Assembly (NCBI GenBank): GCA_030699515.1
Contig: JAUYME010000066.1
Span: forward strand, 1-33,120
Source: a bacterium
GTDB lineage: Bacteria > Patescibacteriota > Minisyncoccia > UBA6257 > 1-14-0-10-44-23
Length of the DNA stretch: 33,120 nucleotides
Direction of reading: 5' to 3'
In this document: in pieces, positions 1 through 33,120 of the stretch
Layout of the letters: the number at the start of each line of letters is the position of its first letter
How positions within the stretch are numbered: the first letter of the stretch is position 1
The notes under the pieces: generated by a model
The model's database searches: none
What the model was told of the DNA's origin: nothing
The model's input: the letters and a program-made list of their open reading frames with translations, nothing else
Program-made: the position numbers and the translations under genes

Positions 1-284
1 GGGTTAGGTACAGGCAGCCGCTGCAGAAGGCGCACCTTCTGCAAGTCAAAGGTCCCACCGCCGCCAAGGCTATGGCGGGCAGGCAAATGTCCCACCGCCG
101 CCAAGGCTATGGCGGGCAGGCAAAGGTCCCACCGCCGCCAAGGCTATGGCGGGCAGGCAAGGGTCAGTGGAAGATTGTGTTTGAAAAACCGCAAGAGTTT
201 ATTGCAAGCGGACAAAGTGCGGTTATTTACGACTTGAAAGGAGAGAGGCTGCTTGGTGGTGGTGTTATTTATAAAGCTCTTTGA
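1..284 (+). CDS. mnmA: tRNA 2-thiouridylase MnmA, C-terminal part (5' end outside window), carrying a 37-codon repeat-derived insert
   Basis: Frame 3 is open from the window edge. VRYRQPLQKA...KIVFEKPQEFIASGQSAVIYDLKGERLLGGGVIY resembles the MnmA C-terminal barrel (RYRQ, GQSAVFY, GGG). Stop TGA at 282-284. Confidence 0.75.
   Translation, partial: VRYRQPLQKAHLLQVKGPTAAKAMAGRQMSHRRQGYGGQAKVPPPPRLWRAGKGQWKIVFEKPQEFIASGQSAVIYDLKGERLLGGGVIYKAL
47..157. repeat. Perfect-phase tandem repeat, 3 x 37 nt (unit caaaggtcccaccgccgccaaggctatggcgggcagg), plus an 8-nt partial 4th copy
   Basis: Copies at 47-83, 84-120 and 121-157 differ at one position. The 111-nt total equals 37 codons and lies inside the mnmA reading frame. 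Visibly GC-rich. Confidence 0.95.
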
Positions 285-332
285 TGGCTGCAAAATTGGA
301 GAAGCCCGCATCTATGGTGGGATGCGGGCCTC

Positions 333-431
333 GCGCTAGGTAGGGTTGGCAGGAATGTCCGGGAGAAAACGGGAAATGTGTGGAATGAGAAGGAAATTTT
401 ACGCTATAGAGCAACTGCCAACCCCGCGCGC
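333..431. other. GC-rich long-range inverted repeat (gggttggcag 343-352 / ctgccaaccc 415-424), preceded by hairpin 304-329
   Basis: Direct complementarity read from the sequence. Lies in the mnmA-comEC spacer, just before a TGcTATAAT promoter (446-454). Confidence 0.4.
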
Positions 432-473
432 AGATAATATACCAATGCTATAATTGTGTCAAGGTTTTTTGTT

Positions 474-1877
474 ATGGCTCTACATAATAAATTTTTCTGG
501 GGGCTTCTTTTCTTTTTGATAGGCGTTCTTTTCTCCAGCTTAATTGTGGATTGGGAAGGCGCCTTATTAATATCTGTCCTTTTTGCTCTACTTTTGGCGC
601 TTTTATTTTTTGTTTTGGGAAAAAGAACTTTTGCGGTATTGGTTTTATTTTCAATACTGGGTTCAAGTTATTTTATTTGGGATGATTTGCGCTACCGCGC
701 AAAAGATAAGTTGAGTGATGAGTTTTCCGGAGAGGCAAAAGTTGTGCATATAAGAGCGCGTGAGAGCTACTTGGAGGCAGACTTTGCTACAGCGCAGGGC
801 AAGATAAGGGCTTATGTAGATAGATCGGAGGGCATTGGCTTTGGCGACACGGTGCTAATTGAGGCAGAGCTTAAAGAGCTTTCAGAAGAGAGCAAAAGAT
901 ATTTTGAAAAGGAAGGCGTGCATGCTCTGGCCTCTTATCCGGAGATTGAGGTTTTAGAAAAGAGGTCTGGGCTAAGAAGAAACTTGTATGCTTTTCGCGA
1001 CAAGGTGGCGAATGTATTTCCAAAATATTTGGATGGAGAAAAAGCTGTGTTTATGACAGGCATTACGTTGGGGCGAAGCACCGGTTTTAGCAACGAGCTT
1101 AATGAGAAACTGAGCGCAACCGGCACTACTCATTTGGTGGCTTTATCGGGTTTTAACGTAATGATTATTGCCAGAGGTATTGCCCTTGTTCTTGGCTTTC
1201 TTTTGCTGTCTAGAAAACTTTCCTTTTTCCTTAGCATTTTAGCGATTTTTCTTTTTGTTGTGATGACTGGCGCAGAGGCTAGCGTTACTCGTGCCGGCAT
1301 TATGGCTGCCTTAATTTTGTGGGCAGACTATAGCGAAGAGATATTTTCTGTGCGTAACCCACTGGTGTTTACTGCCCTAATAATGGTTTTGTTTAACCCA
1401 AAGATTTTGGCTTTTGATTTAGGCTTTCAGCTTTCTTTCTTGGCACTAATTGGCATAGTTTACCTGCGGCCAATTTTGGAGCGCTGGCTAAGGCTTTCCG
1501 GAAGGTCGTTTTTGGCTTGGAAGGAGAATTTAAGTATGACTTTATCTGCACAGCTGATGGTTTTGCCGCTTATTCTTTTTAGCTTTGGCTTTATGCCGGC
1601 ATTTTCAGTTTTAACTAACGTTTTGATCCTAACTTTTATTCCCTTTACTATGCTTTTTGGTCTTTTGATTGTTCTGACTAATTTAATTTCTTCACTGCTT
1701 GCGTCGTTTTTTGCCTTTTTTGCCAATATTTTACTTAGCTACGAGCTGGCAGTGATAGATTTTTTTAGCAATTTTCCTTTTGGAATAAGAATTGAGGCAC
1801 TTTCGCTTTGGATTTTGCTAGCTGTTTATGCTTTCTTTTTCCTATTAATTTATAATAAAACCAATGCACCAGCTTAA
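474..1877 (+). CDS. comEC: ComEC/Rec2 DNA-uptake channel, N-terminal (OB-like plus polytopic membrane) part
   Basis: Multi-TM protein with THLVALSGFNV and AGIMA motifs typical of the ComEC competence domain. ATG 474 was chosen because the extended -10 box at 446-454 precedes it; the ORF track starts at 456. Confidence 0.75.
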   Translation: MALHNKFFWGLLFFLIGVLFSSLIVDWEGALLISVLFALLLALLFFVLGKRTFAVLVLFSILGSSYFIWDDLRYRAKDKLSDEFSGEAKVVHIRARESYLEADFATAQGKIRAYVDRSEGIGFGDTVLIEAELKELSEESKRYFEKEGVHALASYPEIEVLEKRSGLRRNLYAFRDKVANVFPKYLDGEKAVFMTGITLGRSTGFSNELNEKLSATGTTHLVALSGFNVMIIARGIALVLGFLLLSRKLSFFLSILAIFLFVVMTGAEASVTRAGIMAALILWADYSEEIFSVRNPLVFTALIMVLFNPKILAFDLGFQLSFLALIGIVYLRPILERWLRLSGRSFLAWKENLSMTLSAQLMVLPLILFSFGFMPAFSVLTNVLILTFIPFTMLFGLLIVLTNLISSLLASFFAFFANILLSYELAVIDFFSNFPFGIRIEALSLWILLAVYAFFFLLIYNKTNAPA

Positions 1878-2721
1878 GAAGCATAAATTTTTTATCTTAA
1901 TACTTGTGGCGCTTTTTCTTTTGGATGGTTTTCTTTGGATAAAAATTTTCACTGCATCGGATAAATTTGGTTCTGAAATTTATTTCTTTGATGTTGGCCA
2001 GGGGGATAGTGCGCTTGTGCTAACTGAAACGGGGAACAGAGTGTTGATTGATGGCGGGCGTGAGGGCAGCGGAGTTTTAGAAGAGCTAAATAAAGTTTTG
2101 GGAAAAGACAGGTACATTGATTTAGTGGTAATGACTCATGGCGACTTTGATCATTACGGCGGATTTTTAGATATTTTAGACAGTTATGAGGTTGGCGCAT
2201 TTGTTAGTAGCGGGCGTGCAGAGGGGAAGGATTCGTATCACCTAGTGATTGATAAATTGGCCCAAAAAGATGTTAAATATATTAGCTTGGCAGAAGGAGA
2301 TTCAATTTTATTTGGCCGGGAAATATTTTCTATTCTTTCTCCTTCAAGCGCGGAAATTTTAAGCGAAGACTTAAACGACACTTCGCTGGTGATGCTTTTT
2401 GAAAATGATGCTTTCTCCGTGCTTTTTACCGGCGATGCCGGAGCAGCTACAGAGCAAAGACTGGCTCGTGAATATGATTTATCCGCAGATGTTTTAAAAG
2501 TTGGCCATCATGGGTCAAAAACATCAAGCGATCTTGGTTTTTTGCAGGAACTTTTACCTTTGGCCTCGGTAATTTCCGTAGGCGAAAACAGTTATGGCCA
2601 TCCAAATGAAGAGGTGATGGCAAATTTGCTTTCAGTATCGCAAGTTTTTAGAACAGATGAAGAGGGGAGTATAAAAGTTTTCAGCGAAGAAGGTAATTTA
2701 CTTTTTGAAAAATTAGAGTAA
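1864..2721 (+). CDS. ComEC C-terminal metallo-beta-lactamase domain protein (separate ORF)
   Basis: MBL motifs HGDFDHYGG, TGD and VGHHGS. N-terminal TM helix. Overlaps the previous ORF by 14 nt in another frame. Confidence 0.75.
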   Translation: MHQLKKHKFFILILVALFLLDGFLWIKIFTASDKFGSEIYFFDVGQGDSALVLTETGNRVLIDGGREGSGVLEELNKVLGKDRYIDLVVMTHGDFDHYGGFLDILDSYEVGAFVSSGRAEGKDSYHLVIDKLAQKDVKYISLAEGDSILFGREIFSILSPSSAEILSEDLNDTSLVMLFENDAFSVLFTGDAGAATEQRLAREYDLSADVLKVGHHGSKTSSDLGFLQELLPLASVISVGENSYGHPNEEVMANLLSVSQVFRTDEEGSIKVFSEEGNLLFEKLE

Positions 2722-2756
2722 GAGCAGAGACCAGAGGGAATCTTTTAATTGAGCTC

Positions 2757-3725
2757 TTAGATTAGAGCAAAGATCTTGGCAATGAATAGAGCATAAAGGA
2801 GAACGTAGAGAAGTCCTTCCCAGATGTGGATGTGTTTTGAGATTCCAGAGATTACAAAAAGGATTGTAGAGGCGATAAGCATTGGGATGCCCAGGCTAAA
2901 CGTTTGCGTGTCCAGAGTGAGGGTTTTAAAGAGCCCCGGAATACCGACAACAACAAGAATGTTGAAAATATTCGATCCAAAAATATTACCCAGCGCAACT
3001 TCATATTTTTTATTCATGGCCGCTTTAATGGAAACGATAACTTCCGGCAGAGAAGTTCCAAAGGCTACTGCGGCAAGGGCAATGACTCCGGTTGCAATGT
3101 TTAGAATTGCAGAAATTGCGATAACGGCATCAATTAAAAACTTTGCACCGAAAATAAGACTGAGCAAGCCCAGAATGAGAAAAACAATATCTTTGATGGT
3201 TATTTTATTGCTTTTCTTGGGCGCTTCAATGATTGGGGGGATAATGTCGGAGGGCTCAATATTGTCATCGTTATAGTCGGCTTCTTTGATGGTATAGATA
3301 AAGTAAATTAGGTAGGTTGCAAGCAGAATGATTGCTTCTGTCAGGTTTATTGTTTTATCCCAAGCGACGACAAGAAAAATACCGGTTGTAACTGCAAGCA
3401 GGGGAAGGTCCAGGTCAATTAAGTTTTTTGTGACTATAAGGCGCCGGCCGACAATGGCGGCAAGCCCGACGACTAAAAGAATGTTTGCAATATTAGAACC
3501 GATTGCGTTGGCGGCAGGGATGTCGGTAGCTCCTTCAATGACGGCCGCGATGGAAGAAATAAGTTCGGGAAAAGAAGTGCCAAGGCCAACAATAATCACT
3601 CCGACAATGAATGACGATAAGCCCAGTGCAAAACCTATTTTTTCCGCACTATCCAAAAGCCAGTCGGCGCCTTTAATAAGGGCGATGATGGCAACAATAA
3701 AAACTAAAATCCAAATAGTTAGCAT
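2757..3725 (-). CDS. Ca2+/Na+ (CaCA, YrbG-like) antiporter
   Basis: Two internal repeats with GTSFPE / GTSLPE alpha-repeat signatures and about 10 TM helices. TATAAT lies 7 nt upstream of the ATG on the minus strand. Confidence 0.8.
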   Translation of the reverse strand: MLTIWILVFIVAIIALIKGADWLLDSAEKIGFALGLSSFIVGVIIVGLGTSFPELISSIAAVIEGATDIPAANAIGSNIANILLVVGLAAIVGRRLIVTKNLIDLDLPLLAVTTGIFLVVAWDKTINLTEAIILLATYLIYFIYTIKEADYNDDNIEPSDIIPPIIEAPKKSNKITIKDIVFLILGLLSLIFGAKFLIDAVIAISAILNIATGVIALAAVAFGTSLPEVIVSIKAAMNKKYEVALGNIFGSNIFNILVVVGIPGLFKTLTLDTQTFSLGIPMLIASTILFVISGISKHIHIWEGLLYVLLYALFIAKIFALI

Positions 3726-3762
3726 TGTTTAAATTATAAGGCATTAGCGGCATATAGAAAAT

Positions 3763-3803
3763 AAAAAAAACGGGCCGTGGCGACAGTGAAGCCGCCACAG
3801 CCC
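3763..3803 (-). terminator. Intrinsic terminator (13-bp stem plus U8)
   Basis: Minus strand GGGCUGUGGCGGC-UUCAC-UGUCGCCACGGCCC followed by UUUUUUUU. The two wobble pairs would be C-A mismatches on the plus strand. Confidence 0.75.
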
Positions 3804-3995
3804 TGATGAGTGCGCCCGGTTGGGGCGATCGGAGTCCCTACCCTCTTCTATGCTGCCTTCGTTTGGGAGCGGGGCAGTCGTTGTCCCTACTGAAGCTGCC
3901 ACAGAGGGCCATTGCGAATAGAAACCCAATTGCGGCAGTCCCCAGCGAAACCAGAAAGACTGTAAGCACGGGAACTCCAGGGGACCGGGACTTAT
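3763..3995 (-). ncRNA. Unclassified GC-rich structured RNA (independent sRNA or cis-leader), ending in an intrinsic terminator
   Basis: GC-rich block in an AT-rich spacer. 5'/3' end complementarity (GGAGUUCCC/GGGACUCC, CCCGG/CCGGG). Extended -10 (TGGTATAAAT) near 4000. The terminator has G-U wobbles valid only on the minus strand. Confidence 0.5.
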
Positions 3996-4084
3996 TTATA
4001 CCATTGAATGGCAGTTAAGAAAAGCTGGCTTTGGGGAGATATGCTTGCTTTGGATTTTTGGCGTGATATTCTTGTTTTATTGAT

Positions 4085-5485
4085 ATGGAGAGAACTTTAA
4101 TTAAAGAAACGCCGGAAAGGATTGGCGAGAAGGTAGAGCTTTTTGGCTGGGTGGACAGCAGGAGAGATCATGGAAAGCTGATTTTTTTTGATATTCGCGA
4201 CAGAAGTGGAATTGTTCAGGCTGTGGTAACGCCAAAAAGCGCTGCCTACGAAGAGGCAAACAAGCTTCGTGATGAGTGGGTTATTAGAGTTGTGGCAGAA
4301 ATAAAGGCTAGGCCGGAAAAAATGATTAACGAGGGGCTATCCACCGGAACAGTTGAGGCAGCTATTTCCGAGCTTGAAGTTTTGAATGAAAGTGAAACAC
4401 CGCCATTGCCGCTAAAAGGTGATGGAATGGATATTGATGAGGATGTTCGGCTTAAGTATAGATATTTGGATTTGCGTCGAGAAAGACTGCAGAAGAACAT
4501 TAAATTGCGCAGCGAGTTTGTAGATAGGTGCAGGCAATTTCTTTTTGAGCGTGATTTTAGCGAGATAGAAACGCCAATGCTTACTAAGAGCACCGCCGAA
4601 GGCTCTAGAGACTTTGTTGTGCCAAGCAGACTGCACAAAGGAAAGTTCTTTGCACTTCCGCAAAGTCCACAGCAATACAAACAGCTTTTAATGACAGCTG
4701 GCTTTGAAAGATACTTTCAGCTTGCCCGATGTATTCGCGATGAAGACTTAAGGGCGGACAGAGGCTTTGAGCATACTCAAATTGATATGGAAGTGAGCTT
4801 TGTTGATAGGGACGAGTTTATGAAAATGGATGAAGAAATGATTACAACTGTTGTGGAGGCAATGGGCTACAAAATTAAAGAAAAGCCTTTTCCAAGAATT
4901 AGTTATAAAACTGCGATAAATGAGTATGGCGGGGATAAGTTTGATTTGCGAAATGAGGCAGAGAAACAGGACGGGGTGCTGGCATTTGCTTGGGTTACAG
5001 ATTTTCCGTTTTTTGAGAAGGCGGATGATGGCGGCTACACCTTCTCTCACAACCCTTTTTCTGCAGTAATGCCGGAAAGTTTGGATGATTTGCTGAAAGG
5101 GGAGAATGTAGAAAACATTATCAGTTCCCAATACGATCTTGTTTGCAACGGTTTTGAGGTAGGAGGTGGAAGCATCAGGGCGCATAGGGCAGATTGGCTT
5201 GAAGCAGCACTAAAAATTATGGGAATGGATGAAGAAAAAATTCAGAAAGATTACGGCCATATGCTGGAGGCATTTAAATATGGCACTCCACCGCATGGGG
5301 GAATTGCCCATGGAGTTGAAAGAATGATAATGATTTTAAGCGGAGAAGAGTATCTGCGAGAGGTGCAGGCCTTCCCGCAAAGTAGTAGCGGGCGAACTTC
5401 TGTAATGAATGCACCAGAGCCAATTAGCGACGATCAACTGAAGGAGCTAGGGCTAAAGATTGATATAAAAAAAGATAAGGAGTAA
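4085..5485 (+). CDS. aspS: Aspartyl-tRNA synthetase, short form without the bacterial insertion (GAD) domain
   Basis: Class II motifs QSPQQYKQLLM, FERYFQLARCIRDEDLRADR and GGGSIR. 466 aa, against about 590 aa for typical bacterial AspRS. Confidence 0.9.
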   Translation: MERTLIKETPERIGEKVELFGWVDSRRDHGKLIFFDIRDRSGIVQAVVTPKSAAYEEANKLRDEWVIRVVAEIKARPEKMINEGLSTGTVEAAISELEVLNESETPPLPLKGDGMDIDEDVRLKYRYLDLRRERLQKNIKLRSEFVDRCRQFLFERDFSEIETPMLTKSTAEGSRDFVVPSRLHKGKFFALPQSPQQYKQLLMTAGFERYFQLARCIRDEDLRADRGFEHTQIDMEVSFVDRDEFMKMDEEMITTVVEAMGYKIKEKPFPRISYKTAINEYGGDKFDLRNEAEKQDGVLAFAWVTDFPFFEKADDGGYTFSHNPFSAVMPESLDDLLKGENVENIISSQYDLVCNGFEVGGGSIRAHRADWLEAALKIMGMDEEKIQKDYGHMLEAFKYGTPPHGGIAHGVERMIMILSGEEYLREVQAFPQSSSGRTSVMNAPEPISDDQLKELGLKIDIKKDKE

Positions 5486-5510
5486 TATTTATTTCTAAAT
5501 AAACAAAAAT

Positions 5511-5993
5511 ATGTCTAACCACCCAAAAGAAGAGAAAACATTGGTTTTAATCAAGCCCGATGGCATCCAAAGGGCCTTGCTTGGCGAAATTTTGCACCGC
5601 TTTGAGAGAAAGGGCCTAAAAATTATTGGTCTTAAAATGCTTCGTCTTGATGATGTTTTGACTAAGGCGCATTACGGAAAGTACGAAGACAAGCCTTTTT
5701 TTGCCGGACTGAAAGATTTTATGCAATCTAGCCCGATAGTTGCGGTGGTGCTTTGTGGCGTAAATGCAGTGAAGGTTACTAGGCTGATTGTTGGGCAAAC
5801 TAAAAGCTATGAAGCAATACCAGGAACAATAAGGGGGGACTTTGCAATGAGTATGCAAAGCAACCTAGTGCACGCTAGTGATCCAGAAGAAAATCCAGCC
5901 GAAGAAGTTAAAAGATTTTTTGAGGATGACGAACTATTTTCTTATAAGAAAATAAACTTTGATCTTCTTCACGCGCCAGACGAATTGAAATAG
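5511..5993 (+). CDS. ndk: Nucleoside diphosphate kinase
   Basis: LVLIKPDG...RGDF...NLVHASD active-site His context. Confidence 0.9.
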   Translation: MSNHPKEEKTLVLIKPDGIQRALLGEILHRFERKGLKIIGLKMLRLDDVLTKAHYGKYEDKPFFAGLKDFMQSSPIVAVVLCGVNAVKVTRLIVGQTKSYEAIPGTIRGDFAMSMQSNLVHASDPEENPAEEVKRFFEDDELFSYKKINFDLLHAPDELK

Positions 5994-6000
5994 CGCTCGG

Positions 6001-6091
6001 ACTTTGCTTTTAAATAGCAGAATAATTTTCTGGCTGAAAATTTTCTTCACGCTCGGCTCGTCAGCCTGCGCGACGTATTTAAAAGCAAAGT
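6001..6091. repeat. Inverted-repeat hairpin element (16-bp perfect arms actttgcttttaaata / tatttaaaagcaaagt)
   Basis: Arms at 6001-6016 and 6076-6091. Starts 8 nt after the ndk stop. Confidence 0.6.
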
Positions 6092-6224
6092 TCTCGCTTT
6101 TTCTGGCCTGACGCTTGGAAGCAAATTAAAATTTGCTTAATTGAAAAGTTTCATAGCAGAAAAGGAGCTTTGTAGAAACAGGTTTTTATTAATTTGAAAT
6201 AATTTTGGACGTGCATCGTTATAT

Positions 6225-6385
6225 ATAGTGATCCCGCTCTATAAATTTCTACTTAATCATATACATAGGGAGGTCTATATCGGCTCTAGCCTTGGCTAGA
6301 CACCTGCGACCACCCACCTAGTTCATACTAGAACTAAGAGAGCGGGGTTCCCTTTCGGGGGAAAAGCGGCGAGAGCCGCTTTTGA
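6225..6385 (+). other. Structured region with closing stem CCCGCUCU/AGAGCGGG, inner hairpins and a terminal AAAAGCGGC-GAGA-GCCGCUUUU hairpin
   Basis: Complementarities read directly from the sequence. Strand and function unknown. Lies upstream of the first ArsR gene. Confidence 0.3.
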
Positions 6386-6393
6386 ACTTGCCT

Positions 6394-6425
6394 CTTGTCC
6401 ATAACTCTATAGAGTTATGGACAAG
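6394..6425. promoter_or_regulatory. 32-nt perfect palindrome cttgtccataactcta|tagagttatggacaag overlapping the ArsR start codon
   Basis: Perfect dyad. ATG 6417 lies in the right arm. Confidence 0.7.
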
Positions 6426-6749
6426 CCGAGTGTTTTTAGGGTAGACATGACAGAAAGTTCAAGAAAAAATTTTTACAGGTTGGAACGCACTGTTAGGGGC
6501 TTTTCTAATCATAGGCGAATTGAGATTTTGCTGCTGCTTCGAGAGCAGAGGAATATTTCGGTGTCGGATATTGCCAAGGAGTTGAATATTTTGCTCAAGA
6601 CTGCATCAGCTCATGTAAACCGCTTGGCACTGGCTGGTCTGGTTTGGAAGCATTCTGATGGCTCAAGTGTAATTTGTGAGTTAAGCGAACTAGGAGAGAA
6701 GACCGTGGATTTTCTAGAGGATATTGCAGAGAAGTTCAATAAAAAGTAG
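6417..6749 (+). CDS. ArsR/SmtB-family winged-HTH regulator
   Basis: FSNHRRIEILLLL...ISVSDIAKEL...SAHVNRLALAGLV, the typical ArsR HTH. Confidence 0.75.
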   Translation: MDKPSVFRVDMTESSRKNFYRLERTVRGFSNHRRIEILLLLREQRNISVSDIAKELNILLKTASAHVNRLALAGLVWKHSDGSSVICELSELGEKTVDFLEDIAEKFNKK

Positions 6750-6756
6750 CCCTTAT

Positions 6757-6788
6757 CTAGTCCATAACTCTATAGAGTTATGGACTAG
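6757..6788. promoter_or_regulatory. 32-nt perfect palindrome ctagtccataactcta|tagagttatggactag (second copy, with compensatory change)
   Basis: Same dyad as 6394-6425 except tt..aa -> ta..ta at mirrored positions. Lies 8 nt after the ArsR stop. Confidence 0.7.
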
Positions 6789-6828
6789 ATGGCTTTTGTT
6801 TTGAGAGCTTTTGTATTAGATTAGAGCG

Positions 6829-8631
6829 ATGGCACTGAATAATATAAGAAATTTTTCAATCCTCGCCCACATTGACCATGGCAAGTCCACCTTAGCTGAC
6901 CGAATGTTGGAGGTGACTAAAACTGTAGAGGCTCGCAAGATGAAGGAGCAGATTTTGGATTCAATGGATTTGGAACGCGAGCGCGGAATTACAATAAAAA
7001 TGGCACCGGTACGGATGGAATACAACTATCAACGCGAATATATCCTCAACTTGATTGATACTCCCGGTCACAGTGATTTTAGTTACGAGGTAAGCCGGGC
7101 AATGCAGGCTGTAGAGGGCGCCATTCTTTTAGTGGATGCAACACAGGGGATTCAGGCACAAACTTTGGCCAACTTTGAAAATGCGAAGAAGGTGGGGCTG
7201 AAAATGATTGGGGTGGTTAACAAGGTAGATGTTGCGGCAGAAGCCCAGGTAGACAGCGCAATTTTAGATTTAGCAGAGCTTTTGGGAGTAGATACAGACG
7301 AAATAATTAAAGCCAGCGGAAAGACTGGTGAAGGGGTGAATGAAATTTTAAATAGGATTGTAGAGGTGGTACCTGCGCCAACTGAAAAAGAATACAAAAC
7401 AAAGGCAGCGCGAGCATTAATTTTTGATAGTGAATACGATGAGCATAGAGGGGTAATTGCTTTTGTGCGGGTATTTTCCGGCAGGTTTGATATTAATGGA
7501 AATTACAGCTTTGTTGCCACAGGGGCAAAATTTAAGGCAAAGGATATCGGATACCTGAAGCCAAAATTTACAACAAACGATGTAATTGAAAATGGGGAGA
7601 TTGGTTATATAGCGACCGGGATTAAGGATCCGGATGCTTTAAAAATTGGAGATACGGTTTCCAATTCAAGCAGTGGGGAGGGTTTGGCGCTTCCGGGCTA
7701 TCAAGATGTTATGCCGGTAGTGTTTGTGAGCTTTTATCCGGAAGATGCAAGTGATTATAACGATTTTGTGAAGGCGCTTTCTAAGCTTCGGCTTTCTGAC
7801 AGTGCGCTGGTTTTTGAGCCGGACAAAAGTGAAGTGTTGGGCAGGGGATTTAAGGGCGGATTTTTAGGCCGGCTTCACTTTGAGATTGTGAGCGAGCGAA
7901 TTGAGCGAGAATTTGACATTGAAACAATTTCATCTTTTCCATCTGTGGCTTATCGAGTAAAGCTTCGTAATACTGATGATTGGATGATTGTAAATAATCC
8001 TAAAGATTTTCCGGATGATTATAGCGAAGTAGAGGAGCCAATGGCTCAAATTGAAATTTTGACTAAGAGTGAATATTTGGGAGCAATTATGGGGCTCTCT
8101 GACTTGTATAGGATAAGTGCAATGCATACGGAAAATGTCGGTTCGGAACGGATTAGGGTTTCTGCAAAATTGCCGCTGGCTGATTTAATTTCTGATTTTG
8201 ACGATAGGTTAAAGAGTGTGAGTGCCGGATTTGCGTCTTTGAGCTATGAATTATCCGGCTATTCCCCGGGTGAACTTGGCAAAATGGAAATTCTTGTTGC
8301 AGAGGCGGTTGTACCCGGACTCACCAGAATTTTGCCTAAGGAAGATATTGAAAGAGAGGGAAGACGGACTGTAGAGAAACTGAAAGATCTTTTACCAAAA
8401 CTTCAATTTAAGCAGGCCATTCAAGCTAGATGCAAAGGAAGAATAATTGCGCGAGAAACTTTGCCTGCGCTAAAGAAAGATGTTACCGGCTACTTGTATG
8501 GCGGAGATATTACCCGTAAGCAAAAGCTTTGGAAGAAGCAAGCGAAAGGAAAGAAGAAGCTTTTGGAGCGCGGAGCCGGAAGCCAAGTGCATGTTCCTGC
8601 TAATGTGTTTAAGGAACTACTGAAGAAATAG
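6829..8631 (+). CDS. lepA: Elongation factor 4 (LepA)
   Basis: IRNFSILAHIDHGKSTL, DTPGH and NKVD GTPase motifs. LepA-specific C-terminal region. Confidence 0.95.
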   Translation: MALNNIRNFSILAHIDHGKSTLADRMLEVTKTVEARKMKEQILDSMDLERERGITIKMAPVRMEYNYQREYILNLIDTPGHSDFSYEVSRAMQAVEGAILLVDATQGIQAQTLANFENAKKVGLKMIGVVNKVDVAAEAQVDSAILDLAELLGVDTDEIIKASGKTGEGVNEILNRIVEVVPAPTEKEYKTKAARALIFDSEYDEHRGVIAFVRVFSGRFDINGNYSFVATGAKFKAKDIGYLKPKFTTNDVIENGEIGYIATGIKDPDALKIGDTVSNSSSGEGLALPGYQDVMPVVFVSFYPEDASDYNDFVKALSKLRLSDSALVFEPDKSEVLGRGFKGGFLGRLHFEIVSERIEREFDIETISSFPSVAYRVKLRNTDDWMIVNNPKDFPDDYSEVEEPMAQIEILTKSEYLGAIMGLSDLYRISAMHTENVGSERIRVSAKLPLADLISDFDDRLKSVSAGFASLSYELSGYSPGELGKMEILVAEAVVPGLTRILPKEDIEREGRRTVEKLKDLLPKLQFKQAIQARCKGRIIARETLPALKKDVTGYLYGGDITRKQKLWKKQAKGKKKLLERGAGSQVHVPANVFKELLKK

Positions 8632-8702
8632 GTTATAGGTAATAGTTTATAGGTTATAGAGAAAACAAGAAAGGATAGGGAATAGTAAGAAAAATAAAGC
8701 CA

Positions 8703-8875
8703 CCACAATCGCACTATGCCGCGGCACAGTGCGATTGTGGGGAGTGGTGTGGTGGGTGGTTAACAAGGTGGTTAACCGCTATAAAGGCTAGAAAGCCTCA
8801 TGAATACTGGGCTTTTGGGCTGTTTAAAAAAGAATTATATAATTTATTATGTAATAAATTATATAATTCTTTTTT
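8703..8875. repeat. Composite module A: hairpin 8703-8740, GGTGGTTAAC x2 (8755-8764, 8767-8776), aagcctcatgaata, A/T-only palindrome 8826-8875
   Basis: Homologous in order and sequence to 32120-32358. The hairpin stems differ by compensatory changes. Confidence 0.8.
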
Positions 8876-8951
8876 TTGGGAAGTCTTATTAAAAAGCGGA
8901 ACCGGCGGCCCTGGAGAGGGTCGCCGGCGCGCGGATGGAGGGTGGGGCTAG

Positions 8952-9188
8952 CTAGCAAACAGAGTGTCCCTTGTTGATCCACTCGTCGAGCTCTTGCTGT
9001 CGAGGGTCGAAGTGGCAGGTGCCTCCGACCTCGCGCCGACAGATAGGGCAGTTTTGCATGTGCTCTATCAGTCGCCGACCAGCAGGATCTGTCGTCTGCT
9101 CGATGGTCTTGGCCGATGGCAATCTGGGGAAGTAGAGGATTTCTCCTTCCGTCGGTCGCCGATCTTGGGGAGAAGGCTGGTCCACCAT
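8952..9188 (-). CDS. GC-rich mini-ORF (78 aa), CPIC...C.H motif, unknown function
   Basis: SD GGAGA lies 6 nt before the ATG. GC-rich third codon positions. A hairpin plus U-tract follows. The overlapping ORFs 8824..9201 and 8964..9347 look like off-frame translations. Confidence 0.55.
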   Translation of the reverse strand: MVDQPSPQDRRPTEGEILYFPRLPSAKTIEQTTDPAGRRLIEHMQNCPICRREVGGTCHFDPRQQELDEWINKGHSVC

Positions 9189-9778
9189 GGATGGTCTCCA
9201 TTATTCCAGAACCGTCTGGAGCCGTCTTTTCGGATGCGTGAAAAGAAAAACGCCCGCTCGGGAAGCGGGGCTTATCTAGATTCTACTTATAAACAAGGCT
9301 CGCCTCTCGATCAGGAGTTATTAATAATACTAATAATGTTTAATTGAGGAAGGCTCATGCGGTTGATGTTAGCAGATTTATTGATAGCGTTCAACTGCTT
9401 GATTTTTGCGTGAATGTGTGCTATAGTGTTTTTGTAATGAGTATAGATTTACTTTGCGGGATATCGACGAAGTAGATTTCATTCAATTTGTGGCAAAGAA
9501 GACCTTTCGGGGTCTTTTTTGTTTGTTTTGTATAGCCCCTCTCCCTCCATAAAACTTCTTTATTCAAGGCAAAGTTTCTCTACTATTTTCTTCATTAGAA
9601 ATGCTCGCCGATACACTCATTGGTATCGCCTGTGCTTTCCAATTTCGAAAATACTATGAAAATTGCCTTGCCTAAAATATTTCATGAAGGCAAAGGGGCT
9701 TTGCTAATAAATAACGAAGGAAGAGTGACAAAATTTCAGTTTGACAGCGTTTAATATAGAAGTGCTATAATTTCATAA

Positions 9779-9876
9779 CCTAGAGTGTTGTGAGGGCTGT
9801 CGCTAGCGTATACTCATTAAACACAAATTGTATTGGAGCTCATACGTGACGGCCCTCACAGAATTCTAGGTTTTTT
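9779..9876 (+). promoter_or_regulatory. Promoter-proximal long hairpin plus U6 (sRNA or attenuator) upstream of murB
   Basis: TTGACA 9741-9746 and TGcTATAAT 9763-9771. Then CCUAGA..UGUGAGGGCUGUC...GACGGCCCUCACA..UCUAGG UUUUUU, ending 15 nt before the murB ATG. Confidence 0.55.
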
Positions 9877-9891
9877 GTTACTCTATTTTAT

Positions 9892-10833
9892 ATGCTCGAA
9901 GAAAACGTTTATTTGTCAGATCATAGTAATTTTAAAATTGGCGGGCCGGCCAAGTTTTTTGCGCTGGTTAAAACAGAGGGTGAGGCGGTGCAGGCGGCGC
10001 GTGAGGCAAAAGAAAAGGGCCTGCCCATCTTTATTTTGGGCGGGGGAACAAATATTTTAATTCCGGACGAGGGGCTTGAGGCGGTAGTAATTAAGACCGG
10101 CTTTGGCGGGATTAGTTTGGAGGAAGGCAACAAGCTTAGGGTGGGTAGCGGAGTTTTAGTTTCTGATTTGCTTAATTTTTGTATTGAAAATGAGTTTTCC
10201 GGCTTTGAGTGGGCGGGCGGGCTGCCCGGTACTGTGGGTGGCGCGGTATTTGGCAACGCGGGGGCTTTTGGCGGTGAAATTAAGGACAACTTGCTCTCGG
10301 TAAAGGCCATTGATTTAGGCGCAGAAAAACCAAAGATGGAAACATACGATCATGGTCAATGCTGTTTTGAATATCGGAATAGCTTTTTTAAGAAAAACTC
10401 GCTTAATGGGAAGAGGATGATGATTCTTGAAGTTCTTTTTCAAATGCAAAAAGGGAATAGGGAGGAGATTAAGGAGCGGATTCAGGAAAAAATTGATTAT
10501 CGGGAAAGCAGGCAGCCTTTGGAATATCCAAATATTGGCAGTATTTTTAAAAACATTTCTTGGGATAGTTTATCTGGCGAGTTGCAGGAGAAATTTAAAG
10601 ATGTAAAAAAGACAGATCCATTTGATGTTTTGCCGACTGCGGCAGTTATTCACGATGCGGGGCTTAAGGAAATGAGAGTAGGGGGAGCGATGGTGAGCCC
10701 GAAGCATCCGAATTTTATTATCAACTTTGACCGAGCAACTGCCAAAGAGATTAACGAGCTGGCAAATAAGGTGAAGGAAAAAATTGAGGAAATGTATGGG
10801 ATAGAGCTGGAGCGAGAAGTAATATTTTTGTAG
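9892..10833 (+). CDS. murB: UDP-N-acetylenolpyruvoylglucosamine reductase
   Basis: FAD-binding NFKIGGPAKFF, GGGTNIL and the MurB C-terminal domain. Confidence 0.9.
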   Translation: MLEENVYLSDHSNFKIGGPAKFFALVKTEGEAVQAAREAKEKGLPIFILGGGTNILIPDEGLEAVVIKTGFGGISLEEGNKLRVGSGVLVSDLLNFCIENEFSGFEWAGGLPGTVGGAVFGNAGAFGGEIKDNLLSVKAIDLGAEKPKMETYDHGQCCFEYRNSFFKKNSLNGKRMMILEVLFQMQKGNREEIKERIQEKIDYRESRQPLEYPNIGSIFKNISWDSLSGELQEKFKDVKKTDPFDVLPTAAVIHDAGLKEMRVGGAMVSPKHPNFIINFDRATAKEINELANKVKEKIEEMYGIELEREVIFL

Positions 10834-10965
10834 CTTACGAACATAACGAACTAAGACAGCGAACTACGAACCGGGCAACAAAAGCAGTGCTGCAACGTTT
10901 ATGTTAGGACGGGCTTTTGCTATAATGCTAGTGAATCTAATTTATAAAAAATAAATCTTTACGGG

Positions 10966-11304
10966 ATGAAAATTCAAATCAAGGCTACGAATTTGGAGTT
11001 GACTCCTCCAATGAAAACTTATATTGAAGAAAAGATTGGCTCAATAGAGAAAGGGTTGAAGCGTTACGATGAGAATAATTCTCTAATTGCAGCGGTAGAG
11101 ATTGGTAGAACCAGCAACCACCATCATAAAGGTGATGTGTATTATGCTGAAGTTACACTTCCTTTGCCGGATAAAGTTTTAAGAGCAGAAGTGACAGATA
11201 ACGAAATTCATTTGGCCGTTAATAAGGCAAAGGGGATAATCAATAGAGAGCTTAGAAAATACAAGACTGCGCGTATATTTAAATTTAAGAGACGCAGAAA
11301 ATAG
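10966..11304 (+). CDS. hpf: Ribosome hibernation factor (RaiA/HPF, short form)
   Basis: MKIQIKATNLELTPPMKTYIEEK..., the typical S30AE-family N-terminus. Confidence 0.8.
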   Translation: MKIQIKATNLELTPPMKTYIEEKIGSIEKGLKRYDENNSLIAAVEIGRTSNHHHKGDVYYAEVTLPLPDKVLRAEVTDNEIHLAVNKAKGIINRELRKYKTARIFKFKRRRK

Positions 11305-11358
11305 AGGGATGCCCTTCCGATTGTAAGAAGGGCATCTTTTCTGTATTCTAGGAAAGTT

Positions 11359-13761
11359 ATGTTAAAGAACTTGTTTGCCAGCAAAACACCAAAGTTGGAC
11401 AAGCGTTTTAATCGTTTAGTAGAGCGAGTTAATGCTTTGGAAGAAGATATTAAAAAGCTTAGCGACAGCGAGCTTTCTTTAAAGACAGCTGAATTCAAGA
11501 AAGCGCTTGCAGAGGGAAAGAGCCTTGAAGAGCTAAAGCCGGAAGCTTTTGCCGTGGTCAGAGAAATGGCTTGGCGAAGTCTGCACCAGCGCCATTATGA
11601 TGTACAGCTAATTGGTGGTGCGGTGCTTCAGGAAGGAAGCATTGCGGAGATGAGAACCGGAGAAGGAAAAACCTTGATGTCTACTTTGGCAATTTATTTA
11701 AATGCGCTTGAGGAGAAGGGCGTTCACGTTGTAACGGTAAACGAATATTTGGCAAAACGTGACACGGTTTGGATGGGGCAAATTTATCATGCTCTTGGGT
11801 TGAAGGTAGCCTGCTTGGTTCATCAAGGTGCATTGCTTTACGATCCGGATTTCAAGCTTAGCGAAGAAGAAAGGAAAAAGCTGGATGAGGAAAGAGATGT
11901 AACCGGAAGCTTTGAGGTGCAAGAAGATTTTTTGCGCCCCATTTCAAGGCGCGAGGCCTACGAGGTAGACATTACTCATGGAACCAATCACGAATTTGGT
12001 TTTGATTATTTGAGAGACAATTTATCCACAAGGAAAGAGGCGAAAGTTCAGCGCGGACAGCATTTTGCCATTATTGACGAGGTGGACAGCATTTTAATTG
12101 ATGAGGCGCGCACTCCTTTAATTATTTCCGCGCCGGACGAAAAAAGCAGTGAATACTATAAAACTTTTGCAAAAATTGCAGCCCGTTTAAACAAAGGAGA
12201 GGATTATGAGGTGGACGAAAAGCTAAGAGCGGTTTCCATTTTGGAGCCGGGCATAGACAAGGTAGAAAAAGCTTTGGGAATTAAAGATTTGTACAGTGAT
12301 AAGAACTTGCGCCTTACCCACTATCTTCAGGAGTCACTAAAAGCTTACGGAGTTTTCCAAAACGACAAAGACTATGTTGTAAAAAACGGGGAAATTATTA
12401 TTGTGGATCAGTTTACCGGACGATTAATGCAGGGCCGGCGATATTCAGGAGGGCTACATCAGGCAATTGAGGCAAAGGAGGGGGTTTTGGTAAACGCGGA
12501 AAGCAGAACCTTGGCATCTGTTTCCATTCAGAATTACTTCAGGCTCTACCGCAAGCTTGCCGGAATGACGGGAACAGCAGAAACAAGCGCTGAAGAATTT
12601 CATAAGGTTTATGGCCTTGAAGTAATTGTTATTCCAACAAACCAGCCGGTGGTCAGAAAAGATATGCCGGATCTAATTTATAAAACAGAGCAGGGCAAGT
12701 ACAATGCCATTGTTGAAGACATAGGAAAGCGCACTGCAAAAGGCCAGCCGGTGCTTATTGGAACTGTTTCTATTGAGAAGAACGAAGAGCTTGGCCGAGC
12801 ATTAAGAACTGCTGGAATCAAACACGAGATTTTGAATGCCAAAAATAACGTTAGTGAAGGTGCAATTATTGCCCAAGCCGGAAGGAAATCTGCGGTTACT
12901 GTGGCAACCAACATGGCTGGTCGTGGTGTAGACATTGTTTTAGGGGGCTCTCCTTATAAAAAAGAAAAAGCCAGTGAGGTGATAGAGGCTGGAGGGCTTC
13001 ATGTTATCGGTACAGAGCGTCACGAAAGCCGGCGCATTGATAACCAGCTTAGAGGGCGAAGTGGTAGGCAGGGAGACCCGGGGTCTAGCCAATTCTTCCT
13101 TTCTTTGGACGATGATTTGATGCGTGTTTTTGGTGGCGAGCGAATTAGGAATATGATGGAGCGCTTTAAGCTTCCGGAAGATCAGCCAATTCAGGCCGGG
13201 GTTGTGACCAAGTCGCTTGAAAGTGCGCAAAAACGAGTAGAGGGAAACCACTTTGATGCCAGAAAGCATTTGCTTGATTACGATGATGTGATGAACAAGC
13301 AAAGGATGGCGCTTTACAGAAGGCGGGATGCATTTTTAGAGCAGGGAGTGCATCCTCAGATTCTTGGAACCTTGGATTTATTCTGGATGGAGCACCTTGA
13401 GCAGATGGAAGCTTTGCGCGATTCTGTGCGTCTTAGAGCGGTTGGACAGAAAGATCCGCTGGTTGAGTACCGACGTGAAGGCCAGCAAATGTTTGACGCG
13501 CTTCTACAAGACTTTGAAACTTGGTATGAGGAAAATAAGGAGCGGTTAGAAAAGCTTCAGAATGGTGAAGCGGAAGAGGCGACAGTTGTTGAAGAAGAGA
13601 AGATGCAATTTCAGCATCCTGATGTGCAGAACGTTGGTGCGAACGAACCCAAGCAGCCAATTAAGGGCGAAGAGAAGGTTGGCAGGAACGATCCATGCCC
13701 ATGCGGAGCGAAAAAGTCAGACGGAACGCCGGTTAAGTACAAACATTGTCATGGGAAGTAG
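11359..13761 (+). CDS. secA: Preprotein translocase ATPase SecA
   Basis: MRTGEGKTL and DEVDSILIDEARTPLIIS motifs. C-terminal zinc motif CPCG...HCHGK. Confidence 0.95.
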   Translation: MLKNLFASKTPKLDKRFNRLVERVNALEEDIKKLSDSELSLKTAEFKKALAEGKSLEELKPEAFAVVREMAWRSLHQRHYDVQLIGGAVLQEGSIAEMRTGEGKTLMSTLAIYLNALEEKGVHVVTVNEYLAKRDTVWMGQIYHALGLKVACLVHQGALLYDPDFKLSEEERKKLDEERDVTGSFEVQEDFLRPISRREAYEVDITHGTNHEFGFDYLRDNLSTRKEAKVQRGQHFAIIDEVDSILIDEARTPLIISAPDEKSSEYYKTFAKIAARLNKGEDYEVDEKLRAVSILEPGIDKVEKALGIKDLYSDKNLRLTHYLQESLKAYGVFQNDKDYVVKNGEIIIVDQFTGRLMQGRRYSGGLHQAIEAKEGVLVNAESRTLASVSIQNYFRLYRKLAGMTGTAETSAEEFHKVYGLEVIVIPTNQPVVRKDMPDLIYKTEQGKYNAIVEDIGKRTAKGQPVLIGTVSIEKNEELGRALRTAGIKHEILNAKNNVSEGAIIAQAGRKSAVTVATNMAGRGVDIVLGGSPYKKEKASEVIEAGGLHVIGTERHESRRIDNQLRGRSGRQGDPGSSQFFLSLDDDLMRVFGGERIRNMMERFKLPEDQPIQAGVVTKSLESAQKRVEGNHFDARKHLLDYDDVMNKQRMALYRRRDAFLEQGVHPQILGTLDLFWMEHLEQMEALRDSVRLRAVGQKDPLVEYRREGQQMFDALLQDFETWYEENKERLEKLQNGEAEEATVVEEEKMQFQHPDVQNVGANEPKQPIKGEEKVGRNDPCPCGAKKSDGTPVKYKHCHGK

Positions 13762-14164
13762 AAGAAAAAACGCAGCTTTTTTGCCTTATAGGTTTGTAGA
13801 TGGACACTTGTGTGTCTTTTTGCAAAGGAGAGACTTAGATGCAAAAAGGCACCCGGATTTGTTTGGCTTATTTGGAGGTGGAATAGAAGAGGGTGAGACC
13901 GTTGAGCAGGGGCTAATGCGTGAGGTAAAAGAAGAGTTGAATTATAGTCCTAAAGGTTGCAAGTATTTTACGCATTACGAATCCAGCGAGCACATAGAGG
14001 ACGTTTTTGTTTGTGAGGTGGATGAAAATTTTGAAAATGAAATTGAAATTATTGAAGGCCAGTACGGGAAATATTTTAAAAAAGAGGAAATTTTAGCGGA
14101 GAAGGAGATGATGGAAGGTGCGAGGGCTATTTTGTTAGAATTTTTTGAAAAGTATGGAAAATAG
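13751..14164 (+). CDS. NUDIX hydrolase
   Basis: Nudix box GGGIEEGETVEQGLMREVKEEL. Start ATG 13751 overlaps the secA end; the longer ORF-track start lies inside secA. Confidence 0.75.
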   Translation: MGSRRKNAAFLPYRFVDGHLCVFLQRRDLDAKRHPDLFGLFGGGIEEGETVEQGLMREVKEELNYSPKGCKYFTHYESSEHIEDVFVCEVDENFENEIEIIEGQYGKYFKKEEILAEKEMMEGARAILLEFFEKYGK

Positions 14165-14423
14165 AGAGAAAATAAAGAAAAAATTGACAGCGGATGGGTA
14201 CGCAACGATTTACGAGTATGACGACGGCCCGGGAGAAAAATTTTCAGAGCATAGCCATGAAGGTGAGCAGCTGATGTTTATCATGGCTGGAGAAATGAAA
14301 GTAGAGATGAACGGCAAAACTTACAGATTAAAGTTTGGGGACAGTTTGCTTTTTCCAGCAAATGCTTTGCACAGTGCAAAGATTGGTGCTCAAGGTTGTA
14401 GCTATATTGTTGGAGAAAAATGA
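14154..14423 (+). CDS. Cupin-domain protein
   Basis: HSHEGEQLMFIMAGE...ALHSA, the cupin two-motif pattern. Confidence 0.65.
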   Translation: MENREKIKKKLTADGYATIYEYDDGPGEKFSEHSHEGEQLMFIMAGEMKVEMNGKTYRLKFGDSLLFPANALHSAKIGAQGCSYIVGEK

Positions 14424-15049
14424 AGAAGCTGTATTGGTTTTTGGCCGGCACGATTTTAACTGTTATTTTTCTTTTGCCGATATTTTCTACTGAATATTTG
14501 CATAGGGCAGTTGAATTTATAAAACTCTATCCGGTTTTTGCTCCGATCATAATCATTTTACTGCGTTTCAGTACGGCTGTTTTAGCTCCATTGCCCGGAT
14601 TGCCAATTTCGTTTGCAAGTATAGCGGTCTTGCCGTGGTGGGAGGCTTGGGTCTATAACTTCATTGGGATGGAGCTCGGTCTTGTGGCTGCATTTTTTAT
14701 TGCTAGGAAGTTTCGTGAGCCTGCAGTGCGTCATTTTGCGCCATTAGAAAAGGTGCATGCTTGGCAAGAAAAAATTTCTCATAGAAAACAATTCTGGGGG
14801 TTTGCAGGGCTACGCTTTGGCACAATTTATGTGTGTGATTTTGTGAGCTATGCCGCTGGGCTTTCAAGGCTATCGTTTAGTTCATTTTTGATTATTACCT
14901 TGATGATTGACATACCTCTCTCGCTCATCTTTTTCTTTTTTGGTGGCATTGCACTTCGCTATGGTGTTTATATTTTTGTCGGCTTTATTTTGCTCTCTGT
15001 TTTAACGATGCTGGGTTGGAAGTATTTTAAAGGAAAAAAGTTAGAATAA
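14420..15049 (+). CDS. TVP38/TMEM64 (DedA-related) membrane protein
   Basis: Polytopic membrane protein with the ATGA start-stop overlap and PLPG..ISFASIAVLP-type pattern. Family assignment made by eye. Confidence 0.55.
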   Translation: MKKLYWFLAGTILTVIFLLPIFSTEYLHRAVEFIKLYPVFAPIIIILLRFSTAVLAPLPGLPISFASIAVLPWWEAWVYNFIGMELGLVAAFFIARKFREPAVRHFAPLEKVHAWQEKISHRKQFWGFAGLRFGTIYVCDFVSYAAGLSRLSFSSFLIITLMIDIPLSLIFFFFGGIALRYGVYIFVGFILLSVLTMLGWKYFKGKKLE

Positions 15050-15150
15050 TTTTCGAGAAGGTAGGGCTTGGCGAAGCGATTGAGGCAATGAAGAAAGTGC
15101 ACCCATACGAAGAGGTGGCTTTTGATGTTTATGAATTGAAGGATCTCTAG
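15031..15150 (+). pseudogene. Relic of a NIF3/YqfO-like gene C-terminus (about 39 codons, no start)
   Basis: Open frame ...GLGEAIEAMKKVHPYEEVAFDVYELKDL*. The HPYEEVA(Y/F)D..L tail is recalled from NIF3-family C-termini. Confidence 0.4.
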
Positions 15151-15157
15151 CTGACAA

Positions 15158-15201
15158 CACTGCATATACCGTAATTCCGCGGAATTACGGTATATGCAGT
15201 G
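15158..15201. promoter_or_regulatory. 44-nt perfect palindrome abutting an extended -10 box (TGgTATAAT 15200-15208)
   Basis: cactgcatataccgtaattccg|cggaattacggtatatgcagtg. Likely operator/promoter of the second ArsR gene. Confidence 0.7.
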
Positions 15202-15221
15202 GTATAATATTTATACTAGTT

Positions 15222-15509
15222 ATGGCAGAGGATAGGCAAAAGTATAGAAATGTTGAGCGAGTGATGAAGGGAGTGGCGAATCATCGGCGGGCTCAAATCC
15301 TTTATCTATTGAAAGAGGAGCCGGAGCTTTCGGTAGCTGAAATAACCAAAAAGTTAGGAGTAAATTTTCGAACGGTTTCTGATCATACGAAGAAGCTGGT
15401 TCATGCAGGTTTAGTAATGAAAAGATCGGATAGCGTGAGTGTTCGGCACAAACTTACAGATTTAGGACATAAGGTTTTTGAGTTTATCGTAACCTACATA
15501 AAAAACTAG
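15222..15509 (+). CDS. ArsR/SmtB-family winged-HTH regulator (paralog of 6417..6749)
   Basis: VANHRRAQILYLL...LSVAEITKKL...SDHTKKLVHAGLV aligns with the first ArsR protein. Confidence 0.75.
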   Translation: MAEDRQKYRNVERVMKGVANHRRAQILYLLKEEPELSVAEITKKLGVNFRTVSDHTKKLVHAGLVMKRSDSVSVRHKLTDLGHKVFEFIVTYIKN

Positions 15510-15513
15510 CTTC

Positions 15514-15547
15514 CATATACCGTAATTCTGCAGAATTACGGTATATG
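15514..15547. promoter_or_regulatory. 34-nt perfect palindrome, variant of 15158-15201 with a compensatory centre change (ccgcgg -> ctgcag)
   Basis: catataccgtaattctg|cagaattacggtatatg, 5 nt after the ArsR stop. Confidence 0.7.
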
Positions 15548-15621
15548 CAGAAGCCGGGAGGTGGAAAGGGTGTATAATAGAAGACCCTAGGTATTATTAT
15601 TAATCTTATTAGTCATTATTT

Positions 15622-16017
15622 ATGGATATTGTATTTTTTGTTGGTCGGCTAGTACTTGGTCTTTTCTTTACCATGAAAGGGGTAAATCACTTTCAGAATA
15701 AAGATGGCTTAATTGCTTATTCAAAGAGCAAAAATCTTCCGGCTCCGGGAGCAAGTGTGATTATTGCCGGAATCATTATGCTCTTGGGAGGTTTGAGCCT
15801 TATCTTTGGAGTTTATGTTGAAATCGCTCTTTGGGCTTTGGCAATTCTAATGGTTGTAATTGGTTTTATGATGCACAAGTTCTGGGCAGAAACAGACCCG
15901 GGTGCAAAAAGCAATGAAAAAATTAGCTTTATGCACAATATGGCACATGCCGGCGCATTACTGATGCTTCTTCAACTTGCTGATGCCACACTGCCTTACG
16001 CATTGAATATATTTTAG
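15622..16017 (+). CDS. DoxX-family membrane protein
   Basis: Four TM helices. GR..LG..F...G..HF and HKFW pattern typical of DoxX. Confidence 0.65.
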   Translation: MDIVFFVGRLVLGLFFTMKGVNHFQNKDGLIAYSKSKNLPAPGASVIIAGIIMLLGGLSLIFGVYVEIALWALAILMVVIGFMMHKFWAETDPGAKSNEKISFMHNMAHAGALLMLLQLADATLPYALNIF

Positions 16018-16065
16018 AAGGAGAGGGTATAGGGAATAGGTAATAGAAAGGCAAAGACAAATTTT

Positions 16066-16104
16066 AAACGGCTCACACATATGGATATTATGTGTGAGCC
16101 GTTT
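16066..16104. repeat. AAACGGCTCA-family hairpin (copy 1)
   Basis: aaacggctcacacat-atggatatt-atgtgtgagccgttt. Same arms as 21927-21970. Confidence 0.8.
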
Positions 16105-16123
16105 ACGTTATATAATAAGTAGA

Positions 16124-16342
16124 ATGGAAAGAGAGATAATTCAATCTAGTGATATTCGCTCTGTGGGCTATGATGATGAAACATCTATTTTAGAAGTGGA
16201 GTTTAAAAGTGGGAACGTGTATCAGTATGTAAATGTACCCGAGCATGTTTATGATGAGCTGATGAAATCAGAATCTAAGGGTAGATATTTTAACAGCGAG
16301 ATAAGGGATAGGTATCCAAATTCTAAAATTGAATATAACTAA
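16124..16342 (+). CDS. KTSC-domain protein
   Basis: SSDIRSVGYDDETSILEVEFKSGNVYQYVNVPEHVYDELMKSESKGRYFNSEIR. TATAAT lies 8 nt before ATG 16124. Confidence 0.75.
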   Translation: MEREIIQSSDIRSVGYDDETSILEVEFKSGNVYQYVNVPEHVYDELMKSESKGRYFNSEIRDRYPNSKIEYN

Positions 16343-16365
16343 AAAAGCCCTTTAAGGGCTTTTTT
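16341..16365. terminator. Bidirectional intrinsic terminator
   Basis: aaaaaagccc-tttaa-gggctttttt, between convergent genes. Confidence 0.8.
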
Positions 16366-16374
16366 AGTTGCAGC

Positions 16375-16620
16375 TTAATACAACGATCCGTTGTTAGAAG
16401 AGTTTGTGTCTCCACCGCCCCCATCTCCACCGGTTGGTAAATCTACGTTAATATTGACGCCATCGTCCTGCACTTCTTCATTATTGGTTCTTGCGAAGGC
16501 AAAAATGGCGATTATGAGCACAAGTAGAATCACGACTACAACTATCCAGGCGCTGCTGGAGCTTTCCCTTTCGCGAATCACTTCTCTTCGCTCAATGCGC
16601 TGCGGTTCATGTGCATTCAT
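16375..16620 (-). CDS. Small single-pass membrane protein (81 aa)
   Basis: Charged N-terminus, one TM (AWIVVVVILLVLIIAIFAFA), C-terminal VNINVDLPTGGDGGGG. Paralog of 18932..19168. Confidence 0.55.
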   Translation of the reverse strand: MNAHEPQRIERREVIRERESSSSAWIVVVVILLVLIIAIFAFARTNNEEVQDDGVNINVDLPTGGDGGGGDTNSSNNGSLY

Positions 16621-16915
16621 TTTTTTTGTGCTTTGCCTTGACCTGCGAGACTTTCGTTTGGATGAAGTATCGCCAAGTCAAGGTAGCTTTATTAAAGTTG
16701 TAATAAATGCGACTTTTCTACAGTAGCTGACGATTGAAACTAGCAACTCTTTCCTTGCTATGTTATTCGCTAAAAATCTTTAAGGTGATAAAATGGAATT
16801 GTAGTTTCAAGAAAAGTTGAATATCCCGATATGATAGCTTCTAGTGCCTTTGGCACTAAGCATCAAACGGGATGCTCAATTTTGTAGATAAATCTAAGAT
16901 TTAAACAAAATTGGC

Positions 16916-18763
16916 ATGTGTGGAATTGTTGGATACATAGGAAAGAAAAGGGCAATGCCGGTTTTGCTGGATGGTTTAAAGCGCTTGGAATATCGCGGCT
17001 ACGATAGTGCCGGGGTGGCGATTTTGGAAAACACTGAAGTTAAGGCATTTAAAAAAGTTGGGCGGGTGGAAAATTTGCTTAAAGCGATTGAGACAGCGGG
17101 GGAGTTGGACAGCATGGCCCATATTGGTGTAGCGCATACCAGATGGGCAACTCATGGAAAGCCCAGCGAGGAAAATGCTCATCCGCACAGTGATGAATTT
17201 GGTAAGTTTTGGTTGGTGCACAATGGAATTATTGAAAATTATGAGGAACTAAAGAAAGAGCTTTCAGAGAGCGGGGTAAAATTTAGTTCGGAAACGGACA
17301 CCGAGGTTGTAGTGCAGCTGATTGCTAAAGAAATGGAAGCTGGACTAAGTTTTGAAGAGGCTTTTCGAGTGGCGCTTAAAAAACTTCGAGGAGCTTATGG
17401 AATTGTAGTAATGAGTGCAGACGAGCCGGAATATTTAATGGCTGCAAGAAATTCAAGTCCGCTTTTAATTGGAGTAGGAGATGGGGAAATGATAGTAGCG
17501 TCTGATGCAAGTGCCGTTGTGGGTACAACTAAAAAAATTGTTTATTTGGAAGATGGGGAGTTGGCAAAAGTTTCAGCAGATGGGCTAAAGATTGAGCTTA
17601 TTGCCGAGGCTGGTAAAGAGTTGAAGCGCGAGGCAGAAACTGTAGATATGGATGCAAGCGAAATAGAAAAGGACGGACACGATTTCTTTATGCATAAAGA
17701 AATTTTTGAAATTCCCAGCGCTGTTTTAAATGCGGGAAGGGGAAGGTTTATTGCCAGTGAGGGTTTGGTGAAGTTTGGAGGTATTGAAGAAATTAAAAGC
17801 AAGTTAAGGGATATTGATAGAATTATTATTTCCGCTTGCGGCACCGCAGCCTATGCTGGCTTACTGGGCGAATATTTTATTGAAGAGCTGGCCGGAATTC
17901 CGGTGGAAGTGGAAATTGGCTCTGAATTCAGATACAGAAGCCCTGTATTTACGGAGCGCACTGCTTTAATTGTTGTTTCTCAATCTGGGGAAACTGCAGA
18001 TACATTGGCGGCGGTGCGAGAAGCAAAGGAGAAGGGGATTTTAGTTTTAGGTATTGTTAATGTAGTTGGCTCTACAATTGCGCGCGAAGTGGACTGTGGA
18101 ATTTATACCCATGCCGGTCCGGAAATTGGAGTGGCCTCTACAAAAGCTTTTATTTCTCAGCTTACGGTACTTTTACTTTTGGCTATTTATTTGGGCAGAC
18201 AGCGAAATTTATCTGTAAATGAAACAAAGGAAATTTTGGCAGATTTAGAGAAGCTTCCTGAGCTTTTAGATTCTATCTTGCATCGAGAAAAATTGGCAAA
18301 GAAGCTAGCAAAGAAATATAAAGATTTTACCAGCATGGCTTTCTTGGGTAGAAAATATAGTTTCCCTGTGGCGCTGGAGGGAGCTTTGAAATTAAAAGAA
18401 ATTTCTTATATCCATGGAGAAGGTTATCCGGCAGGAGAATTTAAGCATGGGCCAATTGCGCTCCTTGATGAAAAATTTCCGGTTTTCTTTATATTGCCTA
18501 GCGATGATGTTTACGAAAAAAGTAAATCTAATTTGGAAGAGATAAAAGCAAGGCAAGCGCCTGTAATTGCCATTGTGACTGAAGGAAATAAAGAATTAAT
18601 GAGAATGGCTGATGATGTTTTGGAAATCCCCAAAATAGCAAATATTTTAAGCCCGTTTCTTTCTACGCTTTGGACTTATCTTTTTGCTTACCATGTTGCG
18701 GATATGAAAAATTTGGACGTGGATAAGCCTAGAAACTTAGCTAAGTCTGTGACCGTCGAGTAA
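16916..18763 (+). CDS. glmS: Glutamine--fructose-6-phosphate aminotransferase
   Basis: N-terminal MCGIVGY, two SIS domains, C-terminal KPRNLAKSVTVE. Confidence 0.95.
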   Translation: MCGIVGYIGKKRAMPVLLDGLKRLEYRGYDSAGVAILENTEVKAFKKVGRVENLLKAIETAGELDSMAHIGVAHTRWATHGKPSEENAHPHSDEFGKFWLVHNGIIENYEELKKELSESGVKFSSETDTEVVVQLIAKEMEAGLSFEEAFRVALKKLRGAYGIVVMSADEPEYLMAARNSSPLLIGVGDGEMIVASDASAVVGTTKKIVYLEDGELAKVSADGLKIELIAEAGKELKREAETVDMDASEIEKDGHDFFMHKEIFEIPSAVLNAGRGRFIASEGLVKFGGIEEIKSKLRDIDRIIISACGTAAYAGLLGEYFIEELAGIPVEVEIGSEFRYRSPVFTERTALIVVSQSGETADTLAAVREAKEKGILVLGIVNVVGSTIAREVDCGIYTHAGPEIGVASTKAFISQLTVLLLLAIYLGRQRNLSVNETKEILADLEKLPELLDSILHREKLAKKLAKKYKDFTSMAFLGRKYSFPVALEGALKLKEISYIHGEGYPAGEFKHGPIALLDEKFPVFFILPSDDVYEKSKSNLEEIKARQAPVIAIVTEGNKELMRMADDVLEIPKIANILSPFLSTLWTYLFAYHVADMKNLDVDKPRNLAKSVTVE

Positions 18764-18770
18764 GGATGTG

Positions 18771-18837
18771 GACCCCCGCGTGCTTCGCGCGCTGCACCAG
18801 AGCCGACGAGGCAAGCTCGGGCTCGGTGCGGGGCGGG
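18771..18837. repeat. GC-rich two-hairpin element, copy 1
   Basis: gaCCCCCGC-[GCGUG cuucg CGCGC]-u-[GCACC a GAGCC ga CGAG gcaag CUCG GGCUC GGUGC]-GGGGcggg. Homologous to 19337-19406 and 32844-32912. Confidence 0.85.
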
Positions 18838-18838
18838 T

Positions 18839-18877
18839 AAACCAAGAAATTTGGCAAAAAGCGTTACTGTGGAATAA
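18839..18877 (+). pseudogene. Displaced second copy of the glmS 3' end (KPRNLAKSVTVE*), synonymously different from 18725-18763
   Basis: aaa cca aga aat ttg gca aaa agc gtt act gtg gaa taa translates identically to the last 12 codons plus stop of glmS. It lies 114 nt downstream in the same frame. Confidence 0.8.
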
Positions 18878-18883
18878 AGAAAT

Positions 18884-18916
18884 AAAAAACACCTCGCAAG
18901 CGCGGGGTGTTTTTTA
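18884..18916. terminator. Bidirectional intrinsic terminator
   Basis: aaaaaacacctcgc-aa-gcgcggggtgtttttt, between convergent glmS and the small membrane gene. Confidence 0.7.
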
Positions 18917-18931
18917 TTTTATACTGCTGAA

Positions 18932-19168
18932 CTATTCAGTGCCAGAGTCTTCGCCGTCAGGAAGGCTAATGTCTACATCAACTCCTGTGCCGTCGTTGTC
19001 TGTATCTTCGCTACTTCCTCCTGCAAAGTAGAAGATAAGGCCGGCAACAACTACAATTAGGATAATGATAGTAATCCACATTCCGCCGTTACCGCCTTTG
19101 CGCTCTGGCTGGCTAGCCATTGGCTGCTGCCCTTGAGGTGCTTGGCCTTGTTGTTCTTGGTTTTCCAT
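18932..19168 (-). CDS. Small single-pass membrane protein (78 aa), paralog of 16375..16620
   Basis: Q/G-rich N-terminus, TM MWITIIILIVVVAGLIFYFA, C-terminal GVDVDISLPDGEDSG. Confidence 0.55.
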   Translation of the reverse strand: MENQEQQGQAPQGQQPMASQPERKGGNGGMWITIIILIVVVAGLIFYFAGGSSEDTDNDGTGVDVDISLPDGEDSGTE

Positions 19169-19336
19169 AGTGTGTATGTTGTTAATTTCTAATGAATACT
19201 AGTAAAAGCATAACATTATTATAGAATAATGCTCGTTTTGCAGTGGAAAAATAGAGAGTAATCGCGAACATCGCGAATTGCGCAAAATATCGCGAATAAA
19301 ACTAAGGCGGGGAAAATTGGGTTATTCCAAGGTTGA

Positions 19337-19461
19337 GACCCCCGCATGGCAAGCCGTGCTGCACCAGAACCAACGAAGTAAATTCGGGCTCGGTGCGGGG
19401 CAGGACTTGGTAGCTTGCTGGTGTGTACTTAGTGATGGGCTGGATAGTTTTTCAATCGGTC
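19337..19461. repeat. GC-rich two-hairpin element, copy 2 (core 19337-19406) plus a ~55-nt tail, bounded by 19-nt direct repeats
   Basis: Core homologous to copies 1 and 3. Direct repeats ttattccaaggttgagacc at 19322-19340 and 19462-19480. Confidence 0.85.
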
Positions 19462-19953
19462 TTATTCCAAGGTTGAGACCGTGGACTGCAAAGATCTAGT
19501 TTCTTTGATTTGAGGATTGTCCGGGTTGGAAGTCAATACAATAGAAATTTGCACAGCAGTGGTAGAGGTGCCGCTAAATTCCTGGAAAGTTAGGCTGTCT
19601 AGCGTAACATCGGCGCTTGTTAGCGCTTCTTGCGAATTTGACCCCAGCTTTCTGTAGATTGTTCCTGCTGAACTGTTGATTATAATCGGGTCGGTGCTTG
19701 ACACTCCGGTAGTAATTGTAAGGGTTGAACTGCTGACAGATATTGATTGACCCTGGCGGACGTCGGTTTTGATAACATTCATTACAAAGCTTAGCTCACT
19801 GCTTAGTTTATAGCCTGAGCTTTGATGCTGCTGAACTCTAAGAATTGTAAATAGTATTCCTGAAAGAAGGCTAAGAAGGATAACGGTAAGGCCAAGGTAG
19901 ATGACCAGCTCAATGAAAGAAAGCCCCCGCGTGCTTCGCGCGCTTTTAAACAC
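19462..19953 (-). CDS. Prepilin-type (type IV pilin-like) pseudopilin; start uncertain (GTG 19953 or ATG 20028)
   Basis: G|LSFIELVIYLGLTVILLSLL is a class III signal/methylation motif. The stretch upstream of the Gly is repeat-derived sequence. Confidence 0.7.
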   Translation of the reverse strand: MFKSARSTRGLSFIELVIYLGLTVILLSLLSGILFTILRVQQHQSSGYKLSSELSFVMNVIKTDVRQGQSISVSSSTLTITTGVSSTDPIIINSSAGTIYRKLGSNSQEALTSADVTLDSLTFQEFSGTSTTAVQISIVLTSNPDNPQIKETRSLQSTVSTLE

Positions 19954-20044
19954 TAATGCACGAATGGGCGCGAATCCTCTAATAAGAAATGAAGGTCCTT
20001 TCGTTTTATTCGGTGATTGATGAATCATTGGTGTATTAGTGTTT
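19948..20044. repeat. MITE-like inverted-repeat element E1 (termini AAACACTAATGCAC ... GTGTATTAGTGTTT)
   Basis: Homologous, in reverse orientation, to 29112-29227. Shares a 19-nt identical end, cattggtgtattagtgttt. Confidence 0.75.
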
Positions 20045-20131
20045 ATCTATGAATTTTAGCATGTAGTATTGATTATTTTTTTCAAAGCTTGTATTATCCA
20101 GAAGTCTGGGGTAGCCCAGACTTATTTAATT

Positions 20132-20836
20132 ATGACGGATAGTAATGAAACCGGAACACAGGTAAAAGACTCAATGCTTGAAGAGATGGCGCAGGCCGGT
20201 CTTTTGTTTGGGCGGAAAAAATCAAAGACTAATCCAAAAATGAAGGATTATGTTTTTGCGAACCGAAACGGCTTTGAGATGTTTGATTTGGAAAAAACCG
20301 CCGCAAAGCTTGAGGAAGCTAAGGCATTTTTGGCTTCCGTGGCAAAGACCGGGAAAACTATTTTGTTTGTTGGTACTACTCCTGCGGGCCAAGAAGTTAT
20401 GAAGGAAGTTGCCGAAGGCTTTAAGGCTCCTTATGTAACCCATAGGTGGCTTGGCGGTACTTTAAGTAATTTTGAAACAATTTCTTCACGGCTTAGGTAT
20501 TTTATTAAACTTAAGGCCGACAAAGAATCCGGAAAACTTGAAAAATATACCAAGAAGGAGCGGACAAAATTTGATAAAGAGCTGGAAAGATTAGAGAGGC
20601 TTTTCGGCGGTCTTGAAGAATTAACTGCTATGCCTGCCGCACTCATTGTGGCAAATACAGATGCGCATTCAATTGCAGTAAGAGAGGCAAATATTGCAGG
20701 AGTGCCGGTAATTGGAATTACAAATTCCAGCACCGATCCTGAGGGCGTAGATTATCTGATTCCGGCAAATGACAACAGTATTTCTAGCGTGCGTTGGATT
20801 GTTGAGCAATTAGCGCAGGCGTTAAAGACGAAGTAA
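20132..20836 (+). CDS. rpsB: 30S ribosomal protein S2
   Basis: MLEEMAQAGLLFGRKKSKTNPKM... and HRWLGGTLSNF. ATG 20132 preferred over the ORF-track start. Confidence 0.9.
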   Translation: MTDSNETGTQVKDSMLEEMAQAGLLFGRKKSKTNPKMKDYVFANRNGFEMFDLEKTAAKLEEAKAFLASVAKTGKTILFVGTTPAGQEVMKEVAEGFKAPYVTHRWLGGTLSNFETISSRLRYFIKLKADKESGKLEKYTKKERTKFDKELERLERLFGGLEELTAMPAALIVANTDAHSIAVREANIAGVPVIGITNSSTDPEGVDYLIPANDNSISSVRWIVEQLAQALKTK

Positions 20837-21003
20837 GCGAAGTAGACGAAGTAGGCGAAGTAAGCGAATAAACGAAGTAGCAAATAAACGAAGTAGGCGA
20901 AGTAGGCGAAATTAGAATTAACTTTGAACTATTTGGAATATGGCGACCCTTCGACAAGCTCAGGGTGCTCATATTTCTAGATAAATCAAAGATTTATAGA
21001 AAT

Positions 21004-21447
21004 ATGGCAGCAGAAGATGTAGCAAAGCTTAGAGAACAAAGCGGTGCAGGGATAATGGACTGCAAAAATGCTCTTGAAGAGGCGGGTGGCGATTTTGATA
21101 AGGCTTTGGAAATAATTAAAGAAAAGGGTCTTGCGAAAGCAGAAAAGAAAGGGGATAGAGAAGCCGGCGCGGGATATTTGGAGAGTTATATTCACCAAGG
21201 CAGAGTTGGTGTTTTGCTTCATGTAAATGCAGAGACCGATTTTGTTACCAAGAACGAAGACTTTCGGGAAATGGCAAAGAATATCGCTATGCACATTAGC
21301 GCAATGATGCCTTCCAGCGTAGAAGAGCTTATGGAACAGGATTATGTTAAAGACCCAAGTATGACTGTGGAGCAATACGTTAAGAGCGTTATTGGAAAGA
21401 TTGGAGAAAACATTAACGTTGTCAAATTTGCTTGCTACGCTGTTTAA
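21004..21447 (+). CDS. tsf: Elongation factor Ts, short form
   Basis: VAKLREQSGAGIMDCKNALEEAGGDFDKA (UBA-like N-terminus) and NAETDFV. Only about 147 aa. Confidence 0.85.
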   Translation: MAAEDVAKLREQSGAGIMDCKNALEEAGGDFDKALEIIKEKGLAKAEKKGDREAGAGYLESYIHQGRVGVLLHVNAETDFVTKNEDFREMAKNIAMHISAMMPSSVEELMEQDYVKDPSMTVEQYVKSVIGKIGENINVVKFACYAV

Positions 21448-21466
21448 ATTGAGTGGTATATAGCCC

Positions 21467-21823
21467 ATGACAATTCTAATTTTGGAGATAATTTTGAGTT
21501 TAACGGCTATTTCAATGGCCATACTTTTAATTCGTGCTTCTGTTCGAGTGGAGGATGTTTCTAGCGAGGAGATTTATCAGTATTCTTTAAGCCCGTATTT
21601 TAATAAACTGAGAGGGAAATTTTTTGAAGCAATTTACAATTTTTTAATTGCTTTTTTCAAAGGGATTTTGCATGCTCTTGCCTCTCTTTCCAAGCACACT
21701 CATTTAATTAGTACGCGCTCTATCGCAAAGATTGAAAAAGCGATAAGTAGTGCGGAAGAAGAACTTGGGCACAAGGAGGAGAAAGAGAATGGCGAGCTTG
21801 AATCTAGGGATAAATTGGATTAG
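21467..21823 (+). CDS. Hypothetical membrane-anchored protein
   Basis: N-terminal TM helix, then a charged C-terminus. No recognisable family. Confidence 0.4.
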   Translation: MTILILEIILSLTAISMAILLIRASVRVEDVSSEEIYQYSLSPYFNKLRGKFFEAIYNFLIAFFKGILHALASLSKHTHLISTRSIAKIEKAISSAEEELGHKEEKENGELESRDKLD

Positions 21824-21842
21824 AGTTAGAAACGCTTAATAT

Positions 21843-21925
21843 GCACAGGTAGCGAAGTGGTCAAACGCGGCTGACTGTAGATCAGCTGGCTTACGCCTTC
21901 GGGGGTTCGAATCCCTCCCTGTGCA
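21843..21925 (+). tRNA. tRNA-Tyr(GUA), class II (long variable arm)
   Basis: Acceptor GCACAGG/CCTGTGC. Anticodon arm GCTGA-CTGTAGA-TCAGC. Variable stem GGC-TTAC-GCC. T-loop TTCGAAT. Confidence 0.85.
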
Positions 21926-21926
21926 C

Positions 21927-21970
21927 AAAAGATTAACGGCTCACACATATGTGTGAGCCGTTAATCTTTT
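21927..21970. terminator. 44-nt perfect palindrome, AAACGGCTCA-family hairpin (copy 2), flanked by A4/T4
   Basis: aaaagattaacggctcacacat|atgtgtgagccgttaatctttt. Confidence 0.75.
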
Positions 21971-22043
21971 CAAAAAGTAGGCGACCCCGCATGCACTGAT
22001 TTCTCCTGTGCATTGTTGCGGGGCCGGGGGGGTGCGTGAGGAC

Positions 22044-22328
22044 TTACGTCGCCTCATCCTCATGGGGGTCCTCCTTGCTAGCAACGAACTCTTGGTTGTA
22101 GGCAGTGTAGACGGCCTTGACCATTGTCCAGGCATCTTCCTCGGAGCCGGCCCGCTCAACTACCCTCTGACTGTTCGGAGAGTACTGATGGAGCATGATG
22201 AGCGCCCAAACGACGATGTAGTCGTTGGTGATCGTGTGCTCCATACCGTCAACGCACACCTTCATGCCAATGAGCTCTTGCAGGCGAGAATAGACCGCGC
22301 CGGTTTCGGGGCGCTTACTGTCGTTCAT
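22044..22328 (-). CDS. GC-rich mini-ORF (94 aa), unknown function
   Basis: SD GGAGA lies 5 nt before the ATG. GC-rich third positions. Own hairpin plus U-tract terminator (about 21975-22025, minus strand). Confidence 0.65.
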   Translation of the reverse strand: MNDSKRPETGAVYSRLQELIGMKVCVDGMEHTITNDYIVVWALIMLHQYSPNSQRVVERAGSEEDAWTMVKAVYTAYNQEFVASKEDPHEDEAT

Positions 22329-22405
22329 CGGGATCTCCTATCGGATATCCTTTTTCCGTTGCTTTATAAATAGCACTTTTGGACTGCTGTGTCTATGTTT
22401 TTTGT

Positions 22406-22482
22406 TGGAGCCACCTGTCGGATTCGAACCGACGACCTACTGTTTACAAAACAGTCGCTCTAACCAACTGAGCTAAGGTGGC
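22406..22482 (-). tRNA. tRNA-Thr(UGU), CCA encoded
   Basis: Reverse complement folds as GCCACCT TA GCTC..GAGC G ACTGT TTTGTAA ACAGT AGGTC GTCGG TTCGAAT CCGAC AGGTGGC T CCA. Confidence 0.9.
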
Positions 22483-22579
22483 AAACTATGAGCACTAGTA
22501 TAGCGAAAAAGTTTCATTATGCAATCAATTCTGCTAATAACAATATGATATACTAGTAAGGTAGAGCTTTGTTGTCAGT

Positions 22580-23164
22580 ATGTTGGATAAAAATCAGTTA
22601 GAGCAAATGTATGCTGAGGAAGGAAAGTCTATGCAGGAGATTGCGGATTTGTTTGGTTGTTCGCTTAACAAGGTGAGATATTGGATGGATAGGCTGAAGA
22701 TTAAAAGGCGCAGCATAAGTGATGCTATTTATTTGAGAAGCAATCCCAATGGGGACCCGTTTAAATTCAATAAGCCCAAAACGATTGCGGACGTAGAGCT
22801 TCTTGGGTTGGGCCTAGGGCTTTATTGGGGCGAGGGAACAAAGGCAAGCAAGAGTTCTGTACGACTTGGAAATACGGACCCTAAACTAATTTTGAAATTT
22901 GTTGAGTTTCTTGAAAGAATTTTTTCAGTAAACAGAGGTGATATGAAGTTTGGTTTGCAGATTTTTTCTGATATTTCGCCTAAGAAAGCACTGGACTTTT
23001 GGGCTGAAAAGCTTAGAATAAACAAATCTCAATTTTACAAAGTTATTGTTACGCAGTCTGGCTCAATAGGGACTTACCGAAAGAAGTCTGAGTACGGAGT
23101 TTTGACTGTGTATTACAACAATACGAGATTGAGAGACATGTTAGTTGATATGTTGCCGACGTAG
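22580..23164 (+). CDS. HTH plus single-motif LAGLIDADG homing-endonuclease-like protein (free-standing)
   Basis: N-terminal HTH (SMQEIADLFGCSLNKVRYWM). LAGLIDADG-like LLGLGLGLYWGEGTK, followed by KLILKFVEFLERIF and GVLTVYYNN. Stop TAG 23162-23164 lies inside the tRNA 5' exon. Confidence 0.7.
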   Translation: MLDKNQLEQMYAEEGKSMQEIADLFGCSLNKVRYWMDRLKIKRRSISDAIYLRSNPNGDPFKFNKPKTIADVELLGLGLGLYWGEGTKASKSSVRLGNTDPKLILKFVEFLERIFSVNRGDMKFGLQIFSDISPKKALDFWAEKLRINKSQFYKVIVTQSGSIGTYRKKSEYGVLTVYYNNTRLRDMLVDMLPT

Positions 23165-23441
23165 CTCAGGGGTAGAGCACTTCCATGGTAATTCGCTAGA
23201 ATTTGCCCATTAGCGCCGAAATGCGCTTTTTGTATCCCGAATAACGGTTAAAGGCCTTAAGCGAGGCTCAGACCGTGGCGTTTTGCCTGCCTGCCGGCAG
23301 GCAGGCGCCCGAACGACTGACAAGGGACTACGTACTCTTTTGAGCGTAGAAGATACAGTCTAGCCTCTCTATAAGCTTTTTATGAAATGAGAGTGTAAGC
23401 GAAGGAAGGGGTCGCGAGTTCAATTCTCGCCGTCGGCTCCA
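23155..23441 (+). tRNA. tRNA-Thr(GGU) interrupted by a group I intron after anticodon position 36; CCA encoded
   Basis: Exon 1 (23155-23189): GCCGACG TA GCTC AGGGGTA GAGC A CTTCC ATGGT. Exon 2 (23402-23441): AA GGAAG GGGTC GCGAG TTCAATT CTCGC CGTCGGC T CCA. Confidence 0.8.
23190..23401 (+). mobile_element. Group I intron (212 nt, no internal ORF)
   Basis: P1 GGU|AAUUC-GCUA-GAAUU(U)GCC with U-G at the splice site. P2 AGCGC/GCGCU, P3 UCCC/GGGA, P4 ACGGU/ACCGU, P5 GGCCU/AGGCU, P7 GACUG/CAGUC, P8 CUACG..CGUAG. J8/7 AAGAUA. Terminal G at 23401. Confidence 0.8.
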
Positions 23442-23442
23442 A

Positions 23443-23464
23443 CTTGCCATAAAGGGCAAGTTTT
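23443..23464 (+). terminator. Intrinsic terminator after tRNA-Thr
   Basis: cttgcc-ataaag-ggcaag tttt. Confidence 0.65.
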
Positions 23465-23521
23465 GCTATTGTCTAGCGATTAATGAACATCGCGCTAAGC
23501 GCGACTATCTAATAAATTAAA

Positions 23522-23698
23522 GTGGCAGATTCAAAATTCTCAAAAAACATAGTAAAGCTTCGTTGCGTTGATTGTGGCAAAACCAACTACTACACTAGGA
23601 AGAACAAAAAGCTGGTAGAGCGTAAATTGGAGTTCAAAAAATACTGTAACCATAAGGACTGCCACAAGCACACTGTTCATAAAGAAGCTAAAAAGTAA
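23522..23698 (+). CDS. rpmG: 50S ribosomal protein L33 (Cys-containing form), GTG start
   Basis: VADSKFSKNIVKLRCVDCGKTNYYTRKNKKLVERKLEFKKYCNHKDCHKHTVHKEAKK. Below the ORF-track size cutoff. Confidence 0.8.
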   Translation: MADSKFSKNIVKLRCVDCGKTNYYTRKNKKLVERKLEFKKYCNHKDCHKHTVHKEAKK

Positions 23699-23730
23699 AA
23701 ATCTACGCGTTGCGTAGATTTTTACTTTTT
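23690..23730 (+). terminator. Palindromic terminator overlapping the rpmG stop
   Basis: aaaaagtaaaaatctacgc-gt-tgcgtagatttttacttttt. Confidence 0.7.
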
Positions 23731-23811
23731 AGCTGTTGGAGATGAAGAGTCATTTTGCAGATGTCTTTAAATTTGGAGCTTACTTCTGTATAGTTGAGGT
23801 CAGTCCGAACA

Positions 23812-23884
23812 GGGCGCGTAGTGTCAACGGTTAGCACATCTGCCTCCAAAGCAGAGAGTCAGGGTTCGAATCCTTGCGCGCCTG
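23812..23884 (+). tRNA. tRNA-Trp(CCA)
   Basis: GGGCGCG TA GTGT CAACGGTTA GCAC A TCTGC CTCCAAA GCAGA GAGT CAGGG TTCGAAT CCTTG CGCGCCT G. Confidence 0.85.
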
Positions 23885-24046
23885 CACGAATTTTCTCTAA
23901 ATTTTCAAACTGCTAAGTGTGGAAAATTTAGCTAGAAAAATCTGTGCCCCGCCACCACTTGATGATCTGCGCGGGCTAATATTGACTTTTATTATTTTTT
24001 GTGTTATTTTTTGTTTACTCAGATTTCCAAAAGAAGGAGGTGTTTG

Positions 24047-24211
24047 ATGGGTAAGTATTGCGTAAACTGCAAACATCTGCTTCGCAAGGAGGCAGATGGG
24101 CCACGGTTCAACGTTTGGTACAATCTTCTGTGTAGGAAGGCTCCCCGAGAAGTCGCGGTTGATCCCGTGACTGGCGAGGCTGGCTTCGAGGCTGTAAACT
24201 CCTTGGGTTAG
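24047..24211 (+). CDS. GC-rich Cys-rich mini-ORF (54 aa to an in-frame TAG; the frame stays open 25 more codons to TAG 24287-24289)
   Basis: Perfect SD AAGGAGGTG lies 4-5 nt before the ATG. CVNC...C...DPVTGE. After the TAG: RYFTEDAFQNCRDVNQGECEMWEPQ. Confidence 0.55.
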   Translation: MGKYCVNCKHLLRKEADGPRFNVWYNLLCRKAPREVAVDPVTGEAGFEAVNSLG

Positions 24212-24443
24212 CGCTACTTCACAGAAGACGCCTTCCAGAACTGCAGAGATGTGAACCAGGGAGAATGCGAGATGTGGGAGCCTCAATAGGCTCTGCATCT
24301 CAGCTATGCGTCACCTGCTAGAAGTGGTGAAATAGGGAAAGTTTAACCCAGCGCGGAACCCCGGTGTCTGAAAGGATGTTGGGGTTTCATGGTTTTTAGA
24401 AACAGATCTTGGTTTGAATTTCCTCCATGATGCCCTGCTAAAT

Positions 24444-24490
24444 AAATAAACGGCTCAGGCCGGTATTTTACTGGCCTGAGCCGTTTATTT
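24444..24490 (+). terminator. AAACGGCTCA-family hairpin (copy 3) with T-tract
   Basis: aaataaacggctcaggccgg-tatttta-ctggcctgagccgtttattt. Confidence 0.7.
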
Positions 24491-24507
24491 TCTGTTATGA
24501 TTTAAGT

Positions 24508-24756
24508 ATGAATAACTGGACAGAAAAAGATAATAAGTTGGAGAGGGAGTTTGAGTTTACGGACTTCAAAGAAGCTTTAGATTTTGTAAATAAGGTTGGA
24601 GCTTTGGCGGAAGAGGCTAATCATCATCCGGATATTTTGCTGCATGATTATAAGAAGGTTTTGCTTACCTTAACTACGCATAGCGAGGGTAGTGTGGTGA
24701 CGGAAAAGGATAGAGCGCTGGCAGAGGAAATTAACAGAATTTCTATTGAAAAATAG
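24508..24756 (+). CDS. Pterin-4a-carbinolamine dehydratase (PCD/DCoH)
   Basis: W......L.REF.F.DF..A..FV..V...AE..NHHPD, the hallmark of the family. Confidence 0.8.
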   Translation: MNNWTEKDNKLEREFEFTDFKEALDFVNKVGALAEEANHHPDILLHDYKKVLLTLTTHSEGSVVTEKDRALAEEINRISIEK

Positions 24757-24895
24757 GCCGTTTTGGGTTAAAATAGGGCATTCCTAAGAGTAATCGCTAA
24801 AATCGCGAAAGTACACAAAAAATCGCGAAAAAGATAAAGACGCATAAGACTAAGGAGTAATCGCGAAAAACGCGAATTGATTCAAAATATCGCGA

Positions 24896-25285
24896 ATGGA
24901 AGGCAAAGACCAGAAAATAGAGAGGGGTGAGCTGCAGGCTCTAGTAAAGAAGAGAGATAGCCATGTTAGCCGTCTTTTCTACATGATGCTAGAGTTCTTT
25001 TTAATTTTTGGATTGCCGGCTCTTGCGGCATTTTTTGGTGGCAGGGCGCTAGACTCTGCGCTTGGAACAGGAAAGTTATGGCTTATTATTTTTCTGATAG
25101 CTGCATTTGTTCTGTCTTGGGTAATAGTGGTGCTTAGGGTAAGGAAAATTACAAAGGAGCTGAAAGTGCTGGATGCTAGAATTAAAGAAATTAGAGAATC
25201 CCGTAAAACCGCAACAGCAATGAATGCTGGCGGCCACGGGACTAACTTAAATCAAGATTTAAAAGGAGAAGAAAAGAATGTTTGA
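24896..25285 (+). CDS. AtpZ/AtpI-like small membrane protein preceding the atp genes
   Basis: Two TM helices. Position directly before atpB, with an 8-nt overlap. Confidence 0.5.
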   Translation: MEGKDQKIERGELQALVKKRDSHVSRLFYMMLEFFLIFGLPALAAFFGGRALDSALGTGKLWLIIFLIAAFVLSWVIVVLRVRKITKELKVLDARIKEIRESRKTATAMNAGGHGTNLNQDLKGEEKNV

Positions 25286-26078
25286 TTTTTTACGAAGACA
25301 ATCTGAAGTGCCCGATGTATCACCGGATGTGGTGTTTGAAATTTTTGGATGGCCAATTTCAAACAGCGCACTGCAAATATTTTTTATTCTTATTTTGGTC
25401 ATTCTTTTTAACTTTTTGGTTGTGCGAAAGTTTAAAGTGCACCCCACAAGCAGAGTCCAACATTTTGCAGAGTGGTTTTACAACACAATGGTTCGTTTTG
25501 TTCAGAGCATTACCGGAAGCGAGCAGAAGGCTCGCGACATTATGCCTATAGTGCTTAGCCTTTTTGTTTTTGTGGGGCTTGCTAACCTAATTAACTTTAT
25601 TCCCGGCCTTACCAGTATTACTTACAATGGGGTTTCAATATTTAGAACTCCGACAAGTGATTTTAATACAACTTTTTCAATGGCTGCTACTTTGATTATT
25701 TTTATTCAGTTTGCGGCAATCAAGCGTGCGGGAATATTTAGTTACATTGGGAAGTTTTTCCAATTCAAGCAGATTTTTCAGGGATTTAAGAAGAGCATAG
25801 GCGAGGGCTTTATTGCGATGATTGGCTTTTTTGTGGGTTTATTGGACATTATTTCGGAATTGGCAAAAATGTTCTCGCTTTCTCTACGTTTGTTTGGTAA
25901 CATCTACGCGGGCGAGGTTCTTTTGGTAGTTATATTTGGAGCCTTGGCCTTTGCTCTTCCAAGCCTTTGGATGAGCCTTTCTTTATTCTTTGGAGTAATT
26001 CAAGCAATTGTATTTGGCGCTTTAGCAGCTGCTTACTATGCTTCTTCCGTACCTGATGAGGGAGAAGAAAGTTTATAG
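25278..26078 (+). CDS. atpB: F0 ATP synthase subunit a
   Basis: LSLRLFGNIYAGEVLL, the conserved Arg-containing helix. Confidence 0.9.
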   Translation: MFDFLRRQSEVPDVSPDVVFEIFGWPISNSALQIFFILILVILFNFLVVRKFKVHPTSRVQHFAEWFYNTMVRFVQSITGSEQKARDIMPIVLSLFVFVGLANLINFIPGLTSITYNGVSIFRTPTSDFNTTFSMAATLIIFIQFAAIKRAGIFSYIGKFFQFKQIFQGFKKSIGEGFIAMIGFFVGLLDIISELAKMFSLSLRLFGNIYAGEVLLVVIFGALAFALPSLWMSLSLFFGVIQAIVFGALAAAYYASSVPDEGEESL

Positions 26079-26172
26079 ATAATAGGTTATAGAAAATAGA
26101 GAAAGAAAAAGAGTTTAAATCAGATATTGAAAGTAAAAGGTCAATAAAACTAATTAATTAATCAAAAATAAT

Positions 26173-26403
26173 ATGGAAACAGCAGGAATGTCTGTAGAAG
26201 CAGCAAGTATGATTGCAAAGGGGCTAATTGCTCTTGCAATGGTGGGAACCGCTGCCGGTGAAGGTTACGTTATCGGTAAGGCTCTTGAAGCCATTGGACG
26301 AAACCCAGAGGCTGGAAGCTCTATCTTTGGAAAAATGATTATCGGTGTGGCCATGGCTGAGTCTACAGCTATTTACGCATTGGTGTTGTTTTTCGTCATC
26401 TAG
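26173..26403 (+). CDS. atpE: F0 ATP synthase subunit c
   Basis: Hairpin proteolipid with GRNPE loop and AMAESTAIYALV carboxylate helix. Confidence 0.9.
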   Translation: METAGMSVEAASMIAKGLIALAMVGTAAGEGYVIGKALEAIGRNPEAGSSIFGKMIIGVAMAESTAIYALVLFFVI

Positions 26404-26458
26404 GAGTAATCGCTAATATCGCGAACGGGGGAGGTAATATCGCGAATAAAACAAAAAC

Positions 26459-26941
26459 GTGCAAGAAGTACTAGGAAAAATTGGATTTGATTGGCATTTA
26501 GCCATTGTAAACTTGGTGAATGTATTCATTATTTTTCTGGTACTAAAAAAGTGGGCTTTTGGGCCAATTCAGAACATTATTGATGAGCGAAAGAAGGAGG
26601 TAGATGCAAGTTTGCAGTCTGCGCAAGATGCGCAAAAGCAAAGCGAGATGGCAGAGCAAGAGCGGGAAAAAACCATTGCTAAAGCTAGAAAGGAGGCACA
26701 GGGAATTTTAGAAACTGCCAACGAAGAAAGCAAGGGTATTGTTGAAGAAGGAAAGCTGAAGCTTTCTAAGGAAAAAGATGAGATGCTAAAGAAGGCAAGC
26801 CTTGAGATAGAAGCAAAGAAAAAGGAAAGTGAAGACAAGCTAAAAAGTCAGGCATCCGTCCTTATTACTTCTGGAATTAAGAAAATTCTTAAGGAAGAGG
26901 TGGATAGGGAGATGAACAGTCGCATTATCAACAAAAGTTGA
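26459..26941 (+). CDS. atpF: F0 ATP synthase subunit b (GTG start)
   Basis: N-terminal TM, then a long charged coiled coil. Position in the operon. Confidence 0.8.
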   Translation: MQEVLGKIGFDWHLAIVNLVNVFIIFLVLKKWAFGPIQNIIDERKKEVDASLQSAQDAQKQSEMAEQEREKTIAKARKEAQGILETANEESKGIVEEGKLKLSKEKDEMLKKASLEIEAKKKESEDKLKSQASVLITSGIKKILKEEVDREMNSRIINKS

Positions 26942-27025
26942 TAATGCGAGAAGCTAGAAGTATGAATTATGAATTAATGGTTCAAAGTTAAAGGTCAAAG
27001 GTCACATGTTAAATGTTTCCCAAAT

Positions 27026-27406
27026 ATGTATAGCAGTAGGCAAATAGCAAAGAGTTTGAAGGTAATGGAGGCCGACCAGGGAGCGGAAAAGACTGCTTCT
27101 AAGTTTTTTGCTTTTGTAGGGCGCTACAATCTTTGGAACGTAGTTCCTTCGGTCTTGGCTCATCTTGAGGGTAGTGCGGATAAAAGCGATGAGTTTGAAA
27201 CTTTAAAAGTAAGAGCGCCATATGCTTTAACTGAGGATGCGGAGAGAAAAATTAGAAAGGTTGCCGGTGCAGACAAAGACACCGTGCTGGAGTTTAAAAC
27301 TGATAAGTCCCTGCTTGGAGGTTTTGTTGCCAACTACAAAGGCTTTGAGCACGAGGGAAGCCTTGGGCGCATTGTGCAGGGCTTAGCTAGAAGTATTCGG
27401 GAGTGA
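27026..27406 (+). CDS. atpH: F1 ATP synthase subunit delta (OSCP), short form
   Basis: C-terminal D.SLLGGFV......EHEGSL pattern. Position in the operon. 126 aa. Confidence 0.65.
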   Translation: MYSSRQIAKSLKVMEADQGAEKTASKFFAFVGRYNLWNVVPSVLAHLEGSADKSDEFETLKVRAPYALTEDAERKIRKVAGADKDTVLEFKTDKSLLGGFVANYKGFEHEGSLGRIVQGLARSIRE

Positions 27407-27465
27407 GTACAAGTTGGCTACGAAATACAAATTTAGTACAAATATACGGATTAGAAAAAGAAAAT

Positions 27466-27600
27466 AAGGATGTAGGATGTAGGAGTTAGAATTTAGGGTT
27501 GGAGGCGAAGCAAAGCTTCGCAGATCTATAACCTACAACCTATAACCTACTTGTGCTGAGCACAGTCGAAGCATAACCTATCCCTATAACCTATAACCTA
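27466..27600. repeat. Word-stutter imperfect hairpin (AGGATGT/AGGAGTT arms versus ATAACCT/ACAACCT arms around GCGAAGC-AAA-GCUUCGC)
   Basis: The left part, 27466-27523, is homologous to 31611-31667. The arms are mutually complementary if G-U pairs are allowed. Confidence 0.7.
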
Positions 27601-27613
27601 CAAACTAAACATT

Positions 27614-29113
27614 ATGAGCATAGATAGATTAATAAGTGAAATTAAAAGCAAAATAGATTCCGTTGAAACCGGTGTAAAAAGCCAGGAGGTTGGTACGGTT
27701 GTTGAAGCCGCAGACGGAATTGCAAAAATTTCCGGTCTATCTGAGTGTTTGGCTAGCGAATTGCTTGAATTTGAAAATGGCGAGTTTGGAATTGCTTTGA
27801 ACCTAGAGGCAGATACGGTTGGAGCAATTATTTTTGGAAATTTTAAAGATATTAAGGAGGGCGATAGTGTAAAGCGAACGGAGCGAGTTTTAGAAGTTCC
27901 GGTTGGAGAGGGAGTAATGGGCAGGATTGTAGATCCTTTAATGAACCCAATTGATGGAAAGGGTCCGATTAAGGCGGATAAGAATATGTATATAGAGCGC
28001 AAAGCTCCCGGTGTGATGAGTAGAGAAGGAGTAAACCAACCGCTTCAAACCGGAATTAAGGCTATTGATGCGTTAACTCCTGTTGGTAGGGGGCAAAGAG
28101 AGCTGATAATTGGAGATAGGCAAACAGGAAAAACCACTGTTGCTATAGATGCAATTTTGAATCAAAAAGGAAAAGATATTAAGTGTGTTTATGTGGCCAT
28201 TGCTCAAAAGAAAAGCAAGATTGCCAAAATTGTTAAAACTTTAGAGGAGGCTGGGGCGATGGAGTACACAACTGTGGTGCTTTCTGGAAGCAGCGACAGT
28301 GCCGCGCTTTCATATCTTGCTCCATACACCGGAGCGGCAATTTGCGAGTACTTTATGGACAAGAGCCAAGACACGCTAGTAATTTACGACGATCTTAGTA
28401 AGCACGCGGTGGCTTACAGAGAAATTTCACTTTTGCTACGCCGTCCTCCCGGCCGAGAAGCGTATCCGGGAGACGTGTTTTATCTTCACTCCAGGTTATT
28501 GGAGAGAGCATGTAGAAGAAACAAGAAGCACAAAGGCGGATCTATGACAGCACTGCCAATTATTGAAACTCAGGCGGGGGATTTGTCTGCCTACATTCCA
28601 ACCAATGTTATCTCAATTACCGACGGGCAGATTTTCTTGGATACGGGGCTGTTCAACAAAGGAATTCGGCCGGCAATTGATGCCGGGCTTTCAGTTTCTC
28701 GTGTTGGAGGAAATGCCCAGATTAAGTCTATGAAGAAGATTTCCGGAAAGGTAAAGCTAGAGCTGGCTCAGTTTAGAGAGCTGGAAAGCTTTGCTCAATT
28801 TGCCAGTGACCTAGATGCAGACACAAAGGCAAAGCTAGACCGTGGTGCGCGAATCACAGAAGCGCTGAAGCAGGGCCAGAACAAGCCAATTGATGCCAGC
28901 CTTCAAGGGGCTTGGATTTACTTTGTAACTAATGGTCACGCCGATAAATTGGAACTTTCTGCAATTGGGGCAACAGAGCAGGCTTTTTACAAGTTTTTAA
29001 CTGCCAGTAAGAAGGATTTGCTAAAAGATATGGAGGTAGATTGGGACGAAAAAATTCAGAAGGAGTTGGATAAGGCGATTAAAGAATTTCAGAGCGTACA
29101 CGCACGCTCATAA
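27614..29113 (+). CDS. atpA: F1 ATP synthase subunit alpha
   Basis: Walker A GDRQTGKT. Alpha signature regions. Confidence 0.95.
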
Positions 29114-29227
29114 ACACTAATACACCAATGAAGCACGAATCAGCTAATGAAATGCAAAAATATCAATTAACAAAAAACCATCTAGGCCTAATTAGAGGAT
29201 TGGCGATTAATTAGTGCATTAGTGTTT
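29112..29227. repeat. MITE-like inverted-repeat element E2 (AAACACTAATACAC ... GTGCATTAGTGTTT)
   Basis: Fills the whole atpA-atpG spacer and overlaps the atpA stop. Reverse orientation relative to E1 (19948-20044). Confidence 0.75.
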
Positions 29228-29229
29228 TT

Positions 29230-30129
29230 ATGGCAGATCAGAAGGCAATACAAAATAAAATAAAGACGGTTGGCAACATTAGGAAGATAACTTCTGCTAT
29301 GGAGATGATTGCTAGAACCAAAATGAAAAAAGCCGTAGACGGCGTGCTTTCGGTTCGCCCATACGCTTTGTATGCGCAAGAACTTTTAATGCACCTTAGC
29401 GCTGACAAAACTTTGGAAAGCCCCTATCTATCAAGTGGCAAGGGAGAAAAAATATTGCTTGTTGTTATTGCTTCAGACAAAGGCCTTTGTGGAGGATATA
29501 ATGCAAATGTAAATCGTTTGCTTAAGGCTTACCTTGCCGAGAATCAAAATGTGGAAGTCTTAGCAATGGGTAAGCGCGCAATTTTAGAAGCAAAAAAGCT
29601 TGGGCTAAAAACGATTGCAGAATACAAAGATGTGCCGGACAAAGTTTCCAGTGAATATGTTTCTGAAATATCAAAAGAGCTTCGCAAAGCATTTCGAAGC
29701 GGAGAGTTTAAGAAGGTGGAGGCAATTTATACCGATTATGTTTCTAGCTTTTCTCAAAAAGCGCAAACTAGAACAATTTTGCCAGTTTCAGTTAAGGGAG
29801 TTACAGAAATAATTGAAAAGGCTGCGTTTGGTAGCGAAAAAAAGGAGGAGCTTAATGATGGGGAAGGTTTTGGAATGTATCTGCTTGAGCCAAATGTAGA
29901 AACAATTTTAAATACAGTAGTGCCTAGACTGGTAGATGTTTCAGTGCTGCACAGCATTTTAGAAAGTAAGGCCAGTGAAGAAAGTATGAGAATGTTTGCA
30001 ATGAAGAATGCAACGGAAAACGCAAAAGAACTTCAGGATGATTTAACTCTTTCATACAACAGGGCGCGTCAGCAGGGAATTACACAAGAAATTGCAGAAA
30101 TTGCTGCAGGGGCGGAAGCGTTGGGTTAG
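29230..30129 (+). CDS. atpG: F1 ATP synthase subunit gamma
   Basis: IKTVGNIRKITSAMEMIARTKM N-terminus and C-terminal ITQEIAEI helix. Confidence 0.9.
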   Translation: MADQKAIQNKIKTVGNIRKITSAMEMIARTKMKKAVDGVLSVRPYALYAQELLMHLSADKTLESPYLSSGKGEKILLVVIASDKGLCGGYNANVNRLLKAYLAENQNVEVLAMGKRAILEAKKLGLKTIAEYKDVPDKVSSEYVSEISKELRKAFRSGEFKKVEAIYTDYVSSFSQKAQTRTILPVSVKGVTEIIEKAAFGSEKKEELNDGEGFGMYLLEPNVETILNTVVPRLVDVSVLHSILESKASEESMRMFAMKNATENAKELQDDLTLSYNRARQQGITQEIAEIAAGAEALG

Positions 30130-30176
30130 ACAGTTAGATATTTAGACCATTAGACAGTTAGAAAAAACCAAAGTAA

Positions 30177-31595
<1,419 letters not shown>

Positions 31596-31610
31596 CGAAG
31601 CTCAGCCTTC

Positions 31611-31667
31611 AAGGATGTAGGATGTAGGAGTTAGGATGTAGGGCTGGAAGCGAACTAAAGTTCGCAT
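31611..31667. repeat. Second copy of the AGGATGT-word element with covarying central hairpin (GCGAAC-UAAA-GUUCGC)
   Basis: aaggatgtaggatgtaggagttag... is shared with 27466-27523. Confidence 0.7.
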
Positions 31668-31760
31668 TATAGAAAGGCAAAAATAATGACAAGTGAAATA
31701 GATTTAATCCTACTTCGCTAAAGCTTCGCAGGACTATCTAAAATCAAAGATTTTAAAGAA

Positions 31761-32039
31761 ATGATACAACTAAGAATCGTAACGATAGAGGGGGTGAAAT
31801 TTTCCGGGAAGGTGGGGCAGGTAACACTTCCTACCGGTGCCGGTGAAATTACGGTTTTGCCAAACCATATTCCTTTAATTTCTCAATTAAATGCTGGAAC
31901 GTTGCGAACGAAAGGAGGTGAAGAAGGGGAGCAGGCTTTTATTATTGGCAAAGGAGTGCTTGAAGTAAGGAAGGGAAGCAATGTAGTGGTGCTTACGGAT
32001 GAATGCAAAAGCAGTAGCCCTTCGACAAGCTCAGGGTAA
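31761..32039 (+). CDS. atpC: F1 ATP synthase subunit epsilon, beta-sandwich domain only
   Basis: The N-terminal domain pattern (LPNHIPLIS, VLEV) is present. The protein stops after 92 aa. The last 7 codons lie in a 20-nt motif that also occurs at 20947-20966. Confidence 0.75.
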   Translation: MIQLRIVTIEGVKFSGKVGQVTLPTGAGEITVLPNHIPLISQLNAGTLRTKGGEEGEQAFIIGKGVLEVRKGSNVVVLTDECKSSSPSTSSG

Positions 32040-32119
32040 ACAATTAGCATGTAGTAAGTAGTAAGCAGAAGGCGAAGACCAAGGCAAAGACAAATGCTAA
32101 GAAAAGAGGGGGGCGAGCC

Positions 32120-32358
32120 CCCACAATGCTGTTATGCCCAGGCATAACAGCATTGTGGGAAGTGGTTAGCCCGTCCAGCGCACTTCCTTCGGCCCCGCTC
32201 AAGATAAACAAGGCAGGCAGGGTAAACGGGGTAGGCTAGGTGGTTAACTGAGTGGTTGACTGCTTGGTAGAGTGCTTAAGCCTCATGGATAGAGGGGTTC
32301 TAGTCGATTTGGAAAAGAATTATATAATTTATTATATAATAAATTATATAATTCTTTT
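32120..32358. repeat. Composite module B: hairpin 32120-32159, GGTGGTTAAC/AGTGGTTGAC (32239-32248, 32251-32260), aagcctcatggata, A/T-only palindrome 32313-32358
   Basis: Same order as module A (8703-8875), with an extra ~65-nt GC-rich insert after the hairpin. Confidence 0.8.
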
Positions 32359-32362
32359 TTTG

Positions 32363-32408
32363 GATGCTATATCATATCCGGCCGGATATGATATAGCATC
32401 TTGTTTTT
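32363..32408 (+). terminator. 38-nt perfect palindrome plus T-tract
   Basis: gatgctatatcatatccgg|ccggatatgatatagcatc ttgttttt. Confidence 0.65.
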
Positions 32409-32476
32409 AAACTTGGCAATAAATTGTTAGTATTTAAGTGTTCCTCGAAAATTTCACGACCACGGAAGGAGAATGG

Positions 32477-32677
32477 ATGCAGGAGCAGAAAAGCGCTGTG
32501 GACCCCATGCGCCTCAAGGGGCAGTGGGTGAGCTGTAGGGACCAATGTCGCCCACTCTTCGTTCGCGAAGTGGGTGGCGGTTCCAACCCGCTCGGGCTGG
32601 CTGAGGATGAGCTGGGCAAGGTCATCCTCTGGTCGCCACTGAAGAATGTGGACATCCCCACCGATCTGGGCGTCTGA
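32477..32677 (+). CDS. GC-rich mini-ORF (66 aa), unknown function
   Basis: SD GGAAGGAG lies 5 nt before the ATG. GC-rich third positions. Weak local similarity (C....REVGG....P....EL) to the 8952..9188 product. Confidence 0.5.
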   Translation: MQEQKSAVDPMRLKGQWVSCRDQCRPLFVREVGGGSNPLGLAEDELGKVILWSPLKNVDIPTDLGV

Positions 32678-32679
32678 CG

Positions 32680-32843
32680 CTCACACGGAAGCCACAACTT
32701 CCGGCGCTAGGCGCCGGTACGCAACTTCCCGGGGGTCGCCGTATCTGCGGCGACCCCCAGACCCCATAGCCCTTGTAGCTCCCGCCCGTTGCAAAGTAAT
32801 GGGCGAGGCTCGCCCAGCAGCAAAGCTGCTTCGGGCGGCAATG
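32680..32843. other. Chain of GC-rich hairpins, including a second Y-shaped unit (CCGCCC [GGGCGA ggc UCGCCC][AGCAGC aaa GCUGCU] GGGCGG)
   Basis: ggaagcc-acaa-cttcc, ggcgc-tag-gcgcc and gggggtcgccg-tatct-gcggcgaccccc are read directly. All ORFs here look like off-frame noise. Confidence 0.5.
32769..32781 (+). other. Duplicated fragment of the tRNA-Arg 5' end (gcccttgtagctc versus gcctttgtagctc at 32965-32977)
   Basis: 12 of 13 nt identical, same orientation, 196 nt upstream of the intact tRNA. Confidence 0.6.
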
Positions 32844-32912
32844 GACCCCCGCGCGCTTCGCGTGCTGCACCAGAACCAACGAGGCAAGCTCGGGTTCGGT
32901 GCGGGGCAGGAC
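32844..32912. repeat. GC-rich two-hairpin element, copy 3
   Basis: gacccccgcgcgcttcgcgtgctgcaccagaaccaacgaggcaagctcgggttcggtgcggggcaggac. Confidence 0.85.
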
Positions 32913-32964
32913 TCAATAGCCATTAGCCCTGATGTTGTTTGTATGCTTTGATGCGCGTGAATAT

Positions 32965-33039
32965 GCCTTTGTAGCTCAATGGATAGAGCAGTCCCGTCCT
33001 AAGGGAAAGATGTGGGTTCGATTCCTACCAAGGGCACCA
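32965..33039 (+). tRNA. tRNA-Arg(CCU), CCA encoded
   Basis: GCCTTTG TA GCTC AATGGATA GAGC A GTCCC GTCCTAA GGGAA AGAT GTGGG TTCGATT CCTAC CAAGGGC A CCA. Confidence 0.85.
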
Positions 33040-33041
33040 GA

Positions 33042-33070
33042 GTAAATTCTGCGCAGAGCGCAGAATTTAC
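33042..33070 (+). terminator. Palindromic hairpin after tRNA-Arg, followed by CAAATTG/CAAATTT word stutter to the window end
   Basis: gtaaattctgcgc-aga-gcgcagaatttac. Confidence 0.55.
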
Positions 33071-33120
33071 AATTGCAAATTGCAAATTTCAAATTTCAAA
33101 TTTTTAATTTCAAATTTTAA

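Follow-up and report, generated by a model that had tools for sequence, protein, structure and literature searches.

A 30-nt hairpin module nested in a heptamer array of mnmA: a probable selfish composite insert in a permissive loop of MnmA

The window analysed here is a stretch of 33,120 nt, contig C43 of the 75-contig, 668-kb bin G000 of an ultra-small bacterium, and it opens within the 3' end of mnmA (Table 1). The frame that starts at base 3 stays open until a stop at 282-284 and reads ...LQVKGPTAAKAMAGRQMSHRRQGYGGQAKVPPPPRLWRAGKGQWKIVF..., and the fragment matches PF20258. The contig begins 46 nt ahead of the repeat described below; the three-core mnmA is known from its 3' end, and the intactness of its 5' part is assumed. 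Tandem Repeats Finder reported a 37-nt tandem repeat at 47-165 (3.2 copies, 96% matches, score 224). An earlier note on this DNA had proposed an in-frame repeat of 3 x 37 nt in mnmA, and this search, the open frame and the PF20258 match all bear it out; the further observation that each copy is read in another frame is confirmed by translation, the three units of the insert being translated in three different frames. Each unit resolves into a heptamer and a 30-nt core (37 = 7 + 30), with four heptamers enclosing three gaps and one core lying in each gap, in the order CAAAGGT-core-CAAATGT-core-CAAAGGT-core-CAAGGGT. The three cores are 100% identical to each other, and their G+C content is 73% versus 43% for the genome.

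Table 1. Features of the three-core mnmA allele at the start of the window
Feature	Position	Strand	Evidence
mnmA 3' end, three-core allele, 93 codons + stop	3..284	+	open frame; PF20258; 84-91% identity to the end of the complete MnmA on G000:C24
Heptamer H1, CAAAGGT	47..53	+	sequence; identical unit at the identical place in allele C24
Core 1, 30-nt GC-rich hairpin module CCCACCGCCGCCAAGGCTATGGCGGGCAGG, translated PTAAKAMAGR	54..83	+	present in allele C24 with 2 substitutions; member of a cosmopolitan family
Heptamer H2, CAAATGT, variant unit common to both alleles	84..90	+	C24/C43 alignment
Core 2, sequence of core 1, second frame, not in allele C24	91..120	+	alignment; junction contig X2 58-118, 0 differences
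Heptamer H3, CAAAGGT	121..127	+	C24/C43 alignment
Core 3, sequence of core 1, third frame, not in allele C24	128..157	+	alignment; X1 94-160 and 131-200; X2 95-150
Heptamer H4, CAAGGGT (CAAAGGT in allele C24)	158..164	+	C24/C43 alignment

The same bin holds a second version of the locus, from a co-existing strain. Contig C24 ends with a complete mnmA of 400 residues (C24:6416-7618) and overlaps C43:1-545 at 83-100% identity; its order is CAAAGGT-core-CAAATGT-CAAAGGT-CAAAGGT, with the first core only. The length difference between the two alleles is exactly 2 x 30 nt, and neither is out of frame, because the three extra heptamers amount to 21 nt and each core to 30 nt. Such a comparison does not support two further claims of the earlier note, namely that the repeat unit is one of 37 nt and that only copy numbers divisible by three would be tolerated: the modules are the 7-nt heptamers and the 30-nt core (10 codons), and the alleles differ by two cores (60 nt) on a common heptamer scaffold. 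In the C24/C43 alignment, the boundaries of the core insertions can be moved by at most 1 nt, so there was no duplication of the target. G7A and C23T are the 2 substitutions, among 30 positions, that set the C24 core apart from the C43 cores. In one stem register the two sites are partners and their pairing is kept, while C23T mends an A4-C23 mismatch in the stem register of the wider family. Since the C43 cores are identical and the C24 core has diverged at 2/30 positions, cores 2 and 3 are either younger than the allele split or homogenised. In the codons flanking the insert, a hand count gave 12 synonymous versus 3-4 non-synonymous differences between C24 and C43, a pattern indicating that purifying selection acts on both alleles. 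A search of JGI metagenome contigs for further mnmA alleles of the species gave relatives at no more than 58% identity. Beyond the gene, identity resumes between window 398-545 and G000:C24:7700-7852, a stretch that covers the end of the mnmA-comEC spacer and the first part of comEC, where C24 ends; this renewed identity points to a strain bubble in the bin round the 3' end of mnmA.

Head-to-tail tandem units with identical cores are what replication slippage yields, heptamer arrays are slippage-prone (there are 183 period-7 tandem arrays in the 668-kb genome G000), and direct tandems of the 30-mer are known at other loci (L066, L072 and L144). Slippage would have duplicated the 37-nt unit of heptamer and core twice in tandem, the one-core allele having formed separately by heptamer slippage. 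However, both alleles carry four heptamers with CAAATGT at the same ordinal position, and the net difference between them is a whole number of cores. The 37-nt and 7-nt steps that slippage needs between the alleles would pass through out-of-frame intermediates (+37, +74), CAAATGT is predicted as the third heptamer where CAAAGGT is observed, and more substitutions are required. We consider slippage unlikely. Two precise 30-nt insertions need neither frameshifted intermediates nor a wrong heptamer order nor extra substitutions, and insertion is favoured over slippage on these grounds; parsimony suggests that cores were gained rather than lost. We also tried and rejected a microhomology-mediated deletion running from the heptamer AGG to the AGG at the core end, as the product would lack 31 nt and retain a 6-mer, contrary to observation.

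The core belongs to a dispersed family with the consensus CCCGCCTTCGCYAARGCTACGGCGGGCARG. The census search pattern CCNCCNNCGCYAARGCTAYGGYGGGCARG has more than 120 exact matches in GTDB species genomes, with at least 15 phylum-level names in the record titles. The matches listed include many CPR groups, Acidobacteriota, Verrucomicrobiota, Planctomycetota, Bacteroidota, Proteobacteria, Chloroflexota, Actinomycetota and Cyanobacteriota, and among them are two isolates, Geomonas paludis and Chryseolinea serpens. The same pattern is present in 24 IMG/VR viral contigs. Within the order, it was found with up to one mismatch in 75 of 301 genomes, the reversed control pattern being found in none; genomes in this census usually hold 1-5 copies (maximum 15; 5 in this bin), and the element is absent from the same-genus genome. 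The consensus 30-mer had no match in INPHARED phages or PLSDB plasmids, no Rfam family matched within window 1-500, and a literature search by sequence string returned no paper with the 30-mer core strings. The 10-mer GGCGGGCA(A/G)G has 25 occurrences inside the bin versus 0.65 in shuffles, and a relative of the core, identical at 24/30 positions, lies on contig C30. In the copy-rich genome G239, most copies stand in frame in A-rich, Lys/Glu-coding protein tails.

Among the matches listed, the flanks of the core are unrelated, and composition is near-random outside positions 0 and 31. Stem positions 4 and 23 covary in these matches (G-C 83, A-T 18, A-C 17, G-T 6; p = 1e-7). The hairpin that had been noticed inside the repeat unit is thereby upheld, and the case for it rests on this covariation because the folding energy is not significantly better than that of shuffles (z = -1.0 and -1.55 for the hairpin, and between -0.3 and -1.55 for the core and the whole block). 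Long open frames contain 38 of the 122 listed copies, and all six frames are used, while other copies also lie between genes. The use of all six frames argues for conservation at the DNA level and not at the peptide level.

Self-nesting, with a 30-mer placed within the loop of another copy (as in ...GCTAAAGCT[inner copy]TCGGCGGGCAAG), was seen at L284, L285 (G256), L288 (G150), L275 and L280 (G239). A shorter, 19-nt relative, CC(C/T)(G/T)CC-(A/T)GA-GGCGGGCA(A/G)G, has the stem and tail of the 30-mer and a loop of 3 nt, and it is represented by twelve copies in G000 (C13:2992, C32:742, C4:161, C40:16693, C46:4888, C50:5633, C50:11227, C59:1875, C62:89, C74:6052, C74:7882 and C3:2444); the two copies on C74 are embedded in tandem arrays with a period of 27 nt. 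Finally, another GC-rich unit of 30 nt, CCCGCCCGCATCACCATGGGGCGAGGCAGG, forms 2.2 direct tandem copies with no spacer at G000:C40:5469-5534, where its minus-strand reading is in frame and gives GGPASPHGDAGGPASPNGGSGG; its final GGCAGG is as in the mnmA core.

The identity of the host gene is clear. The complete C24 allele matches PF03054 (4e-76), PF20259 and PF20258, the domain set found being an N-terminal PP-loop HUP domain, a central PRC-barrel and a C-terminal beta-barrel, and it matches the PDB MnmA entries 9hlv (1e-75) and 2der (1e-71). The earlier note had placed the insert at a tight beta-hairpin of MnmA, and the tip of a hairpin in the C-terminal barrel is indeed where it lies. In the alignment to 9hlv, it falls between VKGEKT and EVIF, and in an AlphaFold2 model of the C24 one-core allele (53 aligned sequences, mean pLDDT 89.6, pTM 0.88), residues 343-361 form a low-confidence coil (block-mean pLDDT 49-60) between the strands 335-342 and 362-372. 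The loop gains 37 extra residues in the three-core allele and 17 in the one-core allele. Among 28 relatives compared, the hairpin tip may be as short as a tight turn or carry unrelated sequence of up to about 17 residues; the same-genus relative has the tight turn and no insert, and tip inserts in other lineages include heptamer arrays (L010, L184) and a GC palindrome (L005). The tip is a permissive hot spot.

The rest of the gene and its relatives offer some parallels. Upstream of the part seen in the window, the C24 mnmA contains two more in-frame heptamer arrays, AGTAGCA x4.3 at G000:C24:6805-6834 and AGGCAAT x4.4 at 7326-7356. The same-genus relative has no insert at either site, and the AlphaFold2 model has low confidence at both arrays (below 50 for segment 133-138; a mean of 63 for block 311-320). 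At the same hairpin tip in the mnmA of G012 (L029), there is a different insert of about 57 nt between exact 12-nt direct repeats, TATAAGCTAAAA, reminiscent, judged from sequence, of a target-site duplication left by a different small element.

The insert is translated and the frame is kept, and tandem repeats of Borgs have been reported to create disordered protein regions under selection (PMC9879509). The MnmA loop might accordingly be imagined as selected for a new protein function, for example as a disordered interaction surface of this sort. Against such an adaptive role, the three copies yield three unrelated peptides, the family as a whole is indifferent to frame and occurs between genes as well, its conservation is seen at the level of the nucleotides and the stem, and the same-genus relative does without the insert. 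We judge selection for a new function to be very improbable.

Evidence on both alleles also comes from Logan contigs (k = 31), assembled independently from two different samples, X1 and X2, of a single groundwater study. The one-core form is seen where 91 is joined to 158 with AAAGGT between, at a depth of 15.1 in X1 and 13.5 in X2. The junctions of the three-core form are crossed by error-free unitigs, core1-CAAATGT-core2 by X2 58-118, core2-CAAAGGT-core3 by X1 94-160 and X2 95-150, and core3-CAAGGGT-downstream by X1 131-200; these unitigs have depths of 2.4-4.5 and 0 differences. As the depth of the junctions is below that of the one-core form, the three-core allele is a minority form beside it. 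The exact number of cores follows from the metagenome-assembled genome together with the k = 31 junctions, since k = 31 contigs alone do not count copies.

An assembly artefact, in which a two-strain bubble at a contig end led to a wrongly expanded or joined repeat, might be suspected from the position of the repeat 46 nt from the contig start and from the two overlapping versions of the locus in the bin; it is scarcely credible in view of these Logan contigs, which hold both alleles in two samples, and of the heptamers, which are mutually distinct, so that any k of at least 55 gives a single unbranched path. Equally far-fetched is a contingency (phase-variation) locus, which the earlier note had offered as one option and in which changes of copy number would turn mnmA on and off: the unit length is no multiple of 3, heptamer slippage by 7 nt is possible in principle and the site is polymorphic in the population, but both alleles are in frame, 60 nt apart, no out-of-frame mnmA form was found in the k = 31 Logan contigs of X1 and X2 (k = 31 setting the detection limit), mnmA encodes a housekeeping tRNA thiolase in a 0.67-Mb genome, its flanks differ mostly synonymously, as under purifying selection, and the 30-nt module stands in frame in many other genes.

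We now turn to the heptamer arrays as hosts of the 30-nt core. A locus-specific heptamer array stands next to 7.6% of the matches listed versus 1.25% of controls, and once the element is removed, heptamer periodicity runs across the junction in 6 of 119 listed matches versus 0 of 3348 controls. Across phyla, only 5-8% of copies lie in heptamer arrays. Thus, heptamer arrays are one favoured landing site among several, and we infer that the landing sites all plausibly represent single-strand-prone sequence types. A derivation of the heptamers from the 3' end of the element was considered and rejected, as rotations of CCCCAAG stand beside ...GGGCAAG at three foreign loci, L090, L093 and L110, but the idea fails for the mnmA locus and for G000. 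The period-7 arrays of G000 fall into 69 unit families, the AACCTAT type being represented 37 times. Their length distribution has a sharp peak at 30-32 nt, or about 4.4 units; the AGGCAAT type, with eight arrays, keeps to 30-31 nt throughout. Of 177 arrays, 50 are within long open frames. Such a fixed length, with units recurring at many loci, suggests that the arrays may be dispersed modules and not only products of local slippage. Period-7 arrays are also seen elsewhere in the window, for example at 8628-8659, 27526-27550, 27573-27600, 31612-31642 and 33071-33117.

Bacterial heptameric simple-sequence repeats prefer about four units, according to a passage of Rehm et al. 2015 (PMC4692102) in which a 2007 study is cited as reference 33. 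The mnmA locus, with exactly four units, shows this preference of the class, and the length peak of the G000 arrays is likewise in line with it. However, the repeats of PMC4692102 are G-rich quadruplex formers described between genes, whereas the G000 units are AT-rich or of AGG type, lie in part in long open frames and host hairpin modules.

A possible mover of the 30-mer was sought among the Y1/RAYT transposases. At G000:C74:9453-10172 (L178:1246-1965, minus strand), the bin encodes a RAYT-like Y1 transposase, 239 aa long and bearing the motifs HYH and YIHCNP. This ORF is flanked on both sides by a different element, the 33-nt perfect palindrome GCCACTGTTGGAAGTC(C/G)GACTTCCAACAGTGGC. PF01797 showed no association with the 30-mer in 300 genomes of the order, 24 of 74 carriers of the element having it versus 58 of 226 non-carriers (p = 0.29). 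With a palindrome of its own beside the RAYT-like gene and no co-occurrence across these genomes, we rejected Y1/RAYT as the mover. The 33-nt palindrome has 9 copies in the bin; one is inside the RAYT ORF, and two stand in frame in a neighbouring 397-aa ORF, where they are translated TVGSPTSN(S/N)GS.

Among known small repeats, the closest parallels to the core are perhaps the elements SDR1-8 of Nostoc punctiforme and other Nostocaceae. These are reportedly very short hairpin-forming modules of 21-27 nt in hundreds of copies, which are said to appear and disappear precisely at orthologous sites without target duplication and, by the same accounts, may nest in heptamer tandem repeats and inside genes. 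Like them, the 30-nt core is present or absent at the orthologous mnmA site with precise boundaries (to within 1 nt) and without target duplication, and it is nested in a gene and, for a minority of copies, in heptamer tandem repeats. Unlike them, it measures 30 nt, usually has a handful of copies per genome rather than hundreds, and is cosmopolitan rather than a feature of Nostocaceae. By the descriptions of the SDRs, the core is set apart in length, copy number and spread, and we do not file it as a member of an SDR family. For very small mobile repeated elements of Nostocaceae, PMC3116915 and PMC5861425 cite Elhai et al. 2008 (Genome Res 18:1484).

The palindromic elements of Rickettsia (RPEs) present a second parallel. 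As summarised in PMC10969869, they are palindromic selfish DNA placed in frame in unrelated housekeeping genes and translated as fold-compatible surface segments; they measure about 100-150 bp, are confined to Rickettsia in that account and have a conserved peptide in one frame. Like these RPEs, the mnmA core is translated selfish palindromic DNA in a housekeeping gene. It is unlike them in being five times smaller, at 30 nt, in being cosmopolitan and in using all six frames among its 38 intragenic copies. REP and REPIN sequences, in turn, are dispersed imperfect palindromes of 20-40 nt that cause no target duplication and are mobilised by RAYT (Y1, IS200-like) transposases; REPs are extragenic, high-copy and flank their RAYT (PMC3116915). 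The core shares with them the dispersed imperfect palindrome without target duplication, and G000 does encode a RAYT-like protein. The difference is that this gene is flanked by another palindrome and that PF01797 is uncorrelated with the 30-mer.

Overall, we think it likely that the 111-nt block is a tolerated selfish composite insert of the very small mobile repeat (SDR-like) kind, lodged in a permissive surface loop of MnmA; the option of a tolerated selfish insert, raised in the earlier note, is the best reading. In this scenario, a CAAAGGT-type heptamer microsatellite of four units occupies the tip of the beta-hairpin of the C-terminal barrel, and each of its three inner heptamer junctions holds an identical 30-nt GC-rich hairpin module. 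Every step (21 nt of heptamers, 30 nt per module) keeps the frame, MnmA merely gains a floppy loop, and what is selected or copied would be the DNA of the module rather than its peptide. The three-core lineage most likely acquired cores 2 and 3 as precise copies of core 1, set into neighbouring heptamer junctions without target duplication. The most plausible route would be an enzyme or a repair process acting on single-stranded, slipped or hairpin DNA.

It is tempting to go one step further and to regard the 30-nt module as an actively mobile element, close in size to the smallest known. Such an element would insert copies of itself, with no target duplication, at nearby sites that are prone to become single-stranded (heptamer junctions, A-rich tracts and the loops of other copies), moved by broadly distributed or horizontally supplied machinery. 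We put this forward tentatively, as a possibility towards which we do not yet lean. If it holds, the one-core and three-core alleles in one aquifer would be a natural before-and-after pair, fixing the chemistry of insertion to the base.

With the composite insert, a puzzling repeat that juggles frames in an essential-type gene is explained by two classes of tiny repeat, one nested in the other. For the protein, it would mean that MnmA can tolerate 17-37 extra residues at one hairpin tip. The annotation of CPR genomes is helped as well, since such inserts inflate and fragment housekeeping proteins. This locus contributes one array occupied three times over, two alleles that co-exist, the census and a RAYT test with a negative outcome. 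Together they provide a clean population-level case of presence and absence for a 30-nt element with near-identical copies in many phyla and in viral contigs, whereas in our literature search very small mobile repeats were described for Nostocaceae only. With a cosmopolitan family and base-exact junctions at hand, the question of what moves such elements becomes more tractable.

Follow-up and report, generated by a model that had tools for sequence, protein, structure and literature searches.

A recoded second copy of the glmS 3′ end beside a GC-rich structured repeat in a Patescibacteriota genome

Integrative islands and prophages restore the 3′ end of the gene that they enter, as they do at tRNA and tmRNA genes and, in the case of SGI1, within the last 18 bp of trmE. 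The end of glmS is the target of Tn7, whose TnsD protein recognises the conserved C-terminal coding block of the gene; the transposon inserts about 25 bp past the glmS stop codon with a 5-bp duplication, leaves the coding end single, has TGT...ACA termini with several 22-bp TnsB sites in its ends and encodes tnsABCDE. Inserted gene ends are also described in fungal mitochondria with mobile endonuclease ORFs (mORFs), in which the inserted C-terminus lies upstream and the native one downstream, the two being nearly identical in protein and sharing 64-81% nucleotide identity with differences that are nearly all synonymous (PMC3630166). The cases include atp6 of Allomyces macrogynus and atp6, atp9, cox2 and nad3 of Glomus; the native copy resembles that of close relatives, and the mORF endonuclease explains both the mobility of the insert and the need for a resistant, recoded target (PMC3630166).

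We analysed a stretch of 33,120 nt (the window; contig JAUYME010000066.1 of GCA_030699515.1) from a metagenome-assembled genome of the Patescibacteriota (CPR), in which the end of glmS is present twice. The glmS coding sequence (16916-18763, plus strand), assigned by its GATase and SIS domains and its homologues, specifies 615 amino acids and closes in terminus A (18725-18763, plus strand), the translated copy of KPRNLAKSVTVE with its stop codon, which reads aag cct aga aac tta gct aag tct gtg acc gtc gag taa. Terminus B (18839-18877, plus strand) is untranslated, reads aaa cca aga aat ttg gca aaa agc gtt act gtg gaa taa, and has TGGAATAA as its final letters. Each copy encodes the same 12 residues plus stop and, with 114 nt from start to start, the two lie in the same frame, the translation of 16916-18880 closing with DVDKPRNLAKSVTVE, stop, GCGPPRASRAAPEPTRQARARCGAGKPRNLAKSVTVE, stop. 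They differ at 13 of 39 nt, and all 13 differences are synonymous (67% nucleotide and 100% amino acid identity); the longest identical run is 5 nt. The initial annotation of this DNA had described the duplication in these terms, and its coordinates and sequence are correct. Judged from the two sequences, the identity of a 12-residue peptide and its stop cannot be a matter of chance. The 12 duplicated codons are the universally conserved GlmS block, and every one of 8000 GlmS homologues ends in DKPRNLAKSVTVE. When all ORF ends in the window were scanned for a re-encoded C-terminus on their 3′ side, glmS was the sole case among real genes.

A and B are separated by a non-coding gap of 75 nt. It opens with a 5-nt linker, GGATG (18764-18768, plus strand), which runs from the stop codon of A to a GC-rich element, here called E, and is absent from the other copies of E in the window; E itself takes up about 70 nt of the gap. 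E copy 1 starts about 5-10 nt past the glmS stop codon and upstream of the terminator, a bidirectional intrinsic structure (18880-18919) composed of an A-tract, an 8-bp GC stem and a T-tract, which begins 3 nt beyond B and is common to glmS and a convergent gene of 78 amino acids. A simple terminator scan did not call this structure, and its assignment rests on the inverted repeat and on the hairpin aligned on both strands.

The glmS locus shares with the mORFs the order of gene core, in-frame inserted C-terminus, cargo and native C-terminus, as well as a recoded but protein-identical upstream copy and a host-like downstream copy. The mORF cargo is a LAGLIDADG or GIY-YIG endonuclease gene, whereas that of glmS is 70 nt of non-coding, structured bacterial DNA, and no endonuclease ORF (LAGLIDADG, GIY-YIG or HNH) is present between A and B. 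As in the integrative islands, the insert stands between direct repeats of a gene end, of which the upstream one completes the gene and the displaced one survives as a fossil; islands, however, are kilobases long, encode an integrase, use one fixed att core and retain an identical crossover segment, none of which is found at glmS. The resemblance to attTn7 that had been proposed fails on every feature tested. Although the glmS C-terminal coding block is involved, the insertion falls within coding sequence, 39 nt into the native end, and the two copies of 39 nt on either side specify the same protein sequence. E is devoid of internal 22-bp repeats, its start TGTGGAC (against TGTGGGC) being the sole resemblance to Tn7 ends, and tnsA, tnsB, tnsC, tnsD and tniQ are all missing from the 37 window ORFs searched with Pfam.

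Codon usage was then compared between the two copies and the genome, as the initial annotation had suggested. At each of the 11 codons that differ, B has the one commoner in the host; its codon usage stands at the 98th percentile of real host 12-codon windows, versus the 15th for A, and at the 99.4th percentile of simulated host encodings. Terminus A, with a GC3 of 58%, is made of second-choice host codons that are still those of an AT-rich genome, for example AGA and TTA, and it falls inside the host range. The copies have 1 of 12 codons in common, where 4.1 would be expected for two independent encodings (P = 0.04). Because B holds the commoner host codons throughout and the terminator follows 3 nt after it, B is probably the native, ancestral glmS end, as had been supposed. 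B is untranslated and yet bears no change of the non-synonymous type; by this argument from its sequence, it must have been the working end of glmS until recently. The same intact coding state favours the arrival of A and E as one unit with displacement of B, in keeping with the 114-nt insert first put forward. Since the codons of A lie within the host range, we infer its foreign origin rather than read it from composition.

The Logan assembly of SRR13727534, which possibly draws on the same reads as the metagenome-assembled genome, contains A, E and B on one contig (L001), identical base for base. This answers the concern raised at the outset over a misassembly at 18764-18838, and on this comparison the arrangement is not an assembly artefact of the contig. 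No relative with an empty site was found, because the nearest GlmS relatives are only ~62% identical; the glmS genes of two relatives that were inspected have single ends. We infer the insertion from one genome. An empty glmS allele would read ...GACGTGGATAAACCAAGAAATTTGG.... The larger elements with E or an A-E junction that the initial annotation had envisaged did not appear in the genome, metagenome, viral, plasmid and phage collections scanned, and the exact A sequence was not found in viral contigs.

The GC-rich element noted earlier between the two glmS ends is real and repeated: the window contains three copies of E scoring 90-99 bits and one 21-nt fragment, with a GC content of 62-76% compared with ~42% for the genome. 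Copy 1 (about 18769-18838, plus strand; 76% GC), defined by repeat search and structure, folds as a three-way junction composed of P1 (CCCC/GGGG), hairpin 1 with a UUCG loop, and hairpin 2 (GCACC-A-GAGCC...GGCUC-GGUGC). Copy 2 (about 19336-19405, plus strand; 89.7 bits) lies from 19341 outside a 19-nt repeat described below, and a TCGCGA-rich repeated motif is located directly upstream of it. Copy 3 (about 32842-32912, plus strand) is 91% identical to copy 1 and is positioned at the right edge of a GC-rich island, with a tRNA-Arg gene beginning 52 nt downstream. The fragment (19924-19944, plus strand), consisting of the P1 5′ strand and hairpin 1, is identical to copy 1 at 21 of 21 positions and sits within the leader-coding part of a pilin-like gene. 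When the alignment was set against the fold, 95.8% of cells were paired, compensatory changes occurred in 6 pairs, and the structure score was reached by 0 of 500 shuffles; the loops are UUCG- or GNRA-like.

Rfam 15 returned no match covering E in the window at gathering score or at E<=10, four tRNAs alone reaching gathering. Almost all matches from E pattern scans of GTDB genomes, JGI metagenomes and IMG/VR were chance occurrences in high-GC DNA. Distant relatives of E were found in two contigs, one copy in frame inside a FemAB-family gene (L025) and two intergenic copies in the other (L030), one of which adjoins a stop codon; none of these three is flanked by repeats. The concatenated six-frame translation of E had no match among 5.8 billion proteins, nor did blastn of copy 3 and its surroundings match plasmids or phages.

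Several families of short repeats offer partial likenesses to E. Like REP elements and BIMEs, E is short, GC-rich, structured, multi-copy and extragenic, and such repeats often lie just past stop codons; REP elements, in contrast, fold as simple hairpins, have a conserved GTAG and do not duplicate their target, whereas E is a three-way junction without GTAG and is accompanied by gene-end duplications, and no RAYT gene is present within the 33-kb window. E differs from MITEs in that only the P1 stem of 4-6 bp is inverted, the duplication length varies and the inserts have only the E core in common. Yeast mitochondrial GC clusters and Rickettsia palindromic elements are likewise GC-rich, folded mini-elements in AT-rich small genomes and sometimes lie in frame in coding regions, but they bear no sequence relationship to E and, to our knowledge, have not been reported to carry or duplicate recoded gene ends.

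The most informative context for the glmS locus, which is missing from the initial annotation, is a gene-end duplication at the neighbouring E copy 2. Here a pilin-like gene of 188 amino acids (19462-20028, minus strand), with a weak match to the ComGF minor pilin from residue 34, ends towards E. Its real 3′ end (…STLE plus TAA) forms the right-hand repeat (19462-19480), and a pseudo-end of the same gene, TTATTCCAAGGTTGAGACC, forms the left-hand repeat (19322-19340); the two are direct repeats, identical at 19 of 19 positions and corresponding to gene end plus stop codon. A tail of 56 nt (19406-19461, plus strand) connects E copy 2 to the right repeat. Since E copy 2 is enclosed by two perfect 19-nt copies of another gene's end, duplication of gene ends would appear to accompany E generally. 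At glmS and at the pilin-like gene alike, the duplication extends precisely to the stop codon, and TGGAATAA is the sequence of each native end; the orientation of E relative to the gene is opposite at the two sites, and the duplicated segment adjoins E on different sides. The non-homologous joints at both sites fall at the base of the E stem, with GGTC microhomology at copy 2 and a GG.TAA similarity at copy 1. Logan contig L001 terminates exactly at 19340 and another, L048, exactly at 19462, which are the inner repeat edges. An assembly graph of k=31, which we take to be that of Logan, would branch at precisely these edges if filled and empty alleles coexist, and the contig ends thus suggest that the site is polymorphic. 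The empty junction expected there is ...AAAATTGGGTTATTCCAAGGTTGAGACCGTGGACTGC....

At E copy 3 a possible, degenerate duplicate of the tRNA-Arg 5′ end (32961-32977), ATA-GCCCTTGTAGCTC, is found at 32766-32781, though this match is weak, its score falling at the 95th percentile of random positions, which is chance level. The duplications thus measure 39 nt at glmS, 19 nt at the pilin-like gene and, possibly, about 17 nt at tRNA-Arg. No significant similarity connects the tail of copy 2 with that of copy 3 (P = 0.13), and the three inserts have the E core alone in common. TTATTCCA also occurs at 9201-9208, where another GC-rich island has its edge, but this instance was rejected since no gene ends there. 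For the three orphan proteins encoded in the GC-rich islands, neither a homologue nor an exact record was found, and Pfam, PHROG and NCBIfam gave no match. Pfam scans of the 37 window ORFs identified housekeeping families only, and the 33-kb window contains no recombinase, transposase, nuclease or reverse transcriptase gene.

The explanation that we favour, and to which we would give about an even chance, is that the insertion of E-containing DNA duplicates gene ends and that, at glmS, A came with E from another lineage. Positions 18725-18838 would then be an insert of 114 nt that entered glmS within its final 39 nt and is made up of the replacement terminus A and one E, by which B and the terminator would have been shifted downstream, with B persisting untranslated in the 3′ UTR as a fossil. 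E is predicted to be a non-coding, non-autonomous repeat that is mobile or prone to recombination, comparable to REP elements and mitochondrial GC clusters. On entry of E-containing DNA the adjacent gene end would be copied through its stop codon, so that the gene stays intact. The pilin-like gene would represent the young state of such an event, with two perfect 19-nt copies that are apparently still polymorphic. Simple duplication of B does not describe the working copy at glmS, and A was probably imported with E from another lineage. The recombination could have been anchored on the left by glmS homology, with the right joint formed without homology at the foot of the E stem. As A and B are merely 67% identical, repeat slippage could not delete the insert, which would leave it fixed. 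This explanation carries the caveat that two routes are needed for similar-looking structures, plain duplication at the pilin-like gene and import at glmS.

As an alternative, E may have inserted into this lineage's own glmS end and doubled 39 nt in situ, after which A diverged, by drift or by selection to differ from B, at synonymous sites only. The neighbouring copy 2 has just such a plain duplication, the low codon sharing between A and B looks as if A had been pushed away, and AGA and TTA are codons within the host range. We nevertheless consider this course of events quite unlikely, because an untranslated B should have changed at least as fast as A, and mostly in ways that alter the peptide, but is perfect and codon-optimal. 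Thirteen substitutions in A and none in B would be very improbable; had even half of the 13 arisen in B instead, we estimate a probability of about 1e-4 that every change was synonymous. In another reading, the locus is the scar of a larger integrase island or Tn7-like element that targeted the conserved glmS end, brought its own replacement for it and was reduced by internal deletion to the end-proximal 70 nt, E. The succession of attL (gene and new end) and attR (old end) is classical, the universally conserved GlmS block is the segment duplicated, and copy 3 is next to a tRNA gene, where a GC-rich island ends. The architectural part of the island comparison made in the initial annotation stands, but the remainder does not: no integrase or tns gene occurs in the window, the 5-nt run shared by A and B is too short for the overlap region of a tyrosine recombinase, and the duplications that flank E differ by site, where a fixed attP could not have carried the end of a fast-evolving pilin gene. 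The apparent filled/empty polymorphism, moreover, concerns the 140-nt unit itself, and no larger element turned up in the scanned collections. We regard the scar as unlikely.

The conserved three-way junction with its compensatory changes and UUCG/GNRA-like loops, the position of E in the transcribed 3′ UTR ahead of the terminator, and the TCGCGA-rich motif just 5′ of copy 2 would also agree with E being an RNA or DNA module useful to the host, such as a 3′-UTR stabiliser or a translation-coupled regulator in the manner of REP elements near stop codons, with B kept as decoy, guide or pairing partner. Such a role is very unlikely. The opposite orientation of E relative to the two genes means that the same RNA is not present in both transcripts, A and B are direct repeats and so unable to pair with each other, a 19-nt guide from copy 2 would have a perfect match in the chromosome that carries it, and Rfam contains no match; a function for E would, in addition, leave the codon-optimal coding state of B unexplained. 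The chimeric joining of two strains' glmS ends through a repeat is extremely improbable. It would fit a contig from a metagenome-assembled genome and a population that seems heterogeneous by its short Logan contigs, but an independent assembler gives A, E and B in one contig, the 5-nt limit on identity between A and B offers no k-mer long enough for a mis-join, and E copy 1 differs from the other copies and is thus not a collapsed repeat.

Other known mechanisms were considered and rejected. A diversity-generating retroelement (DGR) does not fit differences of which 6 of 13 are at A positions of B, and hence not adenine-specific, and which are all synonymous, with no reverse transcriptase in the window; target-primed reverse transcription would need opposite template strands for E at glmS and at the pilin-like gene. 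For a guide-RNA scaffold of the TnpB, IscB or Cas type, the duplicated segment is on different sides of E and copy 2 would target its own chromosome. The R′/R″ cores of integron attC sites are absent, an IS200/IS605-type element leaves duplications of 19-39 nt unexplained, and the dissimilar tails of copies 2 and 3 speak against a transposon with ends defined by a common tail. Stop-codon read-through and ribosomal bypass were discarded because the take-off and landing codons differ; the open frame across E is expected for 25 GC-rich codons.

Incoming DNA that bears a replacement gene end is known from kilobase-long islands with integrases and from fungal mitochondrial endonuclease genes. At glmS this architecture encloses a 70-nt stretch of folded, GC-rich, non-coding DNA; the genome is a reduced CPR one and the gene an essential one, and the same repeat recurs at a second site that is apparently still polymorphic. 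A bolder proposal, which we hold to be decidedly improbable, is that E is an undescribed kind of bacterial selfish DNA, structured, non-coding and mobilised in trans by a nuclease or recombinase with cleavage beside stop codons in a TGGAATAA-type site, and travelling with a recoded 'rescue' gene end. In that event it would constitute a natural cleave-and-rescue or homing system on essential-gene termini in CPR bacteria, and the next-best-codon recoding of A (1 of 12 codons as in B) would reflect selected immunity and not phylogenetic distance. A candidate enzyme would have TGGAATAA as its putative nick site and GTCGAGTAA as the putatively spared sequence. If a single chance recombination left this scar, the locus would be neat but no more than a minor curiosity. 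If, instead, the link between E and gene-end duplication holds genome-wide, E would define a new kind of small element, mobile or prone to recombination, in a phylum where little is known of mobile DNA; it would illustrate the survival of essential genes under such insertions, and E together with the TGGAATAA sites would provide a handle for finding the enzyme.

The 3′ end of glmS (16916–18763, + strand) is present twice. The gene ends in the translated terminus A (18725–18763, +; aag cct aga aac tta gct aag tct gtg acc gtc gag taa), and an untranslated copy, B, lies downstream (18839–18877, +; aaa cca aga aat ttg gca aaa agc gtt act gtg gaa taa). The spacing from A to B is exactly 114 nt, which places B in frame with glmS, and translation past the first stop reads ...DVDKPRNLAKSVTVE, stop, GCGPPRASRAAPEPTRQARARCGAGKPRNLAKSVTVE, stop. 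A and B differ at 13 of 39 nt and all 13 differences are synonymous; sequence and translation thus agree with the duplication described in the initial annotation. Among all ORF ends in the window, examined up to 400 nt downstream, glmS is the only real gene that re-encodes its C-terminus. Every GlmS homologue inspected has the C-terminus DKPRNLAKSVTVE, so a functional glmS end has to encode that peptide. The window GlmS is MDP3881103.1, from the 33,120-nt NCBI MAG contig, and its best named matches are in Harrisonbacteria and Liptonbacteria (~60% identity); judged by this similarity, the host is a CPR/Patescibacteria bacterium. A, B and the 70-nt GC-rich repeat between them (E copy 1, 18769–18838, +) are base-for-base identical in L001, a contig of the independent Logan assembly of SRR13727534, which argues against a mis-join, though the reads may be those behind the MAG.

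B has the features of the native end. Using a host codon table built from 27 window genes, the commoner synonymous codon is found in B at all 11 codons that differ from A, and in likelihood B ranks in the 99.4th percentile when set against simulated host-like encodings of the peptide and in the 98th against all real host 12-codon windows. The corresponding values for A are the 7.7th and 15th percentiles; B is host-preferred and A is within the ordinary host range, its codon usage being unremarkable and not demonstrably foreign. A and B have 1 of 12 codons in common versus 4.1 expected from two independent host-usage encodings (P(≤1) = 0.04), a weak signal that A resembles a next-best-codon recoding of B. 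Directly 3′ of A is the GC-rich E, whereas B is followed after 3 nt by a bidirectional terminator (18880–18919), an A-tract/GC-stem/T-tract palindrome that serves glmS and a convergent 78-aa gene and that a simple terminator scan did not call. B is untranslated, yet it contains no change altering the encoded peptide, whereas peptide-altering changes would be expected in an old duplicate; B was thus a working glmS end until recently, and A and E are the newcomers. Codon usage, the terminator and the pristine state of B therefore back the earlier proposal that the downstream copy is ancestral and was displaced by a new terminus plus E. The evidence is from a single genome, and an empty glmS site was not found.

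E copies have 62–76% GC, compared with ~42% for the genome. Copy 2 (19341–19405, +) belongs to the same repeat family, copy 3 (32842–32912, +) lies at the edge of a GC-rich island (32405–32765), and identity to copy 1 is 71% for copy 2 in an ungapped comparison and 91% for copy 3. All copies exhibit a common three-way junction fold, with a P1 stem (CCCC/GGGG), a hairpin 1 of variable sequence with UUCG-type or CAAG loops, and a hairpin 2 (GCACC-A-GARCC...GGYUC-GGUGC). With two distant relatives included, pairing reaches 95.8% of cells and compensatory changes occur in 6 pairs; the structure score was reached by 0 of 500 shuffles, for an alignment that had been fitted to the model. E has no counterpart in Rfam, separate searches of GTDB representatives, IMG/VR, plasmids and phages yielded no copy, and a six-frame peptide search found no ORF overlapping further copies. 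Relatives beyond this genome are distant, in contigs L025 and L030. The L025 copy (1666–1738, −) is in frame within a FemAB-family ORF (60% GC versus 36% for the contig), and Rickettsia palindromic elements are likewise found inside genes; both L030 copies (groundwater, 67% GC) are intergenic. Flanking repeats are absent at these distant copies. A 21-nt E fragment identical to copy 1 (19924–19944), comprising the P1 5′ strand and hairpin 1, lies in frame in the leader part of a pilin-like gene (19462–20028, −). Its translation there, SARSTRG, supplies the Gly at −1 of the prepilin-type motif. This leader is unusually long (~35 aa), with a second, degenerate (K/R)G-x-SF motif upstream. A terminator-like hairpin at 21982–22030 (GACCCCGC-hairpin-GCGGGGC then a T-run, minus strand), just downstream of a GC-rich 94-aa ORF, has the outer stem sequence of E without hairpin 2.

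A second gene end is duplicated around E, here unrecoded. E copy 2 and a 56-nt tail are flanked by perfect 19-nt direct repeats (TTATTCCAAGGTTGAGACC), the right one (19462–19480) being the genuine 3′ terminus (...STLE, TAA) of the pilin-like gene and the left one (19322–19340) a displaced pseudo-end. The duplicated segment stops at the last stop-codon base at both the glmS and pilin-like sites, and both native ends contain TGGAATAA (glmS B, ...GTGGAATAA; pilin, ...TTGGAATAA). This octamer occurs 6 times in the window on both strands, 3 of them at these sites, and the chance of the pilin end matching it is estimated at ~1e-3, uncorrected for post-hoc choice. L001 passes through E copy 1 and terminates at 19340, precisely where the left repeat ends; another Logan contig, L048, terminates at 19462, precisely where the right repeat begins. 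The Logan graph presumably has k=31, which a repeat of 19 nt would not break, and a repeat-induced break would fall ~30 nt inside E. Breaks precisely at 19340 and 19462 are the pattern expected of mixed filled and empty alleles, and from these contig ends, rather than from reads, we infer that the sampled population is polymorphic for the copy-2 insertion. Near copy 3, 32766–32781 may be a degenerate duplicate of 32961–32977, which covers 3 nt of leader and the initial 13 nt of tRNA-Arg; this candidate is weak, its score ranking no higher than the 95th percentile when compared with random positions.

The window contains GC-rich islands and several other repeats. Three GC-rich islands (8877–9200, 21971–22405 and 32405–32765; 55–58% GC versus ~42% for the genome) each encode one small orphan protein: a 78-aa CxxC protein (8952–9188, −), a 94-aa protein (22044–22328, −) and a 66-aa protein (32477–32677, +). 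A search of 5.8 billion proteins gave none of them a homologue, Pfam, PHROG and NCBIfam gave no match, and the islands look like foreign DNA. A 131-nt module with two copies of ~80% identity (8746–8876, after lepA; 32230–32361, after atpC) terminates in a perfect AT-rich palindrome (AAAAGAATTATATAATTTATTAT/ATAATAAATTATATAATTCTTTT), and a GC-rich island directly follows either copy; it could serve as a terminator, encode an ncRNA or be favored as a landing site. At the contig start (44–165), a 37-nt GC-rich unit (GTCCCACCGCCGCCAAGGCTATGGCGGGCAGGCAAAG) recurs head to tail at least three times, and the lack of spacers rules out a CRISPR array. TCGCGA-rich motif blocks (GAGTAATCGCGAAnATCGCGAA ... 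AATATCGCGAATAAAAC; 19252–19314, 24784–24896 and 26400–26464) precede ATP-synthase genes and, at close range, E copy 2, and may represent a family of promoters or operators. The 47-nt leaders of glmS (16870–16916) and tsf (20963–21009) are 81% identical; this leader includes the palindrome TAAATCnAAGATTTA and lies directly upstream of the start codons; L001 and L048 also start or stop ≤13 nt from its copies. Two small ArsR/MarR-type HTH genes (6417–6749 and 15222–15509) are each bracketed up- and downstream by two copies of their own 33–37-nt perfect palindrome (6393–6425/6757–6789 and 15160–15196/15514–15550).

Nothing encoded in the window would move E. Pfam scans of 37 window ORFs identified ComEC, SecA, LepA, MurB, an AsnS/AspS-type synthetase, the ATP synthase operon, S2, EF-Ts and similar proteins, and no transposase, recombinase, nuclease or reverse transcriptase. 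The inserts have only the E core in common: copy 1 extends 5 nt to the left and copy 2 56 nt to the right, and copy 3 has 48 nt on its right and, on its left, a second folded domain of 60 nt, the similarity of the copy 2 and copy 3 tails not being significant. This anatomy and duplications of 39 nt at glmS and 19 nt at the pilin-like gene argue against both a MITE or IS with defined ends and fixed duplication and a single fixed attP core. The opposite orientation of E relative to the interrupted gene at the two sites speaks against target-primed reverse transcription from one RNA strand. A guide-RNA reading was rejected as well, since the side of E next to the duplicated segment is not constant and copy 2 would be directed against its own chromosome. 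Both sites have a non-homologous joint at the foot of the P1 stem; copy 2 shows 4 nt of microhomology there (GGTC), and copy 1 a similarity (GG.TAA).

With moderate confidence, we favor E as a small non-coding, structure-forming repeat that is mobile or prone to recombination, with E-containing DNA inserting beside a stop codon and the gene end duplicated alongside, so that the gene would stay intact. The pilin-like site would be the young form, its insert still removable by slippage between perfect repeats, which fits polymorphism. At glmS, A is not a plain duplicate and probably entered with E from another lineage, also AT-rich (A contains AGA and TTA codons), by recombination anchored on the left in glmS and joined on the right at the foot of E; native B and its terminator would have stayed downstream. 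The longest run identical between A and B is 5 nt, so repeat recombination cannot remove this insert, which is fixed; L001 has no branch there.

A scar of a larger integrase-borne or Tn7-like element, the comparison raised initially, would have the right architecture but is unlikely: the window has no enzyme gene, A and B have no shared core, site-specific duplications are not alike between E copies, and the searches gave no larger relative. An in-situ duplication after which A diverged at synonymous sites is slightly less probable still, failing on the pristine state of B. A small chance is left for native TGGAATAA gene ends being cut by a trans-acting nuclease, the E-linked recoded ends acting as rescue in a natural cleave-and-rescue or homing system. 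The conserved structure of E would suit a functional RNA module, but its orientation flips between genes and B is left unexplained, making this very improbable, and an assembly artefact, contradicted by the independent assembly, deserves almost no weight. The remaining probability falls to something else.

The closest precedent is in fungal mitochondria, where mobile endonuclease ORFs, first in Allomyces atp6, bring a foreign C-terminus that replaces the native one, and the latter persists downstream, differing by 19–36% in DNA and hardly in protein (PMC3630166). The cargo there is an endonuclease gene, whereas here it is E only. Gene-end replacement by incoming DNA is already known; the new features are a structured, non-coding cargo of 70 nt at an essential gene of a CPR bacterium, and a second, apparently segregating site with the same stop-codon-flush boundary and TGGAATAA motif.

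Follow-up and report, generated by a model that had tools for sequence, protein, structure and literature searches.

The window, by which we mean the whole 33,120-nt stretch of DNA that was analysed, is a housekeeping region in a CPR genome of the Parcubacteria type. Present in it are the genes for ComEC, an aminoacyl-tRNA synthetase, NDK, LepA, MurB, SecA, GlmS and a type-IV-pilin-like protein, as well as those for RpsB, Tsf, four tRNAs and the ATP synthase operon, and the best named relatives of its GlmS (approximately 62% identity) belong to Harrisonbacteria and Liptonbacteria. CPR (Patescibacteria) genomes are small and are usually described as poor in repeats and mobile DNA. The original prediction placed three full copies of a GC-rich, two-hairpin repeat in this window, and we recovered all three on the + strand at the same positions. 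Copy 1 (18771-18837; 95.0 bits) starts 8 nt past the glmS stop codon. Copy 2 (19337-19406; 87.6 bits), which has a tetraloop hairpin 1 and one A.C mismatch, is the most diverged, and copy 3 (32844-32912; 95.6 bits), which is followed 52 nt downstream by tRNA-Arg(CCT), forms the right end of a stretch rich in GC and in hairpins.

The identity of these copies to copy 1 over 69 nt, as given by a repeat finder, was 71% for copy 2 and 91% for copy 3. Two conserved sub-patterns each occurred exactly three times in the window, as compared with the 0.01-0.02 occurrences expected from shuffles. We also found a 21-nt fragment, identical to the first 21 nt of copy 1 (CCCCCGCGTGCTTCGCGCGCT), at 19924-19944 of the + strand (18 bits), which was absent from the earlier list of copies. 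This fragment lies within the minus-strand pilin ORF, where the minus strand encodes SARSTRG, the end of the pilin leader peptide.

Four full copies of the element are known, three in the 33-kb window and one in the metagenome contig L006 described below. They measure 66-70 nt and are very GC-rich, whereas the host is AT-rich. The earlier description of the copies as GC-rich islands in AT-rich spacers does not fit copy 3, which ends a 480-nt GC-rich stretch. The G-rich strand carries all three window copies, and GC skew is positive throughout the window. The element is immediately preceded by (T)GGAC/GAGAC and followed by CAGGMCT, except that copy 1 has CGGGT in place of the usual CAGGACT. GGAC is present on both sides of copy 3, and GAC on both sides of copy 2, while copy 1 and the L006 copy are without a clear duplication.

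Fold and base pairing of the repeat copies

The Y-shaped architecture that had been proposed was reproduced by both RNA and DNA folding of each copy. A closing stem of 4 bp (CCCC/GGGG) holds hairpin 1, which has 5-6 bp, and a long hairpin 2, with a single unpaired U between them. Hairpin 2 is made up of GCACC/GGUGC, a bulged A, GARCC/GGYUC, two unpaired bases, CGAR/YUCG and a 5-nt loop. The z-scores of these folds relative to shuffles were modest (-1.5 to -2.1), owing to the high GC content. Folding was better for the + strand in all three window copies, in which G-U pairs occur where the other strand would have A.C.

Every pair exchange listed in the original prediction was present. From copy 1 to copy 3, the third pair of hairpin 1 reads G-C, A-U and G-U, and the fourth U-G, U-G and C-G. 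In the lower hairpin-2 stem, a G-C pair of copy 1 is replaced by A-U in copy 3, and in the upper stem one pair is G-C in copies 1 and 3 and A-U in copy 2. The A.C mismatch of copy 2, which lies in its lower hairpin-2 stem (GAACC/GGCUC), was missing from that list. Over the three copies, 68 of 69 cells were paired and three pairs were changed on both sides, and variable positions were found at 7 of 46 paired sites as compared with 9 of 21 unpaired sites (Fisher p=0.028). These three compensatory pairs, together with the enrichment of variation at unpaired positions, support the view that pairing has been preferentially preserved. With three sequences the covariation was not significant, as 91 of 500 column shuffles did as well, and the compensatory changes would equally fit a functional RNA.

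Duplicated gene ends and extra DNA between glmS and the pilin gene

Two syntenic relatives, the Harrisonbacteria MAG L021 and L023, have glmS and the pilin orthologue in convergent orientation, at distances of 0 and 40 nt, respectively, and neither the element, nor the spare gene tails, nor the small ORF described below was found in their glmS-pilin spacers. The corresponding distance in the window is about 700 nt, and copies 1 and 2 bracket approximately 560 nt that is missing from both relatives. By this comparison, about 636 nt appears to have been inserted into the ancestral glmS-pilin spacer of the window. The insert has copies 1 and 2 as direct repeats at its two ends and reads, in order, copy 1, a spare glmS tail, a terminator, a 78-aa ORF, a TCGCGA-repeat region, a spare pilin end and copy 2. 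The cargo between the copies (18878-19321) is lineage-specific, with no counterpart in L021 or L023; it comprises a bidirectional terminator, the membrane-protein ORF of 78 aa (18932-19168, minus strand) and the upstream region with its TCGCGA repeats.

The duplicated gene termini that abut the copies had been omitted from the original prediction. The functional glmS tail (18725-18763, + strand), here termed v1, encodes KPRNLAKSVTVE plus the stop and matches relative L023 at 31 of 39 nt, like the rest of the gene. The spare tail, v2 (18839-18877, + strand; score 58), encodes KPRNLAKSVTVE plus the stop once again, lies in the glmS reading frame and adjoins copy 1 at its 3' end, directly following the CGGGT sequence noted above. 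The two tails specify the same 12 residues and stop with 13 nucleotide differences, all of them synonymous and including a serine codon that is AGC as opposed to the TCN of all relatives. Had at least five of those changes occurred on an unconstrained copy, the peptide and stop would have survived with p<=0.002. The restriction to synonymous differences therefore suggests that both tails derive from functional glmS genes, one of them by way of recombination from another lineage. Codon usage favors v2 as the native tail, whereas L023, which matches v2 at only 24 of 39 nt, favors v1; the proposal made from codon usage, that the functional tail is foreign and the downstream tail native, is contradicted by this relative.

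At the other end of the insert, a 19-nt direct repeat, ttattccaaggttgagacc, is located at 19322-19340 (+ strand), abutting the 5' end of copy 2. It is a spare copy of the last codons and stop of the pilin gene, and it matches perfectly (19/19 nt) the right repeat at 19462-19480 (+ strand), which is the real end of the minus-strand pilin ORF. The 55-nt stretch between copy 2 and the pilin stop (19407-19461, + strand) contains a 13-of-14-nt match to the glmS-pilin spacer of L023 (p=0.005 without the offset taken into account), equally far from the pilin stop in both sequences, and we therefore regard the stretch as ancestral spacer and not as part of the element. This assignment ruled out the candidate in which copy 2 formed a 121-nt transposed unit with a 19-nt target duplication.

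A third possible gene-end duplication lies near copy 3. A copy of the 5' end of tRNA-Arg at 32766-32781 (+ strand), 62 nt to the left of copy 3, matches 32961-32977 at 16 of 17 positions with one gap (p=0.015). The similarity between the tails of copies 2 and 3 was not significant (29 of 500 shuffles), and a candidate duplicate of the ComEC gene end was unconvincing. Taken together, the window copies lie precisely at junctions of duplicated or rearranged DNA. The link between the element and spare gene tails, for which there is one clear case (glmS) and two weaker ones, is its truly unusual feature.

The same organism was otherwise found only as short Logan contigs (SRR13727534) that are 100% identical to the window. 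Contig L016 corresponds to window positions 16858-19340 and ends at the last base of the left 19-nt repeat, and contig L017 corresponds to 19462-20975 and ends at the first base of the right one. Logan contigs are, we presume, built with k=31, in which case repeats of 19 nt are too short to interrupt them. Both contigs would be broken at these points by a co-existing allele that has the two repeats merged and lacks copy 2 and the 55 nt (140 nt in all), and the contig ends, as distinct from reads, suggest such an indel polymorphism on the assumption of k=31. As the 55 nt is ancestral spacer, this variant probably reflects a deletion between the repeats, with the state before insertion as the less likely origin.

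A related insertion in a FemX gene

A strict two-anchor scan of 185,579 species genomes returned only three chance matches, in coding DNA of Shewanella and Nocardioides. A scan of the JGI metagenomes returned 11 loci: nine GC-rich sequences that matched by chance, an unrelated hairpin (L008) and, in the low-GC contig L006, a true relative that agrees with copy 3 at 12 further positions beyond those forced by the search pattern. Thus one relative was found in total by the two collection scans, both of which used strict patterns, and a covariance model run on the loci of relatives gave no further copies. BLAST searches of phage and plasmid records and scans of viral contigs found no match to the element. 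Rfam had no match over the copies, either at gathering thresholds or at E<=10, in agreement with the earlier statement that the element could not be placed in a known RNA family, and ARAGORN called only the four true tRNAs, none of them over the copies. Within the 33-kb window we found no transposase, integrase, HUH or RAYT (Y1 HUH transposase) genes and no promoter or terminator tied to the copies, and among the loci examined we saw no insertion sequence with the same ends as the element. Identification as a tRNA pseudogene, group II intron domain V, hammerhead, retron or Tn7 end was dropped, since the defining sequence features of each are absent. Such elements are not known to have been described in CPR bacteria, and the literature searched contained no description of them.

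The L006 element is located in frame within a gene for FemX (lipid II glycyltransferase), where it occupies 66 nt, or 22 codons. The FemX protein encoded by L006 has 354 aa, while seven homologues of 70-88% identity have 332-336 aa; its 22 extra residues are exactly the element, and none of the seven homologues has them. Comparison of the filled site with DNA of two empty sites (L018 and L019) gave a clean 66-nt difference. An in-frame insert of this kind in a gene whose homologues are empty is how mobile DNA behaves. The named relatives of this FemX are from Beckwith- and Gottesmanbacteria, which indicates that the element family spans two major CPR groups.

The L006 copy lacks hairpin 1 and forms one long hairpin, and it is the opposite strand that folds better (-41 versus -29 kcal/mol). 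What it shares with the window copies is the stem base only (CCCCGC / TGCACC-A-GAAC / GTTC-GGTGC-GGGG-CAGG). In the four-way alignment the invariant blocks were CCCCGC, TGCACCAGA.C and TCGGTGCGGGGC.GG, which form the stem base with its bulged A and a short 3' tail; written in order, the stem-base pattern is CCCCGC … TGCACCAGAAC … GTTCGGTGCGGGGCAGG, and the ends CCCCGC(ACC)…(GGT)GCGGGG are invariant in 4 of 4 full copies. The element interior and hairpin 1 were not conserved across the four copies. Given the single hairpin and the preference for the other strand in L006, neither the Y shape nor the strand is a property of the family, but the hairpin base is.

Origin of the repeat family

We favor the interpretation, with a probability of roughly 0.6, that the 67-nt unit belongs to a family of mobile DNA elements of CPR (Patescibacteria) genomes that are small, non-autonomous, GC-rich and palindromic. 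Most likely this is a new family of a known kind (REP-, MITE- or RPE-like, and analogous to mitochondrial GC clusters) rather than a new functional RNA gene. The copies have diverged from one another, keep conserved inverted ends around a variable interior, preserve their stems better than their loops and have empty orthologous sites in relatives; they have landed in spacers and also, in frame, within a gene. The original prediction had taken the repeat for a selected RNA or single-stranded DNA structure. Its RNA half fared poorly in view of the L006 copy (no hairpin 1, better folding of the other strand, insertion within FemX), the placement at junctions and the lack of a promoter or terminator, whereas a single-stranded DNA structure is viable, as the form recognized during mobilization.

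Under this interpretation, the element would be defined by the base of the long hairpin (CCCCGC, TGCACC, a bulged A and GAAC on one side, GTTC-GGTGC-GGGG on the other, then CAGG(A/C)CT), and its interior would be free to change, an extra nested hairpin there producing the Y shape in this genome. A trans-acting enzyme encoded elsewhere, for which a transposase, an HUH-type nuclease or a recombinase is a candidate, would recognize the stem base, either folded in single-stranded DNA or in an extruded cruciform. Selection for continued mobilization may then have kept the pairing and given rise to the compensatory changes. Once dispersed, the copies might act as break or recombination junctions, and the route could be homology between copies, hairpin-induced breaks or site-specific recombination.

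Several known systems resemble the element in part. Rickettsia palindromic elements (RPEs) are 100-150 bp long and restricted to Rickettsia. Like them, the present element is a short palindromic repeat dispersed in a reduced genome, found in spacers and as an in-frame protein insertion, the latter exemplified by the 22 codons in the FemX gene of L006. The likeness is behavioral only: RPEs are not known to be related to it in sequence, and its copies are 66-70 nt long and found in CPR bacteria. REPs and BIMEs, which are mobilized by RAYT (an IS200/IS605-type Y1 HUH enzyme), are GC-rich imperfect hairpins that often lie just past stop codons, show a strand bias and serve as substrate in the form of a folded single strand. 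The present element shares with them the GC-rich imperfect hairpin, the conserved stem and variable loop, the extragenic location and the strand bias. However, REPs are 20-40 nt long with a GTAG or CGTC tag, while the copies here are longer and have neither GTAG nor CGTC adjoining them, and REPs are not known to occur in frame within coding regions.

Bacterial MITEs such as Correia and RUP likewise are small, without an ORF, bounded by terminal inverted repeats (here CCCCGC…GCGGGG) and present as diverged copies. The element matches them in its size, terminal inverted repeats, lack of an ORF and multiple copies, and it is present or absent at orthologous sites, filled in L006 and empty in L018 and L019, and empty also in the spacers of L021 and L023. 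It differs in that no clear target-site duplication or parent insertion sequence was identified, and in that a MITE consists of two ends around a core, whereas this element is one hairpin throughout.

The mitochondrial GC clusters, double-hairpin elements and repetitive hairpin-forming elements (yeast GC42, Allomyces DHE and sponge RHE), are GC-rich hairpins or double hairpins in AT-rich, compact genomes, as is the case here. In yeast GC42, variation is likewise enriched at unpaired positions and the stems are constrained, and GC clusters pass between species together with co-conversion tracts at their flanks, fuse into composite structures and enter coding regions (PMC4478555). Similar traits have been described for the hairpin elements of sponge mitochondria (PMC2800124). 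The endonuclease-linked gene hybrids of fungal mitochondria (PMC3787672) resemble the spare glmS tail of the window. These elements are organellar and unrelated to ours in sequence, so that the relationship is one of analogy, not of membership.

An alternative that we consider unlikely is that the element is a folded-DNA recombination site comparable to integron attC sites. Conservation in such sites is confined to the stem base and the extrahelical bases, with a variable distal part, and the present element is built likewise, its stem base and single extrahelical base being conserved while the distal part varies in sequence and in shape. A recombinase would bind the stem base and bulged A, and a circular, one-site cassette would integrate at a resident site and end up flanked by two direct copies. 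The glmS-pilin locus would fit such an event, in that two direct copies bracket a lineage-specific segment with one small ORF, its own upstream region and a terminator, and Campbell-type integration at a resident site would give this arrangement. A related and equally unlikely reading makes the element a recombination site of an undescribed CPR cassette-exchange or homing system, cut and joined at the hairpin by a trans-acting enzyme and moving with neighboring DNA that includes spare 3' ends of essential genes (glmS), so that target genes stay intact. In the attC-like reading, as in integrons, folded single-stranded hairpins would flank small cassettes. Against it, the attC core sequences RYYYAAC/GTTRRRY are absent from all copies, no integrase or other recombinase lies within the window, and the 66-nt insertion in the L006 gene stands alone and brings no cargo. 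In addition, copies 1 and 2 are just 71% identical, and the presence of spare gene ends inside the cassette requires an extra assumption.

A functional structured RNA read from the + strand, whether a small RNA or part of a 3'-UTR or leader, with the Y fold selected for stability, processing or protein binding, seems to us rather improbable. It would account for the better folding of the + strand in the three window copies, with its G-U pairs in place of A.C, for the three compensatory pairs and for the concentration of variation at unpaired positions. The settings of copy 1, between the glmS stop and its terminator, and of copy 3, just upstream of a tRNA and in the sense orientation, would also suit an RNA. 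Yet the gene contexts of the copies are unrelated, copy 2 is antisense to the neighboring gene, and the element is missing downstream of glmS in the syntenic relatives. The L006 copy, inserted in a coding region, dispenses with hairpin 1 and prefers the opposite strand; moreover, the covariation falls short of significance at n=3, Rfam gave no match, and neither a promoter nor a terminator accompanies the copies.

Very improbable, in our judgment, is a retro-mobile, SINE-like element, in which a structured RNA would be reverse-transcribed and inserted by target priming with long, variable target duplications. This was suggested by the direct repeats that lie near copy 2 (19 nt) and copy 3 (about 17 nt) and are longer than is usual for DNA transposases, and RNA-mediated spread has been proposed for the mitochondrial GC clusters (PMC4478555). 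Its chief support was removed once the 55 nt separating copy 2 from the right repeat had been recognized as native spacer, as the 19-nt repeat is then no simple target duplication; the L006 insertion is also without a long duplication, and the window contains no reverse transcriptase.

A coding module, that is, a conserved 22-residue peptide segment (…HQN…G.GAGQ…), is barely credible: one + frame is open in all copies with similar peptides, and the same frame is translated within the L006 FemX, but several frames are open in any case in DNA this rich in GC, the frame of copy 2 is shifted by a 1-nt indel in hairpin 1 so that no reading frame is shared by the copies, in line with the original view that none looks coding, the copies have no start codon or ribosome-binding site of their own (copy 1 beginning beyond a stop codon), substitutions track base pairing and not codon positions, and a peptide search with the concatenated translations of the element returned nothing at E<=10.

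A nearly identical stem base is shared by a Parcubacteria-type and a Microgenomates-type genome, in the latter in frame in a gene for a cell-wall enzyme. If the repeats are small mobile palindromic elements, as we favor, the family could be seen as the bacterial equivalent of the mobile GC clusters found in mitochondria and as a counterpart of the Rickettsia palindromic elements. Such elements break assemblies, create spurious ORFs and protein 'insertions' in metagenome gene calls and, through compensatory changes in their stems, can pass for structured RNAs. Should the association with spare gene tails prove general, it would point to a gene-end-sparing insertion mechanism, which to our knowledge has so far been known mainly from organellar homing elements.

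Other branched GC-rich hairpins adjoin copy 3, at 32782-32838 and at about 32106-32200, and these are unrelated to it in sequence. Their presence fits a genome colonized by several such families, in which the nesting of one element in another would produce Y shapes.

Possible allelic variation at copy 2 and a patch of copy 1 in the pilin leader

Two Logan contigs of sample SRR13727534 that are 100% identical to the window, L016 (16858-19340) and L017 (19462-20975), ended exactly at the two 19-nt repeats that carry the spare and the real end of the pilin gene (19322-19340 and 19462-19480), suggesting that an allele lacking both copy 2 of the hairpin element (19337-19406) and the adjacent 55 nt (19407-19461) co-exists in this sample. 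A break in another Logan contig, L004, fell within an 84-nt repeat (8793-8876 and 32278-32361, 86% identity), which terminates in a perfect AT-only palindrome resembling a terminator.

Within the pilin ORF (19462-20028, minus strand), a 21-nt patch (19924-19944) matches the 5' end of copy 1 (18771-18837) with 100% identity, which implies that copying or conversion took place recently. This patch encodes SARSTRG, with which the pilin leader ends ahead of the G|LSFIEL cleavage motif. Leader length is about 34 residues in the window and in the closest relative, P0241, compared with 2-15 in other homologues.

Second copies of the glmS end and a tRNA 5' end, and a possible duplication of the atpC end

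A second glmS C-terminal tail of 12 codons and a stop is present in frame at 18839-18877, and all of its differences from the real tail are synonymous. Codon usage and L023, a syntenic relative in which glmS and the pilin gene are convergent and the element is absent, gave opposing answers as to the native tail. A further gene-end duplication may lie at 32202-32216, where the sequence gctcaagataaacaa is a decayed copy of the atpC gene end (gctcagggtaaacaa, 32026-32042) and is located approximately 170 nt 3' of atpC, past a block of GC-rich hairpins. The sequence GGGTAAAC was found three times in the window, always at a junction of this kind. The sequence across the 5' end of tRNA-Arg(CCT) (32961-32977) has a 16/17 copy about 195 nt further upstream, at 32766-32781, with copy 3 (32844-32912) and another hairpin element in between.

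Additional GC-rich structures and stretches

Further GC-rich branched (Y-shaped) hairpins, unrelated in sequence to the family of copies 1-3, were observed immediately 5' of copy 3 (32782-32838, fold z-score -3.4) and 3' of atpC (about 32106-32200, fold z-score -6.3), the latter including a perfect 18-bp hairpin. Just upstream of the ComEC gene, three tandem 37-nt units (44-165) each contain the GC-rich hairpin CCCACCGCCGCCAAGGCTATGGCGGGCAGG. An apparently non-coding GC-rich stretch of about 220 nt (about 3770-3990), which includes CUGAUGAG and lies upstream of an aminoacyl-tRNA synthetase gene, had no Rfam match at E<=0.1, and may represent additional hairpin elements or a structured RNA that has escaped annotation. 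The GC-rich block to the left of copy 3 contains a 66-codon ORF (32477-32677) whose GC content is approximately 60% and whose ribosome-binding site looks plausible; this ORF, which had no Pfam match and no record in the protein collection searched, may be foreign DNA.

Repeated motifs near genes

TCGCGA-rich motifs (GAGTAATCGCGAAnATCGCGAA … AATATCGCGAATAAAAC) were repeated at 19252-19314, 24784-24896 and 26400-26464, upstream of the 78-aa ORF (18932-19168, minus strand) and of ATP synthase genes; they look like a common promoter or operator module. Another motif, AAGGATGTAGGATGTAGGAG, recurs immediately 3' of ATP synthase gene stop codons (27466-27515 and 31611-31660), and its short form, taaggatgtgga, follows the glmS stop at 18763-18772, just 5' of copy 1.

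Follow-up and report, generated by a model that had tools for sequence, protein, structure and literature searches.

The window, by which we mean the whole stretch of 33,120 nt that was analysed, contains a group of genes in the order rpsB, a pilin-like gene, a gene for a small membrane protein and glmS, and it also carries a gene for the competence protein ComEC. It further holds a structured dispersed repeat, here called E, of about 71 nt and about 65–70% GC in a genome of 42% GC. Three full copies of E are present, all on the plus strand, together with one 21-nt fragment (Table 1). At the 3′ ends of glmS and of the pilin-like gene, E is accompanied by a second, displaced copy of the gene terminus.

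Table 1. Element E, duplicated gene termini and neighbouring features in the window
Feature	Position	Strand	Description
Functional glmS terminus (dupA)	18725–18763	+	KPRNLAKSVTVE and stop; GC3 0.58; 10th percentile of host codon usage
E copy 1	18770–18838	+	Covariance model 99.9 bits; about 5–6 nt (GGATG) after the glmS stop
Displaced glmS terminus (dupB)	18839–18877	+	Same KPRNLAKSVTVE and stop, in frame, 114 nt beyond dupA
GC-rich hairpin with T-runs on both strands	18884–18916		Putative terminator common to glmS and a convergent 78-aa gene; read from sequence
Displaced 19-mer (antisense of VSTLE and stop)	19322–19340		Non-coding; its closing 4 nt, GACC, also open the conserved block of E copy 2
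E copy 2	19337–19407	+	Covariance model 88.9 bits; GACC-CCCGC, hairpin P2, long hairpin P3, GCGGGG-CAGGACT
Spacer, 54 nt	19408–19461		Without conservation in the other copies; contains TCACTAAGTACACA
Functional 19-mer	19462–19480	-	Last base of a Thr codon, VSTLE and TAA stop of the pilin-like gene
Pilin-like ORF, 188 aa	19462–20028	-	Prepilin-type G/LSFIELV motif
Partial fourth E copy	19923–19943	+	CCCCCGCGTGCTTCGCGCGCT, 21 nt identical to the P1 5′ strand and P2 of copy 1
E copy 3	32843–32913	+	Covariance model 100.2 bits; 51 nt upstream of tRNA-Arg (32965)

The three full copies of E share a common fold, in which a P1 stem of 4–6 bp (CCCCGC/GCGGGG) surrounds a short P2 and a long, interrupted P3. 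A covariance model built from these copies and run unfiltered across the window scores them at 89–100 bits, copy 2 being the most divergent of the three (71% identity to copy 1). Standard pairs fill 98.6% of the pair cells in the alignment, versus 21–48% when the partners are slid. Changes on both sides of a pair occur in 3 of 23 pairs and, with only three sequences aligned, 73 of 500 shuffles reach the same values. The partial fourth copy falls in that part of the pilin-like ORF which codes for the leader, with SARSTRG encoded on the minus strand, and is contained in a covariance-model match spanning 19917–19977 in the unfiltered run; two related contigs, L002 and L003, differ in this leader region in both sequence and length. 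Copy 3 forms the right edge of a GC-rich stretch of non-coding or orphan sequence at 32420–32913. Other GC-rich islets adjoin tRNA genes in the window.

E corresponds to no RNA family in Rfam 15, in which only four tRNAs pass the gathering thresholds across the whole window. An Rfam search by E-value over 31500–33120 gave no match corresponding to copy 3; a Giardia RNase MRP match on the minus strand (32728–32815, 15 bits, E=0.99) was reported as overlapping the first bases of this copy. Several known types of element were considered and rejected. The defining sequence features of an integron attC site, a dif/Xer site, a Tn7 end and a translational bypass element are absent from E, as are the features of group II intron domain V, tRNA-like structures and tmRNA, for which Rfam likewise returned no match. 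A strict E pattern had no match in genome contigs or in viral contigs, and a looser pattern found 16 matches in metagenome contigs, all of them chance matches in high-GC coding DNA. Two further scans of viral sequences yielded five chance matches, none of which fits the covariance model, and when the six reading frames of E were translated, concatenated and searched against 5.8 billion proteins, nothing was retrieved. Neighbouring genes were also used as queries. The 78-aa neighbouring protein led to no relatives in genome contigs, and a profile search with the same protein recovered no sequence at all, not even its own, a failure probably due to its shortness and low complexity. Neither glmS nor the orphan ORF at 32438/32477 had a record in look-ups by exact protein sequence, and the look-up with atpC led to a contig stopping at an AT-rich palindrome, short of copy 3. 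The lineage is apparently represented by one sequencing run, and our evidence on E comprises one window with three full copies, plus what contig ends imply at copy 2.

E copy 2 is bordered by an exact direct repeat of 19 nt, TTATTCCAAGGTTGAGACC, which occurs exactly twice in the window. This pair is the sole direct repeat detected in the interval 19300–19500, and a search of the same interval for inverted repeats of at least 8 nt found none. The reverse complement of the right copy reads G GTC TCA ACC TTG GAA TAA. An earlier reading of this DNA, made from the sequence alone, had described the repeat and placed its right copy at the VSTLE end of a minus-strand pseudopilin ORF, and both observations were confirmed. 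The 19-mer could itself have been a dispersed repeat. Allowing up to three mismatches on both strands, we found no third site in the window (0 expected from 100 shuffles), and in this sense it is not dispersed. As regards the gene, a hydrophobic helix follows the G/LSFIELV motif at the N-terminus of the predicted protein, and the final 13 residues are identical in both relatives. A Pfam scan of the ORF gave no match, and comparison with the ComGF minor-pilin model reached E=0.007, under the curated cut-off. We therefore use ‘pilin-like’ as a fair name for the 188-aa ORF, whose identity as a pilin is weakly supported by these sequence features.

Both relatives were recovered through their pilin homologues, which are 78% (L002, ENA) and 72% (L003, Logan) identical to the pilin-like protein by BLASTP. 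L002 shares the gene order of the window. In this relative the pilin stop is followed by a plain intergenic stretch of 57 nt, and the terminator directly abuts the glmS stop, while in L003 pilin and glmS are convergent with 40 nt between them. E was sought after pilin and after glmS in both relatives, by sequence and by covariance-model search, and is absent from all four places. The comparison supports the interpretation of the E segment as an insertion at these gene ends. The earlier proposal, of an insertion located where a gene ends and without damage to the ORF, is likewise upheld.

At the pilin-like gene, the 121 nt between the two 19-mers hold E copy 2 and a spacer of 54 nt. The tetranucleotide GACC opens the conserved block of copy 2 and is at the same time the end of the left 19-mer, so the left junction is a 4-nt overlap and offers no clean element end; copies 1 and 3 start with TGGACC. 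On the other side, the sequence common to all three copies stops at CAGGACT. The sequence-only reading had divided the 121 nt into E copy 2 and a tail of about 55 nt resembling the tail of copy 3. Copy 2 and the common CAGGACT stand, but the resemblance of the tails beyond that motif is not significant (global alignment versus shuffles, p ~0.1), and neither is any similarity between the spacer and the sequence after copy 1. A different match was found within the spacer: TCACTAAGTACACA (19422–19435, minus strand), which is unique in the window, agrees at 13 of 14 nt with TCAGTAAGTACACA of the L003 pilin 3′ flank, each lying about 26 nt from the stop (shuffle p ~0.002). Given this similarity, element plus tail is probably not a single mobile unit. 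The spacer is probably native or donor-native 3′ flank of the pilin gene, and not the tail of an element. Beyond the displaced 19-mer, the 53 nt just upstream of the start codon of the small protein are clearly orthologous to the L002 intergenic region.

At glmS the duplication is longer and of a different nature. The 3′ end of E copy 1 abuts the displaced terminus, and dupB begins at the very next base, repeating twelve codons and the stop. The two termini differ at 13 of 39 nt and in 11 of 12 codons, and all of these differences are synonymous, including a serine encoded by TCT in one and AGC in the other; their longest identical run is 5 nt. Not one of 200,000 random trials with 13 substitutions gave a fully synonymous outcome. 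Since every difference is synonymous, the glmS pair cannot be a decayed target-site duplication. Judged by this pattern, dupA and dupB must each have a history as a genuine glmS terminus, in separate lineages. Their 67% identity falls a little short of the 72–75% found between the window, L002 and L003 in the final 651 nt of glmS. Furthermore, dupB has the commoner host codon at 11 of the 11 differing codons and falls at the 99.6th percentile of host usage, and the GC3 of dupA contrasts with a value of 0.36 for glmS as a whole. Upstream of dupA, GC3 reveals no obvious donor tract. Codon usage, as a weak hint, suggests that dupB is the native end and that dupA was imported with E. The similarity of the termini to those of the relatives was also considered as a test of which end is native. 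It shows nothing, the three lineages being about equidistant (72–75%): dupA is 79% identical to L003 and dupB 77% to L002. Just before the duplicated block, glmS has the sequence GTGGAT, which the 3′ end of copy 1, GCGGGT, resembles. The hairpin that follows dupB was not flagged by a consensus terminator scan, and promoter and terminator scans of the sequence were generally uninformative.

The idea that other copies of E would likewise carry flanking duplications thus holds for copy 1 and fails for copy 3, around which neither tRNA-Arg nor any gene end proved to be partly duplicated, the search giving only chance matches of 9–14 nt. The flanking repeats sit badly with a simple target-site duplication. 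Such a reading is at odds with the 13 synonymous differences among 39 nt at glmS, with the lack of terminal inverted repeats and with the 4-nt overlap at the 5′ end of E.

Contigs assembled independently from the same source bear on the state of copy 2 in the population. Two Logan contigs of run SRR13727534, L001 and L020, are both 100% identical to the window. L001, with rpsB and the pilin-like gene, stops at 19462, the last base of the right 19-mer, and L020, with the small protein, E copy 1 and glmS, starts at 19340, the first base of the left 19-mer in the minus-strand reading. In a de Bruijn simulation with k=31, the filled allele alone produced one unbroken unitig. When the filled allele was mixed with an allele without 19341–19480, unitigs ended exactly at 19340 and 19462, and the mix also yielded an insert unitig of 181 nt and an empty-junction unitig of 41 nt; the predicted sequence of the empty-site junction is GGAAAATTGGGTTATTCCAAGGTTGAGACCGTGGACTGCAA. 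The simulated ends are those of L001 and L020, and the contig ends therefore match a presence/absence polymorphism. Going by these ends, the source population appears to hold both filled and empty alleles at copy 2; some other insert at this position would produce identical contig ends. Logan contigs are short and break elsewhere too, e.g. at 16858, 20975 and 32342. L020 crosses copy 1 unbroken, and this copy therefore looks to be fixed in the population. Should the spacer prove native, the empty allele may have arisen secondarily, through a deletion by slippage between the 19-nt repeats across a hairpin, and would not be the ancestral state.

The account that we favour, as a possible and still tentative one, is a recombinational insertion in which incoming DNA with its own copy of the gene end was joined at the foot of E's stem. 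E would have reached the pilin-like gene and glmS by recombination and not through a transposase making staggered cuts. The incoming DNA would have supplied the last codons and the stop of the resident gene, and its illegitimate join to the chromosome would have used a short GC-rich homology at the foot of the P1 stem, at a point some codons before the resident stop. Candidate microhomologies are GACC at copy 2 and GCGGGT versus GTGGAT at copy 1. A join upstream of the resident stop pushes the resident terminus past E, keeps the gene end intact and leaves a direct repeat; placed 19 or 39 nt upstream, it would leave the resident terminus as the displaced repeat seen at each gene. For glmS the terminus would have come from a diverged lineage, giving 39 nt with the same protein and 33% different DNA. 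For the pilin-like gene it would have come from a close relative, giving 19 identical nt, and recently, so that filled and empty alleles could still coexist. Such an event would be a one-sided, homology-anchored illegitimate recombination resembling homology-facilitated illegitimate recombination (HFIR), probably during natural transformation, in which the conserved gene body would serve as the anchor and the E hairpin would mark the illegitimate end. The ComEC and pilin-like genes in the window make transformation plausible, and the likeness of the spacer to the L003 flank is what one would expect had the spacer arrived as the native flank of the donor. We infer which way the DNA moved, HFIR as its mechanism, the part played by the hairpin, and the nature of the second allele as an empty site.

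An imported gene end is the single idea that covers both the pilin and the glmS sites. Several points nevertheless count against it. The first arrival of E at three unrelated loci is left unexplained, and so is the coincidence that each of two independent events should have stopped at a boundary of E. With only 67% identity over 39 nt, the divergence that dupA implies for the donor would make it a poor substrate for RecA. The perfect 19-nt repeat and the proposed empty allele would also be expected from a classical target-site duplication. Finally, copy 3 has no duplication, and the searches beyond the window yielded neither a copy nor a relative of E by which the pattern would be replicated.

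The main rival is recombination of another kind, in the form of a miniature integrative element of the att/Campbell type, consisting of E and a short mimic of the target terminus, possibly moved by an integrase supplied in trans and possibly as a circle of single-stranded DNA. In that case attL/attR-like cores would be represented by the 19-mer and by the 39-nt block at glmS, comparable to those of e14 and phage 21 at icd. An imported, recoded gene end with the native end displaced is indeed the icd/icdC pattern of e14 (PMC13626634). Such an element would also be in keeping with the exact 19-nt core around copy 2, with every E copy lying on one strand, with the presence together of filled and empty alleles, as in excision and integration, and with a GC3 signature limited to the duplicated 12 codons, which fits a discrete insert of 114 nt. 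We regard it as unlikely, however. No integrase or recombinase was seen among the scanned ORFs of the 33-kb window, and the glmS duplicates, with at most 5 consecutive identical nt, would make a poor overlap for a tyrosine recombinase. The orientation of E is opposite relative to the two target genes, the inserts of 114–140 nt are far below the size of any known integrative element, and the spacer resembles native flank.

Transposition would offer a more conventional route. If E were a MITE-like non-autonomous transposon whose transposase cut with an unusually long and variable stagger, a true target-site duplication would account for the 19-nt repeat. In favour of this are the perfect repeat around an insertion that is absent from relatives and apparently polymorphic, and the several copies of the family. 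Long duplications have precedents: the direct repeats of IS1634/IS1549 measure 8–514 bp (PMC2266710), and a casposon duplication of about 15 bp overlaps the 3′ end of a tRNA-Pro gene, which survives (PMC5137440). Yet terminal inverted repeats are absent, the only inverted pairing being that of the internal P1 stem, and no common 3′ end is defined, the tails being unrelated and that of copy 2 resembling native flank. The duplications, moreover, are not of constant length (19 nt exact at copy 2, 39 nt recoded at copy 1, none at copy 3), 13 synonymous-only differences at glmS are impossible for a neutrally decayed duplication, and the window contains no transposase. Taken together, these features make such a transposon rather improbable.

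That the E copies are scars of larger integrated islands, in the manner of cis-mobilisable remnants, is a reading we consider very doubtful. On this reading, kilobase-scale elements at the 3′ ends of glmS and the pilin-like gene were later deleted and left the att-proximal E behind. It finds some backing in the gene-end replacement pattern at glmS, in the position of copy 3 at the edge of a GC-rich orphan stretch of about 500 nt beside a tRNA gene, and in the other GC-rich islets next to tRNA genes in the window. It would, however, need two independent deletions that each left about 70 nt; the polymorphism at copy 2 implies a recent and clean event of 140 nt, and no integrase remnant was found in the window. 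An assembly artefact, whether a 140-nt unit misthreaded by the metagenome assembler or a coincidence of contig ends, is scarcely credible: although the source is a metagenome-assembled genome and the short Logan contigs break at other places, the ends of two independent contigs coincide to the base with those expected from a filled/empty mix, an independent contig passes intact through copy 1, and a repeat of 19 nt, being below the usual assembly k-mers, should create no false loop by itself.

The imported gene end thus remains our preferred explanation. A more far-reaching proposal, to which we attach little probability, is that E constitutes the core of a new miniature mobile unit, which would insert at the 3′ ends of conserved or essential genes and repair them itself through recoded last codons and a stop. 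Among wild members of an uncultivated and probably competent bacterium with a small genome, this unit would at present be active, by insertion or excision, and would move through a structured single-stranded or recombinational intermediate, without a transposase acting on inverted termini. Were the pattern to extend genome-wide, a tiny non-coding repeat could occupy the ends of essential genes such as glmS at no cost, whether it brought or generated a spare terminus. If true, this would be a mechanism between phage-style gene-end replacement and MITE-style spread, and in a lineage that is uncultivated and closed to genetics, recoded displaced gene ends together with filled and empty alleles would serve as a concrete sign of recent recombination or transformation. 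In addition, duplicated termini can mislead gene callers and assemblers; the contigs here break exactly at the 19-mer repeat.

Among known systems, the closest parallel at glmS is found in prophages. The elements e14 and phage 21 integrate at the 3′ end of icd in Escherichia coli, where the prophage gives the working end, so that the protein stays whole, and the native end becomes icdC; most differences between the two icd ends of e14 are synonymous, and once the prophage is excised only one end is left (PMC13626634). As in e14, the incoming element at glmS would supply a replacement 3′ end and the native end would be displaced as a non-functional fragment. In contrast to e14, which is about 15 kb long and has its own integrase and excision functions, the E sites have 75–121 nt between the ends and no recombinase is seen, and one small structured module is met again at more than one gene and in either orientation. 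HFIR, described in naturally transformable bacteria, combines a homology anchor in a conserved gene on one side with a microhomology junction of 3–10 bp on the other, so that foreign DNA is gained beside the anchor (PMC6382021). This process would suit the recoded terminus of glmS, the GACC junction and the neighbouring competence genes, but HFIR has been described for one-off events in the laboratory and not for a recurrent structured repeat at gene termini, and a junction set by a hairpin is our own suggestion.

With IS1634/IS1549 and the casposons, E shares flanking direct repeats that exceed the usual 2–14 bp. IS1634/IS1549 (1.5–2 kb, with a DDE transposase) and casposons (with the Cas1 casposase) nevertheless have terminal inverted repeats and exact duplications, whereas E lacks inverted termini and a neighbouring enzyme, and of its two duplications one is recoded. 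No casposon genes (Cas1, PolB) were found in the window, and only the long repeat overlapping a gene end is alike. The REP/BIME, ERIC, Correia and RUP repeats and the Rickettsia palindromic elements are short, GC-rich or palindromic, multi-copy sequences of intergenic regions and gene ends. Like the Rickettsia palindromic elements, E has left a fragment (21 nt) inside coding sequence, in the pilin leader; unlike all of these families, to which neither sequence nor Rfam links it, it has a two-hairpin junction and not a single palindrome, and to our knowledge flanking duplications of 19–39 nt that carry a stop codon are not a feature of any of them. A structured repeat of 71 nt with duplicated gene termini, of which one is recoded and one apparently polymorphic, is not one that we can assign to a described family. 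In function E comes closest to gene-end replacement by integrating elements and to the products of HFIR, while in size and copy number it is like the small dispersed repeats.

Within the pilin-like ORF at 19462-20028 (minus strand), 21 nt at 19923-19943 are exactly those of a piece of copy 1 of the ~71-nt GC-rich structured repeat E, comprising the 5' strand of its enclosing stem P1 and the short hairpin P2. This fragment lies in the region coding for the leader peptide and is translated as SARSTRG, directly before the motif G|LSFIELV. At the equivalent site the related contig L003 carries another GC-rich hairpin, and the related contig L002 has neither hairpin nor fragment.

A second family of small repeats, rich in the palindrome TCGCGA (GAGTAATCGCnAAnATCGCGAA ... 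AATATCGCGAATAAAAC), is found at 19252-19314, 24784-24876 and 26400-26464. Two of the three sites are immediately 5' of genes of the ATP-synthase operon, and 7 nt separate the end of the third from the displaced 19-mer (19322-19340), the left duplicate of the 3' end of the pilin-like ORF; the orthologous intergenic region of L002 is devoid of this neighbouring repeat. The family could represent an operator or promoter module, or a further mobile repeat. Another repeat, of 47 nt and 81% identity, immediately precedes the start codons of glmS (16870-16916) and tsf (20963-21009). The outer ends of L020 (16858) and L001 (20975), two Logan contigs identical to the window, fall within 12 nt of the edges of this repeat, and their position is a hint that the glmS and tsf sites hold more variation or regulatory modules in common. 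Tandem units are also present, namely, where the window begins on the left (44-165), three GC-rich units of 37 nt (GTCCCACCGCCGCCAAGGCTATGGCGGGCAGGCAAAG) that each contain a hairpin, and 9-nt units resembling GAAGTAGGC at the 3' end of rpsB and past it (20813-20915).

A pair of inverted repeats encloses each of two small HTH genes of the ArsR/MarR type: 6393-6425/6757-6789 surround the gene at 6417-6749, and 15160-15196/15514-15550 the one at 15222-15509. These repeats of 33-37 nt are palindromic in themselves, and could be paired operators or reflect a cassette-like arrangement.

Three GC-rich islets (8880-9300, 21960-22400 and 32420-32913), with 54-62% GC vs ~42% for the window, may be foreign DNA. 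Each holds an orphan small ORF (see table); tRNA genes adjoin two of the islets, and the remaining islet has E copy 3 at its edge. AT-rich palindromes of 44-50 nt, perfect or nearly so, occur at 8793-8876 and 32278-32361, and likewise at 15158-15201, 21927-21970 and 23686-23734; an 84-nt unit, repeated at 86% identity, adjoins two islets, and one terminus of the Logan contig L021 (32342) falls within an AT-rich palindrome.

Orphan small ORFs of the GC-rich islets
Position	Strand	Family match
8824-9201	minus	none
22044-22328	minus	none
32477-32677	plus	none

Between the genes for tRNA-Thr and tRNA-Trp, a plus-strand ORF of 194 aa (22580-23164) contains a LAGLIDADG-like motif, LGLGLGLYWGEGTK, and its N-terminal HTH matches phage 'HNH endonuclease' PHROG families. 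This ORF may be a free-standing homing-endonuclease-like gene.

Follow-up and report, generated by a model that had tools for sequence, protein, structure and literature searches.

A minor pilin gene with a putatively repeat-derived start codon and leader peptide in a small-genome bacterium

In-frame fusions between palindromic repeats and open reading frames (ORFs) are already documented, as are MITEs that lie immediately upstream of genes. The former are represented by the Rickettsia palindromic elements (RPEs), which insert in frame in protein-coding genes (Ogata et al. 2000, summarised in PMC10969869), and the latter by the Correia elements (CREE) of Neisseria, which are MITEs with terminal inverted repeats and a TA target, are found mostly immediately upstream of genes and are co-transcribed with them (PMC10969869). 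Intragenic repeats of the ERIC/BOX type with small ORFs have also been described (Delihas 2007, cited in PMC10969869).

The sequence analysed here (the window) is an entire 33-kb contig, C43, of 33,120 nucleotides, from a metagenome-assembled groundwater genome (668 kb, 43% GC, 75 contigs, 92.6% complete). Gene content and relatives place its host among the small-genome CPR/Patescibacteria. In CPR bacteria, pilus genes are important for taking up DNA and attaching to hosts. In one minor pilin gene of the window, the original start codon and leader-coding sequence appear to have been replaced by sequence from two repeat families, E1 and D1. Comparative sequence analysis leads us to regard this as a working gene with an element-derived, cleavable leader, with a probability of about 0.6.

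The pilin gene and its 5' junction

The pilin ORF lies on the minus strand and runs from ATG 20028 or GTG 19953 to the stop at 19462 (Table 1). Its N-terminal region reads KSARSTRG followed by mature LSFIELVIYLGLTVILLSLL (also ...STRG, then LSFIELVIYLGLTVILLSLLSGIL) and carries the prepilin signature of Gly(−1), Glu(+5) and then ∼20 hydrophobic residues. Gly, Glu(+5) and Tyr(+9) are invariant among 13 aligned orthologs (that of the window and 12 others), with which the mature part of the window protein aligns over its full length; its 153 residues compare with 151 to 166 in the family. Residues +1 to +3 are LSF, compared with F/M/L-T/S-L in the other aligned orthologs. All 12 of these orthologs are hit by the Pfam model N_methyl (PF07963; best E 1e-7) but the window protein is not, and it has only weak matches to ComGF and PRK10557 (E 0.005 to 0.03).

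Table 1. Coordinates of the pilin gene, its 5' junction and related repeat copies in the window
Feature	Position	Strand	Remarks
Extended −10-like box TGCTAAAAT	20053..20061	−	Conserved with closest relatives (rpsB-pilin spacer alignment)
E1	19948..20044	−	Complete 97-nt MITE-like inverted-repeat element; catalogue, alignment, RNA fold, frame analysis
ATG in E1 A arm	20026..20028	−	Element position 17; 35-residue leader; first AUG after predicted transcription start
GTG in last six bases of E1	19951..19953	−	Alternative start; 10-residue leader MFKSARSTRG
AAA (Lys) junction codon, E1/21-mer	19945..19947	−	First A possibly part of an E1 TA target duplication
D1-derived 21-mer (C-run and hairpin 1, in the + orientation of D1)	19924..19944	+	Exact match to 18773-18793
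Mature minor-pilin coding region	19462..19923	−	153 codons, begins LSFIELVIYLGL; ORF list, ortholog alignment, dN/dS
Pilin stop TAA	19464-19462	−	
D1 copy 1	18770..18840	+	GC-rich three-stem; just past glmS stop; hairpin 1 equals pilin 21-mer
D1 copy 2	19337..19407	+	Full copy, 55 nt downstream of pilin stop; orientation as 5' fragment
Further D1 copy	32843-32913		
E2	29112..29227	+	E1-family copy closest to E1 (76% identity); ends 2 nt before atpG ATG

Between the upstream stop and Gly(−1), the only in-frame ATG, GTG or TTG codons are ATG 20028-20026 and GTG 19953-19951, both within E1. The A arm of E1 begins at 20044 and its B arm ends at 19948, beside the pilin, and one frame of the element is open throughout and continuous with the pilin. 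The first-pass annotation had traced the only nearby start codons to the end of E1; these two codons are indeed the only ones, but the whole of E1, and not just its end, lies inside the possible ORF. The GTG falls within the 11-bp terminal stem of the E1 hairpin (RNA fold), and the leader read from the ATG, at 35 residues, would be unusually long. At either length the leader is wholly repeat-encoded and basic, with no acidic residue and no start of its own outside E1.

The 21 nt at 19924-19944 and 18773-18793 are identical at 21/21 positions, exactly as first annotated. Read in the minus-strand direction, the 21 nt amount to seven complete codons (AGC GCG CGA AGC ACG CGG GGG) specifying SARSTRG; the Lys of the KSARSTRG earlier attributed to this stretch is encoded by AAA 19947-19945, outside the repeat. 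GGG (19926-19924), the codon for Gly(−1), is inside the 21-mer and corresponds to the C-run of D1, and CTT (19923-19921) encodes mature residue +1. The match takes in both the C-run and the loop, and its borders are the structural borders of D1 hairpin 1.

E1 and the 21-mer are repetitive, and the genome was assembled from a metagenome into 75 contigs; mis-assembly at repeats was therefore considered, along with chance resemblance, but both explanations are extremely improbable. The window holds three matches to the 21-mer with ≤3 mismatches, against 0.01 expected. A separately assembled Logan contig of 1,514 nt has zero differences from the window over 19462-20400, and the junctions are therefore not an assembly artefact. 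In addition, a 21-nt repeat is below the assembler word size and E1 copies are only ∼73% alike. Among assembled public contigs, no alternative joint was seen at the pilin 5' end, and a search for RNA runs containing the locus returned none.

Orthologs of the pilin were found in 35 of the 40 relatives searched. Those from the relatives' genomes have an in-frame ATG in 16 of 17 cases, with leaders mostly of 5 to 22 residues; when the two closest public homologs (83% and 74% identical proteins) are included, 18 of 19 have their own ATG and leaders are mostly of 5 to 30 residues. The sister-species locus is syntenic (small membrane protein, pilin, divergent rpsB-tsf), and its pilin starts at an ATG and has the leader MAKNRLSKTAG. 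The closest relatives, with proteins 83%, 74% and 41% identical to that of the window, showed neither E1 nor the 21-mer at this locus, and their leaders are unrelated to that of the window gene. The alignment with orthologous pilins thus bears out the earlier claim that the start and leader of the window gene are element-derived. The possibility that the long leaders of the two closest relatives are decayed E1 copies was rejected, as the nhmmer E1 profile gave no hit at E ≤ 10. A protein-based scan of metagenomes found no further relatives.

In the two closest homologs, the ATG lies 6 nt downstream of a conserved (G/T)AAAAT box that is kept in the window (Table 1). The box was called from this conservation and not from a sigma-70 consensus scan, which around the pilin gene was not above shuffled background. 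Of 19 orthologs, 12 have a TAnnnT hexamer 6 to 7 nt ahead of the ATG, in many cases with a TG one base before the hexamer (L002-L020, L047 and L048). A −10-like box so close to the ATG is read as a sign of leaderless mRNA and suggests that the pilin may be transcribed without a leader across the family. In the window, the distance from the box to the start of E1 is 8 nt, so that E1 occupies the exact site of the relatives' ATG, and the sequence between the box and mature codon 1 consists of E1, one Lys codon and the D1 piece. A different insertion, of ∼290 nt and bounded by a perfect 16-nt inverted repeat (CCCCCACAATAGGAAT), is present in the rpsB-pilin spacer of the 83% relative (L047, ∼770-1058). 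Small elements seem prone to land in this spacer.

The claim that repeat elements lie at both ends of the gene also stands, D1 copy 2 being located at 19337-19407, beyond the pilin stop. The segment containing this copy is flanked by an 18-nt direct repeat (19322-19339 and 19464-19481) that contains the final codons and stop of the pilin.

The E1 family and its pilin fusions

E1 belongs to a family of 20 paired copies of 77 to 143 nt, with termini AAACAC[TC]AAT[AG]CAC, that are dispersed genome-wide; this genome yielded 25 BLAST hits and, counting halves, 57 nhmmer hits. BLAST found no E1 in the same-genus sister species and no convincing hit in 39 further relatives, and an nhmmer E1 profile had no hit in 21 ortholog loci. 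With 25 hits here and none in the sister species, E1 therefore behaves like a lineage-specific MITE. A T precedes 16 of the 20 copies and an A follows 13, which fits either TA duplication or part of the terminal repeat. Copies share a mean identity of ∼73%, and the window copy, with a terminal branch of 0.68 substitutions per site, is among the longest-branched in the family tree. Its insertion is therefore probably old, but the branch length may instead reflect a diverged source copy. No match to an IS630-type (DDE_3) transposase partner was found in the 92.6%-complete assembly; a mariner model search also gave no match, but neither did its controls. No promoter was identified in E1.

A metagenome scan for the E1-end signature returned two unrelated contigs. 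A ∼50-nt palindrome with E1-like arms (AAACAC..CTAATGCACGAAT / ATTCGTGCATTAGTGTTT) lies just past a gene end in an unrelated 150-kb contig (L071:5150-5203) and is probably a coincidental terminator-like hairpin.

Insertion of E1 is strongly oriented with respect to genes. The B arm faces a gene start within 37 nt in 14 of 18 full copies (15 with a short rpmJ), and in 12 of these 14 the distance to the start codon is 2 to 11 nt; on the A-arm side, a gene start lies within 37 nt in 4 of 18. The genes preceded by E1 include rplN, secY, rpmJ, ssb and atpG, and no Shine-Dalgarno sequence was found between E1 and the neighbouring start codons. In 10 of 16 nonpilin copies, the A-arm ATG (M-x-H-Q/E-S-x-N...) opens a mini-ORF of 22 to 31 codons that stops in the terminal repeat, 5 to 20 nt before the element end and a few bases before the neighbour's ATG. 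In a genome without Shine-Dalgarno sites, a stop in this position would suit termination-reinitiation coupling. Orientation and mini-ORFs could represent a translational coupling device or, alternatively, a by-product of a TAG in the terminal repeat.

Two more minor pilin genes, on contigs C68 and C2, directly follow an E1 B arm. Each of the three pilin-associated copies is exactly 97 nt long, and in all three the A-arm ATG frame (position 17, M-x-HQSPN...) is open and in phase into the pilin, the fused frame ending ...LVFK-x(4-7)-G just ahead of the mature N terminus. In none of the 16 other copies is this frame fused to the neighbouring gene, and in two it is open through the element. If copies are independent, 3/3 against 0/16 has a probability of ∼1 in 1,000 by hypergeometric arithmetic. 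The E1 tree does not place the three copies in one cluster, and they therefore look independent; their pairwise identity (∼76%) is near the family mean, and a single duplicated 5' module as the source of all three was rejected on these grounds. The sister-species orthologs of the C68 and C2 pilins have plain ATG leaders (MNNKG and MKTMNHKNG). Both E1-fused genes have a possible start just after E1 (ATG, giving MQG, and TTG, giving MRQQRG), but the window gene has none; with no start between E1 and Gly, it is therefore the sole case with an obligatory element-internal start.

The window pilin and the unrelated C68 pilin share an identical order at the junction: E1 end, AAA, 21-mer, GGG and mature codon 1. 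Their 21-mers agree at 16/21 positions, with all five differences being GC-to-AT, and that of C68 is nearest (18/21) to another D1 variant, which would read ATG-CGG-GGG. Independent events at identical borders seem unlikely. The shared junction does not follow from simple independent insertions, and the lack of clustering among E1 copies does not settle the matter. The junction might reflect conversion of short tracts between the 5' ends of pilin genes, a tendency of E1 to choose TA sites next to GC hairpins, or conversion of the window copy by D1. Two further E1 copies lie at TA sites beside GC hairpins, and a D1 element that could have served as conversion donor is 1.15 kb from the pilin 21-mer.

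Selection on the pilin gene and origin of its leader

In comparison with the 83% relative, the mature region has a dN of 0.106 and a dS of 1.47, giving a dN/dS of 0.07, which is a whole-branch average in which very recent inactivation would not show. With the 74% relative as the outgroup, 15 synonymous and 3 nonsynonymous codon changes fall on the window branch, and 18 and 4 fall on the sister branch. Judged from these substitutions, the mature region is under purifying selection and, if the long branch of E1 reflects age, stayed so long after the insertion.

The machinery required for pilus assembly is encoded in the same genome. A prepilin peptidase, for which the first-pass annotation had proposed looking outside the window, is present as PilD (PF01478, Peptidase_A24) at C68:971-1357, at 45.3 bits against a cut-off of 26.5. 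There are five T2SSE matches representing PilB/T-type ATPases and six T2SSF domain hits in three genes for a PilC-type platform, and the major pilins have canonical short leaders (e.g., MNKKG and MQIKGKG). In C68:971-4308, four pilin-like genes lie consecutively after PilD, and the spacers between them contain E1 copies or half-copies and GC hairpins. Long in-frame stretches upstream of Gly are present in the minor pilins at C14:913, C31:446, C68:174, C68:3194 and C2:5602 and consist of short repeated words (AGATCCGCG type and CCTATAACCTA type) that also occur in intergenic spacers.

The first-pass annotation had left exaptation and damage as alternatives, and the evidence favors exaptation, given the full-length mature part, a dN/dS of 0.07, nonsynonymous change that is not elevated and the presence of the pilus machinery. 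If the gene were damaged, E1, with the D1 fragment, would have removed the real start and leader, and the ORF, now untranslated or unprocessable, would be open only because inactivation was recent. Several features are consistent with such damage, namely, the absence of ATG, GTG or TTG between E1 and Gly(−1), in a family in which 18 of 19 orthologs use their own ATG; the burial of GTG 19953 in the E1 stem; the status of the window protein as the only one of the 13 aligned that fails N_methyl; and the 100% identity of the 21-mer to D1 copy 1, so that this part of the junction may be young. When E1 is removed in silico, the expected start position holds ATA or AAA, and not ATG. We nevertheless consider damage unlikely. 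Substitutions on the window branch resemble those on the sister branch; the 153 codons contain no stop or frameshift, while the E1 copy has diverged by ∼0.68 substitutions per site; neutral decay would not predict an E1 frame in phase in 3/3 pilin copies and 0/16 others; and the pilus machinery genes are intact.

The same in silico removal bears on how a working gene could have acquired this junction. As removal regenerates no start codon, the present junction must have arisen in several steps, and a simple insertion history is insufficient; under the TA-duplication model of removal, the frame is also off by one.

The D1 element is GC-rich, spans ∼71 nt and folds into three stems; across 10 copies, compensatory double changes affect 11 of its 23 pairs. 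With a covariance model, 10 copies were detected in this genome, 8 in the sister species G001 and 3 in G003, which represents one further genus, but none in 38 other relatives. The pilin 21-mer is not a match to this model; it is a fragment (C-run and hairpin 1) rather than a full member of the family. One D1 copy of G001 carries the D1 version of the 21-mer (20/21), which identifies D1 as the donor or older carrier and the pilin 21-mer as derived. No Rfam family was found for D1, E1 or the junction, either at the gathering threshold over the whole window or at E ≤ 1 over 18700-20150; the Rfam matches in the window are tRNAs and weak terminator-like hits.

A GC hairpin also encodes the leader ends of three orthologs from another genus (L013:1480-1520, L011:1447-1512 and L020:1450-1515), which read R-A/S-S-R-(x)-G. 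Two of these hairpins contain the D1 13-mer, and the third is kept through compensatory changes.

It is also conceivable that only E1 was inserted and that the 21-mer is an ancestral leader hairpin whose sequence was replaced through short-tract gene conversion, with the D1 element 1.15 kb away as donor, a history that is compatible with a working gene. The leader of the 83% relative has a hairpin with the same stems (GCGCGC-ATTT-GCACGC, compared with GCGCGC-GAA-GCACGC in the window), and the leaders of orthologs from another genus include the D1 hairpin 1 13-mer CGYGCTTCGCGCG, on the sense strand and as a single genomic copy, in genomes where the covariance model detected no D1. Perfect identity to the nearest D1 beside a much-diverged E1 likewise suggests recent homogenisation. 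However, the match to D1 includes the C-run and loop and ends exactly at the borders of hairpin 1; in frame and position the window hairpin differs from those of the relatives, the one in the 83% relative also having another loop and another spacing from Gly, and no hairpin is present in the pilin leader of the sister species; and the C68 pilin has the same 21-mer borders but is closest to another D1 variant. We therefore judge conversion of an ancestral hairpin improbable.

Proposed mechanism and comparison with known systems

Under our preferred reading of a working gene, E1 would have landed at the transcription and translation start of a probably leaderless pilin gene, and a 21-nt D1 piece would have come to adjoin mature codon 1. 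The retained −10 box would give a transcript beginning at about the edge of E1, and translation would begin within E1, most likely at ATG 20028, the first AUG after the box, or alternatively at GTG 19953. The ribosome would then read through E1, one Lys codon and the D1 piece, producing a basic leader, 35 (or 10) residues long, that terminates in Arg-Gly, with the Gly supplied by the D1 C-run, and PilD would cut after Gly(−1) to free the conserved mature pilin. We infer the choice of start codon, the production and cleavage of the protein and the order of the junction-building events.

Since a prepilin leader is cut away and has few requirements other than Gly(−1) and positive charge, its replacement would be tolerated in pilins. 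This would explain why three pilins have in-frame fusions while other E1 copies stay outside genes: replacement may be nearly neutral in pilins, and an extension may be harmful in ordinary proteins, which fits the distribution of 3/3 and 0/16. A bolder proposal, about which we are doubtful, is that E1 is a mobile translation-start cassette that, with the Arg-Gly of the D1 hairpin, forms a transposable prepilin leader and has replaced the native leaders of three minor pilins.

If the preferred reading is true, the window pilin clearly illustrates how, in nature, selfish repeat DNA can be co-opted to supply both the start codon and the signal-type leader of a conserved gene, and such recruitment would have occurred on three occasions in a genome that ranks among the smallest in bacteria. 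The implication would be that protein ends that are cleaved off absorb repeat insertions without cost, and pilin leaders may therefore be a preferred landing zone. Gene callers and N_methyl mishandle such genes, the start being called at the ATG inside the repeat and the motif being missed. More generally, the oriented placement of E1, hugging start codons, raises the question of how translation starts without Shine-Dalgarno sites.

E1 resembles RPEs in being a palindromic repeat (∼100 to 150 nt) with one open frame that has repeatedly been incorporated into host ORFs of a single reduced genome while leaving them intact, and in the window pilin the element lies in frame within an ORF, the remainder of which is conserved, as in RPEs. 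RPEs, however, are intragenic and provide the mature protein with an additional internal segment at its surface, whereas E1 replaces the extreme N terminus and supplies the start codon, and its peptide is expected to be cut off. Furthermore, 3 of ∼19 E1 copies are fused, all of them to pilins. Like Correia elements, which have a TA target and mostly lie just upstream of genes, E1 has T/A flanks and, in most copies, is positioned 2 to 11 nt before the start codon in a single orientation. Correia elements exert their effects through promoters, IHF sites and RNase III processing, and PMC10969869 does not describe them as encoding an N terminus; for E1, neither a promoter nor a matching transposase was found.

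The window leader is like those of type IV prepilins and pseudopilins (PilD/GspO) in being basic and ending in Gly(−1), with Glu at +5, a hydrophobic helix and a peptidase in the genome, but unlike them it is not inherited with the gene, being assembled from repeat DNA to a length of 10 or 35 residues. Repeats of the ERIC/BOX type, as intergenic-type repeats occasionally found in reading frames, can also create new peptide segments, but they do so sporadically and are tied neither to one protein class nor to a cleavable signal. The present case differs from these systems in that (i) one repeat would provide the start codon and an entire cleavable leader, (ii) a second repeat would provide the cleavage-site Gly, (iii) the fusions are confined to one protein class, and (iv) they are found in a CPR genome.

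Follow-up and report, generated by a model that had tools for sequence, protein, structure and literature searches.

Four small GC-rich open reading frames with Shine-Dalgarno sites in a Paceibacteria-like genome: candidate orphan genes of outside origin

Four small open reading frames (ORFs) of 54 to 94 amino acids, scattered along a contig of a Paceibacteria-like bacterium, stand apart from the genes around them both in base composition and in the sequences that precede their start codons. All four were found as the earlier note had described them (Table 1), and their compositional anomaly is real and statistically solid. They are best read as orphan genes gained by horizontal transfer on a small scale. 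We lean, by a modest degree, towards their being real small coding genes, acquired horizontally as mini-cassettes from one or more GC-richer sources that use Shine-Dalgarno (SD) sites.

The window, that is the whole stretch of 33,120 bp that was analysed, is a complete contig of a metagenome-assembled genome (locus tags Q8Q32_) and has a GC content of 0.428. Its atpA is nearest, among the GTDB species representatives, to that of a Candidatus Paceibacteria genome (68% identity), and the 194-aa helix-turn-helix (HTH) protein adjoining ORF1 has orthologues, 52-67% identical, on 80 metagenome contigs. By these two sequence matches, the source organism is placed among the Paceibacteria-like members of the CPR/Patescibacteria. 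No useful synteny with that lone, distant atpA relative was found in a contig scan with atpA. Several record names among the contigs carrying the HTH orthologue refer to sampling sites of a groundwater type. The gene names that had been proposed for aspS, ndk, murB, glmS, rpsB and tsf were borne out by Pfam, which also confirmed ComEC, L33 and the ATP synthase epsilon subunit, while lepA, SecA, atpA, atpE and the membrane-sector atp genes are named from the source annotations and precomputed Pfam hits.

Core genes of the window (30 to 32, depending on the measure) have a GC content of 0.34-0.47 and a GC content at third codon positions (GC3) of 0.30-0.46. An SD site is absent in 30 out of 32. 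The duplex energy of their leaders, computed against the canonical anti-SD tail, which may not be the organism's own, had a median of +0.5 kcal/mol (n=32) and was at or below -6 kcal/mol in two genes, atpB (-8.7 kcal/mol) and the gene at 14420 (-6.4 kcal/mol). Many core genes have a TATAAT a few bases 5' of the ATG and look leaderless. The earlier note had described the sequence before the core ATGs as made of A and T only; this was too strict, as some leaders carry a G or a C, and what held was that they have no SD-like purine motif. Among the orthologues of the HTH gene in 42 relatives, TGnTATAAT lies 6-9 nt before the ATG and an SD site is almost never seen, so that for this gene initiation in the clade is leaderless or poor in SD sites. 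Judged from such sequences, the clade appears to be largely leaderless or SD-less in initiation. A 16S gene was looked for in the window and in the 166 loci that were fetched, and none of them contains one.

Table 1. Positions of the four ORFs and of the features around them, in window coordinates. Energies of SD sites are for pairing with the canonical anti-SD tail, which may not be the organism's own; p values are from chi-square tests of GC content by codon position.
Feature	Position	Strand	Remarks
ORF2 terminator-like hairpin (intrinsic type)	8896-8932	-	-25 kcal/mol; UUUUU directly after
ORF2	8952-9188	-	78 aa; GC 0.58; codon-position GC 0.62/0.46/0.66; p = 0.02
ORF2 SD-like site GGAGA	9195-9199	-	6 nt before ATG; -6.4 kcal/mol
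tRNA-Tyr	21843-21926	+	
AT-rich palindromic native-type terminator after tRNA-Tyr	21927-21970		left border of island I2
ORF1 terminator-like hairpin	21982-22026	-	17 nt past stop; -27 kcal/mol, z = -3.0
ORF1	22044-22328	-	94 aa; NCBI hypothetical protein MDP3881109.1; GC 0.56; codon-position GC 0.58/0.36/0.75; p = 4e-7
ORF1 SD-like site GGAGA	22334-22338	-	5 nt before ATG; -7.3 kcal/mol
tRNA-Thr(UGU)	22406-22482	-	same direction as ORF1, 77 nt upstream
Promoter-like sites 5' of tRNA-Thr	22516-22578	-	
ORF3 promoter-like site	23982-24010	+	TTGACT-17-TATTTT
ORF3 SD site AAGGAGGTG	24034-24042	+	4 nt before ATG; -13.0 kcal/mol
ORF3, to the TAG	24047-24211	+	54 aa; TAG at 24209-24211; GC 0.53; GC3 0.58; p = 0.11
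ORF3, 80-codon frame	24047-24289	+	open for 25 codons more; codon-position GC 0.58/0.40/0.62; p = 0.01
ORF3 terminator-like hairpin	24355-24388	+	15-bp stem; 144 nt past stop
ORF4 SD site GGAAGGAG	32464-32471	+	5 nt before ATG; -8.8 kcal/mol
ORF4	32477-32677	+	66 aa; GC 0.62; codon-position GC 0.67/0.42/0.76; p = 1e-4
I4 non-coding tail	32678-32925	+	about 65% GC; ends just upstream of tRNA-Arg
Strong hairpins in I4 tail	32687-32729 and 32731-32758		no U-run
D1 structured repeat in I4 tail	32842-32910		one copy
tRNA-Arg	32965-33039		

As the earlier note had stated, the mini-ORFs are rich in GC and in codons that end in G or C: their GC content is 0.53-0.62 and their GC3 0.58-0.76, and their GC3 is well beyond anything seen among the 30 core genes. 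The excess GC falls at codon position 3, then at position 1, and position 2 is low (GC3 > GC1 > GC2). By chi-square test the dependence on codon position is strongest for ORF1 and ORF4 and weaker for ORF2 and for the 80-codon frame of ORF3, and no other long open frame of the same islands has this periodic pattern. Because the excess lies at positions 3 and 1 and not at position 2, we take this to be real coding DNA rather than structured RNA. The pattern is that of protein-coding sequence which has evolved under the mutational bias of a GC-rich genome, and no Rfam family matched the islands that hold the mini-ORFs, even at E <= 5.

The ATG of each mini-ORF is preceded, at 4-6 nt, by an SD motif. 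The earlier note had called these sites strong; motif and spacing were as described at all four, and the strength stood for AAGGAGGTG and GGAAGGAG, whereas the two GGAGA sites are moderate. Pairing energies of the mini-ORFs differ from those of the core genes (Mann-Whitney p = 0.001), a contrast that rests on 32 genes from 33 kb of genome. Composition contributes to such sites, about 22% of the ATGs within GC-rich islands reaching -6 kcal/mol from composition alone; at this background, the probability that all four ORFs would have one by chance is roughly 0.003.

The islands are scattered at 8.9, 22.0, 24.0 and 32.5 kb, between housekeeping genes; lepA, murB, tsf, tRNA genes, L33, pterin dehydratase and the atp operon are their neighbours. 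Each spans about 0.35-0.5 kb and contains a single mini-ORF. tRNA genes flank three of the four mini-ORFs, and terminator-like hairpins follow those starting at 8952, 22044 and 24047, both as had been noted. GC-rich intergenic elements are also present elsewhere in the genome, namely the D1 repeats and the region designated I0; the latter, like the tail of island I4, is GC-rich without coding signal.

ORF1, the focal ORF, lies in island I2, whose left border is formed by tRNA-Tyr and its terminator. In the hairpin past its stop codon, about 6 nt separate the stem from the U-run that comes after it. No hairpin is evident by eye within the 77-nt spacer between tRNA-Thr and ORF1, and co-transcription of ORF1 with this tRNA is possible. 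Without an alignment, AlphaFold2 gave a model with a pLDDT of 76 and a pTM of 0.66, in which a helix is followed by a beta-hairpin and three helices (H-E-E-H-H-H); the predicted protein is probably a folded alpha/beta domain. A pLDDT of 76 without alignment is unusual for a sequence that is not a protein. Foldseek found no significant match to this model in the PDB or BFVD, the best E-values being 0.35-0.77. Among these matches there is a faint scatter of small helix-turn-helix or repressor-like proteins, which does not amount to evidence.

ORF3 is followed by an in-frame TAG after 54 codons. These codons alone have no significant periodicity, whereas the 80-codon frame does, and the segment past the TAG has codon-position GC contents of 0.54/0.35/0.69 (p = 0.04). 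Since the frame stays open past the TAG and keeps its periodicity, ORF3 appears, from its sequence, to be an 80-codon gene that has acquired a nonsense mutation, and is probably, or at least possibly, already inactivated by it. Recoding of this TAG as a sense codon was rejected: the frame would then run on as far as a TAA that lies 9 nt ahead of the terminator, and the segment so gained has AT-rich third positions by hand count. As for ORF2, in island I1, the Cys and His residues of its product are H43, C47, C50, C58 and H59, and the products of ORF2 and ORF3 would probably be small Cys-rich metal-binding proteins. No promoter is recognisable for ORF2 or for ORF4, and a terminator lies just upstream of each. 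The AlphaFold2 model of ORF4 without alignment (pLDDT 52) was uninformative. In the tail that follows ORF4, no frame has the GC3 > GC2 periodicity.

The earlier note had looked to homology searches and taxonomic best hits of the four peptides; these searches returned no homologue. Pfam, PHROGs, PADLOC and NCBIfam gave nothing meaningful for the four ORFs (a peptide from I0 was included for the last two), and no phage family of PHROGs matched any of them. Likewise, no match was obtained by tblastn against phage records with each ORF singly or against plasmid records with a concatenated query of the ORFs; IMG/VR viral contigs had nothing similar to ORF1, ORF2 or ORF4, and sequence searches of the PDB gave nothing for the four. 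ORF1 found itself only among 5.8 billion clustered proteins, and full HMMER against 1.84 billion representative proteins gave no believable homologue, again returning ORF1 itself; four further HMMER matches were rejected, being long tandem-repeat translations whose scores were inflated by 4-8 matched stretches. A single query with ORF3 in the protein collection found only its own copy, P0006, from Logan contig L161. A concatenated query of ORF2, ORF3 and ORF4 against a large protein collection had no match at all, and missed even this exact ORF3 product. This query cannot be relied on, and ORF2 and ORF4 are accordingly less secure as orphans than ORF1 and ORF3. Altogether, the searches brought up neither homologue nor donor for the four ORFs, whether in distant lineages or in relatives, ORF2 and ORF4 having been searched less sensitively.

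The 81 related loci (551 kb) likewise contained no trace of the four proteins or of the DNA of the islands. ORFs were then sought that are 50-130 aa long, exceed the locus mean in GC content by 0.10 or more, have an excess of GC3 and reach an anti-SD energy of -6 kcal/mol or lower; the 33-kb window gave three such ORFs, and the 551 kb of the 81 related loci gave none. On this evidence, the phenomenon is peculiar to this genome and is not shared across the clade. Among relatives, the spacer between tRNA-Tyr and tRNA-Thr varies from 7 to 552 nt and its long versions carry unrelated small ORFs, which makes the site of ORF1 an insertion hot spot. In two relatives, small accessory ORFs at this same hot spot have AAGGA or GAGG motifs.

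Islands I1 and I4 each come directly after a copy of a repeated native module, about 250 nt in length, which ends in an AT-rich palindromic terminator and sits after lepA in one case and after atpC in the other; I2 and I3 adjoin tRNA genes. The island sites are positions where insertion does little harm. The islands are unrelated to one another in DNA and in protein sequence, which speaks against a single mobile element having been copied into several sites; they do not have that origin. No integrase was found by Pfam on the 20 larger ORFs or among the precomputed families on Logan contigs L161 and L165, a few small ORFs lying outside the scan. A simple consensus scan of both strands of five islands revealed no attC-type ends (RYYYAAC...GTTRRRY), and there is no intI gene or cassette array. 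The islands are not flanked by direct repeats of more than 7 nt, and have neither a target duplication nor a duplicated tRNA 3' end; tRNA k-mers of 9-12 nt that recur elsewhere correspond to the T-arm motif common to tRNA genes. The compositional junctions lie in AT-rich, native-type sequence and not inside tRNA genes.

Two of the islands were reproduced in an independent assembly. Logan contigs of run SRR13727534 match the window with 100% identity along 4176 bp around island I3 (contig L161) and over 6348 bp around island I1 (contig L165), flanks included. In the assembly GCA_034372645.1, a murB contig is 99.9% identical to the window and stops short of any island. That pieces of a GC-rich co-occurring genome were joined to this one during assembly or binning, for instance through conserved tRNA sequence, is highly improbable in the light of these contigs, even if three islands lie beside tRNA genes, which are classic chimera points, and the contig comes from a metagenome-assembled genome: the junctions are outside the tRNA genes, and four islands would need eight precise joins, each leading back to the same genome. 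Only a little less improbable is that the islands are GC-rich structured RNAs or repeats, and the ORFs chance frames in stop-poor sequence. GC-rich sequence does leave several frames open on both strands, the D1 elements are real structured repeats, ORF3 counted over 54 codons is not periodic and ORF4 folds poorly. However, strong three-base GC periodicity is confined to the proposed frames of ORF1 and ORF4 (it is weaker in ORF2), a correctly spaced SD site stands before every one of the four ATGs, the ORF1 model is confident, and Rfam has no matching family.

If the ORFs are coding, they might be native, lineage-specific genes whose GC-rich, SD-bearing form is kept by selection, for mRNA stability or as a separate SD-dependent channel. 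The SD-like sites of atpB and of the gene at 14420, the genome's own GC-rich intergenic elements (D1 repeats, I0) and the AAGGA or GAGG motifs on accessory ORFs at the hot spot in two relatives are compatible with this, but we consider it distinctly unlikely: GC enrichment at synonymous sites is what the mutational bias of another genome would produce, and not selection on RNA structure; orthologues are absent from the relatives and, in the case of ORF1 and ORF3, from the large collections of proteins as well; and the 551 kb of related DNA contains no comparable ORF. It is unlikely, to a lesser degree, that the islands are foreign junk, fragments taken up by competence (for example from a host or neighbour), inserted by accident and now decaying, with the ORFs as functionless remnants. 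Such an account finds support in the in-frame TAG of ORF3, in ORF2 and ORF4 lying behind terminators with no promoter-like site, in the GC-rich I4 tail and I0, which are devoid of coding signal, in the presence of ComEC, and in the fact that homologues and conservation are not demonstrable for the ORFs. Random 0.4-kb pieces of a donor genome, on the other hand, would for the most part come from within longer genes, whereas here each ORF is complete with its SD site, three have a hairpin, three of the four frames are intact, and ORF1 has a confident predicted fold.

We thus return to horizontal acquisition as mini-cassettes. Of the import from a GC-richer, SD-using donor that the earlier note had put forward, composition, periodicity and absence from relatives speak in favour, while no donor or homologue and no mobility signature was found; the moderate strength of the GGAGA sites, the in-frame stop of ORF3 and the lack of a recognisable promoter at ORF2 and ORF4 also count against it. 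Under this scheme, one or more donors, with genomes of roughly 55-62% GC and SD-led translation, would have contributed self-contained cassettes, each made of an SD site, an ORF and usually its own hairpin terminator, to a Paceibacteria-like CPR bacterium with mostly leaderless or SD-less initiation. The cassettes would have lodged by illegitimate recombination at permissive intergenic spots, beside a tRNA gene or after the native terminator module. They may then be expressed from a resident promoter-like site (ORF3) or by read-through of an upstream tRNA transcript (ORF1), and translated through SD:anti-SD pairing. The foreign composition, the coding periodicity, the SD motifs, the hairpins, the absence from relatives and the recovery of two islands in separately assembled contigs are what the analysis shows; transfer as the origin, its route, transcription, translation and any function are inferred.

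The gene for the DNA-uptake channel ComEC is on the same contig as the four mini-ORFs, so that a route for foreign DNA exists and uptake is plausible. A life attached to other microbes is assumed for CPR/Patescibacteria; to our knowledge, the host is not known for nearly all Paceibacteria-like lineages. A more specific version of the scheme, that the mini-cassettes were captured via ComEC from the host of an episymbiont or from a phage of that host, and persist because their SD leaders use a channel apart from that of the cell's own leaderless or SD-less genes, is speculative, and we hold it to be quite improbable.

Several known systems resemble these mini-cassettes in part. Closest in organisation are phage 'morons', reportedly described by Juhala, Hendrix and colleagues in 2000: like the mini-ORFs, they comprise a single small ORF placed between unrelated genes and distinct in base composition, and each forms an autonomous unit with expression signals and a terminator of its own. 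The mini-ORFs, in contrast, sit among cellular housekeeping genes (lepA, murB, tRNA genes, the atp operon) and not in a phage or prophage, and where a moron has its own promoter and terminator, a promoter-like site is found here for ORF3 only and terminator-like hairpins for ORF1, ORF2 and ORF3. With tRNA-associated genomic islands they share an atypical GC content, a position next to tRNA genes and a hot spot that varies among relatives, but they are only 0.35-0.5 kb long, carry one gene, and have no integrase, att-type duplication or direct repeats. Cassettes of integrons, and solitary attC cassettes, also consist of a small, often orphan ORF, maybe promoterless, followed by an imperfect hairpin; the attC-type ends, the intI gene and the array are what the mini-ORF islands do not have.

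For the question of translation, a parallel is offered by the Bacteroidota. In Bacteroidota such as Flavobacterium, SD sites are rare and the anti-SD is sequestered, and the gene rpsU, which has an SD, is a native and conserved ribosomal-protein gene that has a regulatory role. Here as well, an SD-poor genome has a few genes with a clear SD; unlike rpsU, these are compositionally foreign orphans. The mini-ORFs also resemble ORFans in general, being short, located in variable regions and with no detectable homologue in very large databases. Their composition, however, points to an outside source and not to de novo birth in a genome of 43% GC.

On a small scale, the four mini-ORFs clearly exemplify orphan genes with atypical composition, and they serve chiefly as a lead towards analysing the whole genome and the source metagenome. 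Foreign genes that keep the translation signals of their donor are a possible clue to the partners with which such bacteria exchange DNA, and the mini-ORFs would offer a natural test of whether an organism whose initiation is mostly SD-less can still use SD sites. If capture from a host were true, the SD-using composition of about 55-62% GC would be a molecular fingerprint of that host, and one minimal cell would contain two classes of translation, SD-led and leaderless, each controllable on its own.

The gene for tRNA-Thr(GGU) is interrupted in the window by an intervening sequence of 212 nt, placed by ARAGORN after anticodon position 36. The split gene was detected solely with the intron option of ARAGORN, and neither the default ARAGORN search nor Rfam returned it. 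In the relatives, related loci from metagenome contigs, tRNA-Thr(GGU) is uninterrupted and lies at the same place, directly 3' of the conserved gene for a 194-aa HTH protein. The 5' exon ends with U and the insert ends with G, as in group I introns; the Rfam group I models gave no match to the insert. Its folding energy is -74 kcal/mol (z = -2.7), and it contains the palindrome GCCTGCCTGCCGGCAGGCAGGC, which is also present in tRNA spacers of the relatives. The coordinates of this and the other features are collected below.

Features of the window outside the four GC-rich mini-ORFs
Feature	Position	Strand	Basis or remark
Three tandem 37-nt GC-rich units	44-165	+	111 nt in total
ComEC (PF03772) and metallo-beta-lactamase domain	456-2721	+	Pfam
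Fifth GC-rich intergenic island	3740-4010		0.55 GC; between divergent genes
Palindromes around regulator gene 6417-6749	6393-6425 and 6757-6789		
~250-nt repeated module, two copies	8700-8876, 32110-32361	+	
AT-rich stretch without a gene	9300-9890		from island I1 to murB
Palindromes around regulator gene 15222-15509	15158-15201 and 15514-15550		
5' element of glmS, rpsB, tsf	16870-16916, 20219-20242, 20963-21009		
GC-rich ~70-nt repeat, three copies	18769-18837, 19336-19404, 32842-32910	+	
GAGTAATCGCGAA / ATATCGCGAA motif clusters	19252-19314, 24784-24896, 26400-26464		
Interrupted tRNA-Thr(GGU)	23155-23441	+	ARAGORN, intron option

The spacer between tRNA-Tyr and tRNA-Thr(UGU), which in the window holds the mini-ORF at 22044-22328(-), measures between 7 and 552 nt, depending on the member of the clade (relatives L086 to L160). 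Long spacers in the relatives carry small, unrelated ORFs of 46 to 108 aa; two of these ORFs are minus-strand ones with an AAGGA or GAGG motif ahead of the ATG. Other long spacers contain the GC-rich element GGATTCGAA...CCTGCCTGCCGGCAGGCAGG.

The three copies of the ~70-nt GC-rich repeat are 71-91% identical to one another, and all three adopt a common three-stem fold, with three compensatory pair changes. This repeat had no match in Rfam and was not found in the related loci. Island I4, which holds the mini-ORF at 32477-32677(+), has the last copy in its GC-rich tail. In addition, a 21-mer at 19924-19944 is the exact reverse complement of the first 21 nt of the repeat, and falls within the 5' end of gene 19462-20028(-), which from reading its sequence we take to be prepilin-like. 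The 37-nt units form an insertion within the C-terminal region of a gene that runs off the start of the contig, presumably mnmA-like as judged by its sequence and ending in ...GQSAVIYDLKGERLLGGGVIYKAL. As the insert totals 111 nt, the reading frame of the gene is preserved, and each of the three units is read in a different frame.

On its minus strand, the fifth GC-rich island could encode a 43-aa hydrophobic peptide (VLTVFLVSLGTAAIGFLFAMALCG...), starting with GGAG, 5 nt and GTG; downstream of it lies a perfect intrinsic terminator (3772-3803; -29 kcal/mol, z = -6.2). No codon-position GC periodicity was detected in this frame, so that the island could correspond either to a type I toxin-like small membrane peptide or to a non-coding RNA.

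Two small ArsR/MarR-type winged-helix regulator genes are each flanked, upstream and downstream, by near-identical perfect palindromes of 33 to 44 nt, which are likely operator and terminator pairs. The repeated motif GAGTAATCGCGAA / ATATCGCGAA forms clusters ahead of several transcription units, among them the start of the atp operon, and is probably an operator or promoter element in common use. The genes glmS, rpsB and tsf have in common a 5' element, …TAGATAAATCnAAGATTTA…AAA.ATG, whose final ATG is likely to be their true start codon; rpsB and tsf would therefore start downstream of the TTG and GTG proposed by the mechanical ORF list.

The ComEC competence channel and its metallo-beta-lactamase domain are borne by two overlapping ORFs, 456-1877 and 1864-2721; the gene is either split or frameshifted. 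Both strands of the long AT-rich stretch between island I1 and murB carry sites resembling promoters and terminators, and the spacer downstream of ndk (6229-6352) gave a match to 6S RNA below threshold (24.5 bits, E = 0.33); both regions may hold unannotated small RNAs.

Finally, the ~250-nt module is found 3' of lepA and of atpC. It consists, in order, of a GC hairpin, GGTGGTTAAC...GTGGTTAAC, AAGCCTCATG, and a perfect, AT-rich palindrome of 48 nt that has a T-run. Each copy is directly adjoined by a GC-rich island, I1 (that of the mini-ORF at 8952-9188(-)) or I4. The module may represent a small RNA or a terminator, or else a preferred insertion site.

Follow-up and report, generated by a model that had tools for sequence, protein, structure and literature searches.

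A probable compact group I intron splitting a Patescibacteria tRNA-Thr(GGU) gene after the anticodon

The contig analysed here (the window, by which we mean the whole stretch of 33,120 nucleotides) belongs to a bacterium of the Patescibacteria (CPR). It holds a sole gene for tRNA-Thr(GGU), and this gene is split by an insert without any open reading frame, located at the bond between anticodon nucleotide 36 and nucleotide 37 (Table 1). The conserved gene upstream runs into the tRNA, as its TAG stop codon is made up of tRNA nucleotides 8-10. A second tRNA-Thr gene, with the anticodon UGU, is found 0.7 kb away.

Table 1. Features of the split tRNA-Thr(GGU) gene and its surroundings (positions in the window)
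Feature	Position	Strand	Remarks
Conserved CPR gene	22580-23164	+	HTH and unknown alpha/beta domain; not part of the intron
tRNA-Thr(GGU) 5' exon	23155-23189	+	35 nt, GCCGACGTAGCTCAGGGGTAGAGCACTTCCATGGT; tRNA nt 1-36: acceptor, D arm, 5' anticodon stem, A32 U33 G34 G35 U36
Insert	23190-23401	+	212 nt, AATTCG...TGTAAGCG, no ORF
P1	23187-23207	+	exon GGU 23187-23189 pairs with guide GCC 23205-23207
P1 splice-site pair	U23189·G23205		MFE fold; U-G in 98/98 homologues
P1 intronic extension	23190-23194 / 23199-23203		covaries; U23204 unpaired
P2 hairpin	23208-23232	+	GNRA loop L2 = GAAA, 23218-23221
P3 5' strand	23235-23238	+	UCCC, pairs with 23324-23327 (pseudoknot with P7)
J3/4	23239-23244	+	GAAUAA, nearly invariant in the alignment
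P4	23245-23249 / 23271-23275	+	invariant, 100% paired; encloses J4/5 (AAA), P5 and J5/4
P5	23253-23257 / 23264-23268	+	compensatory changes in 4 pairs
P6	23277-23280 / 23306-23309	+	4/4 pairs covary (GC, AU, CG)
P6 extension, window-specific	23285-23306		22-nt palindrome in the MFE fold, within the P6 element 23277-23309
J6/7 (CGA) and P7 5' strand	23310-23319	+	A23313, bulged C23314, GACUG 23315-23319
P3 3' strand	23324-23327	+	GGGA
P8 hairpin	23328-23349	+	5/5 pairs with compensatory changes; length-variable, 69% paired in fixed register
J8/7	23350-23355	+	AAGAUA, nearly invariant
P7 3' strand	23356-23361	+	CAGUCU, nearly invariant
P9.0	23363-23364 / 23399-23400	+	GC / GC, directly before the terminal G; encloses P9
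P9	23365-23369 / 23389-23393	+	98.6% paired, 5/5 pairs covary
Terminal guanosine (omega-G), 3' splice site	23401	+	
tRNA-Thr(GGU) 3' exon	23402-23441	+	40 nt, AAGGAAGGGGTC...GGCTCCA; A37 A38, 3' anticodon stem, variable loop, T arm, acceptor, U73, encoded CCA
Terminator-like hairpin and U-rich tail	23441-23472	+	directly 3' of the tRNA end

The tRNA-Thr(GGU) gene was detected neither by ARAGORN in its default mode nor by the Rfam tRNA model. When introns were allowed, ARAGORN reported tRNA-Thr(ggt) at 23155-23441, with an intron of 212 nt between 'atggt' and 'aagga' and a spliced length of 75 nt. A preliminary description of this DNA had placed the insert after anticodon position 36, had joined the exon halves to a tRNA of 75 nt and had suggested an intron-aware search as a check, and the ARAGORN search with introns recovers precisely the junction it proposed. 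The junction can moreover be fixed independently, because there are intron-less orthologues: the joined exons (CCATGGT/AAGGAG) are identical to the uninterrupted tRNAs at 30 of 80 CPR loci, and at two of the loci (L001 and L002) the orthologous uninterrupted tRNA supports the limits of the 5' exon.

The insert is widely distributed. Besides the 30 uninterrupted tRNAs, the 80 CPR genome loci include 49 with a homologous insert of 169-254 nt at the same phosphodiester bond, an intron-bearing share of 61% in a sample that is biased, since the loci were retrieved by way of the conserved upstream gene. Of 120 metagenome hits to the intron core, 104 can be read as tRNA-Thr(GGU) genes in which the insert immediately follows GGU. 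The cloverleaf is perfect in the parsed intron-bearing loci (47 genome loci and the window, and 104 metagenome contigs), with 12 of 12 pairs in the acceptor and T-stem and 5 of 5 in the anticodon stem. Many of the metagenome hits were labelled Arg(GCG), His, Pro, Leu or Phe by ARAGORN, and we rejected these as other host tRNAs; the labels are due to sliding of the junction, and in the relabelled hits the exons always read ...CCAUGGU and AAGG on either side of an insert that ends in G, with the GCC acceptor of tRNA-Thr(GGU). The preliminary description knew of no intron in a tRNA-Thr(GGU). The case is not a rare one and is widespread in Patescibacteria.

Folding of the insert is more stable than that of its shuffles (z = -2.9). 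The homologues were aligned with MAFFT and also with a covariance model, the latter version comprising 98 distinct sequences, and the fold that these share is that of a group I intron from P1 to P9 with a possible P10, in agreement with the P1-P9 that had been drawn beforehand for the 212-nt insert alone. In the covariance-model alignment 90.6% of the cells are paired and 40 of the 54 pairs show compensatory changes; the MAFFT alignment gives 88.4% and 35 covarying pairs. When the 3' partners were slid by 1-3 columns as a control, pairing was 28-47%, as compared to 88-91% for the proposed helices, and not one of 500 shuffles matched the observed values. The core helices are 87-100% paired with the exception of P8 (69%), which varies in length. 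Covariation is strong in P2 (changes on both sides in all 10 pairs), P5, P6, P8 and P9, and P3 has UA and UG variants beside the CG pairs found in 86-96 of the 98 sequences. P3 is very short, with three solid pairs and a variable fourth. P4 and P7 are invariant, which is consistent with the group I topology and uninformative for covariation.

The U at the 5' splice site had been said to pair with a G in P1, and it does so in the MFE fold as well as in the homologues, where the pairs of P1 are GC/GC/UG in 98 of 98 sequences, i.e. a U·G beside two invariant G-C pairs, and where the guide GCC is invariant. The terminal nucleotide, also named as G beforehand, is a G in every one of the 98 introns of the alignment and likewise in all 104 from metagenomes. 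P9.0 is 100% paired by changing pairs, GC (50), AU (40) and GU (4) at one position and CG (52), UA (40) and UG (5) at the other. A possible P10 sets A38-G40 against the three nucleotides that precede GCC; all of its pairs can form in 52 of 98 sequences, and those of the adjacent register in 11 of 98. J6/7 and the 5' strand of P7 are invariant in 97-98 sequences, and P7 is laid out, like the Rfam group I consensus, as A23313-U23361, bulged C23314 and G23315-C23360, the last of which we propose as the guanosine-binding pair. There is one exception, locus L069, where the flanking A-U is a G-C and the bulge an A. In the alignment of the P2 region G37, A39 and A40 are invariant or nearly so. Of the 61 members whose L2 loop is GAAA, 24 have an 11-nt-receptor-like motif in P8 (UAAG...UAUG), and none of the 33 whose loop is GYRA or GGAA has it. 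L9, which docks on P5 in introns of the IC3 type, is no simple tetraloop here.

The J8/7-P7 sequence, AAGAUACAGUC, agrees with the Rfam Intron_gpI (RF00028) consensus AAGAUAUAGUC at 10 of 11 positions; a likeness to the Tetrahymena intron had been noticed in this motif beforehand, and AAGATACAGTC is located at 23350-23360. Together with the J6/7-P7 sequence CGAACGACUGA it matches the consensus UCAaAGACUA / AAGAUAUAGUC, with one compensatory change of A-U to G-C, and the 'R' CGAACGACUGACAA and 'S' AAGAUACAGUCU elements agree with the consensus UCAaAGACUAAA and AAGAUAUAGUCu. The search with RF00028 itself, the other check that had been suggested, was negative: the window had no match even at E <= 10, and 20 homologous CPR loci and 7 viral loci had none at E <= 1. 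The intron of T4 td, used as a control, scored 40.3 bits (E = 4e-8), which is below the gathering score of 50, and the model is therefore an insensitive test and its silence weak counter-evidence. No Rfam ribozyme family matched the insert in a search of the window. A covariance model built from the tRNA-Thr intron family (R1) gives the insert 184 bits and recovers the family at 145-211 bits. R1 found no match in T4 td, a bona fide group I intron, and consequently no direct link by sequence or profile was obtained from the family to an experimentally proven group I intron.

The same intron family also interrupts genes on IMG/VR viral contigs, where R1 scores 79-126 bits. On one of these contigs (L087), removal of three intron copies at the sites predicted from the structure gives an ORF of 442 amino acids, whose match to the PHROG major head protein runs through two junctions with the length unchanged. 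Neither the tRNA intron nor one viral-contig intron had a blastn match in a set of 50,697 annotated phages, and tblastn with the spliced capsid protein found none. A single intron lineage is thus present throughout many classes of CPR and is found in phage capsid genes as well.

Very probably the insert is a group I intron, compact and without an ORF, and we expect it to be self-splicing; catalysis would then presumably depend on guanosine and not on protein. The overall scheme would be the standard group I pathway. The pre-tRNA is probably transcribed together with the upstream gene, and transcription would end at the hairpin after CCA. The end of the 5' exon, GGU, would then pair with the invariant guide GCC to form P1 and set the U·G wobble at the splice site, while P2-P9 would build two domains, P4-P6 and P3-P8, about the pseudoknot of P3 and P7, with the GNRA loop of L2 probably docking on P8. 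A free guanosine, held at the pair G23315-C23360 of P7, could attack the bond 3' of U36. P9.0 would thereafter place the terminal G23401 into the guanosine site, A38 G39 G40 of the 3' exon could form P10 with the bases that immediately precede the guide, and the free 3'-OH of U36 would attack the 3' splice site and give the joined 75-nt tRNA-Thr(GGU).

The genome loci were retrieved by means of the conserved upstream gene, and in this biased sample the gene lies directly beside the tRNA at each of the 79 loci that yielded one. We tried its product as a LAGLIDADG endonuclease and rejected this, as the match to LAGLIDADG_3 (E = 0.046, 14.4 bits) is below the cut-off of 22.5 and the AlphaFold2 model (pLDDT 88.5) is a beta-alpha repeat, not alpha-beta-beta-alpha-beta-beta-alpha; a Foldseek search of the model against the PDB returned no LAGLIDADG enzyme and nothing at E <= 1e-3. 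As a partner of the intron the ORF was rejected too, since the two are found independently of each other. Distances between the ORFs are uncorrelated with those between the introns (Spearman r = 0.01, Mantel p = 0.44), probably due to saturation, and the nearest ORF neighbour has the same intron state in 44 of 53 loci. The co-divergence of ORF and intron allows no strong conclusion on mobility.

The intron could, however, be derived from group I and still depend in vivo on a protein cofactor, a maturase or a chaperone, for which the upstream HTH protein is one candidate. A P3 of only 3-4 bp, and a size among the smallest of group I-like RNAs (169-254 nt), speak for such help, and so do the constant position of the gene beside the tRNA, biased as that sample is, and the similarity of its HTH to the DNA-binding HTH of phage homing endonuclease families. 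The same gene is however found beside the 30 intron-less tRNAs as well, it is missing at about 50 of about 90 intron-bearing metagenome loci, the relatives of the intron on viral contigs have no HTH-gene neighbour, and the fold of the protein has no match to maturase-type LAGLIDADG proteins. We therefore find a protein-dependent intron unlikely, although it is the alternative to which we give the most weight.

An insertion that is simply dead, so that the tRNA-Thr(GGU) gene would be a pseudogene broken by a decayed mobile element while the tRNA-Thr(UGU) encoded nearby reads ACC/ACU, would be in keeping with the failure of standard tools to call the gene. It is very improbable, as the cloverleaf is kept perfect in every parsed intron-bearing locus, and as the compensatory changes together with the invariant core speak for purifying selection on a functional RNA. 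The anticodon loop is also home to the protein-spliced bulge-helix-bulge introns of archaeal and eukaryal tRNAs, but these have their canonical site at 37/38 and not at 36/37, and bacteria are not known to have the tRNA splicing endonuclease. The conserved elements, moreover, are those of group I (the U·G of P1, the terminal G, P9.0 and the P3/P7 pseudoknot), and the junctions belong to a group I fold, one lying in P1 and the other behind P9.0. As for other classes of ribozyme, an insert of 212 nt falls far short of the size of a group II intron, and a small self-cleaver would, like group II, be at odds with the absence of any Rfam ribozyme family match; we regard protein splicing and other ribozymes alike as extremely improbable here.

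The group I intron that we favour is of a kind already known, and its occurrence in tRNA-Thr(GGU) is what we rate as new, or newly documented. It adds at least a fifth isoacceptor to the short list of bacterial tRNAs with group I introns. The practical consequence is that tRNA-Thr(GGU) will seem to be missing in a large share of CPR genomes, or will be mis-typed by intron-aware tools as Arg, His or Pro, which skews estimates of completeness and inferences on decoding. A dedicated covariance model is needed, because RF00028 misses the whole family and R1 recovers it. If active, a ribozyme of 169-254 nt with a 3-bp P3 might be a minimal group I scaffold, and the family offers a tractable case of intron exchange between ultra-small bacteria and their phages. 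Tentatively, and with more doubt than belief, we suggest that this is an uncatalogued group I lineage, invisible to Rfam and near-endemic in the tRNA-Thr(GGU) of Patescibacteria, which shares a recent common core with the introns of a phage major-capsid gene. Were this true, the intron could travel from one CPR host to another by way of phages, and the annotation of CPR genomes would systematically overlook an essential tRNA. Bolder still is the idea that the intron would cooperate with the abutting HTH gene as one mobile or regulatory unit directed at the tRNA gene; the HTH gene has its stop codon inside the tRNA and an HTH like those of homing endonucleases.

Reinhold-Hurek and Shub are said to have described, in 1992, group I introns of subgroup IC3 at position 36/37 in the tRNA-Ile(CAU) of Azoarcus and the tRNA-Arg(CCU) of Agrobacterium. 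The tRNA-Thr introns are like these in having a tRNA host, in interrupting it at the bond that follows the anticodon, and in their length of about 200 nt and lack of an ORF. In both, the exon contributes only three base pairs to P1, among them the splice-site U·G, and P2-P9 bear no large peripheral domains. The GNRA loop in L2 of the tRNA-Thr introns apparently co-varies with P8, which would correspond to the L2-P8 tetraloop-receptor contact of the Azoarcus intron. They differ in the host tRNA-Thr(GGU), the guide GCC and a P3 of only 3-4 bp. The J8/7-P7 sequence is that of the general group I consensus and presumably differs from that of the Azoarcus intron. The site in the anticodon loop at 36/37, the length of 169-254 nt without an ORF, the presence of P2 and P9 and the absence of P5abc, P7.1 and P7.2 are all traits of the IC3 type.

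The intron of tRNA-Leu(UAA) has its site at 34/35, unlike the 36/37 seen here. Group I introns have been found in tRNA-Leu(UAA) in cyanobacteria and plastids and in tRNA-fMet in cyanobacteria (PMC8450103), and the tRNA-Thr introns differ from these by isoacceptor and by phylum. RF00028 reportedly helped to find the introns in tRNA-Ile2 (PMC8450103), whereas it gives the tRNA-Thr family no score. The tRNAs of CPR bacteria have been reported to carry group I introns, which hinders their detection (PMC8172020), and Nakagawa et al. (2025, bioRxiv 10.1101/2025.07.03.662931) deal with group I introns in Patescibacteria tRNA genes. As far as can be judged from its title, which announces a novel insertion site, that work has the phylum, the class of host gene and the kind of element in common with ours, but the site described here, 36/37, is a known one. 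Phages have group I introns in structural genes and in genes of nucleotide metabolism, T4 td for example. The core elements of T4 td are AACGACUA / GAGAUAUAGUCU, as against AACGACUG / AAGAUACAGUCU in the tRNA-Thr intron, and T4 td is set apart by additional helices that follow P7 (P7.1/P7.2) and by an ORF for an endonuclease, both of which the tRNA-Thr family lacks. Close relatives of the tRNA-Thr intron occur three times in a phage major head protein gene.

The insert is a group I-type intron between positions 36 and 37 of tRNA-Thr(GGU), with catalysis inferred, and this reading, which was that of the preliminary description, is upheld by orthologous loci and a covarying fold. No tRNA gene was called at 23155-23441 by ARAGORN with default settings or by the Rfam tRNA model. 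With introns allowed in the anticodon loop, ARAGORN reports a tRNA-Thr(ggt) there, 75 nt when spliced, with an intron of 212 nt flanked by 'atggt' and 'aagga', and no other tRNA in the 33-kb window is split. An intron-aware search, with tRNAscan-SE, had been proposed earlier, and the one by ARAGORN gives the same gene with the same junction; together with the window sequence it bears out the coordinates and lengths first suggested. The anticodon loop AUGGUAA and the terminal G of the insert (23401) had also been read correctly, and the J8/7-P7 motif AAGAUACAGUC is present at 23350-23360. The CCA end of the tRNA is followed immediately by a terminator-like hairpin and its U-rich tail (23441-23472).

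By aligning relatives of the HTH gene upstream of the tRNA, 80 genome loci were fetched, and tRNA-Thr(GGU) lies downstream of this gene in 79 of them, its start overlapping the 3' end of the HTH gene or lying at most about 130 nt downstream. The tRNA gene is uninterrupted in 30 loci (e.g. ...CAACTCCATGGTAAGGAGTAG... in L001, a Parcubacteria MAG), and in 49 it is split by a homologous insert, about 180-230 nt long, precisely between GGT and AAGG, with G as the last base in every case. A different exon junction had been named as what could refute the intron, but the joined exons of the intron-bearing genes equal the sequence of the intron-less genes, and alternative junctions are thereby excluded. 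The exon flanks read CC(A/U)UGGU before and AAGG after the junction in 47 of the 48 intron-bearing tRNA-Thr genes in the intron alignments (A2/A3; loci L005-L084), and AAGG is present at positions 37-40 in only 8 of the intron-less genes (32 listed, including two duplicates of other loci). The difference suggests a constraint of exon context on intron presence, through P10 or homing-site specificity, or else shared ancestry.

A group I fold was written onto a MAFFT alignment of 48 pre-tRNA segments (A2), of which 88.4% of the cells are paired, against 28-47% when slid, with both-side changes in 35 pairs. Re-alignment of 99 sequences (98 distinct) by a covariance model gives 90.6% paired cells and both-side changes in 40 of 54 pairs; on each of five measures, 0 of 500 shuffles of this alignment reached the observed value. 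Being fitted to the structure the re-alignment is biased towards the fold, and independent support comes from the MAFFT alignment. An MFE fold of the window sequence alone gives P1, P2, P4-P6, P7 around P8, and P9. All 98 sequences have U·G at the splice site, P9.0 is 100% paired by way of GC/AU/GU and CG/UA/UG exchanges, P4 and P7 are invariant, and the pair flanking the P7 bulge goes from A-U to G-C in the sole sequence where it varies. P3 is short, with 3 solid pairs, and P10 is fully paired in 52 of 98, which makes it possible and not general. The P6 extension is a perfect 22-nt palindrome, GCCTGCCTGCCGGCAGGCAGGC (23285-23306), specific to the window copy since the P6 loops of homologues are unrelated.

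Features of the split tRNA-Thr(GGU) gene, its intron, the upstream gene and the introns of viral contig L087
Feature	Position or sequence	Strand	Remark
tRNA-Thr(GGU) gene, split	23155-23441	+	three parts read from sequence
5' exon	GCCGACGTAGCTCAGGGGTAGAGCACTTCCATGGT, 35 nt	+	window sequence
Insert	23190-23401, 212 nt, AATTCGCTAG...GAGAGTGTAAGCG	+	window sequence
3' exon	AAGGAAGGGGTCGCGAGTTCAATTCTCGCCGTCGGCTCCA, 40 nt	+	window sequence
P1	exon GGU 23187-23189 / guide GCC 23205-23207		extension 23190-23194 / 23199-23203
P2	23208-23232		GAAA loop
P3	23235-23238 / 23324-23327
J3/4	GAAUAA
P4	23245-23249 / 23271-23275
P5	23253-23257 / 23264-23268
P6	23277-23280 / 23306-23309
J6/7	CGA
P7	A23313-U23361; GACUG 23315-23319 / CAGUC 23356-23360		bulged C23314
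P8	23328-23349
J8/7	AAGAUA
P9.0	23363-23364 / 23399-23400
P9	23365-23369 / 23389-23393
omega-G	23401
HTH gene, 194 aa, upstream of tRNA-Thr(GGU)	22580-23164	+	locus tag Q8Q32_02945
Three L087 introns	6280-6469, 6746-6935, 7569-7752		sites predicted by P1 and P9.0

The L2 loop is of the GNRA type, and its G, A and A are nearly invariant in A2. A UAAG...UAUG motif in P8, which we take to be much like the 11-nt GAAA receptor, occurs in 24 of 61 members with a GAAA L2 and in 0 of 33 with GUAA, GCAA, GCGA, GUGA or GGAA; the non-GAAA members have short G+C-rich P8 hairpins instead. This pattern fits a likely docking of L2 on P8, as in the Azoarcus intron, which we put forward as a lead only.

A search of metagenomes with the intron core (GAACGACTGNCAA N15-45 AGATACAGTC) matched at least 120 contigs (L093-L212), and among the matches listed the insert lies directly after the GGU of tRNA-Thr(GGU) in 104 of 120; all 104 introns end in G, and all 104 tRNAs start with a GCC acceptor. 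The window intron is one member of a large family, found throughout Patescibacteria, that is not seen by Rfam. Many of the split tRNA-Thr(GGU) genes on these contigs are typed by intron-aware ARAGORN as Arg(GCG), His, Pro, Leu or Phe. We reject these as further host tRNAs, the labels being an artefact: because the intron starts G-rich and ends GCG or GUG, the junction is slid by 1-3 nt. Such mis-typing is an annotation hazard.

The intron core is also found on seven IMG/VR viral contigs, with 79-126 bits by R1, a covariance model built from the tRNA-Thr(GGU) intron family. L087 (IMG/VR UViG_3300020570_000137) has three copies within 1.6 kb (104-126 bits), and with these removed it gives an ORF of 442 aa (locus 6187-9000). 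In an alignment with the PHROG 9953 profile (major head protein), residues 25-144 of this ORF correspond to positions 24-144, across two junctions and with the length unchanged. Other in-frame junctions keep the frame open too, so the spliced ORF is supportive and not decisive evidence; it does show the lineage behaving as an intron in a setting that allows a check of the reading frame. The sequence of L087 6187-9000 recurs in L091 and L100, and one copy each is present on viral contigs L085, L086, L088 and L089/L090.

The gene order, rpsB - tsf - small ORF - tRNA-Tyr - tRNA-Thr(UGU) - HTH gene - tRNA-Thr(GGU) - rpmG - tRNA-Trp - ATP synthase genes, is identical in the Parcubacteria MAG L001. 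The HTH gene has about 2000 relatives (55-75% identity) spread over CPR classes, all from Patescibacteria/CPR MAGs. The N-terminal part of its protein is an HTH similar to the HTHs of PHROG families that carry an HNH endonuclease annotation, and the C-terminal alpha/beta domain, of no assigned family, has an invariant GLGLYWGEGTK motif. A LAGLIDADG label is not supported, the Pfam match being sub-threshold; a PDB profile search gave HTH matches only, and Foldseek with a confident AlphaFold2 model found no LAGLIDADG enzyme. In 53 loci the TAG stop codon of the gene is nt 8-10 of the tRNA, and it would therefore be lost from a co-transcript on cleavage by RNase P. The gene also adjoins intron-less tRNA-Thr(GGU) genes and is absent at about half of the intron-bearing metagenome loci, and is thus not required for the intron. 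The nearest HTH-ORF neighbour has the same intron state in 44 of 53 loci; that intron state tracks this kinship suggests that the intron has persisted mainly by vertical descent, with some gains or losses. Between tRNA genes lie two G+C-rich islands (21930-22400 and 24000-24400; 0.51-0.58 vs about 0.36-0.44 nearby), with overlapping ORFs on opposite strands (22008-22373, +, vs 22044-22328, -) and no match in Pfam, NCBIfam or Rfam; they could represent small proteins or structured RNAs that have escaped recognition. A perfect 47-nt hairpin (23687-23733) lies just 3' of rpmG.

Group I introns in some CPR tRNAs have been mentioned as a personal communication from P. Chan (PMC8172020), cases in tRNA-fMet and tRNA-Ile2 are given in the tRNAscan-SE 2.0 paper (PMC8450103), and a preprint by Nakagawa et al. 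on group I introns in Patescibacteria tRNA genes is cited in PMC12641178. In full-text literature searches, a group I intron in tRNA-Thr was nowhere described. Introns of this kind are already known; what appears to be new, or only just being described, is the isoacceptor and the lineage.

It could be held against a group I intron that cmsearch with RF00028 (Rfam Intron_gpI), a check proposed at the outset, gave no score in the window, nor in 27 homologues. As a control, the T4 td intron (L092 1560-1790, minus strand, phage T4T) scores 40.3 bits (E = 4e-8), which is below the RF00028 gathering score of 50 bits; the model is thus insensitive, and the absent score is weak evidence against group I. 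Default Rfam annotation would miss even this textbook intron, and R1 in turn does not match it. The RF00028 consensus has ..UCAaAGACUA.. and ..AAGAUAUAGUCu.., then the P9 hairpin and then aG, and the CGAACGACUGA and AAGAUACAGUCU of the tRNA-Thr family match these two elements, except that the closing pair of P7, A-U in the consensus, is G-C in the family, a swap seen on both strands. P3 has 7 bp in RF00028 but 3-4 bp in the tRNA-Thr family, and J3/4 has 3 nt in the former and 6 nt in the latter, and these two differences probably cost most of the RF00028 score.

What the first reader, a model, noticed from the sequence alone, without database searches (positions are those of the whole stretch)
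22580..23164. Free-standing HTH-LAGLIDADG ORF ending inside the intron-containing tRNA gene
The intron has no ORF. Directly upstream lies a 194-aa protein with an N-terminal HTH and one LAGLIDADG-like motif (LGLGLYWGEGTK), the I-CreI-like single-motif type. Its stop codon is tRNA positions 8-10. Free-standing homing endonucleases that cut intron-less alleles next to an ORF-less intron (collaborative homing) are known from phage systems such as the cyanophage psbA intron/F-CphI case. An analogous partnership at a bacterial tRNA gene would be new. The intron would then also protect the resident tRNA gene from cleavage.
Basis: partly seen in the sequence, partly recalled or inferred. Interest (0 to 1): 0.75.

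Follow-up and report, generated by a model that had tools for sequence, protein, structure and literature searches.

The report
Putative homing endonuclease abutting split tRNA-Thr
A conserved gene of candidate-phyla-radiation bacteria sits against a threonine tRNA gene that is split by a self-splicing intron, and comparison with about 200 related loci suggests, without proving it, that it is a selfish DNA-cutting gene aimed at the intact tRNA gene.

Summary
ORF 22580-23164 (194 aa) is real, and its TAG stop is positions 8-10 of a tRNA-Thr(GGU) gene split by an ORF-less 212-nt intron. Rfam misses the intron, but 53 homologous introns show a full group I core with covariation.

The protein has a helix-turn-helix module of the kind found in phage homing endonucleases. 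Its C-terminal domain carries an invariant YWGEGTK motif. LAGLIDADG membership is only weakly supported: Pfam hits are sub-threshold, no fold match is significant, and alignment to I-DmoI is marginal.

All 84 family members examined lie directly 5' of tRNA-Thr(GGU). The gene is absent from syntenic "empty" sites in related bacteria. It travels with the intron in 60/84 loci, against 1/31 loci without the ORF. Of the 24 intron-less carriers, 20 have a changed anticodon stem (13 different variants). An intact CC-AUGGUAA-GG arm is therefore rare beside the ORF and normal without it.

A paralogous subfamily sits the same way at tRNA-Trp, without any intron.

Best reading (about 0.5): a free-standing homing endonuclease that targets the anticodon arm, with immunity from the intron or from stem swaps. 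Nuclease activity is untested.

The parts
22580..23164 (+). ORF of 194 aa (stop included): putative free-standing homing endonuclease, Thr subfamily
   Evidence: About 1,980 homologous clusters. 32 invariant residues. AlphaFold2 model with mean pLDDT 90.
22583..22732 (+). N-terminal HTH DNA-binding module (residues 2-51)
   Evidence: Pfam HTH_23 scores 26.9 bits, above the cut-off, and matches 57/65 members. PHROG 7545 and 8446, both named 'HNH endonuclease', match at E 6e-9 and 9e-9 over residues 2-51.
22784..23161 (+). C-terminal domain (residues 69-194), possibly a divergent single LAGLIDADG domain with an insertion
   Evidence: The model of residues 60-194 has pLDDT 91. There is no significant fold match. 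LAGLIDADG_3 is sub-threshold in 25/65 members. hhalign to I-DmoI motif 2 gives E 0.031.
22808..22843 (+). Motif LGLGLYWGEGTK (residues 77-88) with invariant Glu85 and Lys88
   Evidence: The Trp subfamily has YWCEG.K at the same place.
23162..23164 (+). TAG stop codon, which is also U8-A9-G10 of the tRNA
   Evidence: The same register occurs in about 52 of 80 related loci.
23155..23189 (+). tRNA-Thr(GGU) exon 1, ending with the anticodon GGU
23190..23401 (+). ORF-less group I intron (212 nt) inserted between tRNA positions 36 and 37
   Evidence: The U.G pair at the 5' splice site and the terminal G are present in 58/58 introns. P1-P9 and the P3/P7 pseudoknot are recovered: 94.8% of cells are paired and 34/52 pairs show compensatory changes. 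Rfam does not call it.
23402..23441 (+). tRNA-Thr(GGU) exon 2, including the encoded CCA
23441..23470 (+). Terminator-like hairpin plus T-run just after the tRNA; suggests one ORF-tRNA transcription unit (inferred)
22406..22482 (-). tRNA-Thr(UGU), the conserved left neighbour of the ORF insertion
   Evidence: tRNA-Thr(UGU) or tRNA-Tyr lies within about 100-700 nt upstream of the ORF in many related loci.

Best explanation
The ORF is a free-standing homing-endonuclease gene. It is one member of a family, so far seen only in candidate-phyla-radiation bacteria, that parks at the 5' edge of the tRNA gene it is specific for.

Inferred mechanism: the protein binds DNA through its HTH module. It probably acts as a homodimer of its single LAGLIDADG-like domain. 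It recognises the near-palindromic DNA of the tRNA-Thr(GGU) anticodon arm (..CC-ATGGTAA-GG..) and cuts it in genomes that lack the element. Recombinational repair then copies ORF, exon 1 and intron into the broken allele, using the flanking conserved tRNA genes as homology.

The carrier is immune because its own site is destroyed. Either the group I intron at position 36/37 splits it (as in this window), or paired substitutions in the anticodon stem change both half-sites while keeping the tRNA functional.

Shown here:
- the fixed position against the tRNA;
- the presence/absence polymorphism;
- the association with the intron;
- the changed stems in intron-less carriers;
- the endonuclease-type HTH module;
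- the group I nature of the intron.

Inferred and not shown: nuclease activity, the target site, dimerisation and the homing process itself.
For: (1) Position. In 80/80 genome loci and 3/3 metagenome loci the ORF lies directly 5' of tRNA-Thr(GGU). In about 52/80 the stop is at tRNA positions 8-10.

(2) Indel. CPR-like loci with the same tRNA cluster lack the ORF: in L125 Thr(UGU) and Thr(GGU) are 46 nt apart, and in L141 Tyr and Thr(GGU) are 3 nt apart. L092 shares both flanks with ORF-bearing loci L032, L052, L057 and L067.

(3) Intron association. The intron is present in 60/84 ORF+ loci and in 1/31 low-GC ORF- loci (Fisher p 3e-11). Within the sample not selected for the ORF the counts are 2/3 against 1/31 (p 0.016).

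(4) Site avoidance. Only 4/84 ORF+ loci keep an uninterrupted xxTCC-ATGGTAA-GGAxx arm, against 24/31 ORF- loci (p 1e-14). Among intron-less loci, C30-C31 is kept in 3/23 ORF+ (4/24 once L069 is added) against 27/29 ORF- (p 3e-9). The ORF+ loci show 13 different variant stems.

(5) The HTH module matches the DNA-binding module of phage families annotated 'HNH endonuclease', E 6e-9 and 9e-9.

(6) Several weak signals all point to a LAGLIDADG_3-type domain:
- Pfam hits in 25/65 members, best E 9.6e-4;
- Foldseek match to the TliVMA intein endonuclease, TM 0.45-0.46;
- BFVD top hits to phage LAGLIDADG endonucleases, E 1e-3 to 0.03;
- hhalign to I-DmoI placing Glu85 on E117 and Lys88 on K120, E 0.031.

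(7) Divergence is decoupled from the host. ORF identity correlates with S2 at rho 0.20 and with EF-Ts at rho 0.02, while S2 and EF-Ts correlate with each other at rho 0.62. Mean identity is 56% for the ORF, 37% for S2 and 53% for EF-Ts.

(8) A sister subfamily sits directly 5' of tRNA-Trp(CCA) in 10/10 loci, and none of those tRNAs has the common arm GGTCTCCAAAACC (p 0.0025).
Against: No nuclease family is matched above threshold. The confident structure model has no significant match to any of the many solved LAGLIDADG structures. Its secondary-structure order (alpha-beta-alpha-beta-alpha-beta-beta-alpha) is not the canonical alpha-beta-beta-alpha-beta-beta-alpha.

The protein is as conserved as EF-Ts, and no decayed copy of the Thr subfamily was seen. 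Both are unusual for a selfish gene.

The closest host pairs also have the closest ORFs, and ORF identity tracks tRNA exon identity (rho 0.42). Much of the inheritance is therefore vertical.

Four loci (L002, L022, L049, L069) have an apparently intact ORF beside an intact, intron-less site.

The counts are not corrected for shared ancestry. The ORF-less controls were defined only by low G+C and a tRNA pattern, not by taxonomy.
Confidence: 0.5

Rival explanations
1. The ORF is a host DNA-binding protein, for example a regulator of the tRNA operon or another CPR-specific function. It is inherited vertically, and its link with the intron and with stem variants reflects lineage history.
For: Conservation is strong: 32 invariant residues and 56% mean identity across classes. 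Length and position are fixed. ORF identity tracks tRNA exon identity, rho 0.42. The closest host pairs have the closest ORFs. No nuclease fold or family is demonstrable.
Against: Distribution is patchy, with syntenic empty sites. Divergence is decoupled from S2 and EF-Ts. The HTH is of the type found in phage homing endonucleases. This reading gives no reason for the intron association, or for 13 different anticodon-stem variants arising specifically in intron-less carriers. It also does not explain the parallel Trp subfamily at a different tRNA.
Confidence: 0.2
2. The ORF is a free-standing homing endonuclease whose target is not the intron insertion site, for example another part of the tRNA cluster or the ORF-less junction. 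The intron merely hitch-hikes by co-conversion because it lies 35 nt from the ORF.
For: This uses the same mobility evidence as the best explanation. Intact ORFs occur beside intron-less tRNAs in 24/84 loci. The Trp subfamily works without any intron.
Against: It does not predict that intron-less carriers should have changed exactly the base pairs next to the anticodon loop: C30-C31 is kept in 3/23 ORF+ loci against 27/29 ORF- loci. It also does not predict that tRNA-Trp carriers should avoid the common anticodon arm.
Confidence: 0.12
3. The ORF is a maturase, a protein cofactor that helps the tRNA-Thr group I intron to fold and splice. It would be encoded next to its RNA substrate and co-transcribed with it.
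For: ORF and intron co-occur in 60/84 loci and the intron is almost never found without the ORF. The ORF and tRNA probably form one transcription unit. From established knowledge, LAGLIDADG proteins are known to act as group I intron maturases, for example I-AniI and the yeast bI3 maturase.
Against: 24 intact, conserved ORFs sit beside intron-less tRNAs. The whole Trp subfamily has no intron in 10/10 loci. The acidic residue of the motif is invariant. The N-terminal module is a DNA-binding type.
Confidence: 0.08

Closest known systems
Collaborative (trans) homing in phages: F-CphI with the ORF-less psbA intron of cyanophage S-PM2, and T4 mobE with the nrdB intron (PMC6083498, PMC2790892; review PMC3984707)
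   Same: [quoted passage not shown] The intron is proposed to interrupt the enzyme's own target and so to protect the carrier.
   Different: Here the host is a cellular bacterium, not a phage. The invaded gene is a tRNA, not a protein-coding gene. The nuclease domain is LAGLIDADG-like or new, not Endo VII-like or HNH. The ORF overlaps the target gene by 10 nt. A second route to immunity (anticodon-stem swaps) appears in 20/84 loci. Cleavage has not been shown.
I-Ssp6803I, the endonuclease encoded inside the tRNA-fMet group I intron of Synechocystis (Bonocora & Shub 2001, listed in the references of PMC3984707; the details are from my own knowledge)
   Same: [quoted passage not shown]
   Different: I-Ssp6803I is encoded within the intron and belongs to the PD-(D/E)XK family. 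Here the intron is ORF-less and the candidate enzyme is encoded outside it, upstream of the tRNA.
Phage T4 SegB, a free-standing GIY-YIG homing endonuclease in the T4 tRNA gene cluster (PMC2330249)
   Same: A free-standing endonuclease gene is wedged between tRNA genes, and conserved tRNA genes serve as flanks for co-conversion.
   Different: SegB is a phage GIY-YIG enzyme. It has no intron partner and no overlap with a tRNA.
Single-motif and two-motif LAGLIDADG endonucleases (I-CreI, I-DmoI) and the LAGLIDADG enzymes of CPR rRNA introns (PMC11270868)
   Same: The motif ends in an acidic residue followed by Gly at the end of a long helix, then a short hairpin and an amphipathic helix. Alignment to I-DmoI motif 2 is marginal. 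A homodimer would suit a palindromic target.
   Different: No profile match is above threshold and no fold match is significant. There is an insertion of about 40 residues between the third and the last strand and an added N-terminal HTH. The gene is not intron-encoded.

Membership tests
LAGLIDADG homing endonuclease | LAGLIDADG-type motif at the end of helix 1 with a conserved acidic residue followed by Gly | tested here: met
   LGLGLYWGEGTK lies at the end of helix 69-86. Glu85 and Gly86 are invariant in 65 sequences. The Trp subfamily has YWCEG.
LAGLIDADG homing endonuclease | Profile match to a LAGLIDADG Pfam family at the curated threshold | tested here: not met
   LAGLIDADG_3 scores 14.4 bits against a cut-off of 22.5. 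It is sub-threshold in 25/65 close members (best E 9.6e-4) and in 5/60 distant members. No LAGLIDADG chain is found in PDB sequence searches. hhalign finds nothing against I-CreI and E 0.031 against I-DmoI.
LAGLIDADG homing endonuclease | alpha-beta-beta-alpha-beta-beta-alpha fold | tested here: inconclusive
   The models are confident, pLDDT 90-91, yet no PDB match reaches E<=1e-3. The best LAGLIDADG-containing match is the TliVMA intein, TM 0.45-0.46, E 0.02-0.055. OmpA-like and IspF folds score the same. DSSP shows an extra helix, strand and loop between strands 3 and 4.
LAGLIDADG homing endonuclease | Site-specific double-strand cleavage leaving 4-nt 3' overhangs | not testable with these tools
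   This needs the purified protein.
Free-standing homing endonuclease gene / collaborative homing | ORF lies outside the intron, next to an ORF-less intron in a conserved gene | tested here: met
Free-standing homing endonuclease gene / collaborative homing | Presence/absence polymorphism at a conserved locus (empty sites in relatives) | tested here: met
   L087, L096, L105, L125, L141 and L149 lack the ORF, and L092 is a syntenic empty site.
Free-standing homing endonuclease gene / collaborative homing | The enzyme's target coincides with the intron insertion site, and the carrier allele is resistant | not testable with these tools
   Support is indirect only. An intact anticodon arm is kept in 4/84 ORF+ loci against 24/31 ORF- loci.
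Group I intron | 5' exon ends in U paired with G of an internal guide (P1), and the intron ends in G | tested here: met
   58/58 introns meet both conditions. The U.G pair at columns 9/62 is invariant in 53/53.
Group I intron | Conserved core P3-P9 with the P3/P7 pseudoknot, supported by covariation | tested here: met
   94.8% of cells are paired, against 34-47% when partners are slid. 34/52 pairs have double changes. All three P3 pairs have compensatory changes.
Group I intron | Match to the Rfam group I intron model | tested here: not met
   There is no hit in the window even at E<=10, and none at E<=1 in 14 other intron-bearing loci.
Group I intron | Self-splicing with guanosine | not testable with these tools
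   This needs in vitro transcription and splicing.

The most novel reading that the evidence does not exclude
Candidate-phyla-radiation bacteria carry a superfamily of tRNA-gene-specific selfish endonucleases, with Thr(GGU) and Trp(CCA) subfamilies and perhaps more. The nuclease domain would be a very divergent LAGLIDADG domain or a new one.

Each gene sits against the 5' end of its target tRNA gene and borrows the tRNA's U8-A9-G10 as its stop codon. These genes would drive two kinds of host response: retention of group I introns as immunity, and repeated compensatory swaps in tRNA anticodon stems.

Because the last two sense codons and the stop lie inside the tRNA, RNase P cleavage of the co-transcript would leave a stop-less mRNA. 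Enzyme production would then be tied to tRNA processing.
Probability: 0.25. Interest if true: 0.8.

Novelty: new variant of a known kind. Interest (0 to 1): 0.66.

Why it matters
If the protein is shown to cut intron-less tRNA-Thr genes, several things follow.

- It would move collaborative homing from a few phage cases to cellular tRNA genes across a large, poorly known bacterial phylum.
- It would give a concrete reason why group I introns persist in bacterial tRNA genes, namely immunity against a linked nuclease.
- It would show a selfish element shaping tRNA anticodon-stem sequences.
- It would add a compact HTH-plus-nuclease enzyme with a tRNA-gene target to the known homing endonucleases.

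Independently of the nuclease question, the intron family described here is invisible to Rfam and to standard tRNA finders. This tRNA-Thr gene is therefore missed in genome annotation, and completeness estimates for these bacteria are biased.

Tried and rejected
- **Rfam.** Searches of the window and of 14 intron-bearing loci gave no group I hit. I did not take this as evidence against an intron, because covariation analysis settled it.
- **PDB sequence searches.** Searches with the single protein, the close alignment and the distant alignment returned only HTH matches.
- **Foldseek.** The full model and the C-terminal domain gave nothing significant against PDB. The OmpA-like and IspF matches (TM 0.3-0.46) were judged non-specific.
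- **hhalign to I-CreI.** Nothing found.
- **Metagenome pattern.** The tRNA pattern I chose, with A32, turned out not to be specific to CPR. Most hits were other bacteria, so I restricted the controls to low-GC contigs, which is only a rough proxy.
- **ORF-intron co-phylogeny.** Pairwise identity was uninformative (rho 0.02). The intron core is nearly invariant and its loops cannot be aligned.
- **Promoter scan.** It gave no more sites than shuffled sequence, so no promoter is claimed.
- **Upstream rearrangement.** An inversion of the upstream Thr(UGU)-Tyr pair is seen in some ORF-bearing loci, but not consistently, so it was dropped.
- **Maturase and host-regulator readings.** Both were considered and ranked lower, for the reasons given under the rival explanations.

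Full report
**What is in the window**

ORF 22580-23164 (+) encodes 194 aa. Its last codons, TTG CCG ACG TAG, run into a tRNA whose 5' end is at 23155, so the TAG is tRNA positions 8-10.

ARAGORN in its default mode misses this tRNA. With intron search it calls tRNA-Thr(GGU) at 23155-23441 with a 212-nt insertion after the anticodon. The parts are exon 1 23155-23189, intron 23190-23401 and exon 2 23402-23441.

The surroundings are an ordinary candidate-phyla-radiation (CPR, Patescibacteria) chromosome: rpsB, tsf, tRNA-Tyr, tRNA-Thr(UGU) on the minus strand, the ORF, the split tRNA-Thr, rpmG, tRNA-Trp and ATP synthase genes. A terminator-like hairpin follows the tRNA. G+C content is 39.5% for the ORF and 42.8% for the window, so there is no compositional anomaly.

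**The intervening sequence is a group I intron that Rfam does not recognise**

Rfam gave no group I match in the window even at E<=10, and none at E<=1 in 14 other loci that carry the homologous insertion.

I collected 58 homologous insertions. In all 58 the upstream exon ends in U and the insertion ends in G. An alignment of 53 of them has a nearly invariant core and variable hairpins.

RNAalifold recovers P1, P2, P4, P5, P6, P7 (GACUG/CAGUC), P8 and P9. In P1 the U.G pair at the splice site is invariant.

I then added the P3 pseudoknot (CCC/GGG) and counted pairs. 94.8% of cells are paired, against 34-47% when partners are slid by 1-3 columns. 34 of 52 pairs show changes on both sides. All three P3 pairs have compensatory changes.

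This is the standard group I architecture, inserted between tRNA positions 36 and 37. The held literature mentions group I introns in CPR tRNAs only in passing (PMC8172020).

**The protein**

It is a real, conserved gene. About 1,980 clusters at 90% identity match it, almost all close to 194 aa, and every cluster that a source names is from Patescibacteria or an unclassified bacterium. About 135 clusters at 50% identity reach E<1e-30 in the exhaustive library, although some of these are tandem-HTH repeat proteins rather than full-length relatives. A 65-sequence alignment has 32 invariant residues, among them Y82-W83-G84-E85-G86, K88, R95, N98, Q127, D131 and Q151.

The N-terminal module (residues 2-51) passes Pfam HTH_23. 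It also matches two PHROG families annotated 'HNH endonuclease' at E 6e-9 and 9e-9, over their DNA-binding part. It is therefore the kind of HTH that homing endonucleases use.

The C-terminal domain is less clear. The evidence is as follows:
- Pfam LAGLIDADG_3 is below threshold for the window protein (14.4 bits, cut-off 22.5). It recurs sub-threshold in 25/65 close members (best E 9.6e-4) and 5/60 distant members, and it was the only family not of the HTH or DNA-binding kind to recur in the C-terminal domain.
- AlphaFold2 models are confident, pLDDT 90 and 91.
- Foldseek finds no PDB match at E<=1e-3. The best LAGLIDADG-containing match, the TliVMA intein, has TM 0.45-0.46, no better than unrelated alpha/beta domains.
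- Among viral models, the top weak hits include phage LAGLIDADG endonucleases.
It places Glu85 on E117 and Lys88 on K120, at E 0.031.

My reading is that this is a divergent single LAGLIDADG domain with an insertion of about 40 residues between the third and the last strand. I hold this at about 0.65. It could instead be a new domain.

**Where the family sits**

In 80 of 80 genome loci found with the protein, the ORF lies directly 5' of tRNA-Thr(GGU). In about 52 of them the stop codon is the tRNA's U8-A9-G10. In four it is a TAG in the D-loop, and in the rest the ORF stops 1-117 nt before the tRNA. The conserved C-terminal Leu-Pro is simply the translation of the acceptor stem. Beyond the tRNA cluster the neighbours vary.

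**The ORF is an insertion, not a universal gene**

A scan of metagenome contigs for the 5' half of tRNA-Thr(GGU) was not selected for ORF or intron. It returned CPR-like clusters without the ORF. In L125, Thr(UGU) and Thr(GGU) are 46 nt apart. In L141, Tyr and Thr(GGU) are 3 nt apart. L092 shares both flanks with ORF-bearing loci but has only 110 nt between tRNA-Tyr and tRNA-Thr(GGU).

In 15 loci that also carry rpsB and tsf, ORF identity hardly follows host divergence. The correlation is rho 0.20 with S2 and rho 0.02 with EF-Ts, while S2 and EF-Ts follow each other at rho 0.62. The closest host pairs do also have the closest ORFs. ORF identity follows tRNA exon identity at rho 0.42. The picture is mostly local vertical descent, with some decoupling at depth.

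**ORF, intron and anticodon stem**

| Group | Loci | With intron | Intron-less |
|---|---|---|---|
| ORF-bearing | 84 | 60 | 24 |
| Low-GC, without the ORF | 31 | 1 | 30 |

These counts come (Fisher p 3e-11). The single ORF-less locus with the intron is L151.

Intron-bearing genes keep the arm xxTCC-AUGGU|AA-GGAxx in 56 of the 57 that could be scored. That is also the usual arm in ORF-less bacteria.

The 24 intron-less genes next to an ORF mostly differ in the base pairs beside the loop. There are 13 different variants, such as ACACA, CGTCA, TTTGC and CACGC. C30-C31 is kept in 3/23 ORF-bearing intron-less loci (4/24 once L069 is added), against 27/29 ORF-less intron-less loci (p 3e-9).

Overall, an uninterrupted common arm occurs beside the ORF in 4/84 loci and without it in 24/31 (p 1e-14).

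These tests ignore shared ancestry. The control set is defined by G+C and a sequence pattern only, so the p-values are upper bounds on significance. The 13 distinct variants do argue for repeated events.

The four exceptions (L002, L022, L049, L069) have apparently intact ORFs.

**A sister subfamily at tRNA-Trp**

Proteins of about 220 aa have the same build: an HTH, then the motif YWCEG.K. They are 29-33% identical to the window protein over residues 81-189. They lie directly 5' of tRNA-Trp(CCA) in 10 of 10 loci examined, and several again stop at tRNA positions 8-10. One of them, in L012, is only a fragment.

None of these tRNA-Trp genes has an intron. None has the common arm GGTCTCCAAAACC, which occurs in 20/37 low-GC loci without the paralog (p 0.0025).

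**Interpretation**

The evidence fits a free-standing homing endonuclease whose target is the anticodon-arm DNA of its neighbouring tRNA gene. That DNA is by nature a near-palindrome, which suits a homodimer of a single-motif enzyme. The intron insertion point lies 1-2 bases from its centre.

Carriers would be immune either through the intron, as in this window, or through paired stem substitutions that change both half-sites at once.

The maturase reading is weakened by the 24 intron-less carriers and by the intron-free Trp subfamily. The host-regulator reading is weakened by the empty sites and by the stem pattern. It remains the main alternative, because no nuclease activity or fold has been shown.

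The overlap of the stop codon with the tRNA means that RNase P cleavage of a co-transcript would remove the stop. Whether this is used to limit expression is speculation.

**Comparison with known systems and novelty**

The logic is that of collaborative homing, described for F-CphI with the psbA intron and for mobE with the nrdB intron in phages (PMC6083498, PMC2790892, PMC3984707). It is combined with features of two other systems:
- I-Ssp6803I, an intron-encoded enzyme whose target is a tRNA anticodon region.
- T4 SegB, a free-standing endonuclease gene in a tRNA gene cluster (PMC2330249).

I found no description of this family, or of a free-standing partner for a bacterial tRNA intron, in the held literature.

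I class it as a new variant of a known kind. Interest is 0.66, limited mainly by the lack of any direct evidence for cleavage.

Noticed in passing
L021:5533-6198, L044 (ORF ending 5834), L197 (ORF 5603-6247), L201:1501-2148, L202:1501-2145, L203:1501-2160, L204:1501-2109; also L010, L012, L053: A paralogous subfamily of about 220 aa (HTH plus the motif YWCEG.K) lies directly 5' of tRNA-Trp(CCA) in 10/10 loci examined. Several copies stop at tRNA positions 8-10. These tRNAs have no intron, and none has the common anticodon arm GGTCTCCAAAACC. The subfamily has 118 clusters at 90% identity.
   Followed up: partly
L040:3632-3926: tRNA-Tyr(GUA) carries a different, more canonical group I intron (212 nt, with GAGACUA and AAGAUAUAGUCC elements). 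It lies 75 nt upstream of the ORF, so this locus has intron-bearing tRNAs on both sides of the ORF.
   Followed up: no
L151 (reverse-complemented, so that the tRNA-Thr reads 5'->3'): about 1437-1597: A truncated copy of tRNA-Thr(GGU) (positions 1-38), followed by a degenerate intron 5' end, lies directly upstream of an intact intron-containing tRNA-Thr that has no ORF. It may be the scar of a recombination event at the anticodon loop.
   Followed up: partly
L012 (paralog match at 4982-5137, upstream of tRNA-Trp at 5172): Only a fragment of the Trp-subfamily protein (residues 135-186, 48% identity) is left here. It is probably a decayed copy, and it is the only sign of degeneration seen in the superfamily.
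   Followed up: no
library proteins P0129, P0136, P0140 and about 40 others: These proteins of 350-820 aa consist of 6-14 tandem copies of the N-terminal HTH module (residues about 3-55 of the window protein).
   Followed up: no
P0175, P0187; ORF in L022:4051-4657: Gene callers extend some family members through the tRNA gene. C-termini such as AQLVEHSHGKGKVSGS are translated tRNA-Thr(GGU), not protein sequence.
   Followed up: partly
window 23155-23441: Default ARAGORN and the Rfam tRNA model both miss this tRNA-Thr(GGU) because of the intron. Standard annotation would report the genome as lacking this tRNA.
   Followed up: yes
window 22406-22482 (-); also L023, L027, L031, L032, L057, L062: In the window, tRNA-Thr(UGU) just upstream of the ORF is on the opposite strand. 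In those six loci the whole Thr(UGU)-Tyr pair is on the opposite strand. In the empty site L092 the pair is co-oriented with tRNA-Thr(GGU). The link between ORF presence and this inversion is not consistent.
   Followed up: partly
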